A stretch of 62,552 nucleotides of DNA, filler included, from Hausera hauseri (GCA_046269625.1; 13 parts of 13 records of this genome joined end to end with filler, not necessarily neighbours in it), one strand, 5' to 3'. Shown: positions 1 through 62,552, counted from the first letter of the whole stretch. Made by a program: numbers and translations. Notes: a model not told the origin generated them from the sequence alone.

Positions 1-1376
1 GATTGCACCCGGTGCCATATGCTAATCATCAATATGGGGAATATCGGAAATCCGATATTATTGATTTTGCACACTTACACGTGTGATGTGCACCTGCACT
101 GTGCATCAATAGATGTGCACTAATGTGCACTACTGACTGGCACTCTACCCCGATCGATTCGATCGATACTTCATTGTGCAGCGATCGATATGTGAAATGT
201 GAAGAGTACAATGGGTGAACTATCGATTACCACATTGCAATATCGATTTTATCGATTACCATTCCGCAGGCTACTGAGACAGAACATATATTCTCCTCTA
301 CTAACATTAAACTCTGAAACACCAAATATAATCAAGACTCAAAATACCAAACCCAAACAAATATTGAATTGCTGGTATTGTTTCAATAAAATTATAAAAT
401 TGACTATGACATTTGATCAAGAACTAATCTCTGTGAATATCCATTATAAACTTTTACATATTAAATGTCTTATTTTATTCTTATTAAGCCCCTCTCATGA
501 GTATCCCACCATTACTGCCACTTATATATGGTTGTTATCCAAATAAGCGAATTAACCAAATAATAATATTTAACCCAAATTATAATTAGGTAATACTATC
601 AAAATAAGAAATTACGAATTTGATAACAAAAATCAATGTATCATTTGGATTATTGGACACATTAACACAATGACCAGATTGACGACCATACTTATTCAAC
701 CTTTTATGGATTATTTTGTGGATCGAATATTTTCCAATAATCGGAATTGAATGTTGAAAATAATTTTAAAAACAAATAAGTTGATTGCAAATACAAGAAT
801 AATCGAATTAAATAATTGAATTAATAAAATCATTTTTAAGATTACCGCAAGAATCACGTAACTGAGACATTAAAAATCATGACTCCCATAGTCATAGAAT
901 AAATTCCTTACATGACTCTGAATCATTCGAATTCAAAAATTTCCCTATTGGGTGACGAATTTAATTTCTGAATTTCTTATGTGATTTTGGGATTTCCTAA
1001 ATCAGACAAGCAGGCAATATTTAAACTGCCGCAATCCTTGAAAGAACAACAATTTTCCCCATTATACTTTACTGCGCAATTATTTTTAATACGCAATGAT
1101 TTCCTTATCTACAACGTTCTTCTCACAACATCTGTATACATCATAGTTAATATGTAACAAAAATAGCAATCATCCGCTTACAATTTTTCCGGATGAATGC
1201 ATCTGTTTTAGAAGATATCTAGTGTCGCAGGTGTCTAATTTGGAGGGAATAATTTGTCAATCAAAAAAATAGAAAAACTTTCCAATTTGTAAAAATAATA
1301 TTTATTTCAAATACAAAAAATCACAAATTGTCTGCCGTCATTTTTCAAAACACAATGCACACGATGCTCCTTTCCT

Positions 1377-1837
1377 TCATTCCTGCGTTGTTACTGAACA
1401 ATCACGATTGTCACAATTGCAAAGTCCTGGTTCACATGAGCATTTTTTCTGTCCTAAAGTTATTTTAGAACTGTTTCATTACTTCATTATCAACATACCA
1501 TGTTTCCCACATCCCGATGACTTACAACAATCGGTATTGCATTTTCCACCAGAACATTCACATCCATGACCTTGTCTACATCCGGTACAACATTGACGAC
1601 TGCAATCCTTACAACATCGACAATTGCAACAGCAATCTTTACAACATCGACATTGACAACAGCATCGACATTGACAACAGCATCGACATTGACAACAGCA
1701 TCGACATTGACAACAACAATCCTTACAACATCGGCATTTGCAACAGCAATCTTTACAACAAGCTTGTTCTAAAATTAGAATTTCATTTAGTCATGTGAGT
1801 TACGGAATAATCAAAAATAATTACTCTCTGTGTCCAT
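1377..1837 (-). CDS. Three-exon Cys-rich metallothionein-like protein, 119 aa, 47 Cys (exons 1837-1825, 1768-1499, 1453-1377)
   Basis: Manual splicing with GT-AG introns of 56 and 45 nt, both phase 1 and frame-compatible, gives MDTEKQACCKDCCCKCRCCKDCCCQCRCCCQCRCCCQCRCCCQCRCCKDCCCNCRCCKDCSRQCCTGCRQGHGCECSGGKCNTDCCKSSGCGKHGQKKCSCEPGLCNCDNRDCSVTTQE*. No aromatic residues, no signal peptide, TATATAA ~50 nt upstream of the ATG. Confidence 0.8.
1645..1715. repeat. 18-bp tandem repeat (catcgacattgacaacag), ~4 copies; encodes CRCCCQ repeats on the minus strand
   Basis: Directly visible; lies within exon 2 of the metallothionein-like gene. Confidence 0.9.
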
Positions 1838-1886
1838 TACTGGTTATTCTTAGCTCACAAACATATCATCGAACAATCATGGAACA

Positions 1887-1893
1887 TTATATA
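1887..1893 (-). promoter_or_regulatory. TATA box of metallothionein-like gene 1
   Basis: TATATAA on the minus strand; the same context (ccatacTATATAAtgttcc) is conserved in the paralog at 2493-2499 on the plus strand. Confidence 0.6.
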
Positions 1894-2537
1894 GTATGGT
1901 TATGTGAAACATGTGAATGGTATAATGTATGTGAAAGTTGCATTCAAATACCAAATTATGCAATGTGAAGCATGTGAAATTATAAAACTGCTCAATGTTC
2001 GTATTTTGAATAAAATGGAGTTTTGAATTTGTTTCAAAATGAACTTGGTTTATGGGCACATTAATGTTTTACGATATATTTAGTCACTTAAATTTCGTTC
2101 AATCAATGGAATGTAGCCAATTCGGTGCACCGTTGGGTAACTTAATCTCGATTTATAAAACTAACAAGATATTGACCAAATGATAATTTCATTTAAAATA
2201 TTGGAAATCAAATTATATGTTGTATCAATAATGTAAATTACATTAACATTTGAATTTTATGAAGTCTGTCACATTCACCCAGTGTTCATTGAATATCTGA
2301 CATCCTGTAATTATATTCAGCATCGATTAAAATCAATTTTCTTAAAAAATGAAAATTTGTTTTAAAATGATGAACGGAACAGTCAAAATACCAACATTCA
2401 GCAAATATTAATTTCACATGTCTCGCAGCAAAATTTGACATTAAAATGCGACTTTTATAAACATACCATTCACATGTTTCACATAACCATACTATATAAT
2501 GTTCCTTCATTGTTCGATGATATGTTTGTGAGTAAAT

Positions 2538-2919
2538 AGCAACACAGCGAGTAATTATATTTGATTATTCCCTAATCAACATGACCATATGCAATTCTAA
2601 TTTTAGAACAGTGTTGTTGTAATGACTGCAATTGCCAATGTCGATGTTGTAAGGATTGCGTTTGTCAATGTTGTGCGGGATGTAGACAAGGCCGTAGATG
2701 TGAATGTTCTGGTGGGAAATGCAAATGTTCGCAATCCGATGCCGATTGTTGTAAGTCATGGGGATGTGGGAAACATGGTAATTTGACAGTAAAATAATGT
2801 AAATAATGTAAATGTTGCTCATGTGAACCAGATGTTGCAATTGTGACAAGGGTAATTGTTCACTAAGAACACAATAGTGAAGAAAAATATCACCATGTGC
2901 ATTATGATGTGACAAATGA
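2538..2919 (+). pseudogene. Divergently oriented paralog of the metallothionein-like gene, probably pseudogenised
   Basis: Same 56-nt intron 1 (2551-2606). Exon 2 (2607-2777) reads QCCCNDCNCQCRCCKDCVCQCCAGCRQGRRCECSGGKCKCSQSDADCCKSWGCGKH followed by a GT donor. The homologous ATG is lost, the intron-2 acceptor is missing, and exon 3 has a 1-nt frameshift and extra stops. Confidence 0.7.
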
Positions 2920-4083
2920 CGTCAGTCATAATATTTACTAGTTCCAAGTAAAACAATTACTCAGTGAAATAGTTAGCTAAAAGATTTTCTAAGGTGCAAC
3001 AGTGATCAAAGTATCATTGTTCATGGTAATACTAAATATTATTTATTTGTCTAGCACATATTACTATTACCATTATTCACAGTATTCGAACTGAAGTTCC
3101 AAGGTACTGATTTCATCAATTATTGCTCTAATAGACGATTGTTGAATTAAAATTGACTTTCGAGTCCTAAGGATCAGAAACAGATAATAGGCTATATATT
3201 CGAATCAAGTAAAATCGGCGGCTTATTCTCGGATCAGTTACAGAAGAAATCTGTAGCTATTCTCGGTATACTGAACCGCTTTTAACCAGTCAGTCGTTAA
3301 AACATTGCATTACAAGATGGATGGACAGAATGAAAATCTTCGAGGAATGCATGGTGAAGGAAATAATACTGGTAAAGTTCGCTCTAAGTATTAAACTTAT
3401 TATTATTATGCACTTTTGCTAGTGTTACTAGTGTCATCTGTATAAATTCATTTACCAAAATTTTATTATACAGAACAAATAATGGTACCGTACGCGTCGA
3501 TTTAATCATTGGCCTGCACGTACCCAGAATTGTTATGCGTGATCCTAACGACTATCCAACTTTTCGTGCTAATCTTTTATGTTGCAAACTCTTACGCAGT
3601 TATCTCTCATATCACGATAACCAACGGGTAACAGTAACATCGTTACAGACTGCCCATCGAACTTATGGAATGTCGGATAAATGGTGATGCATGCAGTTAT
3701 TCGATAGAATATTCGTGAATACAATGATATCGGAAACAACCCATACCACTTTTGTTTACCACACCTCCCCCTCAACTACGCATATCTCAGCAGCTGTACC
3801 ACTAATCCATTTTCTCAAATAATGACGTAAGAGTACGCGAACGGCCAATTTAACATCCAATTTCACGAAATAATTTACCAAGTATTGCATTGATATAGAT
3901 ACTACCGTCCATAAGTTTAATCGCACCTTACAAAAATAAACGTATTTAAATGCCACAAATAAAATGAATTATACAAGTGCATGACAGGATGAATTAAGAA
4001 TATTGTTAAATAAGATATATAAAAAATATGTACCTAAACTTTTATTATAATCACCATAGACATAAAATTCTACTGTATTATAT

Positions 4084-4630
4084 TTAAATTGAATTTTCAT
4101 CAAAATGATCACCTTTGGCTTTAATAACCGCCTGACAAATACGTAGCATGCGATTACATAATTTGTTGAGGTATTGGTGATCAATGTTGTTCCAAATATT
4201 TTTGAGAAATATCCAAATATCATTTTTACCTCTTGGAGGGTTTTTTCGCACCTCCCTATCTAATTCATCCCACAGTTTCTCTATTGGATTACAGTCCGGA
4301 CTTTGTGGTGCCCAAATCATTAACTCTAAAAGTCCTTCCTCACATTTTGACCTTTAATATTCTTCAACTGCTTTAGCGGTGTGTTTAGGGTCGTTACCTT
4401 GTTGAAACACGAACCCTTCTCCGATTACTTCTGCTTCGCAATCCAAAACATACCCATCTAAAATTTTCACATAGACCTCTTTCACCTTTTTCTCATCAAT
4501 TTTAACAATTTTACCAACTTTGCCACCGCCAAAACTATCCCAAACCATTATATTGCCACCTGCATGTTTTATAGTTGGAGTCGTGCACTGCTCCAGCATC
4601 ATTTCCCCTGGACGACGACGAACAAATGAT
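4084..4630 (-). mobile_element. Tc1-family (DD34E) transposase remnant, C-terminal part
   Basis: Motifs KHAGGNIMVW, FVFQQGNDPKHTAK, WAPQSPDCNPIEKLW and AVIKAKG; interrupted by a stop codon. Confidence 0.92.
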
Positions 4631-4735
4631 CGGCGTTTATTATATAAGGATATAATTAATAACAGAAGTTCTAAATTTAAATCAGATACAATTTTAAATT
4701 TAAATTAAGATTGTAATTTGGAATAATTTAGAAAA

Positions 4736-4835
4736 NNNNNNNNNNNNNNNNNNNNNNNNNNNNNNNNNNNNNNNNNNNNTTAATTAATTAANNNNNNNNN
4801 NNNNNNNNNNNNNNNNNNNNNNNNNNNNNNNNNNN
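4736..4835. other. Artificial contig-joining linker (44 N + TTAATTAATTAA + 44 N), first of 12
   Basis: Identical 100-bp spacer with TAA stops in all six frames, also at 10398-10497, 14916-15015, 19680-19779, 24213-24312, 28624-28723, 32731-32830, 37666-37765, 41903-42002, 46982-47081, 51423-51522 and 56065-56164. Separate 10-N scaffold gaps at 12050-12059 and 24601-24610. Confidence 0.98.
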
Positions 4836-5034
4836 CATACATTGCCCATAAATTGGAAAAAATGTCATATTATAACCGCCTCACGATCATACCAACGGAT
4901 CCGGGTGAAAATTACAATCGAAAACGCATTGTTAAAAAGTCATCATTGTAAATGCATTCGTTTTTTGTAGAAAAATCGTGAATTTTATTTTGTACGACGA
5001 CGACGCTTAAAACCGATGGCACAAATTACCACGA

Positions 5035-5238
5035 GCATATTCGGACTCACCGAAACGAGTTGAGTCGGAAAAAATTTTGGACTGACCCAATTTCAGACAC
5101 CTGCATATTCGGACTCACCGCAACGAGTTGAGCCGGAAAAAATTTTGGACTGACCCAGTTTTGGACACCTGCATATTCGGACTTACCGCAACGAGTTGAG
5201 CCGGAAAAAATTTTGGACTGACCCAGTTCCGGACACCC
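5035..5238. repeat. Three tandem copies of a 68-bp unit (gcatattcggactcaccg...ggacacct)
   Basis: Unit starts at 5035, 5103 and 5171. Lies on the same contig as a Polinton PolB, so possibly a subterminal repeat (inference). Confidence 0.92.
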
Positions 5239-5933
5239 GCAAATTTTTTGGTAACCTAGTGTTTGGTCGGACTACACCTTTCCGGCTATAACAATCAGGT
5301 ATGTTGCCAAGTCAAGTCTGAATAGAACATTTATTTCCCTTTGTTTTGTACAACAACAATTAAATCGTTTTTAATGAATGTTAGGAGTACACAAACCACA
5401 TGGGTTAACCAATTCCGTAAGAGAATGAACGAGTCCATAGGAATTAATTACATTGAAATGTTGCTTAAATCAAATCTGATCCGCCGATTGCCACATGGGA
5501 ACGTAATCCAACACCATCTGGTCGCTTTGGACAAAATCATCCACAAACTGCATTTGACATGGACTGTTGGCCACACAGTGCATAGGTATCCACCAATTTC
5601 TGCCACGTGCGAAAAATCTGATCGAACATCATGTCCATATTACCAACAACTTGCTTCATATGTCGTAGATAAGGTTCCCGTGCCCTACAATTCTCCTCAG
5701 CACGCTGGAGTATCTCTTCGGGGGAACAGTATCGTGCATCATGTAAAGGTCGATCAACATTGTCAAGGTGAGTCCGGAGACCGTCGAAGGAGTGATACAG
5801 GCGAATGAGTTCTTATAAATGGGACATGTCGTAATGTCATGCTGTAACGAAGCACAGGTATTTATACTGAAATGTAGCAACAACAAAGACACGCGAAATA
5901 AATTATTGATTCACAAAAATAAACAGCAAAATA

Positions 5934-5934
<1 letters not shown>

Positions 5935-5973
<39 letters not shown>
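5935..5973. repeat. (TA)n(TG)n microsatellite
   Basis: Directly visible. Confidence 0.9.
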
Positions 5974-5985
5974 TTGCGTCTGTGT

Positions 5986-6256
5986 TTAAATACGGTCAAT
6001 CAACTTTTTCATTACAGTACAAAGCGAAACAGAAAATACAAATCCAATGAGGAAATTAATCCGTCCTTGTTGTTGCCGTTTTCGTCTTATTTCATCTTTG
6101 ATGCATATGAATAAAGATCTGACAATTAATTCAATATATTCCCGTCGGCAAATTATTCTGGTTTCTGCGAGCTCACAAAAACTCAACATCAAATACATGT
6201 CCAGTCAAAATGTCATCGGTCAATTTCTTAATCTCGCTTTCAATATACTGTTTCAT
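5986..6256 (-). pseudogene. Small Polinton-associated orphan ORF, frameshifted
   Basis: MKQYIESEIKKLTDDIL...EYIELIVRSLFICIKDEIRRKR aligns by eye with LEGEIKRLTEEIC...IYLEFVVRSILMTNIKEEFRKDRE at 52914-53147 in the other Polinton contig. Confidence 0.5.
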
Positions 6257-7091
6257 ATGATTTTAGTTGTTTTTGTTGTAGCGTTTAGAATAATTGTTTA
6301 TAAGGGAGTAAAGCGACCTTTTAATAAGTTATGGTATTTCAATTTTTAGTATTTGTAACTTAATATAAAACATTTTAATTTGTTTTTTATTCAGCAGAAG
6401 TGCAATCAATATCCCATATATTGCGTTGCGCGCATACATGTGGAGCAGGAGCAGTGCCATCAACAGATGGCTAAATATTACTCCGTTGGCACGGACTTAT
6501 TTGTGCCAAACGTGCGCTAGTATTTCGGCTCTTTGTCCATACCCCAACTTTTATGCGATGCACAAACATCATCTTGGCCCGTTTACGCGTGCAAAGATGA
6601 TGGTTGTGCATTGCCCCACATACTCGCGATACTGTAGTAATAGAGTGCATGACGTTGATGGTTGCCATAGTTTAATGGAGCAGTACTATGTCGCCACAAC
6701 GGTCACGGTAAACGGGCCTACGTTTGTCCTGGTTGTTCTATAGTTGATGAAATCAACTATGAACAATTTTATAACCAGCACAAGGACCACTTGAACCAGT
6801 TTCAGCGATCCAAAAAGGAAATAGTGATGGCGATAAGAAAAAGCAGTATCCCCGCAAGAAACAAGAAACATCAGGCCTTAACAAGTCTTGACGAATACAT
6901 CCGAAACAGTATTAAGTAGCTGCAGCAACAGTAGGAACCTTCCATTACTGTCAAGTACGATTTAAACAAATTGTACGTGGACATGAAAGTAAACATGTCG
7001 GGGACAACAACACTACATCTGAGGCATGTTCCGTCCAGTGTACGCAACCGGTTGGAATTGAAAGTAGAGAAATTCCAACACCAACACTGCA

Positions 7092-10000
7092 GTGCAATAT
7101 GACGCACATGCAGAGTTTGAAAATGTTGAATGTGACAGAAAACAATGGTACCTATCACATCGAGCTGTACCATATTCGGAAGATTTTATGGTCGATGTAG
7201 ACGAAAAGCTGGATGAAAAAATCGCCAACTACACCGAAAAGGGTAGTGGCTGGCGAATTATAAAAATTGCCACTCTCGGCTTTATCATAACAAACTCGAG
7301 TGATATGATATCTTTGTTTGGGCTATCATTCATACCGACACCTGCAGCTCTAAAGCAGTTTCTGTCGGTAGTGAATGTAGAAAATACCGACGACGAATAC
7401 TGTTTTATTTACAGTATTCTGGCTATATTAAAATATGACGAAGTGGTTAGAAATCATGCAAATCGTCTAAAACAGTATCGGCAGTGTTTTTCCGAATTGG
7501 AATTCGATGAAAGCTGGATACTGATGAAACTGAAATCCATCCCGACATTTGAACTGCGTAATCCGACGCTGTCAATCAACGTTTTTCGGTAGAACACAAT
7601 CGTAGAAGTACCAGCAGACGAAGAGATACAAAAAACCACACGTGGATATAATTTATCACAATCGGAACCCGAATGGACACTCGGTAAATTTGTTGCTGTT
7701 GGAGCAAGCAGATAAAGTTCACTACGTGGCAGTAACCATTTTGGACAGATTGCTGAACATAGATCATTACGTATTCATCAAAAAGCGTATAAGTTGTAAA
7801 TGGTGCCCTACATGTCTGCATTGTTTCAGGTCAAAAACGACACGGGAAAAACATGGCACAGTGCAGACAAAATTCATCGGGGAGAACAATATACGTCATG
7901 CTAGTCAAAAAGAGCTGAGATTCAGTGACTGGTCGAAAACAGTCCGGCATATGTGGTATATGCCGATATCGAGGCAATCCTACCGCGGCACAACGTATAC
8001 GACCAATAGCATATTCCAATCGCCGTCGGTATGTTGGTTGTTCCAATAAAAGCCGCCGGACAACAGAAATATTACGTTTTTCATATCTGGAACTGTATAC
8101 GCGATTTCCTGCAACAGTTGGAAACGATAGTGGAAACGGAAATCGCACCGTGGTACATTAACAATAGCACTAAGCCCTTGATATGGACAGACGAACATGA
8201 ACCGCTGCTTTTCGCTGCCACCGATGAATGTTACCTCTGCCACAAAATATTGCCTTTTGATGCACAGGAACGGTTCGTATCTGATTATGATCATTTCACC
8301 GGTCGATACCTGGGAGCAGCATGCAACGCATGCAATTTAACAAGGCGTGTGCGGCCATTTCTACCGGTGATCTTTTATAATTTCCGAGGTTATGATTGTC
8401 ACCATATACTGAAATGGGCCATCAACGGATTTTCGCATTGGGAACTGTCCATGATCCCAACAACAATGGAGAAGTACCTGTCCCCTCAGCACGCATAAAC
8501 CGGTTTTAGGTACGCTTCCTTGATTCACTGCAATTTCTCAATGAATCCTTGGCGAAGCTGGTAAATGCCCTGCCGGATGTGTCGATAACATCAACGCAGT
8601 TCTCCACACATTGAACGCAGCAAAGATGTTTCCATATGACTCTGCAACATCATATGAGCGACTCCGGACAGCAGAGGAATTACCGCCACGATGAACAGGC
8701 ATCACAGACGATGTATATTGGAGAGCACAAGAATCTTGGACAGAACTGGGCTGTAGAAACATTTTGGATTACATGTTCCAGTATCTCAAACTGGCCGTGT
8801 ATTTATTAGCCGATGTATTCCAGGTGTTTCGAGCGAAAGCGTTGGCTGAATATATGCTAGAGCCACTCAACGTATACTCAATACCCGGAATAAGGTGGGC
8901 ATCAGCTCTGAAGTCATTGGATCGGGATATCGAATTATTGCAAGACACAGAAATGTATCGAATGTTTGATGTTGGTATTCGTGGCGGCATGATATTTGTC
9001 AAAAAGCATCACGTAACCAGTGATGATACCACATCACTGTTGTATATCGACATTAATAACCTGTACGGCTGGGCGCTTTCACAACTCTTGCCGTACGATT
9101 CATTCGAATGGGTAGTCGACAAACAGGATCTGGACACAATACTGGAAAATCTGTCGAGAGCAGACACGACAACAGCAGAAAACAGCTTAATCGGATACCT
9201 GATGGAAGTCGATCTCGTGGTACCAGATGTCCTGCATGACGTTTTGGACGATTTACCGGTCGCACCAATTAGCCAATGTTCGCCGAGCTCGAAGGTGAAG
9301 AAGCTGCTTATGACACGAACCCAAGCAAAATTACGTAGTTCACTGGCGTCTGTTGCAATTTTACATGCAATTGGGTGTACGCGTCACACGGCAACATCGC
9401 ACAATCCGATTTGCTCAGGCTCCAATATTCAAGGCGTACATAGATGGAAATTCGGAGCAACGAGCCGCAGTTTGTACAAAGTTCGAAAGGACTACTACAA
9501 GCTGAAAAACAATTCCCCGTACGGAAAAACAGTGGAGAATCTAAAAAAGCGGCTTAATGTACGCCTATGCAATAGCCAAAAGCGGCTGGTTACGTATACC
9601 AGCAAATCGCAGTTTCGACGGTCAATGCACATTGCCGATGGATTGGTTGCGGTGCTGTTAAACCGGGACGAAGTCGTTCTGGATCGGTCAAATTACATCG
9701 GACAAATGGTATTGGACTTTAGCAAGTTGCGGATGTATGAGCTACAGTATCGCGATTTGGCACGTTACCGGCAAATGTCTGACGGCTGTGACATTAGTAT
9801 AATTGCCGGTGACAAACAGCTTTTTTTCCTGCGGCTGAAATGGTCAATCGCGAACAGCTACTGCAGCAAATGCAGTCGGATGGATTACTGGGCACGTCCA
9901 ACTATCCACCGGATTATCCGTTATACAGCAGCGCGATCACCAACAAAATCGGCTGTTTCAAGGATGAAAGTGAAGGCAGGGTTCAGTATCGGGAATGGAT

Positions 10001-10295
10001 ATTCCTACGCCCAAAGTTCTACAGTCTTTTGACGGAGTGTGGACCGAAAATGCGGGCAAAAGAAGTCCAGCTGAGACAGACGGGAATCGTCCACGATGAA
10101 TATCGCCGTATATGTGAAGAAGCAGCAGCAGGAGGACAATCAGTGGCTGTTGTGTCTCAAACGATCATCCGATCTATTGAGCACCAGCTATATACAATAA
10201 GTGGTGCGAAAGTCGCTTTGTCATGTAACGATGATAAGCGAAAGTGGGTTGGACGAAATAAAAGTTAGGCGTATGGACATTGGAGGTTGAAATAA
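7092..10295 (+). pseudogene. polB: Polinton/Maverick protein-primed family B DNA polymerase remnant (copy 1)
   Basis: GSGW and CFIYSILA N-terminal motifs; endonuclease-VII-like DYDHFTGRYLGAACNACN; exonuclease VIFYNFRGYD and RFLDSLQFL; YLLADVFQVFR; GIRGG; YIDINNLYGWALSQ; YKLKNNSPYGKTVEN; LRPKFYS; DDKRKW...AYGH. Many frameshifts; the 5' start probably lies further upstream (~6700-6900). Confidence 0.95.
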
Positions 10296-10559
10296 AATAC
10301 GTTTGGTGGTGTCAGATCAGATACAGGCAATTCAATCTGGTCTGGATATTGTGACAATTATTGACAATGATTATCTTTTGTACATTGTTTTATTTCANNN
10401 NNNNNNNNNNNNNNNNNNNNNNNNNNNNNNNNNNNNNNNNNTTAATTAATTAANNNNNNNNNNNNNNNNNNNNNNNNNNNNNNNNNNNNNNNNNNNNCAC
10501 AATAGTCCTTTATATGGGGTTGTAGAATAAGTTATTTTAATTGGAATTTTTGTCAATTT

Positions 10560-11064
10560 AATCCTGGTTTCGTCACCGTTTTAGCCATTTCGCTGCGCTT
10601 TGACCACGATCGTTTTCGCAAAATATTGTCGCATGTGAACCATTTCTCATCTCCAGTCACCATCCGTTTCAGAAACGGCTCTATTTCTTTCAGTTTGGCC
10701 AAAGCTTGCTAGATGGAAATTCTGTCCATCATGTTTTTCCGCGTCAATTTATGCGGCACCCAAACATCAAACTTTTTTTGAATTCAACTATATTCAAATG
10801 ATTTAAAACTTTTTATGGTCGATATTCAGCACCTGGTCGATGCTGCGACTGGTAATATGCTGGTCTACTTTGATCATTTCCATGATTTTATCGACATTTT
10901 CGACGACAGGCTTACTTGTGCGAGATATATCTTTAATATCAAATTTACCGGAACGGAATCGACGAAACCAAAATTGCGCGTGATTTGCTGTGACAGTATC
11001 AAGACCGTAAACATCATTCACAGTTTCAGCCATTTGGCTGGTATTTTTGCCTTTATAGAGGCAA
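10560..11064 (-). mobile_element. mariner transposase remnant, N-terminal half
   Basis: VNDVYG..TVTANHAQFWFRRFRSGKFDIKD, DVWVPHKLT and PFLKRMVTGDEKW. The 5' end is interrupted by the Sola element. Confidence 0.92.
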
Positions 11065-11068
11065 AATT

Positions 11069-13776
11069 GAATAGGTTATTTTGAAAAGGACGTAACTCAG
11101 TAAAGTAATATGTTGAGAAAAAATGAAAACCCGTTTGGGCTTTTACAGAAGCCTCAAAGAAATTATTTGAGAGAGCAGTTTCGTTTGGCATGAAAAGTAA
11201 TTACTTTTGACGTTTACTAGTTTGATGTAATTTTAAGTCAAAGGTGTAGGAAAAAATTTTATGCGTCCTGACTTACGGCCCTTTTCAAAATAAAGAAGGT
11301 TCATAAAGTATAATAATAATTAATTATTAATAACATTGGTTTACAAAGAAAATAGGAAGTTTAATTTGACATTTAAACAACAGTGGCAATAGTTTACACA
11401 AAATAGTAAAAAGTGAATGTTCCTGTTATTCGATTATAACTCAAAACCAAAAAGTTCAGTCACTATCGCTTGATTCTTCCTGGGTCTTCTGGCTCTTCTT
11501 CCATGTTAAAATTTTTTTGTAAAAGGGACGCAGCTTCCGCACATCGTCCACTTGCTGTTTGTCTTGGGAACCTGACTGACGTAGACACGTACATCGCGAA
11601 AATCTGGCACAATATTTCCTATCAGCAACCTGAAGCTCTGCCTGCCAAGACCGTCGATGCGAGCATGAGCGCAGACCATACCAGGCATGTTGACATTGTA
11701 CTCAAACATTTTGTAACTGGATATCATAAACTTTCCTCGTCAATCCCTTTTCTATCCAGGACGAAGTTTCTCAAGGGCGACGCTTGTCTTCTTGTAGTGC
11801 TCTGGCCACCATGTGTTTCAATCATTTACACTCTCGGTCTTTAGACTAGTGACCGTGAACGGATCTTTTTAGGCGACGAGAATCATGACGTGATATTCAT
11901 CTGGTACGTACACCTTGTCGACGCGGTTTACCTTTAGCTTAATGAGACAGAAGTCTCGGTCATATGGAAGGAATTAGTGTTCACGCTCCGGAAAGTACTA
12001 AGAAATTCGTTAGAAGCGTTTCTGTCCGATAAGAGTTAGGAGCATCCGCNNNNNNNNNNATCCGCTCCACTGTGTTGTTCCTGTTGTGGCCGGAACAACC
12101 ATTGCAAAACAAGTGCAGCTGTTTTACCTCCGAAGGGACGTTTTCGTCGATAAACTTCAGTAGCATAAAGGACACGTCGTTCGACCCTTTTCTGGCCTCG
12201 CCTTCGCGCTAGACGAACATATGCGCACGCTGATTCCCGATTTCATGTACGTTGAAGACATAAACCGATAGCTTCCTGAAATAGAAAACATCCTGAACTG
12301 GAATGAGACAGTGGCAAGTTTTGCATAAAGTCAAAACAGATTCCACGCACGGCGATATCTGTTTTGTATATCTTCGATTTGTTTCATTTTTAGGTGAAAT
12401 TTTTTAGCCCTACTCTTGTGAGCGATAAGCTCGGCGGCGGCAGCACATTTCGCGTTGTCATTCATGATATGGCTTTTTATTTCTCCTAAATCCTCGCAGG
12501 TGACGCAGGTGTCCACCCGAGGCCTCCCGAATCGAAGATCGAAATTTTCCCTAAAGTATCGCAGAAAGTAGTGGTACTTTATTCGGGTTTAGACAGGTTT
12601 AGACAAAAAACATGTCAAACATGGTTTTTATGTTCAAGCCTGCAATCTGGTGAGTGTTGGTTTTCGATGAGTAGTGTTTTTGTTTGGTTGGACATTAACG
12701 GATGTGCTGGAACATTTGTTCGATTTCCGCAGCCAGAATTTTAAAATTGGAGCGATGTCCATGGCCCTGTCGATCGCTCGGAATTTTTCCCTCTCTTAAT
12801 AATCCCCTCAGACGTCAGTCTTTTTTTAGAAACGCTGTGTAAAGCCTTTTGGCACACAGGAACGCGAACCGATCCATGCAGAACATTGTACGTGAAAGTA
12901 GTTTCTCGTTTTCTTGGTTAATATTTTCGTGAGCGACGCTGTTTGATTTCGCAAAGTCCCATCATACCTTGTAAATAATTGTCCTGAGTGTTTTTGGAGA
13001 CCATCGAATGGAATATCTGTAAGACGGTGGTTCGTTCTTCAGCACGGAATAATTCGAAACACGTTGCCCGGCAGCCACAGTCTTATCCAGTTGTTTAGTC
13101 CGATACTTGTCCTTTGGAATTTACATAGGAAACATCCTGAGCCCTAGCAACTTTAGAAACGTTTTGTTTGTAAGCTTCCGGATACTGAATACCTTTGCGG
13201 CGTTTTTTACGATTTTCCTCATCCGCTTCTTCTTGATTATCCATTAATCGATTTAAAAAAGGCTATCGTAGTAATATTTTCTATTAATGAGATTATTATT
13301 TTACTTACAAGTGAACCATAGTGACGTTAATCATACGGTTCATTAAGTGGATAGATCACATTGGCTTAGTTAAAACCACTGATAATATTTTCAAATTGGC
13401 AACTAACGGTGAATTCGTACATACATAACAAGTGAAAATGTTTGCAATGCATCAAAGGCGTATTTTTCTTACTTAGCACCTGATGACTTTATAAAACTTA
13501 ATGTAACATAATGTAACATGATCTCGGATTTGAATTTTGAGTTTTAGTTGCCTATATTGGCTTAAAAATAGAGGTGCCAATAGAGTCTATGAAATTTATT
13601 AACAGTGAGTTTCCAATATACATTGGAACTTTTCCTCTGGGTTATTGAGTGATTTTGAATGGTGACTTACACCGTTTTAAATGTATATTACAGAGCTGCT
13701 AAAATAGTGTAATAATGCACTGTTACTTTAATTTGACAAAAAAATGTGACTTACGACCTTTTCAAATTATCTATTC
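11069..13776 (-). mobile_element. Sola1-type DNA transposon with both ends and a decayed transposase (~11460-13245)
   Basis: ~30-bp imperfect TIRs (gaataggttattttgaaaaggacgtaactca at 11069; reverse complement gaatagataatttgaaaaggtcgtaagtca ending at 13776) with AATT 4-bp TSDs at 11065-11068 and 13777-13780. Transposase motifs: CGCRATCF, DTCVTCE, FDFMQNLP, FYFRKLSVYVFNVH, EGEARKGSNDVS, CNGCSGHNRN, H.FLPYDRDF. Confidence 0.85.
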
Positions 13777-13817
13777 AATTAAAATTTACCTAACATTATA
13801 TATAGTAGTTATACATA

Positions 13818-14685
13818 CGTTGTACATTCAAAAATTAATGAGACGTACATAGAAGACAGGATGGTAAATAACCAAAACTTATTATATTTATAGTTCATGA
13901 AGAAGTATTCATAAAAATAGCCTTCTCATTTTTCGACGTTTCATTAGCCGCGACACATTTTCCCCCTTATGTTTAAATCATGAACTGCACTTTGAAAAAA
14001 CTGCCTTTCTTGTTTCTGAAACCAACTTGTAACTGTTTCTTTTAGGTTATCTGCATCAGGAAATCTCCAACGACTCAAATAATTTTTAAGATGACGAAAC
14101 ATGAAAAATTTGTTAGCGCTGAATCAGGGCTGTACGCAGGATGCGAAAGGCTGATGAACCCAGTGCTCTGCAAAGCTTGAATAGCGACATGAATACCATG
14201 CACAAGTTCGTTGTCTTGTAATAGATGTCTTCGTTCCGTTTTCCTCCAGGCTTGAGTAATCAAATTTGCATAATATTCACTGTTGACGGTATAACCTTCT
14301 TCCAAAAAGTCTAGCAAGAACACTCCGTTAGCGCTATGGAAAACAGTGAACATAAACTCTCGGCAATGAGAAACCTCAAATCTCATGTTCAAAGGTTTTG
14401 GGTAACCTTGCTTGCACCACTTGATTGTTTCATTACCCTTCTTCAGTTTCAATAAAAATTTTATGACACTGCTCACTTCAGGAGAATGAATATCAGACAT
14501 GCTTCTAAAATTAACAAAAATGTCAATTATTTTTAAAACTGCCACCAAAATATGATGAAGTCGTGCAAGTTTAATTTTACTAAACAAAACAAACTAATGT
14601 TTCCACCGAATTCCATGCATGATGTTATCGCTAGACCATGCGTACGATTTTTGGTCTAGTGGCTTTAATTTTTGAATGTGCAACG
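13818..14685 (-). mobile_element. Internally deleted mariner element with TIRs and TA TSDs
   Basis: TA|cgttgtacattcaaaaattaa ... ttaatttttgaatgtgcaacg|TA. ORF 14075-14587 has FLEEGYTVNSEYY, LLQDN and HPAYSPD. Confidence 0.9.
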
Positions 14686-15015
14686 TATTTTACCTTCGAT
14701 AATATTTACCATCTGATATGGTAAAATTTTGAATGTTAATACATAATTTACATACTTAACACATTAACTGCCGTTTGGAATTTTCAACGAATTTGATCAT
14801 ATCTTCTATGGCAGCCGACAGTACATTCGACAGTTAACATGTTAATTATTATATTTAGTTTTGGAATACGTTTTCATAAAATAAAATGCAAGGTTTAACG
14901 CAAGTATTAATCACANNNNNNNNNNNNNNNNNNNNNNNNNNNNNNNNNNNNNNNNNNNNTTAATTAATTAANNNNNNNNNNNNNNNNNNNNNNNNNNNNN
15001 NNNNNNNNNNNNNNN

Positions 15016-18000
15016 GTTCTCCAACAAATGAAGAATAATGTTGGCAATGAAGATTCACAACTGCGCTATAGTTCTACGTTTCCATACTTATCCGCAATCA
15101 TTTACGCTTCACAGGTAAAACTTGATCATTTTTTTAGAGTAGCAAAGTTATTTTTAAAAATATTTGTACATTTCAAGCTATTCATATTTGGTTATAAAAT
15201 AAAAGCATCCATGCCAAGATCAAGGGATTTAAGAGTCAAATTTTTTGTAAAGTTATATATGGACCAAAATACTGAGAAACAACAATGGTAATTGAAAATG
15301 AAGCACTTAAAACAAGATGACCGCTAAGAAATAAGAGCTCAAGATTACCTTTGTCGACAAGCTTAGACAACAAAGTAAGATTAGGTACAAGCGCTGAGAT
15401 TATTAGGCATGGCCGATAGGGAATGTCTATAGAACGACTGCATAGGACACCCCAATGGCTCCAATGGACACCCCAAATAAGGATGACATTTCAGTCTGCT
15501 GCGAAAAAAAAGATGGACAGGAGGACTGAACGGTTTTGAAAAGTGTCTTAAATATGATTTGTTATTCGACTGTTAAAAGTATTCTTTATTGCCAATACTT
15601 ATAGTTAATCTTCCATGAATTATATTTACATAACTATGACTAAACATGTTTGCTAATGTTATTTTTAATCTACAAATTTCAGATTGACACGCTGTGTCAA
15701 ACATATGAAAATTATGCTCGGAATCAAGATCGGCTGAAAAGATTGCTGAAAAAGAAGGCCAAAAGCAGAAGCTTTGTAAAATTCGTGAGGAAGTCTGAAA
15801 GACAAGTGGACTGTGAATCACTGAATGTTTTCATCAACAGACCTTTTTCGGTAAGCGGTTTTCATACGTCTGTAAGTAAATTATGGTAAAAACTGTGTCC
15901 CTTAATGGCTAGAAGCACCTACAGGCTGATGGCACTTTGAAAAAGTATGCTACTGTGAACTACTTAATGTCCCTGCATATTGTGATAGACTCAGAACCTA
16001 TACCTTCACTGAGCTAGAAAGAAGGCTGTGGTTTGAAATGGAAGTTAAGGAGGCTGTCTAAAATTGGTTGAAGAGAGAGTTTCACAATTTCGGTATCGTA
16101 TTCAAGATTTAAAATACGATCCTTCAGTGCCTCCACTTATTGCCACATGAGATAATACTGCCCGGCGTTGAGAAGACTGGTACGCTTTCCATGGTAGTGA
16201 AGCTGTGTTCTTACAGACACTAATCTACAAAGCATAAAGTATGAGATTTTATTTCATTACTATTGTCCTCATATTAAATGGATTTTCTGAAAGTTTTATT
16301 TTTGTTCTCCAGCACTTACAGGATTTGTCTACTACCATGACTAGCGTCATGAAGTCTACAATAGTAGATAATCCTGATGCTGTCAAGCTGCAGCAGATTG
16401 TGGACAAGTTATCTTTTTGTATGGAAACAATGTCTGACATCAGTTCAAGGGCCAGAATGGAAGAAAGTGTAGATGCCATTGCTTCGTTACAAAGCCAAGA
16501 TAATGGTGAGTAGTGTTTGTCTTTGTCGTACTGCTGAATAATAACTATACCAAAACTTTTATTTCAGTTACGTTACACAAGGGACACATAGGCGGATCTA
16601 GCCTTAAAATCCTAGAGGTGCTAACTATATATATTAGCAATGAGAATACAAACAATGAGCATTAAGTTTTGCGGGGGGGGGGGGGGTGAGGATCCATATC
16701 CCTCTATGACCCACTCTAGGTCCACCTAGCAATGTAACGCAATAATATGTGACACGTTAAAATGGAGATTAGAAAATTAAAGAATCGTCATGGAACAAAA
16801 CGATGTCTATAGAGGACTGAGATTTAATTAGTCTTACCATACATAAGAGATTGCAGCAAGACCAGATACCTTATTATCCTATTTAGAACACAGCATTAGG
16901 CTATAGGACATGAAGCAGATCAAGTAACAGAGGAATAAATATGAACCACATGCAACTCTTAAAAGGTAGTTGCGTTTTTGAACTACAATGGTATTGGCAC
17001 GTTAAATGCCCCATGTACCTTGAAGCTTTGTACAAGAAATTGCTCCCCCCATGTTTTAATAAGTGCATATATAAATAAGACAGAAAACATAGCAATACAA
17101 ATACTTACTGTAAGTAAACATAACACCAAGAAATATTCAGTTTAAAGTGTAAGATAACAAATTAACAAACTACAGTAAACTTGAAAAACATGGCAAATTC
17201 TCAAATGAATTAAAAATACCAAGGGCAGTAAGAATAACCAATGTAAACGTACTGTAGGAGTCTGATACATAGAGAGCTCTTAACAGCGCAATCAAAAAGA
17301 AACAAGTATCCATGACTGGCTAGTCTTAAAATGTGAAGGCTCGGAGAGATGTGGAGTTGATGGCAGTCTAGGCCTCGTCGTTTTGCATATGATAATGATG
17401 ATTAACAGAAAAAAATGCAAAGCAACGTTTCATTACATTGTGAAATCAGAGACACATTTAGTTACAAATTCAGACGTTTTATTTTGTAGACTATCGTCTA
17501 AGGTCAGTATGAGCAAATTAGTCTTTATTTTTTTCACCACAGACACAAATACACAAGAGTCACCCCTCAACCTCAGCTTTGATGCAAGAATTTCGATTAT
17601 AGACAAAGAAATTGTACGTTTACAGAACCAACTGATCTTTGATCCTAGCATTGAGGTATTACTTGTCACTACTTGTCTGTTTCTTTGATCCTTATTTAAA
17701 GTATTAACATATTAACACATTTAAAACTGCAACATTTTTCATTTGTTTATAATTTTGTATGTGTGTGTTATCAAAACTTTGTAATTAAAATAAAATATAT
17801 TTAACAGTAGTTTTATCTCGTTTTTTTTTTTTTTTTGTTTCTCTCCAAGGCTTTTCATCTATGTCGAGGACAGAGACATTTGATCTGTCAAGGGAGCATA
17901 CACAAACTGAACGAACAAGGAACTTGGATAAAAAGCCAGTTATTTCTATTCAATGATTCACTGTTGATAGCCAGCGAGAGATCTGATGGTTCTCTTTATG

Positions 18001-18733
18001 TCAGTGATCCTCTATTCTATTTCTGGAATCTAGCCAGCTTCGAAACTTTTAGAGAGTATGGTAAGTACAGAAACTGCAATTATAACTATCTTCTGTTTCA
18101 CCATTACTCCCAGGAATAATAGTCTATAAAGAGCTAGATTACATATCTCATGTCAATACACAGTGTGGTGAAATGAGAAATGAATACGCTGCATTGATAA
18201 AAAAATAAGGACATGTACCTACAAATAAAATAGAACATAGAATGGGTGGTGCGTGGTTTAGAAGAATTTTCTACACTTCGGGATATAAAATCTGAAAAAT
18301 GTCGATAATGACATAATGAGAATGACACATTGTAACATTAAAACATTAACGTAGATTTTTATTTTACTTTAATTTGAATAAGTATTTTTCACATTAATTA
18401 GAATAAGTATTTTTTAATTAATTAAAGAACCTATTTTCTTGATGCTTGTAATTAGATAAAAAAAAAGTTACATTTAAAAATTACTTATTTTCCACATACA
18501 GTTTGATTTTTTAATTTTTTTTTCTTTTTGCAGCATCAGACTTTATCCTCCACCCACGTGCTTTTGTTAACTTAATACTACTCAGAGAATTATCAGGGTG
18601 TCCTTGTGATGAAAGTGATGAAGCAATTATTCTGCAAGCGGCATCGCCAAATGACAAGTTTCTGTGGAAATGTCTGTTTGAAGACAGAGTATTGGCAGTT
18701 ACTGGCAAAAAACTACGACATTATATTTCTTGA
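15016..18733 (+). CDS. Host Dbl-family RhoGEF-like (DH-PH) gene, 3' part; exons 15016-15114, 15683-15850, 16313-16505, 17543-17655, 17850-18060, 18534-18733
   Basis: Five GT-AG introns with matching phases (0,0,1,0,1) and no internal stops. DH-like YENYARN...FVKFV...CESLNVFINRP...KST..NPD..KL; PH-like RHLICQG...LFLFNDSLLIA and ILQAASPNDKFLW; TGA at 18731-18733. The 5' end is cut by the contig edge. Confidence 0.85.
16589..16728. mobile_element. Small MITE-like insertion in a RhoGEF intron
   Basis: Imperfect terminal inverted repeats (taggcggatctag / ctaggtccaccta) around a poly-G core. Confidence 0.4.
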
Positions 18734-19356
18734 GGCTTGTGTGACATAATGGTCGATTAATTGTAGGCTATGTCTTTTTTGGCAAAAATTTTCCTACAAA
18801 AACATATTTAGTCATGGTGTGACTGTGATACTCGGTAACAAATGTGTGTACATACATTCGACTGATATTTGTTCAAGCATGAGTTAGTCATCCAGCCAGT
18901 GTCTAAAGGAGCGACTTGTACTCAAATCCGTTATTTAAAATGTGCTTGCCAAATACCCACGAAACTAAAAGACATTTTTCATAAACCGTCATGTAAAAAC
19001 TGTATATTCGTATATGTTGTATATGTGTAATTTTAGCATTCTAATTGTAATAGTTTCCTATGAACTTTTGAAACTATATTACGGATGCACTCACAATGTG
19101 TATATTCTTTTCATCGGAATTATTGTATGTAAAATGTTTCTTACGTTTTCCTTACTTTGCTGTACATTTTTTAAAAATTGTCTTTGTATATCAACTAGAG
19201 TTTAGAATCTGATCACGTGAACTGTTCAAGTCTTGATCGATAAAATAAATTATTTACATCAGAAAAATGCTTACCAGTTATATTTGTTCATTATGATTGT
19301 TTGTACGTTAATTTGTTTTTTTCCTGTCCTTCTTGCTTTCTTCTTTCTGTTTTATC

Positions 19357-19440
19357 AGTCTGTTTATCTGTCTGTCTGCCTGTCTGTCTTTCTCCCTGCC
19401 TGTATATCTGCTGCTTGTCTGTCTGTCTGTCTTTCTTTCT
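19357..19440. repeat. Degenerate (TCTG)n microsatellite
   Basis: Directly visible. Confidence 0.8.
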
Positions 19441-20357
19441 TTGTGTTATTAATTCATGCATCCTTACTTTTTTTTAATTCTTTCAAATTTGTCATTAACT
19501 ATTTATTAGTTGTTGGTTCTACGCAGCTCGTGAATTGTTCTGATATGTGTCACTGGTAACAAATTTATCTGGGCACTTATGGAATTTTAAAAATGTTGCA
19601 GTAATGATGGTCCATTAACGAAATTAAACAAAATTAAAACAACTATAATAAATTTGTCTGGTAAACTTTTTTAAAGGTCNNNNNNNNNNNNNNNNNNNNN
19701 NNNNNNNNNNNNNNNNNNNNNNNTTAATTAATTAANNNNNNNNNNNNNNNNNNNNNNNNNNNNNNNNNNNNNNNNNNNNCAAAATCTCTTGCTTCTTAAC
19801 CAAATCGTTCTTAATTGCTTTCCACCATGTTACCAACTGAGCAAATGATAATTCGTCAAAATATTGCAATTGTATTAATTGGTCTTGTACATCCATATTT
19901 TACACGTGACATTTTAACATGAGTGTTAATACCAGAAATTGAAAAATAAGGGGTACCCTCGAGGGAAGAATCGATTTTCCTCCTGAAGGGGTCAGTTTTT
20001 ATCCTGAGGGGGTCAATTTTGTGGGGTCTTTGTTTTATTGCCTTTGATCTAGAGTCTTTTTATAGGGTCTTTGTTCTCGGGGGTGGAAATAGTAAAATCC
20101 AATGAGTCCAAATTTTCCTTTGTTTTCGGGGGGTCTATCGAATACTGCTCTTTGATTGATCACTATTTGTTACCCCCAAATGATGCGTCCTCCTCCCATT
20201 GGCCAGTTTCCTACACCCGATGACGTGTTCAACTGTGATTAGTTACTTTCCTCCTCGGGGGAGGGGGTCTGATCTCATCTATCTACTTATTTCCACTTGT
20301 CTACCGAATGAGCTGTTTCAGCCTTGCTGTAACTGATACAATCTCGCTAGATGGTAC

Positions 20358-21152
20358 TCATTTTTTATCATATTGTTCCTTGTCTTCGTCGGTTTGCAAA
20401 TATTCGAAATACATTGCTGCATCTAAGACTCCCATGATTTGTCCTACGCATTGATAACTTTTAGCATTACGCGTGGCTTCTTCTTTTTTCTCGTCATTGG
20501 CGACTATCGCCACTATACCATTTGTTCCGCCTGGTATGATTCCGACGTCTGTTAACTGTTCTAATTCGTCTAACATTCTACCTCTAAAATAAAGTCTACA
20601 ACTTAGTTCGTTTCCGCCACTATTATTAATTACCCATTGTTGTACGTCTCTCACAAAGCAGCGTGTTGTAAACTCATTTTTGTCCATCTATTCAGATGTT
20701 ATTTTAACTTTTATCGTCTCTTCAGGTTTAACCCTTAAGATTTCAGCATATTCCTTTATTAAAAGTTTGTGCATAGCACTATAAATCGTGTTTTCGCTAG
20801 ACAATTTAGTCATAGTAGAATGTAGCTGTCGTAACTTATTTTCAGTAATATTTACATTAATTATATCTATTAAATCTATTTCAGCTTGCGCCGAATCAAG
20901 AAATATTTGCACAGTGAATTTCCGATCCTGTGGGCAAGTCTCCGCTTCGTACAGATATACAGGAGTTTTCCGATTCGCGGAAACTATTGCATCTAAGTAT
21001 GCATCCCATTTTGGATAGTTTTCATTTTCTGGAGGTCCATAGTCATTTACTAGCATAACCGTTGGTCGGATTGCGTTTGTATTTCGTACTATTTCTCTAA
21101 CTTCTACTTTCGATTTAGATCACTTCCGTTTTAGTTTCGTTTCAATGTACAT
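20358..21152 (-). pseudogene. Ubiquitin-like-domain ORF homologous to the accessory region of the gag-env element at 57790-58490
   Basis: ORFs 20688-21056 and 20358-20687 are in frame; the separating TAG corresponds to W in the paralog. IKVKI...VRDVQQW...RLYFRGRMLDELEQLTDVGIIPG resembles a Ubl fold. TATAAAAG lies ~25-30 nt upstream of an ATG at 21152. Confidence 0.7.
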
Positions 21153-22204
21153 TTATACATTTTACTATATTTGCGACCCTTTTATAACACAGTTAAAGAA
21201 CTTACAATTTTATACAAAATTAAACAACTTTCTAACTCCAAATTAACTAACAAACAGGCTAAAAAATTCTTTCAAGGTTACATTTTAAAAAGTCAGACAA
21301 AAAGAAACTGACAATGTTTCACATTACTTTACATTTATAATCCATTCCCCAAAAGATATTTTAGTTTGAATGCTTCTTGTCGTCAAATTGCCATACGCCT
21401 AATTAGCTAACTGTTTCGTAATAATTATTTCAACTTAGTAAACTCGAAAGCTGCGTGTCACGCGTTAGTCGTATCAATTATATTTTACCATTCAACTGAA
21501 AAATGACTATATTTTCCGAGGTAGAAAAAAATTTACGAAAACGTTGAATACTCTGCTAAATTTGAAAATGAGAAAAAAACGAGATTCCCACTTGTGTCAC
21601 TTATTTTTCTGTTTTGCGTTCAGATAAAGAAAAAGATAATAAGGAAAACAGAGCCTAAATAACGCATTTAGCAGTCTTTTAAATGTGACGGCATTTTGCA
21701 CTTGTTCATATCTCCCACTACGTTTAGAAATTTTTAACTTTTATAAAATTTTCGTTCATTTTATCGTGCTAATTTTCTAATACTATTCGATTTTTAGTGC
21801 TGCCTTGAAGTACTGTAAAACTACAATGTATTCATTTAATTAACAATCGCATATACCAAAATGTGCAGATTTATGTTAAGTACATGTGTGACCACAGACT
21901 ATAGGCCGAATAGTCAATGGATATTTTTTATTTCGACAGAACATCAAGAAAACACTATAAATCACCTAAATTACCTAGTATACCCATAAATTCCCGCAAT
22001 TGTAAATGATTCTTTCGTGCGCGTCACGTGACAAATTTAAATTAATTCTTTATATGCTATATATTATCCTTTTAATTGTGAACAATTTGTTATTAAAATT
22101 TTTCAGATTCTTATTCATTGAAAAATGTCAACCAAAGAAAGTCAATGTTCTATATGTAGAGAGATGTGAGCGCACGAGATCAACATAAATTTACTATATC
22201 GATT

Positions 22205-22440
22205 TCCCCTCCTCCGCGGAGAAAATATTTACGTGGTTTGCGGATGAGTCATGGGTAGGAAAAACGATGCACACATACACGATTAATAGGGCGGAGATAG
22301 GAGACGCACAGTAATGAAAGTGATACACACAAGCACGCGTACTGCATAGATTGTAGGCGGATTTAAAAATTTCAATTTCGAACCAAAATTTTTTGTTTAA
22401 ATTTTGGTAAATTGCTTTTGTTTAAATTGTGGTATATAGC
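22205..22440. promoter_or_regulatory. Conserved non-coding Polinton block (second copy at 52555-52790)
   Basis: Shared blocks ggatgagtcatg, taatagggyggagatagg, gtactg and aaattttttgtttaaattttg; includes an AP-1-like TGAGTCA. No conserved ORF. Regulatory role is inferred. Confidence 0.5.
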
Positions 22441-22516
22441 TACTAAAAAGCCTAACAAACAAAAACAACATAAGATATAATGTAAAATATTTATTAATAT
22501 AACAGTTACAACACAA

Positions 22517-24212
22517 TCAAATATTTACAGTTTGAATACAATGATGTCCATATGAGACACTTTTGTTCTTTGTTATCCACTGGCGTTTGTTATCGAATGG
22601 ATCCAACGCCTTTTTTCTCGAATAGATTGTTATCAGCCGAGGGTTTTTGGTGCCAATTCGTTCCTGATCCGCCACGGTGCTGCAACCGGTTTCATATGCT
22701 TGAAAGTAGTTGCTGAACTGCAAATAGGTTTGTTTGAGATTGATGCCCTTGCATTGAGCACTGGTTTGGTTTGGGTTTTGAGGGCATGTGATTTCGGCCG
22801 TAGGAAAATTGCCTCTTGATATTCAACGCAGCCCTTACTTTCCTCTTTAAATTTGCCAATTACAAATGCGAAACGAGTCGAGTACAGTGGATCATTCTTG
22901 TCATAGTTTAAAGTGTCAAACTGTTCATTAGGTATCATTGCCGGTAAGAGCTGCGTTCGCAAATCAACTCCACGACATTCAAGGAAAAATCTGTCTGTGT
23001 CACCAGAAAAAATATTTAACTCGCAATTAAACTGTTGCCTATATGACTCCAATTTGATATAATTCAGTTTATACATTCTCAACTTAGAAAGATCAAGTAC
23101 GGCCTGACCAATGTATGATGGTCTATCTTTCAAAAGGATTATTTGCTGCAGCTCTCTTTGCAGTGTGTAAGTCAATATAATCTTTAAATACATAACCATG
23201 GTCAATGTCAACAGCCCAATGCACCTTTTCAACTACAGCACCTAACTCCATGTACGACTGTAAGAGCCGATAATGAACAACATAGTTGGACTTACGCTCA
23301 TGTGTCAGCAACAATTTCTTAATTTTAGAACCAGGAGGACATTGGTTGATTGGAGCTAGAGGTAGTTGGTCCAACTTATCATGTTTTTCAGCCGGAATGC
23401 TTAAGTCAACTTCAAACCTAAACCTCGTTTTGCCCTAACACAGTCAATAAAAGGTAATTGTTGGATCAGACTGGCCAAGACGTCATCATCGTAAATCCAA
23501 TTCAGATTTGCAAATGGCAGAAGTTAAGATAAAGCCCAGCCGTACAAATTATTTACATCTATATACAAGAGACTGGTGCTTTCATCTATTACAACCCTAT
23601 GCTTATTTACAAAAGTCATACAACCGCGAATTCCTGATTGAAAGAACTGATACATCTCAGGATCTTAAATGAGCTCACTCTTACAAGGGCTGGTTTTCAG
23701 TGCTGTTGCCCAACTTAAACTTGGTATTGAGACAAAGTTAACGACTTCTAAACCATCATTCAACTTAACCTCGTTTCTGAACCGCTCAAAAACATCACCT
23801 AACAAGTATACATCGAGTTTTATGTATACCAACATATAATCTAACTGACAGTTGCAACTGTATTTAGACCAAACCATTAGCGCTTTCTCATAACCACTGT
23901 CACTAACACCATCCCATTTTGCTGGTAATTCTCGAATCGACTGCATATCACTAGATGGAAAAGCCATTTCTGTCAATGGGTAGTTATCTAATTTGCAAGC
24001 CAAAGTTTTAAGTGAAGCTGGTGAAAATTGCAAGGAGTTTAGAAATCGAATAGAAACTGACTTTTTAAATGAACACTATATTTGCTTGCATGGTTAAAAA
24101 TTTCTCTGTCGTTTGTGGAATCACACTCAAATCCCAACTGTTGAATGTACTTACTGCGTGTTTCAAGATATGATGGAGATCATATCAACGCTAATTGTGA
24201 AAAATTACAGGC
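22517..24212 (-). pseudogene. polB: Polinton/Maverick pPolB remnant (copy 2), same family as 53380-56064
   Basis: RFLNSLQF, LDVYLLGDVFERFR, YIDVNNLYGWA, RPSYIGQAVLDLSKLRMY, SGDTD, FLRPKS, FDNKRQW...SYGH. An internal deletion removes the KxxNNSxYGK region. Confidence 0.93.
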
Positions 24213-24989
24213 NNNNNNNNNNNNNNNNNNNNNNNNNNNNNNNNNNNNNNNNNNNNTTAATTAATTAANNNNNNNNNNNNNNNNNNNNNNNNNNNNNNNN
24301 NNNNNNNNNNNNACCAATATGTAATCCTAGAAGAGGACCATTGCATACAACCACTCCCCCCTCCCTTTCAGTTCGCATTAGTAGTACTTGCCTTAGAGTG
24401 CTCCCCATTCGTCAGATCTATCATATGACTCTGCTACGTTTAGGCACTACTTTCTTCCACACATGTGGTCACGTTATCATTCTCCAGATCGACATTGTGT
24501 GTGGTGCTGGACATTACCTAGGCTAATTTCTATTTTCATTACCTAGGCAAATTTCTATTTTCATAGTTTTTTCTTTTGTTTTATTGCGTTGTCTTGGTTT
24601 NNNNNNNNNNTTTTTGTAGCCACGTTTGTTTTTGTGTTGCATTGTATTTGTTCCTGATGAAGACCTAGTGGTTGCAACGTAGTTTGTTTTTTCATTCCTT
24701 CTCCTTAAGTGAGACTTACCCTACCCCACTTTTGTATTCCTGCTTACACCTTCATATTATGTAATCCTGCCTGTCCAAGCTCATTATAAGAGGGTTGGTC
24801 ATGAGGTTGGCAACCATGTTATGGAAAAATAACAGACACAGAAACTATCATTGTGGAAAATCAGATTGACTTTTTGATTTGAAACGTGAAAAGAAGATAT
24901 AGACTGAATAAAAGCAGCGAATCGTTGCCGTCATCAATCCTTTGGTGAAGATATCAAAGTACTCACCACCCAGCATGCTTTGTAGTGTC

Positions 24990-25270
24990 TTCTTATAGGG
25001 CAGAAACAAATGCTCTTCACTTCTCCTAGCCTGTAGCCAGTCTTTGTATAGTACCCCAGCGCAGTTGCATTTTGTTTATTTCTAGTTCCACAGTTCTACA
25101 CCAGGTTGTCTTTGATCATTCTCTTTTTCTCCGTCTCTGTAGTGTCCACAGCAGTCTTGTTAATGTCCTCCTGATCTTTTCTGAGGACGTCTGATTCATC
25201 TCCATTGTCATTTTTGAATTACTGTGTACACATCTTCCTGTTTGCTTTGGTGAGGAGGTCCTGGATACTG
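24990..25270 (-). mobile_element. RTE-clade LINE, 3' end remnant
   Basis: Decayed translation RRKRE.SKTTWCRTVELE...LRWGTIQRLA...RAFVSAL, typical of the RTE ORF C-terminus. Confidence 0.7.
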
Positions 25271-27344
25271 ATAGCAAGAATACATCAAGCAACAAGATAA
25301 ACGCATTGTATCACCAGAAATGGAGATCTATAGTGATGGCCCTATGTTCCGAAAGTGGAACAAACAGGAAGTAGTAGTAACACTCACAGATACATGGGAA
25401 CTAGAATGGAACAGAACAAATGGAAAAGACCAGAACAAATAGAAAATAACAGAATAGAAAGTCTAAGATGACATCAGGTAAGAGAAAATAACTATTGAAA
25501 AATACACTTACATTAGTGTGATTTTTTTTTAACTCTCTGATCTCCTTGATAGCATTCTTGAGAAAATCGCACGAAGCTTGAAAAGACAGGAGGTCTAACT
25601 GAGGATCTCTCTGGAGGGCTTCATATGTTTCTATGTTTTTGTTTGTTTTCTACTGTTCAGCTTAATAGACATCTGCTGATATTTGTTTTTTTTTCTATGG
25701 TACAGCTTGGAATAATGTTAACAGTTATATGACAGCGAAATGTATTCATAGGACAAAAAGCTGTCTGAAATACAGGTCAATCTGACCGCTTTCTTGTCGT
25801 TGGCAAGTATGAAAGAAAAAAATCACAATCAGTCCTCCTTTTATTGTAAAATCCTCAATTATTGATTCATTCAGTCTGACGAACACTGAAATTTAAGCAT
25901 AGTTTGTTTCAAGGATCAGTTCAACTTTAGACTTTTCTCATGTCTGCTGTTCAATAACAGAACTTTATTTAATATGAAAAATGAAAACGTATTTATCATA
26001 AATTGCAAAAAAATTCAGCTTGTAGTTGTTGATTTGTCTGTTCAGCTGCAGAACGCGGACCTATAGAGCCAATTCGCTACCGTTTCTGAAATAGTTCATT
26101 TGCCTTTAAATTTTTTATTAACAGGGGGCTTAATAGACAAATTATAGAAAGCTAATTATGCATGTCCTCTCAGAAAGACATTAAAAGGAATTCACTGAGG
26201 CATTTAGGTGGCACACATTCAGCTGAAATCCATAAGTCTCACTCCTACACGCTGCAGACGAAAGGCAGTTCCAAGCAAACATTATGACTCATGTAATTCC
26301 TGACAGCCTCTTTGCTGAGTTTTAATTAAAGCCATGCCTAATGCCTGTGCATACATCACACCGTGTGATCTCTAAGCAATACTATTGATGAACATCTTAT
26401 AGATCTTTTCGCACAATGTCTGCTGATATTGTGCGATAACTCAGGGCAACATTTCCCTATCAAAGAACGGCCAGGGGCTTTGAACAAACACAAACATATT
26501 TACTGCTCGCCATGCTGTGATCAATATCTTTATTCATTGTCTGGAGTTGATGGGCAAACGGGAAATCCAAAACTAAAACACAATCACATCAAAATGGCCG
26601 GTCGTATGAAAAATGATACCTCTGCCACTTTTCTTCAAAACACTCCTGTGCAATAAATTGCGGCCCATCAATCTGAGGTTATAAATCGCAGCACTCTGAG
26701 GCAGAGGCAACAACGAGTGGCGTGCTTCCCTTTTAAGTGGAGGCTTACAATTGAACCTCAGGCACTAGAGTCCATAAATTGCAGCATCAATTATTTACCC
26801 AAATCTGTTTTAATGTGCCAAAAGAAACCCCAGTAGGGAAGCTAATGCAACTAGCAGGAAACGAGCAGAACAGATAGAATGACCAGCGTTGCCCCCACTT
26901 TTTACCTCCAAGCTGATTTAGAGTGCAGGAAAGCATCAAACTCATAACCATCAGACTTTAGTGGCCATCCGGAGCCAAATTAGCAGCTAAATAATAGAGA
27001 ATCTCCATTCATTTGAATGTGTAGATGTACTGGAAGTGGCTTTAAACATGCTGTTTGTGTATGCGACAGCAACTTCGGGACGTTTGTTTTGACCGACAAG
27101 GCTTGTTTAAGCTCAATTCGAGCTTTATGATTTATTATTTTGGGCTAGTAGCCATGTTAATTTTTTAATGTTTAACCACTTAAGCGGCCATCCTTTACTA
27201 AGATTTCCAATCGCAATGTCTCTATAAACAGAAAAATCATGAATAGAACGTCTAACATTGCGCAATTTGATAATGGCAAATACCCATTGCTGGTTTGGAT
27301 GTTGGAAGATACCTTCGCTGACTACAAAAACAGCTTTACTTTTG

Positions 27345-27880
27345 CTACGTGATTTTGGGAAAATGGTGACGTTTCACATGCCGATGACGAATATATTCGG
27401 GGTGACCGGTTAAGTAGTTAAGACCTCTCTCTACTGACGGATCATTCTGCACTTTATCAATTAATTGTTCTTGCAGTTTCAAAATTTCACGAAAATAATG
27501 CCCACGATAAATAAAACTCTTTCGATAAATGATTTTTCCGTACTCACTAGTTTTAAAAGGGTAATGACACCAAACGCATGTGCGAATGCACGAAGCACAA
27601 TATGCTAAGGAGCTTAATTTCAAATGTACCCCACATAAGAGATTGCAGTACATTTCTCTCTTTAAAGGAAATTGTAGCGATGTTTTCTTTCGTCCTTTTG
27701 TAAATCTCTTAACTACCTGCCACCCGAGTCAGGTGTAATTGTCAGAGTCCAACCGGACAAGACCCCTAAAGGCATTCTCTTTTGTTGATTATCTCCCTTC
27801 TCTGAGAGGAGGGGGGAAACATTTCTAAGCGTGGTCAAGGTACCCCCAATTGAGGGTCTTCTCTATGCCGTATCTTTTCA
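27345..27880 (-). pseudogene. Decayed orphan ORF with a Cys cluster
   Basis: Intronless, coding-like island (YCNLLCGVH...YCASCIRTCVWCHY); the frame extends upstream through stops; no family recognised. Confidence 0.3.
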
Positions 27881-28199
27881 TAATGGCACCATTATCTTAC
27901 TTTCTCTTTTCAAAAACCGAACCTACAATGAATAATCCTATTGTTAACACAGATCACTAAAAGACTGCTATTCCCGTCCAGCAACATTCCACATCTTTTG
28001 TCAGCTGATTTGTAAGTAGTATTTCATTCATACAAGAAAAATCCCTCAATGTTTACTGAAGCAAATTAAAAAGGAAATGGATTCGCGAATAATTGAGGGA
28101 CTCACTCGCGAATGTTAAGTTTTGCATCATTTGTATATCCGCGAATAATCAAAACTCGTGAATGTTAAAACCGCAAATGTTAAGGGATTTCTGTATTTT

Positions 28200-28500
28200 A
28201 CTTTGAATAGACAACAATTTCAACCTCAACTTTTTTACCATGACAGACATGTCACTGTTGACAACAGCACAACGTACTTGGGTTTTGTGCTTGACTTCAA
28301 ATTGAATTGGAATGAACATGCGACATTTGTCGGAGGAAAAGTGGAGAGGGCAGATTTGATGTCGGAGTAGCATAGTAGCTGGAATTGTTGGAAGGAGTGT
28401 CATAAGGGGAGCTTTGAACTGAAATGATAAATGATAAGATATGTTTGACAATAATGGCTAATTTAAAAGCATCTATTAGGTTTATATAAGTTGTATGCAG
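28200..28500 (+). mobile_element. Non-LTR retrotransposon RT C-terminal fragment
   Basis: TTYLGFVLDFKLNWNEH matches the KYLG..LD.KL.W..H motif of Jockey/I/CR1-type LINEs. Confidence 0.7.
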
Positions 28501-28799
28501 TAGCATAAAAAATGTCAGTGCACATGTTTAGTACACATACTTGCTGACTGCAAAGTCACAGGTTCAATTCCCAGCAATGACAGGTCAAATCTTTAGGACC
28601 AGAATGTCTGCTGGATCTCTTGTNNNNNNNNNNNNNNNNNNNNNNNNNNNNNNNNNNNNNNNNNNNNTTAATTAATTAANNNNNNNNNNNNNNNNNNNNN
28701 NNNNNNNNNNNNNNNNNNNNNNNGATCCTTCAATATAGTATCAATGATAATAAATATGTGCAATTGTGCATCTACAGGTTTGTAATGGCTGTAACAAGA

Positions 28800-29590
28800 T
28801 AAAAGTGTTTTGTACATCTTGTCGATGAGCCGTCAAAGACGTTTCAAGAAACAATGCTTCCTACAATCCAAGAAGTATTGAAAGTGTACTTCAATTATCA
28901 CAAAACTGAAAAGATATATTAGACGGACTCAGCGTCACTTACCATTAAACATGTTTGCAAAATATGGGCAAAAGCCAGAGTGCCTATATGCGACGAAAGA
29001 AGCATTATTCGTAATCTGTAAGTTCTATTGGAGAAGTACGGGAACATCTGTCATAATAAGATTCGTAGTAATTCATCTCAGATGGCTCGGGAACCAAATT
29101 TTGAAACAGAAATAAATCATCCATTTGACATTACACATCATAAATCGATGGACATCATAAAAATAGAAGATCAACAACCATATAGAAAGTATGTATTAGG
29201 TAAAATAGACAAGCAGTTAGAAGCCTAAAAGATAGACGAGCAGCCAGAATGCACAGACATACTGCGCTACAAATAAAAGGAAAGAAGAGACAAGCAGATG
29301 CTGTAGCAGCTGCAGAGAACAACTATGTTGATCATGATTCTGAAGAAAATGAACACAGTTGTGAAGACACTGTCTGCAATTACAACTACATTCCGGACTT
29401 CTAACATACATCATCAGAAATGCAACAGCACGGAAAGACAAAAGGCACAAAAGTATGAGCAATTGAAGCAGTAAGCCCTGAGCTGGTCGCAACATTACAT
29501 AACACAGGTGTTAGCAATAGAAATGTAGCATTTATTTTCCATGCAGCAGTCAAATATTACGGTCAAGATGCTTCACGTATGTCATTGTCT
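28800..29590 (+). mobile_element. N-terminal remnant of a DNA transposase, probably Sola2-like
   Basis: LPTIQEVL, IWAKARVP, PFDITH...IIKIED and TGVSNRNVAFI...GQD...LSVSSIRR. Superfamily assignment is from memory of the motif pattern. Confidence 0.6.
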
Positions 29591-30073
29591 GTCAGCAGCA
29601 TTAGAAGGTGGAGATCAATCCATCGTGAGTATAGTGCCCATATGCTGTGTTGCCCCGTAACCCATTTTGGTGGGACATGGCCGGGTGCGTTGGTTCGCAC
29701 CGATTGGCAGGGCCTTTGATTCCTCCCTCGGGGATTTTGCTGTGGTTGCAACCATCTGGCCAGTCTAATTCCTTCGAGCAGTCAGTCGAAAACAGAATCA
29801 GATCACTCTTAATCAATCATCTTTCTGAACATCTCAAAACTTCCATTATATATCGATGGAAATTATTCGTTAGTACTTCATCGTAGTACAATAGAATGCC
29901 TTGTGATTAAAATATATTTAAATGGAGGAATATGTCAATCAGATACTTTTGGTATGAATGAATATCGTTATGACTGCACATCAGTCTGGTTGATTCGGTA
30001 ACCAATTGCTTTCCTTAAAACTGTAGACAAGCAGATTAATAAAACATCGACTGACATTGTCGGATGTTGCATC

Positions 30074-31364
30074 TCAACCCCTGGAAACCAGAGTTGCAAC
30101 ACCACGAATTTGAATTACGGATCGAAAATGGGAATTTCCGATAATAAAACTTTCCAACTTTAGAGCGCATTGAATCAGAAAAAAATATGGAATAAGATTA
30201 TTTAGAAAACCGAATAAATTTATTTTTAAAAAATATGTCCATTCGAAAGTGTGTAACTTTTTTGATTCTTTCAAATAAAAATCATAATGTTCTACAATGT
30301 TTTTCTGAAAAGCTTGTGAAATCGGCAAAAGATCGACAAACATCCGAAATTGTTTCTTATCAAACAAAATATTGCGAAAAACTTTGCAAAAAGGTTAATA
30401 TAAAGATTAATATATATATACATCAATAAAGTCAGGCAACTCCAACACCGATACGCAGAATCTCCACCGCAAGCTTTATTGATTTATATAGATAATTTCA
30501 TTTCGAAGAGTTTTGTTATCAGAAATGTTACCGGATATACTTGGCGTTTTAGAAGTAATTTGGATAGATGGTAATTTTGACACTTTGGTAACAAAATAAA
30601 AATAATTCGTATCATGATGTTTCTCTTTGCTAAAGGGCGCTGAATGATCAAATATTTGTTTTAGGATTTTGAAACGAACCAACTTGATTAATTTTGAAAT
30701 CAGACTGCGAATTTAATGAAGTGATTGATGGATTTTTTTAACTCTAGAGGAATTTGAGACTGCAAGTTTAAAATCACAGTTTACATTTAATTAACTGTGA
30801 ATAGAGACTTTGCCTTTTTAACAATATTTTTTTCAAACGACGGAAATTGATTGAAATGAGATGATGTATTGCTATCTTTATTACTGATTGGAAATGAAAG
30901 GTTTTCCTTAAAATCTGAAATCAGCTGAACATTTGCAATAATTGCTCTTAAGTTTTTATTCAGTGGTACAGATTCAATCATCAGTTCTTTGATTTCTCTC
31001 GTACGTTCATTTACAATTGGACAGGATAAATTTGTTTTATTTTGCTTAACGATAAACGTCTTTTATCAATTCGTGAGAACAAGTGACTAAATGATTTTGT
31101 TTGATACATTCCGACTGGATATGTTGTGCGTATCGAAAGATTTTTCTTTCGAAAACCGTTAATTTGGGAAACTTATTCTGACGAACGAAACACCATTATT
31201 TCTTTAGTCGTGCAGAGTCGCCAATTCGTTTTGATGGTTGCGGCCAATAGGAAGGTCCAACGAGGGAGAAGGAGCCCGGAAAACAGTGCAAATGAGGCGC
31301 AACCGCATGCCCGACTATCCGGCTGAGAATAGGCCAGGGCGCCCCAACGCACGAAGGCACTACA
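30074..31364 (-). mobile_element. 5' end of an LTR element: short LTR starting TGTAGTG at 31364, PBS-like TGGCGACTCTGCACGAC (31223-31207), decayed internal ORFs
   Basis: TG start, GC-richer LTR-like segment and TGG-starting PBS. The LTR 3' end is not a canonical CA and the internal ORFs were not recognised. Confidence 0.45.
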
Positions 31365-31373
31365 ATAGAACAT

Positions 31374-32730
31374 ATGGAGAAAATACCACCTAATTCCAGG
31401 ATGGTTATACAGGCCAGAACAATATTTTCGGATAACAATTTAGTTAGATTTATATCAAGAATTTTTCAAAATGGATTAATATTGCCTCATTATTGTGTCA
31501 ACGTAACCGGAGGAACAATTCCCATTGAAGTTTTAAATTCATCTCCAGAATATAACACATTATTTACAAAAATTAAACTTGGTCGAGCATACAAAACTAC
31601 TTGTCATTCTGAATATGATAGCAAATCAGCAGCAGTCTCCAATGATATAGAAAAGAAAGTAGACGATATACTCGATATTGTTCTCCCTAAAACGAAGAGA
31701 AATTTATCAGTTAAATATTTAGAGAACTTTTCGGATATTGTCTTCGAATATATAAATATATTTACTAAAAACGAGATAGAAATACGACAAACAAACTAAG
31801 TCGAGTTTAAATTATCATTTATGACTGATCCCCAGACAGGAAAGGAAATAGACCTATTAAGACAACCAATACCTAAATGGTGTCCGCCACCTAAAGCACT
31901 CCAAAGGGAAGTTGAAGAGCAGATGCAAACAATGCTAGACATAGGTATCATTTAACCCAGTTAATCTCCGAGGCCATCTCCTATTGTTATGGCAAAGAAA
32001 GTTAATACATCGTATGTGCGTAAATAACGTCATATTAAACAAACATGATTAATCCTGCATATCCGATACTTCGGATACGGGACATTATTGATGAGTTAAA
32101 GGATTGCAAACACTTCAGTACATGATATTTCCAGAGTGTATTCTGGCTGAAACTGCCCGTTGAAAGACATCATTCTATAAATGAGGATGTTCATCAATTT
32201 TCCATCTGTATGAAAAACATTTTTCAAGAGTTTATTCGATTAGTCTTTAAAGGAGTCCGCGGCATATCGTATATAAACGATGTTTTAATTGACTTAAAGA
32301 CATGGTCAACACACAGTTAAATTACGAGAAGTATTCGACCTTATCAGAGTCGCAAAATTGAAATTCAATCCGAAAAAGTGCGAATGGTGTAAAACTGAAG
32401 TTAGACAACTTGGATTTGTAGTTTCAAACCACGGTATATCTACTAGTCCAATTTTAATATCTAATTTAATATCCTCCACCAAACAGTGTACATCATATTA
32501 GTGGTTGGTTAGGATTAGAAGGATTTTAAGTTACGTTCATCCAAAATTTCGCAGAAATCAACCAGACATAGTATAAACTATTAAAAATGGATCAGATGGA
32601 GAATAGATTGAGGATAATCAAGAATCATTTGACGAGATTAAACGACGTTTGGTATCTGCACCTATATTAAGATATCCAAACTTTTCACTCCAGTTCATTC
32701 TCAAAACCGACGCTAGTATGAAAGCTATTA
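31374..32730 (+). mobile_element. pol: Ty3/gypsy pol remnant (RT and start of RNase H)
   Basis: EVEEQMQTMLDIGII.PS.SP..SPIVMAKK, YPILRIRDIIDEL, YINDVLI, FNPKKC, LGFVVS and LVSAPILRYPNF...LKTDAS; heavily mutated. Confidence 0.88.
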
Positions 32731-32988
32731 NNNNNNNNNNNNNNNNNNNNNNNNNNNNNNNNNNNNNNNNNNNNTTAATTAATTAANNNNNNNNNNNNNN
32801 NNNNNNNNNNNNNNNNNNNNNNNNNNNNNNATATGTGCATACGAATGTGGTAAATTGGAGGCTATACCAAAGAACATTACATGTATTTATCGTGAACATG
32901 GTTCACATTGTGCATATAAAAATTGTTTAGCGTTATGTCAAAGTTATATTGTTACAAAGTAAATGTGTTATGAAAACTAGTTGGTTTT

Positions 32989-33312
32989 TTATAAGACATA
33001 AAGCATATATTGAAAAAACATGTATTGAAATAACATTAACATAATAACCGTATCATCACTGTCACTGTCACTGTCAGGTAAAAGTTCATGTATGGATTTT
33101 ATCAGGAGTACTACCCATTTTGCATGCAGGCACCGGTCTTCAGCATCCTGGACTACCACATACTCGCACTTTGTTCTGCATAGTGGACAAGGCATTTTGC
33201 TGCTTAATTATTTCTGCAGACAGCCTATATACAACGTATTTGCATTACATGTCGCCATTCTCATCGTTTTACCAGGCATCTGCTCCCAACAGATCGGAAA
33301 AGTTTTCGGCAT
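32989..33312 (-). pseudogene. Decayed RING-finger ORF downstream of a Polinton PolB
   Basis: MPKTFPICWEQ...TCN...GCLQK*LSSKMPCPLCR followed by an acidic DSDSDSDD tail. RING spacing is retained but some ligands are mutated. Confidence 0.6.
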
Positions 33313-33455
33313 TTTGAAATAATAAAAGACTAATGCAAGTAAACGCGCACTGTATTGATGTTTTATTTAAATTTCAAATTTGTTGATTCTATTGATCTTA
33401 CTTGGTCTTAATCTATATAGTAGAAAGACTAGAAAGACTAACAATATGTACATAT

Positions 33456-36400
33456 TTACAGTGCCACATGTCCATGAGATAGTGCGCGGATTCCACCGCT
33501 CAAGATCTACCGCTTGTCGTCCATCCAATCTAGGCTCTTCTTGTGCAGTTATACTGTTTTCATATTACGATCCCTAGATTGGATCCTTCGCATTTTCGAT
33601 ATTATGTAAGTCTGCTCCTGCAGAACTCTCACATTGTCCGCAAAACTGATTTGGTTGACCAATGTAATTCTTTGAATGCCCTTTGCTGTCTTTTTGATTT
33701 GGCCACATACGTCTAGAGCATACATTTTTGATCGCAATGCCACGAAACGGGTGACGATCTTCCCATTCACCTCGTCTCTGAATTTTTCGAAGATTTTTTT
33801 GTTGGTGGTTGAATAATTTGGATGATCCTTCGGATATCGGAGGTATCCATGTGCTGAGCCAATTGGGAAAAATCTTCATACATGTCCTCAGTATGGATCT
33901 GATAGTAAAACTATCAGTATCCATATACATCAGCTGTATGGACTTGAATGTTGGTACCACTGTATCGTAATGGAAGTGTTGCATTAGGGTTTTTGATAGG
34001 TTCAATATTGCCATACCCGCATATATGGGCTTGATGAATACTAATGCTGTTTTTATCATATGGATGATTACCAAATTCTCAGCATATATGGTGCTGCTGT
34101 TGAAGTTAGGCTTGGCAATAAGCTTCTTTGCCCGCTTCCAATCACATACTATCTCGATATTGATCCTTCTGCGGATATTCTCTATCGTCTTGCCAAAAAC
34201 GCTGTTATTTTAAAGCTTAAATTGATCTTTCTCGAAATCGTTCTTGGAATTTGTCCGCAGCTTGGTATTCAGATCAATGTAGGACTGAAGCCACATGGAC
34301 TAACTAAATTGTAGGACTCTATGGACCTTAGTACTGTGGAGTCCATGTTTAATTGCTTGGGGCGGTGGCCTGCTTTCAAGGGGAAAGGCAGCTGTTGATG
34401 CCTTGTGTGGATGGAAGCCGCATATTCCATATCCATTTCCAGTATGTAGCCCGTATCTCCAGTGGGATCAAGGTCCAGGATAGGAATGTCTTCAGGATGC
34501 TCAACCCACTTGACGTTATCATATGGCAATTGGGCGCTCATTGCCCATACATACAAGTTGTTGGCATCCAGGTATGAAATATATGATGATTCCTTTGATG
34601 AGTCGTATTCAGCCATATACTTGTTATTGGCCTCGCTATATCGGTGAATGGCTTGGCATATTCCTGCTCTAATGCCTCTTTCGATCATAAGGATCATGTA
34701 GTAATCCTTAATGATTTGCAGCATGATACCGGTATAGCGCAATATTGCTGCCCAGCTCATCCCTGGAGCTGTGAAGAAATGAGCCGGATCCAAAGTATGG
34801 CTGTTCATTGTAACATCCCTGAAACTTTCAAAGACATCTGCCAATAGCAGCACATCGGTTTGCAGATATATATCACTATATTCCCCTAATATTCTGCATT
34901 GGAATGCTTACCAGACGTTCTGAGCATGCTGGTAGTCCTCATCATTGATATCGCACTCCGACAGCTGGTTGTAAAAGTCATTCTTGGTCGGAAATGAGGA
35001 CTCATCCAGTGTTTCCCATGATGTTATATAGTCATAGCGAAACAATCCTTTCCTTTTAACCAGGTTAAAGGTATCCGGAAATAATCGCTTCGTTTCCTTC
35101 AGTTCTTCGGCAGGCAGGTTCTTCACAAAACTGTCCATTGAAGACGACATAAATCGAAAACTATCGATGAAGCGAAGTCGCATTTTACCAACATACTTAG
35201 TTAAAGTTTCTCCTCACTGTTGGGGATAACATTTATATTGCCATCAGTGTTGCCTAATTCTCGGACTATGAAGTGGATGTCATAGCCGCTGAGATTGTGG
35301 AATACCACAGGCACATATCTGCATGTTTTGCATCGTAGATTGCAGTTGTTACATGCTGCGCCCCGATATGCACCTGTAAAATGGCAGTGATCCTTAACTT
35401 TCCAATTTTCCTTGATGAAGGACTTGTCGCACAAGTAGCATGATGTTGCTTTGCGCCATTCTTTTTCTTACATCCAAGACATACTTATATCGTACTTATG
35501 TTGTTGTCACATATTTTCTACCTTATGAGCCAAGTCTTCAAGTCTCTTCATGAAATGTTCTGCTGCCCATGGACCCCTGAATATATATGGTTCACTGTTC
35601 AGTACTTTGGCATACATGCAATACTATGATAGTTCGTGGGATTGGTACGCTGTTGTACTGCTATGTTGTGGATTGGGAATGCATGTGTGACCTGGCCTGA
35701 GAATGGCCTCAAAGTCAAAATAGATGACAATTGGGATCTTTATCTTCTTTTCAAATTCCTTAAATTCGATATAGTCCTCTTTGGGAAATTTTGGCCTTAC
35801 ACAATAATTATTGCTGCATTACATCTTGTGCTCTTTAAGCGTTTCCAGGGCCTCTCCATTACTGAAATGGGACAAGCATCGTTTGCATATTTCGATCCCG
35901 TGTTCATGCTTTGTTTTTTTGGATCTGGTTAGACTCTCAAAATTCTTTGTCCAAACATAATGTTTCTTCTTGCTATTGTCTAGTAGGAGCAGATCCCTAT
36001 GATCTCCAAATTCAGCATAACATATTTGCAAGGGGTAGAATTTGTCCTTCTCATCCAATCCAAAGATATTGATGGACATGTTGTTGATGCAGCCGAACTT
36101 CTAGATTTCATCTACGGATAGAGGGAATGTGACACACTGAAAGTCGTAGTTGTGTTGGAGATCATTATCTAGCCAATTCGATTTGCTGCATGCTTTTGAT
36201 CCCGTACGAGTTGACATAAAATACCATACATGAAGCATTTGTTGACATTATTATGGACATTGATGGAACCATTTTTCTGCCGAATCCATTCCGGAAGCTG
36301 TATATATGAACTGCCTCGCATGGGGGAGTATCTGTGTACATATATAAGCAGTCTCTTGATGGTTTTCAGAGCCCATCCACTCTTCTTATCCTGGCTCTCA

Positions 36401-37059
36401 TTAGCTTCACGGATCAGCTTCGTATGCTCTTCATGCAGCCATTCAGGTATATTTGTGTTTCCCAATATGGGCCTATTTTTAGTCTTGAAGACCCTATTCG
36501 ATTCTTCAGCATCAACATTGACGTATGTGGCCTCAAGTTTCATATTAACCTTAAGGGCTTCTGTTTCTTCTTTTGCATATTCCAGGAACTCCTTGATGGT
36601 TCTTTGCCCAGATGCATCAATGACATATTTGCGGATTTTATTCTTTAATGCAGCAGCATCAACTGGCTGCCGTCTTTGACTTTTTGGCTGAGCTGCTGCG
36701 CCTGTTGTGCCTGAGGCATCTGATGGACCTGATTGGCGTTTTACACTTGTGGGCTCTACTGCGGACTGTTCTGTGAACTGTACTGTGGACTGTACTGCGG
36801 ATTGTGTAACTGGCCTATGCTCATTAAATATGATCTTCTTGGATTTTGATGCAAAGTCAGTCAGATGATCTTTATGATCTTCATGGAACTGTATGTATTC
36901 GCCATCACATACAGTCTCACATCCAGAGCAAATATAATAAAGGATTCGATTGAATTTGTGGACATAATAGATCCTCATGATATTGTGGCAATTCTCGGGG
37001 TTATGTATTGTACATGAGCAATACATATATGAACTGCACCTTTTGTTTTCTTTTGACAC
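33456..37059 (-). pseudogene. polB: Polinton/Maverick pPolB remnant (copy 3, distinct lineage) including its N-terminal region
   Basis: KSGW, GSSYIQLP, CFMYGIL, DHCHFTGAYRGAACNNCN, VVFHNLSGYD, LRFIDSFRFM, LLLADVFESFR, YLDANNLYVWAMS, NNSVFGKTIENIRRR, YMDTDS, LRSKMY, KTAKGI. Confidence 0.95.
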
Positions 37060-38679
37060 GTCTTGACGAAGGATATCAAGTGATGTTTATGTACGTTGTA
37101 GAATTCCTCTTACACTGTCCTGCACATTACCTCACATGTAGAGCATATATAATATTGGATTCTGTTGAATATATGGCCATAGTATTTCATCATAGTACTG
37201 TGGCAGGTTTTTAGCTCATGTATTTGAGCTAGACAATCTTTGTACAATTTGCACATCCAAAACAAAAGCAATTATTTGATGTAGACAAAATAAGAAAAAA
37301 CTTACCATTCTCGGAAGTGATTTTTGGAGGTGAATTTGTAAATAATGAAAAATATAGCTGTGTCAACTTACACTGCCTAATTTTGATAATTGATGCAGTA
37401 AAGCAAAACACATGTAAGGAAATCATTTTAATGGTGGGGTAAATTCGGCAATGAATATTGTTGTTGTATAGTCAACATCATGTACATTTGTTTTAATGCA
37501 TCAAATACACGAACTTGTCACGTAATTATGCTATGGTATTGCCTTTGTTTTAATGCATTAAATTATTTAAAATATCACGCGCCATATTTGAATAGGTCTT
37601 CGACCATGCCGAACCGATTGGCGCCATCACATTCTTCGAATAATGCACGCTTCATCGAATATTCGNNNNNNNNNNNNNNNNNNNNNNNNNNNNNNNNNNN
37701 NNNNNNNNNTTAATTAATTAANNNNNNNNNNNNNNNNNNNNNNNNNNNNNNNNNNNNNNNNNNNNGTCTTTTCCAATGGGTCTAGGCAACTGTAACTTTG
37801 TTCTGTAAAGACCTTGAAAATCTATTTAAATTCATCGAATGACACATTGGCTAGGATTTCTGCCTTTAATTCCAGATATTTGGACTTCTTCTAACTTTAT
37901 GAATTCCAAGTTCGTATCAAGGATAAACTTAACGACATTCACTCGATCAATGTACGCATCGAATGACCAAGCAATAGAGGGTTAGAAAATTGCTTTGATT
38001 CACTTTTTAGCTCTTACCGTTGGCTTTCGAGTTCTTGTTTCGCTTTCAATCCATGATTATTTTTCGTTTATCTGACTACCACTTTTGGTTGAACTCGTAT
38101 AATTTACAATATTGTCTTTGATTTCAACGTTATCAATATTCACATCCGAAGATCGTGATTGAGACTGATCAACATCTATCATGTAAACCCGTGGACCTAT
38201 ACTAATTGTTTGGAATTCTGGAAATTGCGACCAAATGGCTTCCATATTCATCACAATATCATCTAACGAATTGTTAAATGATGAATTATACATCTTTATT
38301 GTTTCATCATGTCTTGGAATAGGATGATATTCATTTTTTGGCAGTTGCAAATAGTTATTTTGATATTCGCTTAAAAGTTCATTTCGATTGCCATTAGCTA
38401 ATTTTGAAGTTTATTTTTAGACATGAATAATGGATACCCGATTAAAATTCACTTGTTTTTAAGTTTATAAACATCGACTTATTGACCTTATAGAAGCTAT
38501 TATGAGAATCAACGTTGTTTGTGCCATATCACTGAGTTTTGGGTATTTCGCTACTAAATCTACTGTAACTGATTTTTCGAATTTGTGAGTAAATTTTATT
38601 CGACAAGCTTCTTGGTGATTAAGATTCCGATTTTTTCATCACTTTCATTTTTGACACTTTTGATGAAGTATCATTTTCA

Positions 38680-38827
38680 TCAAAAGGTGACCAACCAACC
38701 GCCAACAAACGGAAATTGGCAAGCATAAGCCGGGGCGAACGGCACACCGGTCTAGTGGTACCAAATAACGGACCGGATGCCGAAGTGATGGCGACGCCCA
38801 TAACCGTGCACCACATTACCTCCTCCC
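38680..38827 (-). mobile_element. Polypurine tract and start of the 3' LTR of the gypsy element at 39230-41120
   Basis: Minus strand reads GGGAGGAGGTAA (38827-38816) immediately followed by TGTGGTGC (38815 downward). The distal LTR boundary is approximate. Confidence 0.6.
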
Positions 38828-39229
38828 GTAACAAAGACGGCATTACAATAAAGGACAAAACTACAAGGAAATAATAGCAAAAAGAAATAGTGTATATATC
38901 CTATTCAGTTTAGTATGTACCGGACGTTATACTTTGACAATATTTTGTTCTCTACTGTACTTGCTAAAGGAAACCGACTTGCGTTGCGTGATTTGTTGTT
39001 TTTCTCTCTGCTAAAATAGTTGACGTGATATTTTGTGATGATCTGAAATGTCAGCAGACTGAAGACTAGTTGGTAAATTGTTTAATGTCTCGGTCTGAGT
39101 TGACGGTGATTTTGAAAGGAGATACTGAGATGTTCGCAAGGTACAGAAAGGGTTGTATTTCAGTGCGTGATTGAAAGAAGGTAGAAAATATCGTGTGGAG
39201 TTAGGCGCTGAGTCAGACGTGTCATTAAC

Positions 39230-41120
39230 AAAAAATACCGACTTGACGTTGGTTATGTGAACGTTTTGTTCATTTCCGTTCTTAAATATCATAACCATGT
39301 GTGATGTTATGTTTAGGACATTGAAAGATCCTAAGTAATGTTACTGAAATCCAGATGGTGTAGGATTTTTCAGTCATAGGAATTTGGCATTAAATAACGA
39401 TTTAGATAAATATGACTTGTTGCCCTGTATGATTTTGCAAAAGGAATCCTGACTTAGCCAGACGAAATAATTTTGTGCAGATTGTATTGTCTCATTAGTC
39501 TGTGTGTTGTGGTGCCGAAAAGTGCTTCTGTGAGTTCACAACTTGTGGTTGTAGCAGGGTATTGAGAAACCCGAGTAATGCGAATGGAAGGATGGTGGTC
39601 CAGTTCGCATGGGTTTTTTCTTAGATTTATATTGCAATTTTAACAGTTTTGTGGAGACGCTCCAGCAAATCGTTCGACTGGGGTGGTATGGAGTTGTATG
39701 TACGTAGTTTTTGCCCAGTCAATTAACTAAGGATTTGAATAAGTTCGATTCGAAATGAGGGCCTTGATCTGTAATTATGTGATGTGGCAAACCGAACCTG
39801 CTAATCCAAATCCTTATAAAAGCATCGGCGATGGGTTCTGTATTAGTGGAGCAAAGGAAAATGGCCCCAGACAAATGAGGTGCTTGATCCACCATTGGTA
39901 AGACGAATTGATGGCCGTTGTTGGATGGTAAAGGACCAACGATATCTGGATGGAAGGATTCGAAACAGGACATACAGGGAAAACGAAATAGTGGTAGTTT
40001 AAGGTGCCTAACTGTCTTAAATTTCTGGCAAGCCACACATGGCCTAACCCAGATCTGTACGTCAGATCTCATTGATTGCCATGTTACGTGGCGTTAAAGA
40101 AGGCAGAATGTAGACTTCGCACCTGGATGTTTCAAAGAATGAATGTTATTAAAAGCTGTCTGTCGAAGAGCTGGTGACAAAATCTGTAAGTAATTCCCAG
40201 TTTGCTAGGTGTCCATGCTACACCGTCGATGATTTTGACTGCTTTATATTGGCTAAGTATCTCAGTGATTGGAGAGTTTGAATTAGTTGGTCTTTGAAGA
40301 AAACAGATGTGACACTTATCTCATCAACCGACTAAAAGTCAGCAATTAAATTTTCTATGACAGAAATATAGCAAATTTTAAATTTAAACGTTGATAAATA
40401 TGAAACATGACGTTCCTGCTGGGGTGATGGATTTATTATGCTCATAATGTGAAAAAGAAGCTTGTGGTCAGTTTGAATTGCAAAGAAACGAGCGACGAGG
40501 TGTGAAAAGTGTTTGAGTGCTAAAATGATGGCTTACAGCTCTCTATCAAAGGGGGAATAACGATGTTTTTGTGGCTGTAACTTTCGTGAGAAAAATTCGA
40601 GTTATTCATTTGTTCCTTGATAAGTTTGTTGAAGAATTGCTTCGACTGTTGTTGTTGATGCATCAGTTGTTAGGATGAGATCGCGTCAGGCTTTGGATAG
40701 GCTAAAATTTCAACCATTTTAATGCTGTTCTGAAATTCATCAAATTGGTTTACAAGTTCCGAAGTCCATTATAAAGGCCGATTCTTTTTTTCTTCTCCTA
40801 GTTGAGCGAAAGTGGCAGTTAGCTGACTGGGATGTGGTACGTATTTGTGAATGAAATGCAAAGTCCCAAGGAAACGGCGCATATCAGTTGTGGTTTTAGG
40901 TAATGCGACATATTTTAATTCTTCGGCTCTATCGGGTGTGGACTATGTCCACCAGGTGTGATAATATGGCCCAGAAAATTTACTTTTTTCGGAAAGAATA
41001 AATACATAGCGAAGTTGACTTGCAAGTTGTTATTATGCAAGCGTTGAAAGACTATTTTGAGGTGCTCGTCGTGTTGTTAGGGTAAATTTGATGCGACCAG
41101 TATATCGTCGATGCATGGAT
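39230..41120 (-). mobile_element. pol: Ty3/gypsy pol remnant (RT, RNase H, integrase), CsRn1-like
   Basis: CIDDILVAS, VNFLGH, LTTDAS, FFSRKL..YSPFDREL, HPG...CVACQ, DIVGPLP and WISRFGLP..IITDQG..FES. Confidence 0.9.
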
Positions 41121-42002
41121 TGTTGTTATAATCCAATACCTTCTGAATTACCGAAATCGTCAAATGAAATTTAAAGTTCTCGCGGGTCCGAGGATGGTCC
41201 GACATCGAAGGATGCCTGCATCCCATGTATTACCTCCACAATATTGATCCCAAATAAACCTAGGTTCGTTTATCGACAAAAGAAATATATTCAAACACAA
41301 ACGAATACACACAATTTTCAGCGGCACATTCAATTAATTAATACTACTAATTCGCCTTAACAAATTATTTTACTAATTTTAATAACAAGAATCACAAACT
41401 ACTAAACCGACTACAGAATTATCAAAATTACAAAACTATGAAATTTACGCTCAATAAAACAAAACTCTTAAACAAAATTAATGACCCTTACCAAGTTCAT
41501 CCTCAACATTCCGGATCACTATATTGTTGTTAATTTCTGGACCCACGCCGGATACCTCATCTTGCTGAATTCTTTGTGGATTCATCCCTGTAGCAATTTG
41601 ATAGTAAGTAGAACGTGAACCTTCAATTAAATATAAGACAAACAACTAATGTCTTCACAACTTACTTTAGGACTGTGTTGATATCAACGTATTTCTTCTA
41701 GGTTCGGCTTCCTCGTAGAGTTACAGCTCTGTCGTAGAAAATTGGTTCTCCACAAAATCTGTCACAAAAAGATCGCAAAAGTTTTGTTGAGTTGTCGTCG
41801 CGAAATAAAAAATGTGTCTGAGTGGTCGTTTGGACGCAGTTTATATAGTATTTTGGACGACCATTATCGTTAATCAAATCTGGAACGATAAACAAATTGA
41901 CGNNNNNNNNNNNNNNNNNNNNNNNNNNNNNNNNNNNNNNNNNNNNTTAATTAATTAANNNNNNNNNNNNNNNNNNNNNNNNNNNNNNNNNNNNNNNNNN
42001 NN

Positions 42003-45000
42003 TATTCCACCGAGAACAGAGATAATAATCTATGCGCAAATTCAACCGGTATATTTTGAACCAAAGGAGACATTAAATCCGAATATAATACCTAGTCACA
42101 CACTGACAAGAGTACACACTGGTCGTGTACCGATCAGAATAGAAAATAATGCACCAACCCCGTCAAGCTTCATGCCTATACTACTTTAGGAAATACTTAG
42201 TGTCATCTGTAACTATAGAAGAAAAGCCTTATAAGTATGCTGAATTCCCACCTCATGTCGAAACTAAGTTTTCTCCCCAATCTTGTCGATTCTACAAGTT
42301 ATTATGCCGCTATAAGTCGATTATTGCTAAGGACGACGAAGACATTGGTAGGGCAAAGGCATTAAGGTTAACTATTCCGCTTAAGAAAAAATCCGGTTCA
42401 AATAAAGAGATAGATCTTCAAGATCAAAATATAACGAAATGGTATTCTCCGCCACATTCATTAAGGCCCGAGATAACAAAAGTTGAACGAATGCTTAAAG
42501 GTGATATAATTAGGCCTAGTTATGGATCTTGGTTTCACCAATCCTCATGGTTAAGAAAGGTACTACAAAGTATTGACTACAGAGCATTAAATAATCTCAT
42601 GATGAAGGATTCTTTTCCATTGCCATCATTAAAAGAGGCTCTAGACAGGCTCAGGAGCAAAATGGTTTACCACTCTGGATTTACAAACCGGATATTGGCA
42701 GGTAGAAATCGAGGACGAAGATCGGTATAAAACCGCATTGAAAACATACGATGGCCTTTGCGAATTCAACGTCATGCCGTTCGGTATTACTACAAGACCA
42801 GCCATTTTTAAAGAATGATGAACAAAGTGTTAATTGGATTAGATCATGCTTCTGCATACTTAGATGATGTAATGATAACGTCAAAGACGGAAGAACATTT
42901 AAAGGATATTGAGCATACACTTAAGACTAGAACAATCAGGATTAAAATTAAACCCAAAGAAATGTAAATATGTTCAAAATGCAGTATCCTACCTTGGTCA
43001 TATAGTTGGAGGAGGATCAAAACCAGATAAATCACTGTTGAACAAAACATCAGACTGCATGGACTCAAAATCAGAAAGAGTTAAGGCACTGGCTAGGCCT
43101 CTGGATATTATACCACTTACGTGTCAAACAACTCGAAAATATATGCACCCTTATATCGACTTCTTAAAAAAGGAATTAAATGGAAATGGACAGACGTCGA
43201 ACAAAAAGCTTTAGACGAGATGAAAAAAATATTAACAAATGAACCAGTTTTACGATACCCAGACTTTAACTTACCCTTTATAATCAAGACAGATGCCAGT
43301 AAAGAAGGCATTGGATATGAATTAGCGCAGCAAAGAGAAGATAAAAAATTAGAACACCCAATTGCTTATGGAGGACGTTCCTAGAAGGCCGAAAAAATTA
43401 TTCTGTTACCGAATTAGAAACTCTAGTTGCAAAAGAACTTCGACACTTAAACGTTTACGTGTACGGGCAGAAAATTCTAATTGTTACTGATCACAAAACC
43501 GTCACAACTTTAAAAGGGCGAGCAAATAATCCGACATGCAGACTTAACAGATGGATCGAAGAAATCTCTAGATACAATATCGAATTCCAGTGTAAGCCAG
43601 AAAATAAACATATAGATGCCGTGTGCTATCAAAATTAAAGACCAAGACAAGTGCAATCACTATAATGAAGAAAAGTCAGCTTTAAGAAATAATAAATCGC
43701 CAACGCGCCTTAACGATGGATAAAGCGATTAAAATCTCAACCGAACAAAGAAAGAATAGAATTATCCGGCAAATTATAGAATTTGCTGAGGACATAGTAC
43801 CAAAAGGACGTCAATTAAAGAAGCAACTGCGTAGACACGGACACAAATATTGCGTTCTGAACAAGGGTCTTAAAAATTCCTATATTATGAGCGAAAAGGA
43901 AGAAAACTGATAGTTATTCAGAAAAATTTACGAAATGAAGTTCTGATGTCAGAATATGATTCGTATTTGGCAAGACATGTCCTGAAAGAAAACGTTAGAA
44001 AGAATATTGAATAAATTCTTTTGGCCCAGAATTTATATTGATGTAAAAACTGGGTAAATGCTCGTGAAGTATGTGCGACCAAACAAAAAAGACGACAAAT
44101 TACATGGCGGAACTGAAACCAATCGACGTACAGCACAGACTTATGCAAGCCATGTCAATGGATATAGTAGCACCGCTCCCTACGATCCACAAAAACAATA
44201 TATTTTGACTTGTATTGATCGACTAATTCATTTTGTCGAGTTGATAGCGTTAATTGATCAAAAGGCAAAAACTTTGGCAGAAGCTGTAGTAAGAATCATA
44301 TGCCGATATGGACCTCCAGACCAAATATTGACAGATCGAGGAAGAAATTTTACAAGTGAACTCTTCAAAAAGATTACCAAAATATTTAAAATTGAACGGT
44401 TAACTACTACCGCGTATCACCCTCAGTGTAATGGAATGGTTAAACGAATGAATGCAACTGTCATACGCATACTATCAACAGTAGTAGCTAAGGACCAAAA
44501 AGATTTTGACGAATTTTTAGAAGGAACTCAATTTGCAATTAATACCACTCCACATCCGGCAACAGGATTTACGCCATTTTTCATGATATATGGACGTGAA
44601 GCTGTATTACCAACAGACTTAGAAATGACGCCATACACGGTCAATCCCGAAGACTTCGAACAAAACTTTGCAGAAGTATTACAGACGCGGCTACAAAAAT
44701 GTTGGGAAATCGACAAGGAGTTATCCCATGAATATCAAGAACAGTTTAAAAAGCAATATGATAAGAAAGCGAAACCACATGATTTAGAACGAGAAAATTG
44801 GGTTTACGTACATTATCCAGTAGCCAAGAAAGGTACGTCATTAAAACTGATTTGTACAGGCAGAGGACCGTACGAAGTTACCAGAGTTACGCCAACTACA
44901 GTGTACATCAACAAGAATGGAAAGGTAGAAGTCGTGTCAATACAAAGAGTTGTCAAGATGGAGATACGGCCCAATAAACATTACAAGTTACACCAACGCG

Positions 45001-45065
45001 AGACAAAAACCTCTTCAATAATTGCTAGACCGATATCATACGTTCAGATAGTTTTAGCACTATAG
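42003..45065 (+). mobile_element. pol: Ty3/gypsy pol remnant (RT, RNase H, integrase with GPY motif)
   Basis: IDYRALN, FPLP, GYWQ, MPFG, AYLDDV, YLGH, PVLRYPDF..IKTDAS, YSVTELE, TDH, LTCID, LTDRGRNFTS, YHPQCNG and GPY; frameshifted. Confidence 0.95.
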
Positions 45066-46432
45066 TTAATTGCTTCTTATATCCCAAGAACACAAACTCA
45101 ATGGTGGGATAATAAAACTACGCTGGGAGATGTATACGGAATACGAAAAAGCGGACTAAAGGCAAAAAATACCATAGCGGAAAAGAAACCAACAACCAAA
45201 GAGATCCAGAAACGAGAAAACACTATTTTGTTACAATCAATGAAGGTTCATTACTTTTCGCCAGACTCTGTGTGGGATTTACAACTTTGAAACCGCATCA
45301 TGATTTTTGAAGATTTCAAATTGTCCTATACGATGTAACAACAAAAGAAGCGAAAAACTGATTTTGAACCCGGAGATTATACACAATGCTGCGACAGATG
45401 TTGGACACATTTACATCCTTACTTATCGACTATACTTACCAGACTCATCAGAAGTCTACACCGAAGTAAACCCACAACTTCAGTTTGTTATTCCCATTTG
45501 GATCAAACGATTTGAAGTAAAGCCCAACGAAATGCTTCAATCCACAGACCAAAACGTAAGGTTATTAGATAAGAATATTAGAGGAATCTCAGTAAACAAA
45601 GGTAGACGATGTATCCAAGTAGATGCTCGACGGGAATTAACCCATAATCAAGAAATCAGTACTGATTTTGAAGCAGTAAATGGAATAACTCCGAAAATAA
45701 TTTACTGTTCTGTTCATGCCGGTGTACAACACTCATGTTGTAAGATACCAGTAAACCAAGAATTCAAAATAAAATTTGACCTATATAAAGTACAACCGAA
45801 TAAACCGAGCAAACATTTGCGAACCTATTACCCAGAGAATAGAATATGGAGGATTACAACAGAAACAACAAACGAAAAGCCGACTACTCGAGTCAGTGTC
45901 ATTACGAGACCCGTTACATCAAGCCGTGTGCCTAAGAGAATTAGAAAGTGTACCTATTAAATATTCGGCACATCGATTTAAAATTGTGTTCTTTACAGAA
46001 GAAAAGCTAAATTACGATATACATATAAGCTGCCAAACAACTTAAAATAATCAAATTGTAACACTACTTAAAAATACTTATCAGACAGAATGCAGTTTGT
46101 TAAAATCACAATCCGATTATATAGTCCAAGTATATACAAAAGATAAACAAAACCAAACAATTACATCGCATACCTTAGACGAAATTCGTGCAGAATCTCA
46201 TATAGATAAAAAAAACGATGTAATCACAACTCCAGTCCCCTCACAAGCACCAATGGGATTAACTACTTTACCAGTTGTTTCCATTGTCGTACTATCAACG
46301 TTTGTTCTCATTATATTAAATGCGATTTTTCTATTAGTTGACAAAAATTGTCATTCTAAGCGTCCTAAAATTATAGAATAGGAACTAAGGGAATTGGAAA
46401 CCCCTATTGATCCGTATGATAAAATAACTTGA
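45030..46432 (+). pseudogene. Env-position type I membrane protein after the gypsy integrase (signal-like stretch, FN3-like module, C-terminal TM)
   Basis: Hydrophobic YVQIVLAL*LIASYIPRTQT continues in the integrase frame; Cys-containing ectodomain; LKSQSDYIVQVYT; TM LPVVSIVVLSTFVLIILNAIFLLV followed by a basic tail. Confidence 0.55.
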
Positions 46433-46534
46433 CAACTACAGAGCGGGTTATTCTACCATCTAACAAAGAATTGGTTTCATTTTAAGACCATACTTTGTTG
46501 TAAGATTAACCATTACTGTTTATTTTTTAGACTG

Positions 46535-46981
46535 ATGAGTAAAGAGAGAGTTATAAAAACGGATACCGGACGACCTAGAATCGATGGACCGCAATCTATC
46601 CAAGAACGAGAACGATGTAGTATCGATAACGCACCAAAACGCCGAATTAGTATCGACGAGTTCCTGCAAAATTACGCTACCATCTTCCTCCCAAATTCGA
46701 AATCCATATATCGAGAAATTCATAACGAATTGCATGAAAAAACCTTCGTGAAGTATAATCAGACGAGTAAAATTCCTAACAATTTAAAGGGTATGACAGA
46801 AGAAAATAGAATTGTTTACCTTTACGCCATGAGAGAAGACAAAGATGCCCGAGCTTACTCACTCAAACAGATGATCACGTACGAACATCATCAGAGTATT
46901 TATATCCACCTGGCAGATTGTGAGAGTAATGGAGCAGCAAAAATAAATAATAAGCAAATTATTATTTATTTTAATTTGTTT
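46535..46981 (+). CDS. Orphan ORF downstream of the gypsy membrane ORF, truncated by the linker
   Basis: Open frame of ~149 codons; no recognisable domain. Confidence 0.35.
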
Positions 46982-47081
46982 NNNNNNNNNNNNNNNNNNN
47001 NNNNNNNNNNNNNNNNNNNNNNNNNTTAATTAATTAANNNNNNNNNNNNNNNNNNNNNNNNNNNNNNNNNNNNNNNNNNNN

Positions 47082-47884
47082 TAATTATTTCCATTCTATA
47101 TTTTCACAAGTGGACGTTTTATTCAACGTACTTTGATTACACCCAGACAAAATACAAACGCTCTGAAATCTTATTTGGAAGCTACTCTTATTTGTGGCCA
47201 AGATGAATGGATATGATGGGGAAATTGCGCTCGGACATATTCGCTCAAGACCGTTACATTTTAAATGGAGTTGATGTAAAAATCAAATTAATATCATTAA
47301 AGGATTTCTTTAAGATAAATACATTCATTATAACTTATCTAAAGCCAAACTCAATCCTTCCGTTCTTTAGGTCACAAAAAGTGTTTAATGGACCCAATGT
47401 TAAATATCCAATTAAGAGGGTTCTTTTGACAACACTTGGGATTCATAAAGGCATACTATCGCGCACACAAGACAATCTCTTTCTCAGACAGACCCACACG
47501 CGCCTTGTGATCGGCCAATGCCTTTAATTGAGCCCATTCAGCTAACCCATTCAATTTTGAACATATTTAAATGTTACACCTGATGGCAGAACCATTACAG
47601 GAAAATCATTTGTCACCGATTTCGAAAACGATCATTACGTCAGAAAATTTCGGTTTTGTTGGCAAAGATGCAGGTAACAATGTTGATTACATAGTTTGAA
47701 GGACGGATACAGTTTATTCACGATAAACCTGAGCCCAAGGTAATTTAATTCGAGACCACTTTCTTTAGAGTTTAAATTTTCGGCTGTAACAACAGAGCCG
47801 TTACAAGTAGTTATCTTCTCAGAATTCCATGCAATTATTGAAATTGCAAAGTCTAGATAAATATTACTGTGTTACGTTTCGTAA
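47082..47884 (+). pseudogene. Polinton major capsid protein (double jelly-roll) remnant with internal deletions
   Basis: NYFHSIFSQVDV, MGKLRSDIFAQDRYILNGVDVKIKL, KYPIKRV, QDNLF..Q...RLVIG, NPFNFEH and LEFKF...VVIFSEF..IIEI. Confidence 0.88.
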
Positions 47885-47885
47885 A

Positions 47886-48343
47886 ATGACCACGCAACAA
47901 TTTTTAACGAACTACAACTCGACATTTACGTGCAGCGTACTACTCCAATGGTAGTGGTGCGTGCCATGTTACCCACATATATCGAACCAAATGAACATGT
48001 GGCTTTTGTTGCAAACACAGATCCCAGTGATAAACGGGGTTCACATTGGATGAACCTTTATTACGATGGGCTGGATACATTTCATTATTTCGACTCGTTT
48101 AGTTTGCCTCCCTTACAGGCAGACATTTTGAATTTTATTAAACAAAATTCCAATATGCCCTACGTATACAATGCCAAGGTTTTACAAGATGTGTTGAGTA
48201 ATACTTGTGGGCCATATGCCATTTATTTTATACTTACTAAAGTCAGAGGCGGATCTATGAATCGCATCCTTGCACCAATTTCAAATCATAGACAATATAT
48301 TAACGATCTTAATATCATGTCTAGTGCGACCTTGGCTACGTAA
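47886..48343 (+). pseudogene. Polinton adenain-like cysteine protease, N-terminus frameshifted
   Basis: VANTDPS...GSHW, YFDSF and Q...SNTCGPY give the catalytic His/Asp/Gln/Cys pattern; directly follows the capsid gene. Confidence 0.9.
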
Positions 48344-48464
48344 AAGCAAGCTTGACTTCTGTAAATAGCCACGATGTGAGAAATAACAATGACGAAATTA
48401 ATAAGGTTTAAACTGGTTAACAAGCTATATAAGACGCTATCACACTGAACTGTTTCATGTCAAA

Positions 48465-49125
48465 ATGTTTGCAAGAATTGATAACTGTGTTTTTGTCATG
48501 GGTGATGCTGTACTTGTAAAACAGCTAACTCTTATGAAACAGATTACTGTTTCACCATATCAAAAAACGGTGTTAGTAAACATAAGACGTTACTATGGGG
48601 AAAGTAACATAAAGTTCCCAACAAAAACTGGAATCACATTAACTCGTGAAGAATTTGAACAATTGTTTGATTTAAAGAGTGACATTATATCTGCTTTTAA
48701 TTATGTAACAACAGAACCAGTCCAAGGTGGTGTACCTGACACTTTATCGAACTTGTATGACCAGTCAACACAAACCGAGCAGAGCATTATGCCATTAGTA
48801 TCCAATAAACCGAATATTTTTTATGACCCAGTCACGCAATCCGAACCTATTTTTTTTTTTTTACCTTTCTATGACAAGTCCAAGCAAACCGAGCAGAACA
48901 TTATGCCCTTGGTGTTGAATGAAACCGGTCCTTTCCAGACTTTTGATCCAGTGTTATGACAAGCCCAAGAAAAGCTTTTCAAATGAATATGTACATGTTC
49001 CACATACGTCCACGCAAGCTGAATCGACACCCTCGTTTGTATCGTTGTCAAATGAATTTGAGTCCATGTCAAATGAACTTTTACAAATAAAGAAGAAGAA
49101 AGCAAAGAAACCAAAACTTGAATAA
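48465..49125 (+). CDS. PC4/Sub1-like ssDNA-binding protein with a repetitive TQT-motif tail and basic C-terminus (one frameshift near 48940)
   Basis: ITVSPYQKTVLVNIRRYY...PTKTGITLTREEFEQL matches the PC4 pattern. TATATAAG at ~48426; AATAAA at and after the stop. Confidence 0.75.
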
Positions 49126-49934
49126 AGTTGTGAATTTAAAGTCTTTGTTAGTTTCAAAATACAAAAGCACTGTAAATAAAACCTTTTTTAATTGTATTTT
49201 CAGTATGTTTGTGTGTGTGTGTGTGTGTCTGTTTGTATGTATAAAAATTTTTCAACACAAAGATTTAAGAATTTACTCTCGCTCTGGCTGAAGGTAAAAG
49301 ACCAGACACCAAATGACTCCTAACAGATAATCACTCAATAAATTCATTCACTGTCTCAATTCTACACGAAGATAGTTGGGGCTGCAATTTAACCAGCCAG
49401 GCTATGACTCAGCAAAAACTTTGGTCCCGACTTGTCCACAATCTTCGAAATACCATAAACAAATCTTTCTTAAATGGTAATTGGAACTGACAGAGTAAAT
49501 TAGGCACACTTGCCCAACACGGAAAAATGACCCAGGCACATTCACGTTTTGGTGCCTACCAGTCTACAACGCTACCTACAAAAATATGATGAATTTTTTT
49601 GCCAAAACGTTACACTATTTTCTGCTACAAAATTAAAAAAAAAAAACCCATTTAAATATTTTCTCCTACAAAAATCTTTAAAATTTATCTTCACCTTTGT
49701 CCTACAAAACTGAAACCTACAAAAAAAAAAAAAAAAAAATTTAAAATCTTTTCTCATAACATTTTCTTTCCACTTGTCTTAAAATACACTTTCTTAACAT
49801 ACTGCAGCTTTCACTGGGCAGACAAGTTTGATTAACAGTTATTGTAACCTCTATGCCATAGCGGGAAACGTGGCGAAAATTCACCACTAATCTTATCTCA
49901 CTCAGCCCAGACATCAGACATATTTGACAGGTGT

Positions 49935-50760
49935 CAAATCATCATCATTATCACGAGCCGTTGGGGGATGGTTATGTCCTTTTAGTTGTATATGGGCGTG
50001 TGTATAGGGAAATGTCGTGTTTTGTATCTTGGTAAAGTTGAAGTGATAGGGGAATGTGGTGATGGTTCATTTTTTATTAATTATCATCATCATTATCATG
50101 TGCCGTTGGAGGATGGTTATGTACTTTTAGTTGTATATGGGTGTGTTGGTTAGGGGAAATGTTGCTGTTTTGTGTCTTGGTAACGTTGTAGTGATAGGGG
50201 AATGTGGTGATGGGATATTTTTCATTAGTTATCAGCATCATCATCACGAGCCGTTGGTCGGAAGTTTGGTGGTTTGTGGGAAATGTTGTATTTTTTAGTG
50301 TCTGGTCTCTTGTTGGTTTGTTCTGTCAGTCGACCTTATCGTTGCTTGTCTACAAATCATCGTCATTATCATGTGCCGTTGGTGGATTTGTAGTGTTGTA
50401 GTGATAGTTGTATAGGGAAATGTCGCCTTTATAGTGTCTTCGTGTATCTTGGTAAAGTTGTAGTGATAGGGGAATGTGGTGCTGGGTCATTTTTTATTAA
50501 TAATTATCATCATTATCACGAGCCGTTGGTGGAAAGTTTCCGGGTTTTGTGGGAAATGTTGACTTTTTGTGTCTCAGTAAAGTTTTAGGTTAGGGGAATG
50601 TGTCTAGTTAGTAATCGTGTGTCGTTGGGTGATGGTTCGGTACTTTAAGTGATATTTCTATTGGGAAATGCTTTTTTTTTTTAGTGTCTGGTCTCTTGTT
50701 TTGTTGGGCTGTCAGTCGACATTATCATTGCTTGTCTACAAATCCTCATCATTATCACGG
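49935..50760. repeat. Degenerate ~130-240-bp tandem array (core atcatcattatcacgagccgttgg...gtgataggggaatgtggtg)
   Basis: Core recurs near 49940, 50085, 50230, 50355, 50505 and 50745. Probably Polinton subterminal repeats (inference). Confidence 0.75.
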
Positions 50761-51522
50761 TTCTTCGTGGACTTTTAGTGAAACATGTCGTCCTTATAGT
50801 GAAAGCTTAGTCCGATACCGACAGCGAGTTGGCCTTTTAGCACGAACGTCATGTTCGTATAGTGGAAGTTGCATGTCTTTAAACACTGTTTGTGTAGATG
50901 TCGTTAACGAATGGGCTTTGTCGCTAAGCTTTTCCTCGTGACAAAAGTCACGCGTCATTAGACAAATAGGGCACGAGGCTTTGACAAACATGTCGAAAGC
51001 TTTTCACGTGATTGCCGTTACGGGTCACTGATCAAGGTCACAGGTTACGATTGGTCGTTGTTCCACGCGATTGTCGTTACGGTTCGCTGATCAAGGTTAT
51101 CGAGCACGTGGTGTATACAAATACCGGTGACTCGGCTTTGTCTGTAAACGTTTAGGAGACAAGTTACAAGGTTAGTAATATTAAGAAAAAGAATTTATGG
51201 TTAGTGTAGTGTTGTAAAAGAATCTATCTTTAGTCGTTGTATTAGTGAAATGTTAGTGAAAATTAATACTGTTGTAAAAGAATTTAGTGTTCTTAAGAAA
51301 AAAGGCTTTATGCTTGTATTCAACAATGCTAGTAAAAAAGTTAGTGTTGTAAAAGAAGTTATTAAGAAAAAATAATTTAGTGTTCATATTTTGTATATTC
51401 CACAGATCGCTTCGCACAGTTGNNNNNNNNNNNNNNNNNNNNNNNNNNNNNNNNNNNNNNNNNNNNTTAATTAATTAANNNNNNNNNNNNNNNNNNNNNN
51501 NNNNNNNNNNNNNNNNNNNNNN

Positions 51523-51830
51523 TTGCACATGTAAAACGACTAAACACATCAATACACGTCACCACGTACCGATGTCAATCATCAATGCTAGTAAACGGGA
51601 TCATTTCCATCAGATACATTTGCCATACATTATTTGCGCCTGCAGCACGGTCTGCACGAGTTGGAAACCGTTTTCTTCTCGTTTTTTTTCAGGTTGTATG
51701 CTAATTGTTTCCCAAGCTATTATTTCGTTTGTCGTCCACTTTGCTGCACAGTCTTTGGAAGTTTGTCGACGCCAATATACAAAACGGGATGATGCGGATC
51801 GAATCACACGTCCCCATCATCAGTGTTTTC
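51523..51830 (-). pseudogene. Polinton retroviral-like integrase, N-terminal remnant
   Basis: FDPHHPVLYIGVDKL...QLAYNL..RRKRFPTR...NNVWQMYLMEM...RYVVTCIDVFSRF; truncated by the linker. Confidence 0.85.
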
Positions 51831-51955
51831 AATGTCGATTTTGTGCGCATAACAACAATTAGACCGGAAAGTGAATTAAAGATTTGGTAAATTGGGACAT
51901 GACGATGAAAACTATGCACCCATATCGCCGAAACATAATATACTTACATTCACAT

Positions 51956-52288
51956 TTATACTACACTGCTGTTGCCACCAATGATATTACCCAGTAATGA
52001 TATGACAACCGGTAGAATTGCATCAAGGAATCCTCCGTCTTGCTGATATATGACCTTTCATTTGAGTCGTTTACTACGAGAATTGGCAAGGCCAATGAAT
52101 CGTTTTTGCTATTTTAGTGAATTTTGCGTTCCGCTATCAGTGTCTACGTGATTCACAACAATATTGTACAAAATATACATTTGTTCGTCTACTACAAGTT
52201 TCGGGAATTATCGTAGCGTGATTCATTTATGTATCGGCGTTGCTTTAAGTAAAGCAATAAAGTACGGTTGACTACGTTCGAAACGCAT
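51956..52288 (-). pseudogene. Small basic Polinton core-like protein with a GG|F protease-site motif
   Basis: MRFERSQPYFIALLKA...ILYNIV...QQDGGFLDAILPVVISLLG with four in-frame stops; pattern typical of the conserved small Polinton ORF. Confidence 0.7.
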
Positions 52289-52913
52289 GTTTCGTCAGTG
52301 AATATTGATGCTGTGAAGTAGTTGTTTATAATCGTTGCCACTTTGAGGGTAATTTGCGTCTCATTGCTGATGTTAATGATGTTGTTCGAAGCACAGAATT
52401 AATTAATCACTTAACTGTAGCTTTACGTTTTGCACTACTTGACATACGTTTCTTTTTGGACACCAGTTTGGCAGGTTTACGTTTAACAATTGTTTCGTGA
52501 AAATTCTTCGTTTTTCACTATTACTATCAGTAGATAGAAAGTAGCACATTGCCTCAACCTCCCAGGGAAGGAAGGAAAACAAGTGGTTCGGGATGAGTCA
52601 TGCGGTAGAAAAAAAGCGATACAAACACACACGGTAATAGGGTGGAGATAGGTGGCACACAGTCATAAGAGTGATCACACAAACGCGTGTACTGTATGAA
52701 TTCTAATTGGTTCAAAAAAATTGAATTTGACGCTAAAAATTTTTTGTTTAAATTTTGCGGTAAAATTTTTGTTTCAATTTTGGTGGTTGGGTATAAATAT
52801 AGGTGTGCAAATAGCATGAAGTTGTTTTAATAAATAGTGTGTCAAATGATGTTTTTAATATGTTGTCGTAAATTATCTAAATATATGTTATGTATATTTA
52901 TTTATTTATTTAG

Positions 52914-53147
52914 AATTACAAAATAGATTTAGAAGGTGAAATAAAGCGACTGACAGAAGAAATATGTAGTTGGAAAATAGATTGTGTCCAATTTCTTAAC
53001 GAACTACAGAATGAATACTTTTTACCAAAGTAAATATATTTAGAATTTGTTGTTCGATCAATATTAATGACAAACATTAAAGAGGAATTTAGAAAAGACA
53101 GAGAAATGTTTTACTTGTCTGTAGTAATCTTACTGGTGCAGCTGTAA
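52914..53147 (+). pseudogene. Small Polinton orphan ORF homologous to 5986-6256
   Basis: LEGEIKRLTEEICSW...IYLEFVVRSILMTNIKEEFRKDRE, with one in-frame stop. Confidence 0.5.
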
Positions 53148-53379
53148 TATTTTTATCACGATTTGTTTGTTAATAAACGTTTTTACATGTTAATCTTTGT
53201 ATGTTATAGTTATAAATGTTCACAGTACCAAAGCAGTATAATTGTTCACAATACAAAAACAGTATAAATGTTCAAAATACGAAAACAGTGTAAACGAAAG
53301 GTATTTGATTAAAAAGCCTTATTAATAAAACAAACACAGTAAAGAATGAAATATTTGTTAACATGAAATATATGTACAT

Positions 53380-56064
53380 CATTAACAATAATCACATGTA
53401 TACAGTAATGTTTATATGCGACACTTTTGTTTTGGTCAATCCACTGGCGTTTGTCGTCGAATGGATCCAATGCTTTCTTCTTTAAGCTGATTATCATAAG
53501 TTGGTGGTTTTTACTGCCAATTCGCTCCTGTTTCACCGCGGTCCCACAATTTGTTCCATAAGCTTCTAGGTAGTTACAGAACTGCAAGTCTGTCTGCTTA
53601 AGATTTATGCCCTTGCATTTTAGGACTGGTTTGGTTTGTCTTTTGAGGGCATAGGATTTCGGCCGTAGGAAAATCGCGTCTTAATACTGAACGCAGCTCT
53701 TACTCTCGTCTTTAAATTTCCCAATTACAGCTGCGAAACAAGTCGAGAACAGCAGATCACTCTTATCATAGTTCGATGTATCTAACTGCTCGTTTGTTAT
53801 CAATACCGGTAACAGTTGCGATTTTAAGTACGCATCACGGCATTCTATGAAAAAAAACTGTTTGTGTCACCAGGAACAATATTAAGTTCACATTGAAACT
53901 GGTATCTATATGTCTCCAAGTCGATATAATTCAGCTCATACATCCGTAACTTGGATAGATCAAGTACGGCCTGACCGATGTAAGAGGGCCTATCTAAGGT
54001 GACTATATCTTTATCGAGAAGAACGGCAACCAGATTATCGGCTATAATAATGCTCTCTTTAAACTGTGCCTTGCTTGTGTAAGTAACTAGCTTTTTAGCA
54101 TTATTGCATAGTCTCAGATTTTCAAGCATATTTTCAACGTTTTTGCCGTATAAGCTATGGTTCTTAACCTTTAAAACTCTTTTTCAAAAGGATTATTTGC
54201 TGCAGCTCTCTTTGCAGTGTTTAGATCGATATAATCCTTAAAAACAGCCTTGGTCTAACTCAACGGCTCAATGTACCTTTTCAACTACAGCACCTAACTC
54301 GATGTACAACTGTAATAGCCGATAGTGAACAACATAGTTGGACTTATGCACATGTGTAAGAAGCAATTTCTTAATTTTTTAACCTGGAGGACATTTACTA
54401 ATTTGGGATAAAAGCAATTGGTCCAACTTATCATGTTTGTCAGGCGGAATGCTTAAGTCGACTTCAAAGACAGCCTCGTTTTCCCGTGACACAATCAATA
54501 TAGGGCAATTGTTCAATTAGACTGTTTAACTTATTCTCATCACATATCCAAATTCGCAAATGGCAGTGGTTGTGATAAAGCCCACAAGTATAATTTATTT
54601 ACATCTATGTACAAGAGGCTGGTGCTTTCATTGGAGACAATCGTATGCTTATTTACAAAAGTCATCCCACCGCAAATACGCGATTAAAAGAAATTGTACA
54701 TTTCAGGTTCATGAATGAGTTCGTAACGACATGGACTTGTTTTCAGTGCTGTTGCTCGAGATAAACCTGAAATAGATAGGAAATTAATCGTCTCTAAATC
54801 ATCCTGCAACTTAGTCTCCTTTCTAAACCGTTTAAATATATCGCCTAACAAGTATACGTCAAGCTACATATATACAAATATATAATCTAAAAGACAGCTA
54901 AAACTGTATTTTGACCAAACCAGTTGTGCTTCCTCATAATCGGTATCCCTAACTCTATCCCATTTCGGTGGCAACTCCTTTATAGACTGCAAGTCACTGA
55001 ACTATTTGGCTGCAGTACATGAAAAAATACCTTTCCCCTTAATAATACCAGATGGAAAAGCAGACTCAGTAAGGGGATAGCTATCTAAGTTGGAGGCTAA
55101 TGTTTTCAATGATGTCGGTAGATACTGCAACGAGTCGAGAAATCGAATAGAAACATACTTTTTGTATGAACACTGTATATTTGCCTGCATGGTTAAAAAT
55201 TTCTCCGTTGTTTGTGCAATAACACTCAAATTCCAAGTAGCAAATTTACTTAATGCATGTTTTAAGATATGATGAAAATCATATCTACGCAAATTGTGAA
55301 AAATAACAAGCAAATTATACCTAATTTTACGAGCCAAGTTACACTGATTACATGCTGGGCCCAAGTATTTACCTGTAACGTGGCAGTGATCACGAACAAA
55401 TGTAGTGCCATGTTCATGGCAAATATAACATGCTGTAGCATTTTTAAACAGAAACCATTCAGCTAATGTTAACGGGATCATTGGCTTTTTGCATTATCAT
55501 ACCGCGGGAAAACAATTACCTTGACAATTTCCTCTAAACAGGCCAGAAACTGAACTATGTAATTTTCACCTACAAATTGCCTATATTTCATATCTGATGG
55601 GGACGCTAACAAGAGACCGGCTTCAGCAGGCAAATTAATATGCTTGACTTTATCATTAGGACACAGAACCGATTCAAATTCAGCATATACGACGAAAAGC
55701 GGACTTATAAATTTGGCCCAGTCCTTAAATTCACAAAACTTACTTTCTGGTATTTTATATAAAGTCATGTACTTGGCAGAAGAATTTCACATAGGCAAAT
55801 GCTTAAAATATCCCATATCATACCTAAATCCATATAAACATTTTTCACATTAATGTTTTCATTGAATTCTTATGCTTTTAGACCGTTTGTTTAACAGCCG
55901 ATTTAGATTGGGAACAGCAACATAGTGAAAGTGATCATCATTCTTGAGAATCAGCAAGTTATCTACAGCTCTATTCGGATTTTTGCTGCGGTACAAAATA
56001 TCAGCGAATGGATTTTTTACTACGTCCTTATCAAAATCTACATCATCCTCTTCATGAAACAGAA
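53380..56064 (-). pseudogene. polB: Polinton/Maverick pPolB remnant (copy 4)
   Basis: FVVYAEFES, RDHCHVTGKYLGPACNQCN, IFHNLRRYD, RFLDSLQY, YIDVN, HSLYGKNVEN, RPSYIGQAVLDLSKLRMY, PGDTNS and FDDKRQW; clearly nucleotide-similar to 22517-24212. Confidence 0.95.
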
Positions 56065-56164
56065 NNNNNNNNNNNNNNNNNNNNNNNNNNNNNNNNNNNN
56101 NNNNNNNNTTAATTAATTAANNNNNNNNNNNNNNNNNNNNNNNNNNNNNNNNNNNNNNNNNNNN

Positions 56165-57196
56165 ATCCAATTTACAATCATTTGTTATCATTTTATGATA
56201 TAACTCGGTTATTCCGACTTGCCCTTTGTAATAGAAGTAATCGTCTCTCTTTTTCATATAATCCTCAATTCGGATATCTTGCGTTTCTAACTTGTAAGTT
56301 TTCGCATTTATTTCTGTCTCTGCGACAAAGAACGCTTCACAGTTGGTAGCGAACATCACTACTTCACAACGAGAAATTATTTTTTTCTTACTAAATTTTA
56401 GTCCATGCTGATCACAGATTAATATAGTGGGCGTGGGATGTTCTGATACGTCTTCGTGTGTCCTTGAGTTGGTATCAGATTTATCCATACATAGCTTTCC
56501 GGTAGTTTCATTAAACTTTAATTCCTTAATTTTGATAAAATTACAGCTTCTTCCAGCGGGAGGTTCCCATATTATAACAGAACTTCTAAAAGCATAGATT
56601 TCGTTTTGTAAATGACATTTTTGATTTTTGGTATTTAGTTTGGTGACACTATAGAACATCACTTTCTGTGCTCGCATCTCTGATTCATAGAAATCCACGA
56701 CCATTGCGTTTGCTTGTAATCCTTTTCCGGTGTCATATTCCGCTCCGTTACAATGTCCGTTGTGCATGTCTAACCTTCCGACCACTACCTTGTATGCCCT
56801 AGTGATCTTTCCTGGTTGCATTTCCAATTCCATACTGTCTCACTGTACTCTTCCAGTCTCCTTAGTATGTTTGCAGTGCTGCCGTTCTAAGTTCATTGGA
56901 ATTGGAGGGGTTGTTGGTTTGATTATTGAAGAATGTCCGTACATTACCCCACAGTGAAAAATGCTACGAGATCGTCTCAGCATACATTCCATTCCATCTA
57001 ATGATATCAATTCTTGTTGTTGGTACAGAAAATAATTTTTCTCTCTCGTTTCTAACTTGTGCGACCTGGCATCTTCGCACACTTCCAAATTTATTAGGGA
57101 ATATCTTTGCCCTAGTTTAAACTTATCGCAGTCGTAGATGGTAACAGCGCCTATGTGCTTTATTAGCATTATCAAGGTGAATAAGCTGATTAGCCA
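56165..57196 (-). pseudogene. env: Chuvirus-like / gB-like class III fusion glycoprotein (env), N-terminal part; one in-frame stop, truncated by the linker
   Basis: Signal-like WLISLFTLIMLIKHIGA, then IYDC...YSL..LEVC...LYQ...C......FHCG...HSS...C...TG...G..CNG..Y...VV. This is the Cys/motif order known from chuvirus G and the glycoproteins of Anakin/Tas-type retroelements. Confidence 0.8.
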
Positions 57197-57661
57197 ATTT
57201 GATTCATTTTTTCGGTTATTATTATCGGTTGTTACCAAATTACGTAACATATCGTCGAATCTATTACTATTATCCAACCGATTATCTTCTTCCTTATCGA
57301 ATAGTCTCGACCAATTCACTTCGAATGGTAGCCTTCTTGCCGCTGTTCGTGCTAAGCTTGTAGCTCTATTAATTTCATTCTCTCGATTAGGGTTTACTTT
57401 GATAGCTAAGTATAATAATACTTTTCTTAATTCTTCAGTGGTGTTTTCTACCATGATCTCTTTGATTACCGATTCGTCGGTTAAGTTACTTTTTGATAGT
57501 TTAAAACGTGAACTTTTCATCATTCTAGCTGCACTAAATATTGCCTTTTCTTTATCGTCTAACGTATCACCGCAAAAGCTTGAATAATTTACTATGCGTA
57601 TTAAATTCTTCATTAATTCGCTTAATTCTTCATTATTTGTGCTGAAAGTCGGAAATGACAT

Positions 57662-60600
57662 TTGTCTTAATTCTCTAATTAATTCTCCATTATAATCGAC
57701 TTCTTCTCATGTCTTCTTAGGCCTACCGACTGGGCGTTTCTGTCTTAGGACATTGGCTATCTTTTCACTTAGCGGCACTAAATTCTTGTCGTATTGTTCC
57801 TTGTCTCCATCCGTTTGTAAATACTAGAAATACATTTCAGCATCTCGGACTCCCATGATTTGTCCTACGCATTGTTTCGTCTTGGCTTTACGCGTGTCTT
57901 CTTTTGTCTGTTCATTGGCTATCATTACTACTATTCGATTTGTTTCGTCGGGGATAATCCCTACACCTATTAATTGTTCTAAATAGTCGAGTATTCTACC
58001 TCTAAAGTAAAATCTATAATTTAGCTCATTTGTTCCGCCATTATTTAACAACCATTCTCTTACGTCCCTTACATAGGAATATGTAGTTGACTCACATTCT
58101 TTTTCGTCCATCCACTCGGATGATAGTATTACTTTTATTGTTACTTCAAGTTTAGCCCTGAAGATTTTAGCATATTTCCTTATTAAATGTTTCTGCACCG
58201 TACTATAAACTGTGCTCTCCCTGGATAATTTAGAAAAAGTTGGAATAAGTTGCCTTAACTTACTTTCAGTAATGTTTACGTTAATTAGTTCAATTAGATC
58301 TTTTTAAGTTAGCGCTGAATCCAGCAGCATCTCCCCATTGAATTTCCTGTTCTGAAGATACGTTTCTATTTCATTTAGGTGTACTGGAGTTACATGATTT
58401 TCGGCCGTTAGTGCATCTAAATACTCATCCCACTCCGGTTTATTTCCAATACCTGGAAATCCATAGTCTACTAAGGCTGTATTCGTTCTTTGTACATTTT
58501 CCCGAATTTATTTCAATCTTAGTTGTATTTCTTTCATCTGCGTACTTTGGAAACCTATTTCGTTTCCACAGGCATACTGTATCATTCTCAGTAATTCACC
58601 TAATTCATTAGAATTGATGAATCCCTTTTAATGATAATCAGTTAGTTTAACAATTACATCTCTTTGCCATCTTGTACAAATTCTCGCGTATTTTTGATTT
58701 CTGATTCATTAAAAGCATATTTGTTCCGGTAGATTTCGAGCTTTTTTACTAATTCGTCTAACCTCGTTCCTCTTTGTTTGCTTCTAATGCACGTTTCTTT
58801 AACCTGTCTTATTTTAGGCATCAACTTTCTCATCTTCTCATTATTAATTTCTGCCATTTCTACTTATATGAAGGCTAACTCATACATCTCATTTATGACT
58901 TTTGAGTCGGGATCCACTGCATCCAGAAATTTCTTTACGAACTTAGATTCTTCGAAACTAAGATGTTGGTCGTTTCTTATTTTTGTTAACTCGGTGTGGC
59001 AATTCTGATCTGTTCCGGCCATCCATTGATATGGTTTGTGCAAGAATTTTATTGCTTTCGATAAAGCTGCTCTATGTTCCGGACAAATATCTAGGGTTTC
59101 GATATCCTGGATTAAAATCTTGTAGATAGGTTTATCTGTTAACTGTTGGACTCCTTCTAGTCCGATGCTTCTTAATCTTGGATAAAAATTGCAAGTCATA
59201 TTTCGCTTTTCTGTAAAGTTTGTCTCTTCGATCATTTTATAAATCTCTTCCAATATCGTCGTTTCTTGCTTCTTCTTCATAAAATTTAGTCGTCGTAAAG
59301 CTTCGAATTGCGTTCGGATGTCTATTTCTGCTTGTATTGTATATAAATTACGTGCATTTTCTTATAATGTTCTCTTTACAGATGGGTCGCTTTTTGGAAA
59401 TTCTTTCTTACGGTATTCTACTAATTTGCTTAGCCTCATTATTAATCCGGACCATTCCGCAATTGATTGGCGATTATTGCTTTGTCTAGCATCTTATACA
59501 AATCGCTTAATTCATCATCTGGACCTCTTATGAAATTCATAATCCGGCTGACATAACTAAATTCATCCTTATATTCATCAAATTCTATGATACAAGCTTT
59601 TACTACGTATTTGGTTTCTTTGTTATTTGGGGACATAATTTGGTTTCTCAAACTACAAATTTATGTTCGTTTTTCATTTTCCATTTTGATTCAATTCTCT
59701 GGGTTCGTGTATTGTTTAGGTATAGCGAAAGAAATTTTTATCATATCCATTAAGAGAGGAATATCTACTGGGTCTATACCCAATATTTCTAAATCGATAT
59801 TACTTCGATTGCTAACCGGTTATTCTCTAGGCCGATTAATCATTGCACAGCGAATTTCATCCATCATACACTCTAAATTACGAACTACTCTCTTTAGTTT
59901 TGGATTTTCTCCTAGGGCAGACAGTAGCGTCTGGGCCTTAGCGACTTTTACGTCAACACAATCTTAATTTTTACTCCATCTTTCAGAAAATTCGACTCCA
60001 CTTTTAATCCATGATTCTAATTCATGCTTCCATTTTAACAACGTTTCAAGTAATACTTCTTCAGGTTGTACTAAGTCGATTGCTTTATCAAGCTTTCCTT
60101 CACTGCATAATTTAAACTTTTATATAGCCTTTCAGCAAACTGTTGCTCTTTTCCGGATATATCTATTTGTTTGCTAATCTGCTCAAGCCTTTCTAAATTT
60201 CGCTGTAATATTTCTGGATCGTGACACCTGATTCTCATATTCTTTAACTCATTGGCATATTTCCACGAACGTCGGACTTTCCACTTCCTTGGATCAAGAT
60301 CATCAATATTTCTCGTTTCTTTCTCACTAGTGGGAAATGGGCAAATCTCGTTAATTTCATTAATTGACTCTGTAGATTCTTTTACCTCGGTAGGTGTGAA
60401 TGGACCAATGTCTGGTGTATTTAAGCTATGTTCTACGTCGCCTTCTACAACGATGTTCGTATTTTTCGTTTCTTCTATTTTCTCTCTAGTTACTTGCGAG
60501 CGTAAACGACTTCTACGTTTCGTTTTAATGAAGGGCTACGGCCTCTATTTTTCGTAATTTTAAGTATAAATGGCTCCATGAATTCTTTTTCTGCTGTATC

Positions 60601-61000
60601 GTCATCGGTAGACTTATCTACTTTTCCGACCGTGAACTTGGGCTCTACATCTAAGTCGACTTCTGTCGAAGTTTCTGGGCTATCAGATATTTTATTACTC
60701 GTCTGAACACTCCTTTTTCGTATCATATTAATTCGCTTGGGTGCTATTGCATGCTCATATTCAGTTTTTGGTTTTGTTAAACCATGATACACTTCTAATA
60801 GTCTTAGCTTATCTCCACATTCTTTTTTAGCCATAAAAAATTGTGGGTTAGTAGTCTCAGGCTAAGCATCTAAAAATTTTCGAAAGTCTTGTATATCGAT
60901 AATAGTACCTGTATCTCCGCGAACACCATACTTCGCTTCTAAGTTTTCATTAACTTTATTCATACTAGTCGCATTAGGTTCTGTAAATGAAACGCTACGC
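57662..61000 (-). pseudogene. Long decayed accessory coding region between Gag and Env: helical unknown region, ubiquitin-like domain (~57925-58145), AT-hook (57713-57739)
   Basis: Continuous coding-like sequence broken by scattered stops and frameshifts. RFYFRGRILDYLEQLIGVGII and KRPVGRPKK are in frame with the env ORF. No PR, RT, RNase H or integrase motifs seen. Confidence 0.65.
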
Positions 61001-61008
61001 GGATTGGG

Positions 61009-62285
61009 ACATGACCTTGCAATATGACTTTCTTTACCGCAGGTAAAACAAACTAAATTTCCATTTCTGCCGACTTTGTCGACCGTCTTTATTCACAGGT
61101 GACTTGGATCTATTTGTACTTCTATTGTACTGGTTCGGCAAACTTTGTGTACTATCTACATTTCTTCGACTATCATTATTTCGATTATCATCATCACGAT
61201 TTGAATACTTAGAAATTTTGTAGTTTCCTCGATTTCTATTCGAATTGGAATTTGACTTGTTCATATTTTGGCCATTAGCATAACTATTGTTTCGACAATT
61301 CCTGTAGTCATTATTACTATTTCTGTTTTCATAATTTCTATTTCCATTAAATTGTCTATCATCTCTTCCACGATTGTCATTCCGATTTCTATCATTACGG
61401 TCATTTCGAACATTATTTTTATTATTTCTATCGTTGTGTCTGGCATATCTGTCGAGTGCCATTTCTAAGTCTTCAGCCAATTGCAGAGTTTTCTCGAAAT
61501 TCTCAGGTCTTGCCAAAATCAACTGTTTAATTAAATCTCGGGACGAAATACCATTAATTAATTGAGTAGTCATCATGACGCCTAAATCTGGCGGGATTGC
61601 CTTTTTCGCAGCATCGCGTTCTGCGCCTGTTTTAGCTTTTGCTACATTAGCTATTCTCAAGGTAATTATTATCGAGTTTCTTTAATTCAAATGCAAACTG
61701 GGTTACCAATTCACCCTTCTGTTGCATTCTATTTTGAAATGCCATAAGCTTCTGTTGTGGTGTTACTATCGGCAATAAATTACGGTTTAATGCTCCTATT
61801 AGGGAGGACCAAGATTTCTTTTCGTCAATTGTGAGCTCGCTGTAAGTATCAGCGGCTAAAATTTTCAAATAAAACGACAAACGTTTAATCATCACTTCAG
61901 GTGTAAGACTAGCACCTTCTGCGTGCAATTTATAAGTTCTCAAGAATTCATTTAACCAATCCGGATCACAATCGTATGCCGGCAGGTTTAGAGAGTCAAA
62001 AGTAAAGATGTCCTGTTTTTGCGCCACTGGTGGCTTATCTGCTGCCCTATTAGTCTCAAAATTTACTTTATTAGTTCTAGGTTTTGCAAAAGGAATTTTA
62101 AACTTATCGGTTCGCTCAACGGCGGTTAAATCTGTATTAATTGAATTTACTCTAGTCTCAGAGAGTGAACTTCTATCTAACTTTTTACTATCTCTATATA
62201 TATTTCTACGCGTCTGGCGTATAGGCGAGTTTTCTGTATTGTTTAAGTCAATGTTCACTTTTAACCAATCAATATTTGTTTTCAA
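61009..62285 (-). pseudogene. gag: Ty3/gypsy-type Gag (capsid, Asn/Arg-rich linker, CCHC zinc knuckle), two frameshifts
   Basis: WLNEFLRTY...LSFYLK..AADTY...SWSSL...RMQQKGELVTQFAFELKKL; QLINGI...FEKTLQLAEDLE; knuckle CFTCGKESHIARSC at 61050-61009. Confidence 0.88.
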
Positions 62286-62430
62286 AAGAATTTTACTTTA
62301 AACCCTGTTCAACTTATAACCGAATTTCAAAACTTTTCAAACTATATTCGATTACTTGATGTGGGGCGCTGATCGCCGGTATGTCGTTAATTAGCTCTAA
62401 GCTGAAATAAGTCTAGCGAGGCACTGATCT

Positions 62431-62552
62431 GTCCTGCTCGAGTCGCCAAATGTTATATATTCGGGTGGCCCTTATACAACTCCCACTATATAAAAATAAT
62501 TACAGTTGAGATTTTAGTACCTTAATGCAAGTAAGGTCTAACGTTATCGAAT
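62431..62552 (-). mobile_element. 3' end of the 5' LTR and primer-binding site
   Basis: Minus strand reads ...ATAACA (LTR end at 62451), TT, then TGGCGACTCGAGCAGGAC (62448-62431), complementary to a tRNA 3' end, probably tRNA-Arg. The LTR runs off the window. Confidence 0.8.

Follow-up and report, generated by a model that had tools for sequence, protein, structure and literature searches.

The DNA analysed here, a stretch of 62,552 nucleotides from Hausera hauseri (GCA_046269625.1) called the window below, consists of 13 separate contigs (4.0-6.4 kb) joined by 12 identical 100-bp spacers. The contig at its end carries on the minus strand, in this order, a PBS-like motif, Gag, a CCHC knuckle, an accessory region, a hydrophobic segment and an env matching PF24664 (Table 1), so that the placement of Gag, accessory region and env on one contig and one strand by the first-pass annotation is confirmed. 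Position 56165 is a contig end: the spacer interrupts env midway and the 3' side lies outside the view, a consequence that was not drawn in that annotation.

Table 1. Features of the element and associated sequences, in window coordinates
Feature	Position	Strand	Basis or remark
Probable 3' end of the 5' LTR	62449..62552	-	CA at 62452-62451; placed by its position before the primer site
PBS-like motif	62431..62448	-	sequence; begins TGG, 2 nt after CA
Gag capsid region	61457..62297	-	broken by a frame change near 61650-61681
Gag linker, Asn/Arg/Asp-rich, low-complexity	61097..61444	-	translation
CCHC zinc knuckle (nucleocapsid)	61009..61050	-	PF00098 E 2.4e-4; motif scan
Accessory region without assigned domains	58157..61008	-	four frame changes, several stops; lone DTG triad at 60915
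Likely ubiquitin-like (beta-grasp) domain	57902..58156	-	family profile A2
AT-hook-like motif KRPVGRPKK	57713..57739	-	motif scan
Helical domain, at the place of the relatives' Bcl-2-like domain	57251..57706	-	position
Hydrophobic segment, predicted internal signal or membrane anchor	57149..57193	-	precedes the env ectodomain
Env, N-terminal half, chuvirus/HSV-gB-type fusion glycoprotein	56165..57148	-	one stop (56842); incomplete, ending with the contig
Artificial spacer, not part of the element	56065..56164	.	44 N + 12-nt linker + 44 N; marks the contig end
Part of a second, divergent copy of the accessory region, located on a different contig	20353..21056	-	73% nucleotide, 59% protein identity

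Upstream of the PBS-like motif 104 bp remain before the edge of the window, which cuts the probable LTR. The LTR end proposed earlier keeps its CA terminus before the primer site, but its identity is deduced from that position, and no second LTR was found across the window. The first 7 nt of the PBS-like motif, which is covered by 60 contigs of a public run (run X1, see below), are complementary to the 3' ends of tRNA-Arg(UCG/UCU) and tRNA-Ser(GCU), the tRNA ends being those given in the supplement of PMC13524379; no tRNA gene was detected in the window by ARAGORN.

The gypsy-like nature of Gag is supported by residues 101-210 of ORF 62297-61650 (61997-61668), which match a profile of four relatives' Gag at E 1e-18, and the knuckle that accompanies it in the earlier description was also recovered (Table 1). 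The part at 61582-61457 matches the same profile weakly (E 0.03). Identity to the Gag of relative P0009 reaches 33% (E 4.8e-14), and among the relatives P0035 matches Retrotrans_gag (E 1.7e-4) and P0025 Ty3_capsid (E 0.02). Tracts resembling the linker are present in P0018 and P0022.

The env part matches PF24664 (Monjiviricetes_fusion) with E 3.3e-17 over profile positions 5-340 of 653 and contains 13 Cys, which bears out the chuvirus/gB-like glycoprotein announced by the first-pass annotation. Family membership and the literature, rather than a computed fold, suggest that it is a class III fusogen. The predicted internal signal peptide corresponds to a 15-residue segment with the highest hydropathy of that length among all seven pieces analysed; it aligns with the equivalent segment of P0009 and with the start of PF24664. 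A HMMER search found 51 env relatives, 50 of which match PF24664; they are distant (22-36% identity). Word-based protein searches gave no relative for the accessory and env frame, with 7,994 candidates scored, and none for env in a search of longer proteins (613 candidates); scans for related env loci confirmed none of 58 pattern matches in metagenome contigs and neither of the 2 in viral contigs. In a tree of 33 of 53 rows, from which rows covering <200 query positions or with over-long spans were excluded, the window's env forms a long branch outside every supported group. It joins, unsupported, rows that include stand-alone glycoproteins, and the nearest by path include P0017 and P0010.

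Between the knuckle and env lie about 1,270 codons of accessory sequence. The accessory region has no significant Pfam match; MATH, BIR and ankyrin domains gave none at E<=1 when the three minus frames of 57151-61052 were scanned, nor did Smc-like domains in the accessory region of this copy, and for most of the region (60.9-58.2 kb) no homologue could be detected in a set of 60 relatives. Differences from the paralogous fragment elsewhere in the window fall on codon positions 1/2/3 as 47/44/89 (chi-square p 2.6e-5); judged against this paralog, the accessory region is under codon-level constraint. The ubiquitin-like domain of the first-pass annotation stands at the level of the family, where profile A2, for which five relatives' segments were picked by eye, matches ubiquilin Ubl domains (E 2.2e-4) and ubiquitin. 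It is weak on the copy by itself: 57902..58156 alone has no Pfam match, and although the best match on the copy of a relatives-only ubiquitin-like profile falls there, its score is 5.5 bits, which 8 of 1000 shuffles reach. The AT-hook was found where it had been reported, and a GRP[RK] motif also lies upstream of env in P0009, P0010, P0013 and P0014 (4 of the 16 matches of at least 700 aa) as well as in P0060. The helical domain that follows occupies the place where PF00452 matches just upstream of env in P0011 (E 9.6e-4), P0009 (E 0.055) and P0017 (E 0.2), that is 3 of 10 relatives at E<=0.5; on the copy itself the Bcl-2 test was not significant, 131 of 1000 shuffles scoring equally well. PDB sequence searches with the frame and with a two-copy alignment returned chance-level matches only (Talin E 0.11, eIF3A E 0.11). 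Single-sequence AlphaFold models were of low confidence for both the accessory region (446 aa, pLDDT 35.0) and the ubiquitin-like segment (97 aa, pLDDT 47.8), and Foldseek with these models found nothing at E<=1e-3.

The copy carries six frame changes and many stops and is therefore unable to make a polyprotein. The frame 58198-56165 was confirmed to hold exactly three stops (57826, 57709 and 56842), the first being a sense codon in the paralog, and it extends upstream of 58198 to about 58650 with three further stops. In run X1, which may be the assembly's own source, 21,923 contigs align to the 6.4 kb and leave none of its 30 bins uncovered, indicating many divergent copies; among the best 12 of 16 rows of differences, at least five of the six frame changes of the copy coincide with a length difference. 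Since these copies cover the whole 6.4 kb, the accessory region belongs to the family.

These observations bear on the idea of a chimera or nest, in which an endogenous chuvirus-like glycoprotein would happen to lie next to a gypsy gag and an insert unrelated to both. Such an origin could be read into the lack of homologues for 60.9-58.2 kb, into the stand-alone glycoproteins (P0044, P0052 and P0055) among the weaker env matches, and into the fact that none of the run X1 contigs reaches across the whole stretch. We consider it very improbable, given that P0009 is the best match for Gag and env alike, that the sequence keeps one strand and a uniform, A-rich sense-strand composition (A 0.38-0.42) in gag, accessory region and env, that accessory region and env are continuous without any stop-bounded or untranslated break, and that the accessory region is codon-constrained relative to the paralog. 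Within the full coverage by run X1, only 2% of the aligned sequence continues unlike the window, and the best 15 of 187 joints are minor skips, short and of low depth.

The first-pass annotation had described the gag-env interval as free of pol. At the level of domains this stands: Pfam PR, RT, RH and IN have no match in the three minus frames of 57151-61052 nor in the separate pieces, and profiles of the relatives' PR, RT-RH and IN have none in the six frames of the contig. As controls, pol is detected by the RT-RH profile in three other contigs of the window and by the IN profile in two; the PR profile is without a positive control. The accompanying statement that no protease motif is present fails literally, as a DTG triad occurs at 60915. 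We rejected this triad as a protease remnant because there is no protease match around it.

Pol was searched for in the 51 env relatives. PR and/or RT/RH/IN are carried by 10 of them, always 3' of env and in the same ORF, and never (0/51) before env. Twelve of the 51 run at least 750 aa from the env start and are informative; 10 of these have PR/pol (E<=1e-3), P0018 has a weak protease match (E 0.0018) and P0038 shows no pol domain within 877 aa from the env start. A CCHC knuckle lies upstream of env in six relatives. P0009, P0012, P0014 and P0025 are single ORFs, and P0012 and P0025 each hold knuckle-env-PR-RT-RH-IN in one frame; the order env-PR-RT-RH-IN is also that of the cluster members P0060 (4,844 aa) and P0066 (3,003 aa). 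In P0009 the order is Gag-CCHC-ubiquitin (E 0.031)-AT-hook-Bcl-2 (E 0.055)-env with pol absent between, the last domain labels being weak. The pol domains of the relatives are of Ty3/gypsy type, in the order PR-RT-RH-IN, and no BEL/Pao-type family appears in the Pfam tables of the 51.

This distribution leaves a canonical gag-pol-env element, of the BEL/Pao Anakin/Tas type or an errantivirus, that lost its pol by deletion or replacement in this copy, extremely improbable, although the DTG triad follows the knuckle at the expected start of a protease and chuvirus-like env is known 3' of pol in elements of the BEL/Pao group and in gypsy elements of arthropods (PMC13524379). The surroundings of the triad have no protease match, pol precedes env in none of the relatives, and the gag-env interval is common to many copies in run X1.

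The first-pass annotation offered two options, a non-autonomous or satellite element, or an element with pol placed 3' of env; the second is supported by the 10 of 12 informative relatives, whereas no positive evidence was obtained for the first. A satellite family would supply Gag, ubiquitin-like domain, AT-hook and fusogen, carry pol nowhere and borrow it from a helper element. The visible 6.4 kb without pol, the many copies, the unlinked gypsy pol fragments in the window, the ends of P0011 and P0022 at or near the env end and the lack of a pol domain in P0038 would all fit such a family, and a literature search for non-autonomous gag-env elements gave no such invertebrate family by title or abstract start. 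Yet the contig stops inside env, so that the absence of pol is uninformative on the 3' side, P0011 and P0022 are each a single gene call, the DNA beyond it being outside the view, and most informative relatives do have PR/pol after env. We therefore regard a satellite family as improbable. Pol likely lies just past the contig end, in the place where the relatives carry it, and would be missing in appearance only. The env-pol linkage is known from distant relatives and from no genome-level sequence or long contig of the element's own family.

Unlinked gypsy pol fragments occur elsewhere in the window. One pol contig (42003-46981), itself many-copy in run X1 (14,946 contigs), was considered as the pol of the same family and set aside: no link was found, and its integrase, with 35-40% identity to the relatives, is more distant than the relatives are among themselves (43-87%).

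Two published kinds of element resemble this organization. Burro (GYPSM1) designates giant planarian Ty3/gypsy elements (Jurka 2007; Grohme 2018; Arkhipova & Yushenova 2019, PMC6431247), present in many copies, with decayed fragments carrying stops and frameshifts. They encode Gag, Ubi2/SUMO-like and BCL2-like domains, then an env in frame before PR, which matches mononegavirus fusion glycoproteins (PMC6431247). The element of the window shares the N-terminal Gag with CCHC knuckle, the long accessory region, the ubiquitin-like domain, the fusion-type env and the many copies; the counterpart of the Ubi2/SUMO-like domain upstream of env is recognized through the family profile and is weak on the copy. 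It differs by one knuckle instead of two or three, by an AT-hook, a term with 0 occurrences in PMC6431247 on Burro, and by the absence of Pfam matches to the MATH, BIR and ankyrin domains of Burro in its accessory region, the Dugesia element also being without MATH in ORF1 (PMC6431247). The comparison was made with the published description of Burro, not by sequence, and sets a 6.4 kb copy against elements of >30 kb with long LTRs. The second kind is the GAG-ENV-POL errantiviruses with HSV/gB-type env, reported from Nematoda, Bryozoa and Platyhelminthes (Chary & Hayashi 2026, PMC13524379) and including, as cited in the same passages, the nematode GAG-ENV-POL elements of Sacco et al. 2022. Common to these and to the window's element are a gypsy-type Gag with knuckle, a pol-free interval between gag and the env that follows it, and a chuvirus/gB-type env with a signal or membrane segment in front of it; the PBS-like motif would correspond to their tRNA primer site. 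In contrast, the errantivirus accounts in those passages of PMC13524379 are without accessory domains, where about 1,270 codons stand here, and the window copy is decayed.

In BEL/Pao elements such as Anakin, env follows pol. The earlier comparison with Anakin and Tas holds for a chuvirus-related glycoprotein inside an LTR element, but is not borne out beyond this: no complete pol separates gag from env here, and the relatives of the window's env have a Ty3/gypsy-type PR-RT-RH-IN 3' of env, whereas the BEL/Pao env is 3' of pol. Anakin is a BEL/Pao element with chuvirus-like env (Dezordi 2020, as cited in PMC13524379). Nor does the architecture stand apart from all described families, as had been supposed, Burro (PMC6431247) and, in the passages cited, the GAG-ENV-POL elements (PMC13524379) having been published. 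A literature search joining env with Bcl-2 and ubiquitin-like accessory domains in gypsy retrotransposons found nothing related.

Taken together, these data make it highly probable that the window holds the 5' part of a decayed, many-copy LTR element of Burro-type Ty3/gypsy organization, in which gag is followed by the accessory region and env, with pol beyond the contig break. Our analysis indicates that the element would be a decayed member of an already described kind, its pol being placed, most probably, after env. Intact members of the family would encode one long polyprotein, Gag-knuckle-accessory-signal-Env-TM-PR-RT-RH-IN, in the manner of the single ORFs of P0012 and P0025. The predicted effect of the hydrophobic segment is that the env ectodomain enters the ER lumen while Gag and the accessory domains stay cytosolic; the C-terminal membrane anchor of env would bring the chain back to the cytosol, where RT and IN would be cut free by the protease. 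Replication of the element would then proceed autonomously via tRNA-primed reverse transcription, and cell-to-cell movement in enveloped particles could be possible. The ubiquitin-like, AT-hook and possibly Bcl-2-like modules are likely to have putative roles in host protein turnover, DNA/chromatin binding and cell death.

For genome scans the locus illustrates a trap, since a contig end inside env makes an element of this kind look pol-less. The value of the finding is comparative, as it adds one further decayed member to a kind that is published but little studied. That the ubiquitin-like/AT-hook/Bcl-2-like cassette marks a wider, unnamed single-polyprotein group beyond the planarian Burro is more likely than the satellite reading; the element and several unnamed relatives indicate that gag-accessory-env-pol polyproteins with this recurring cassette are not limited to the named Burro elements. 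This raises the questions of how workable capsid/fusogen/enzyme ratios could be obtained from one polyprotein crossing the membrane twice, and of whether the accessory modules may target cell death or the turnover of proteins in the host.

The retroelement occupies the whole of the last contig and shows on its minus strand, in this order, a CA end with a primer-site-like motif, Gag, a low-complexity linker, a CCHC knuckle, an accessory region, a hydrophobic segment and env. The Gag matches a profile built from four relatives' Gag domains (E 1e-18), the accessory region between the knuckle and the hydrophobic segment is about 1,270 codons long, and env matches PF24664 (Monjiviricetes_fusion, E 3.3e-17) at profile positions 5-340 of 653 only, so that about half of env is missing. 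The layout of Gag, knuckle, accessory region, hydrophobic segment and chuvirus/gB-like env on one strand, reported in the first-pass annotation, is confirmed, as are the three stops it placed in 58198-56165 and the sense codon that stands at one of them in the paralog, a fragment of a divergent second copy of the accessory region. The window consists of 13 separate contigs of 4.0-6.4 kb with 12 identical 100-bp spacers between them (window 4736-56164); the contigs are unrelated, and adjacency across a spacer carries no meaning. Position 56165 is the end of the contig and not of the element. Read by eye, the other contigs carry transposon remains of the sort usual in animal assemblies.

Features of the element and of the other contigs, in whole-window coordinates
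Feature	Position	Strand	Basis or remark
Element	56165-62552	minus	whole last contig
CA end, primer-site-like motif starting TGG	62452-62431	minus	sequence
CCHC knuckle	61050-61009	minus	PF00098 E 2.4e-4
Lone DTG triad	60915		protease match absent
21-residue accessory stretch	58609-58547	minus	P0060 residues 3721-3741
Hydrophobic segment before env	57193-57149	minus	sequence scan
Second accessory copy (paralog)	20353-21056	minus	59% protein identity
Possible LTR of another, inserted element	20340-19780	minus	begins TG; short repeats, AATAAA
Decayed Ty3/gypsy pol with the ORFs after it	42003-46981	plus	RT-RH, integrase (PF00665 E 4e-10)
Unassigned ORFs 3' of that pol	45304-46381; 46433-46981		first range: one with hydrophobic stretch
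Decayed gypsy pol piece	28724-32730	plus	RT-RH
Decayed gypsy pol piece	37766-41902	minus	RT-RH, integrase
Broken ORFs, presumably Polinton/Maverick-type DNA polymerase B	7068-10268; 22444-24212; 33574-37086; 53310-56064		by eye; 22444-24212 about 75% identical to 53310-55311
Two ORFs, presumably adenovirus-type cysteine protease and PC4-like protein, as in Polintons	47885-48959	plus	by eye
Pieces, presumably of Tc1/mariner transposases	4354-4704; 14075-14593	minus	by eye

No pol was found between gag and env by Pfam in the three minus frames, and the relatives' PR, RT-RH and IN profiles gave no match in six frames of the element contig; elsewhere in the window, contigs with pol are picked up by the RT-RH and IN profiles, the PR profile being used without a positive control. 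The absence of pol at this place, claimed earlier, stands; the literal absence of a protease motif does not, given the lone DTG triad, which has no protease match. The decayed Ty3/gypsy pol at 42003 has many copies in run X1, a public sequencing run, and no link between it and the element was seen.

A full HMMER search with env retrieved 51 proteins, 50 of them matching PF24664. PR and/or RT, RNase H and integrase are carried by 10 of the 51, in every case within the env ORF and on the C-terminal side of env, and pol precedes env in none. Among the 12 that extend at least 750 aa from the env start, PR or pol is present in ten, a weak protease in P0018 (E 0.0018) and neither PR nor pol in P0038. 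A knuckle lies upstream of env in six relatives; P0012 and P0025 display knuckle-env-PR-RT-RH-IN in a single ORF, and the cluster members P0060 (4,844 aa) and P0066 (3,003 aa) also have env-PR-RT-RH-IN. P0009, the top match for both env and Gag (Gag 33%, E 4.8e-14), has the order of the element: Gag, CCHC, ubiquitin (E 0.031), AT-hook, Bcl-2 (E 0.055) and env. By sequence comparison these relatives would settle the gene order, the counterpoints being their identity of only 22-36% to the element's env, an env tree in which the window row is a long branch outside every supported group, and an accessory region for most of which no homologue was found among 60 relatives.

The first-pass annotation had proposed either a pol-less satellite or pol placed 3' of env. 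The second proposal is supported by ten of the 12 informative relatives; a satellite family, with which the pol-free gag-env interval and P0038 would agree, is disfavoured by the same ten and appears unlikely. With pol before env in none of the relatives, a canonical element that lost pol by internal deletion is the least probable reading. The copy is very probably a decayed gag-accessory-env copy of Burro type, with pol likely 3' of env beyond the contig break.

Several relatives (P0060, P0010, P0013, P0014, P0035, P0039) have at least two aspartic-protease-like domains, and P0060 has seven matched PF13975 stretches with ankyrin and C2H2 zinc-finger matches, scattered before RT and after integrase. 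NCBI lists the knuckle-env-PR-RT-RH-IN polyprotein P0012 under a Flavobacteriaceae MAG as a hypothetical protein; its DNA is probably of animal origin and was binned with bacterial sequence.

The accessory region is part of the element: its sense strand is A-rich like those of gag and env, its differences from the paralog point to constraint, and copies in run X1 cover it. Between the two copies, third codon positions hold 89 of 180 nucleotide differences (p 2.6e-5), an excess which indicates past selection on the accessory protein. Run X1, the sole public run containing the stretch and possibly the assembly's own source, has 21,923 contigs on it (17,601 of them less than 95% alike), covering 30 of 30 bins; the summed depth does not equal copy number. 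No single contig spans the stretch, as a chimera could show; 187 joints (15 listed) and 2,249 loose ends (6 listed) were counted. With the shared base composition and with P0009 as top match of both Gag and env, a chimera is very improbable. At least five of the six frame changes in this copy coincide with length differences in the run (among the 12 of 16 rows listed), a pattern consistent with one long frame that decayed separately in individual copies. The 21-residue stretch matches P0060 3' of its integrase (pairwise blastp E 0.001), a match that phmmer did not recover. The paralog breaks off abruptly next to the possible LTR.

Within this region, a ubiquitin-like domain is likely: a profile of this copy, the paralog and five relatives' segments picked by eye matches ubiquilin Ubl domains in PDB (E 2.2e-4) and also ubiquitin, and the top match of a relatives-only profile falls within the predicted segment, with a score of 5.5 bits that 8 of 1000 shuffles attained. 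The segment by itself gave no Pfam match and its structure model is poor. The AT-hook, annotated together with this domain, is present, and similar motifs lie upstream of env in four of 16 long matches and in P0060. Weak Bcl-2-like matches occur in three of 10 relatives scanned; the match in this copy is not significant (131 of 1000 shuffles score as well), so only its position agrees with the relatives.

By analogy, the element, known here up to mid-env, probably works like a gag-env-pol retroelement of the type of Burro, a planarian giant Ty3/gypsy element that is abundant and expressed upon loss of PIWI silencing (PMC11410931, PMC8532177). It has those features of the GAG-ENV-POL group that can be tested. 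The MATH, BIR and ankyrin matches of Burro proper are absent, and the element is only a candidate member of Burro proper, the likeness being to Burro's description and not its sequence. The data show the domain order as far as the middle of env, that this copy is broken, and that relatives have a single-ORF layout. Intact members would encode one polyprotein, whose hydrophobic segment would place the ectodomain of env in the ER lumen while Gag and the accessory modules stay cytosolic. Past the env anchor the chain would re-enter the cytosol, and the protease could release RT and IN there. Replication would be autonomous and tRNA-primed, and env may allow enveloped spread between cells.
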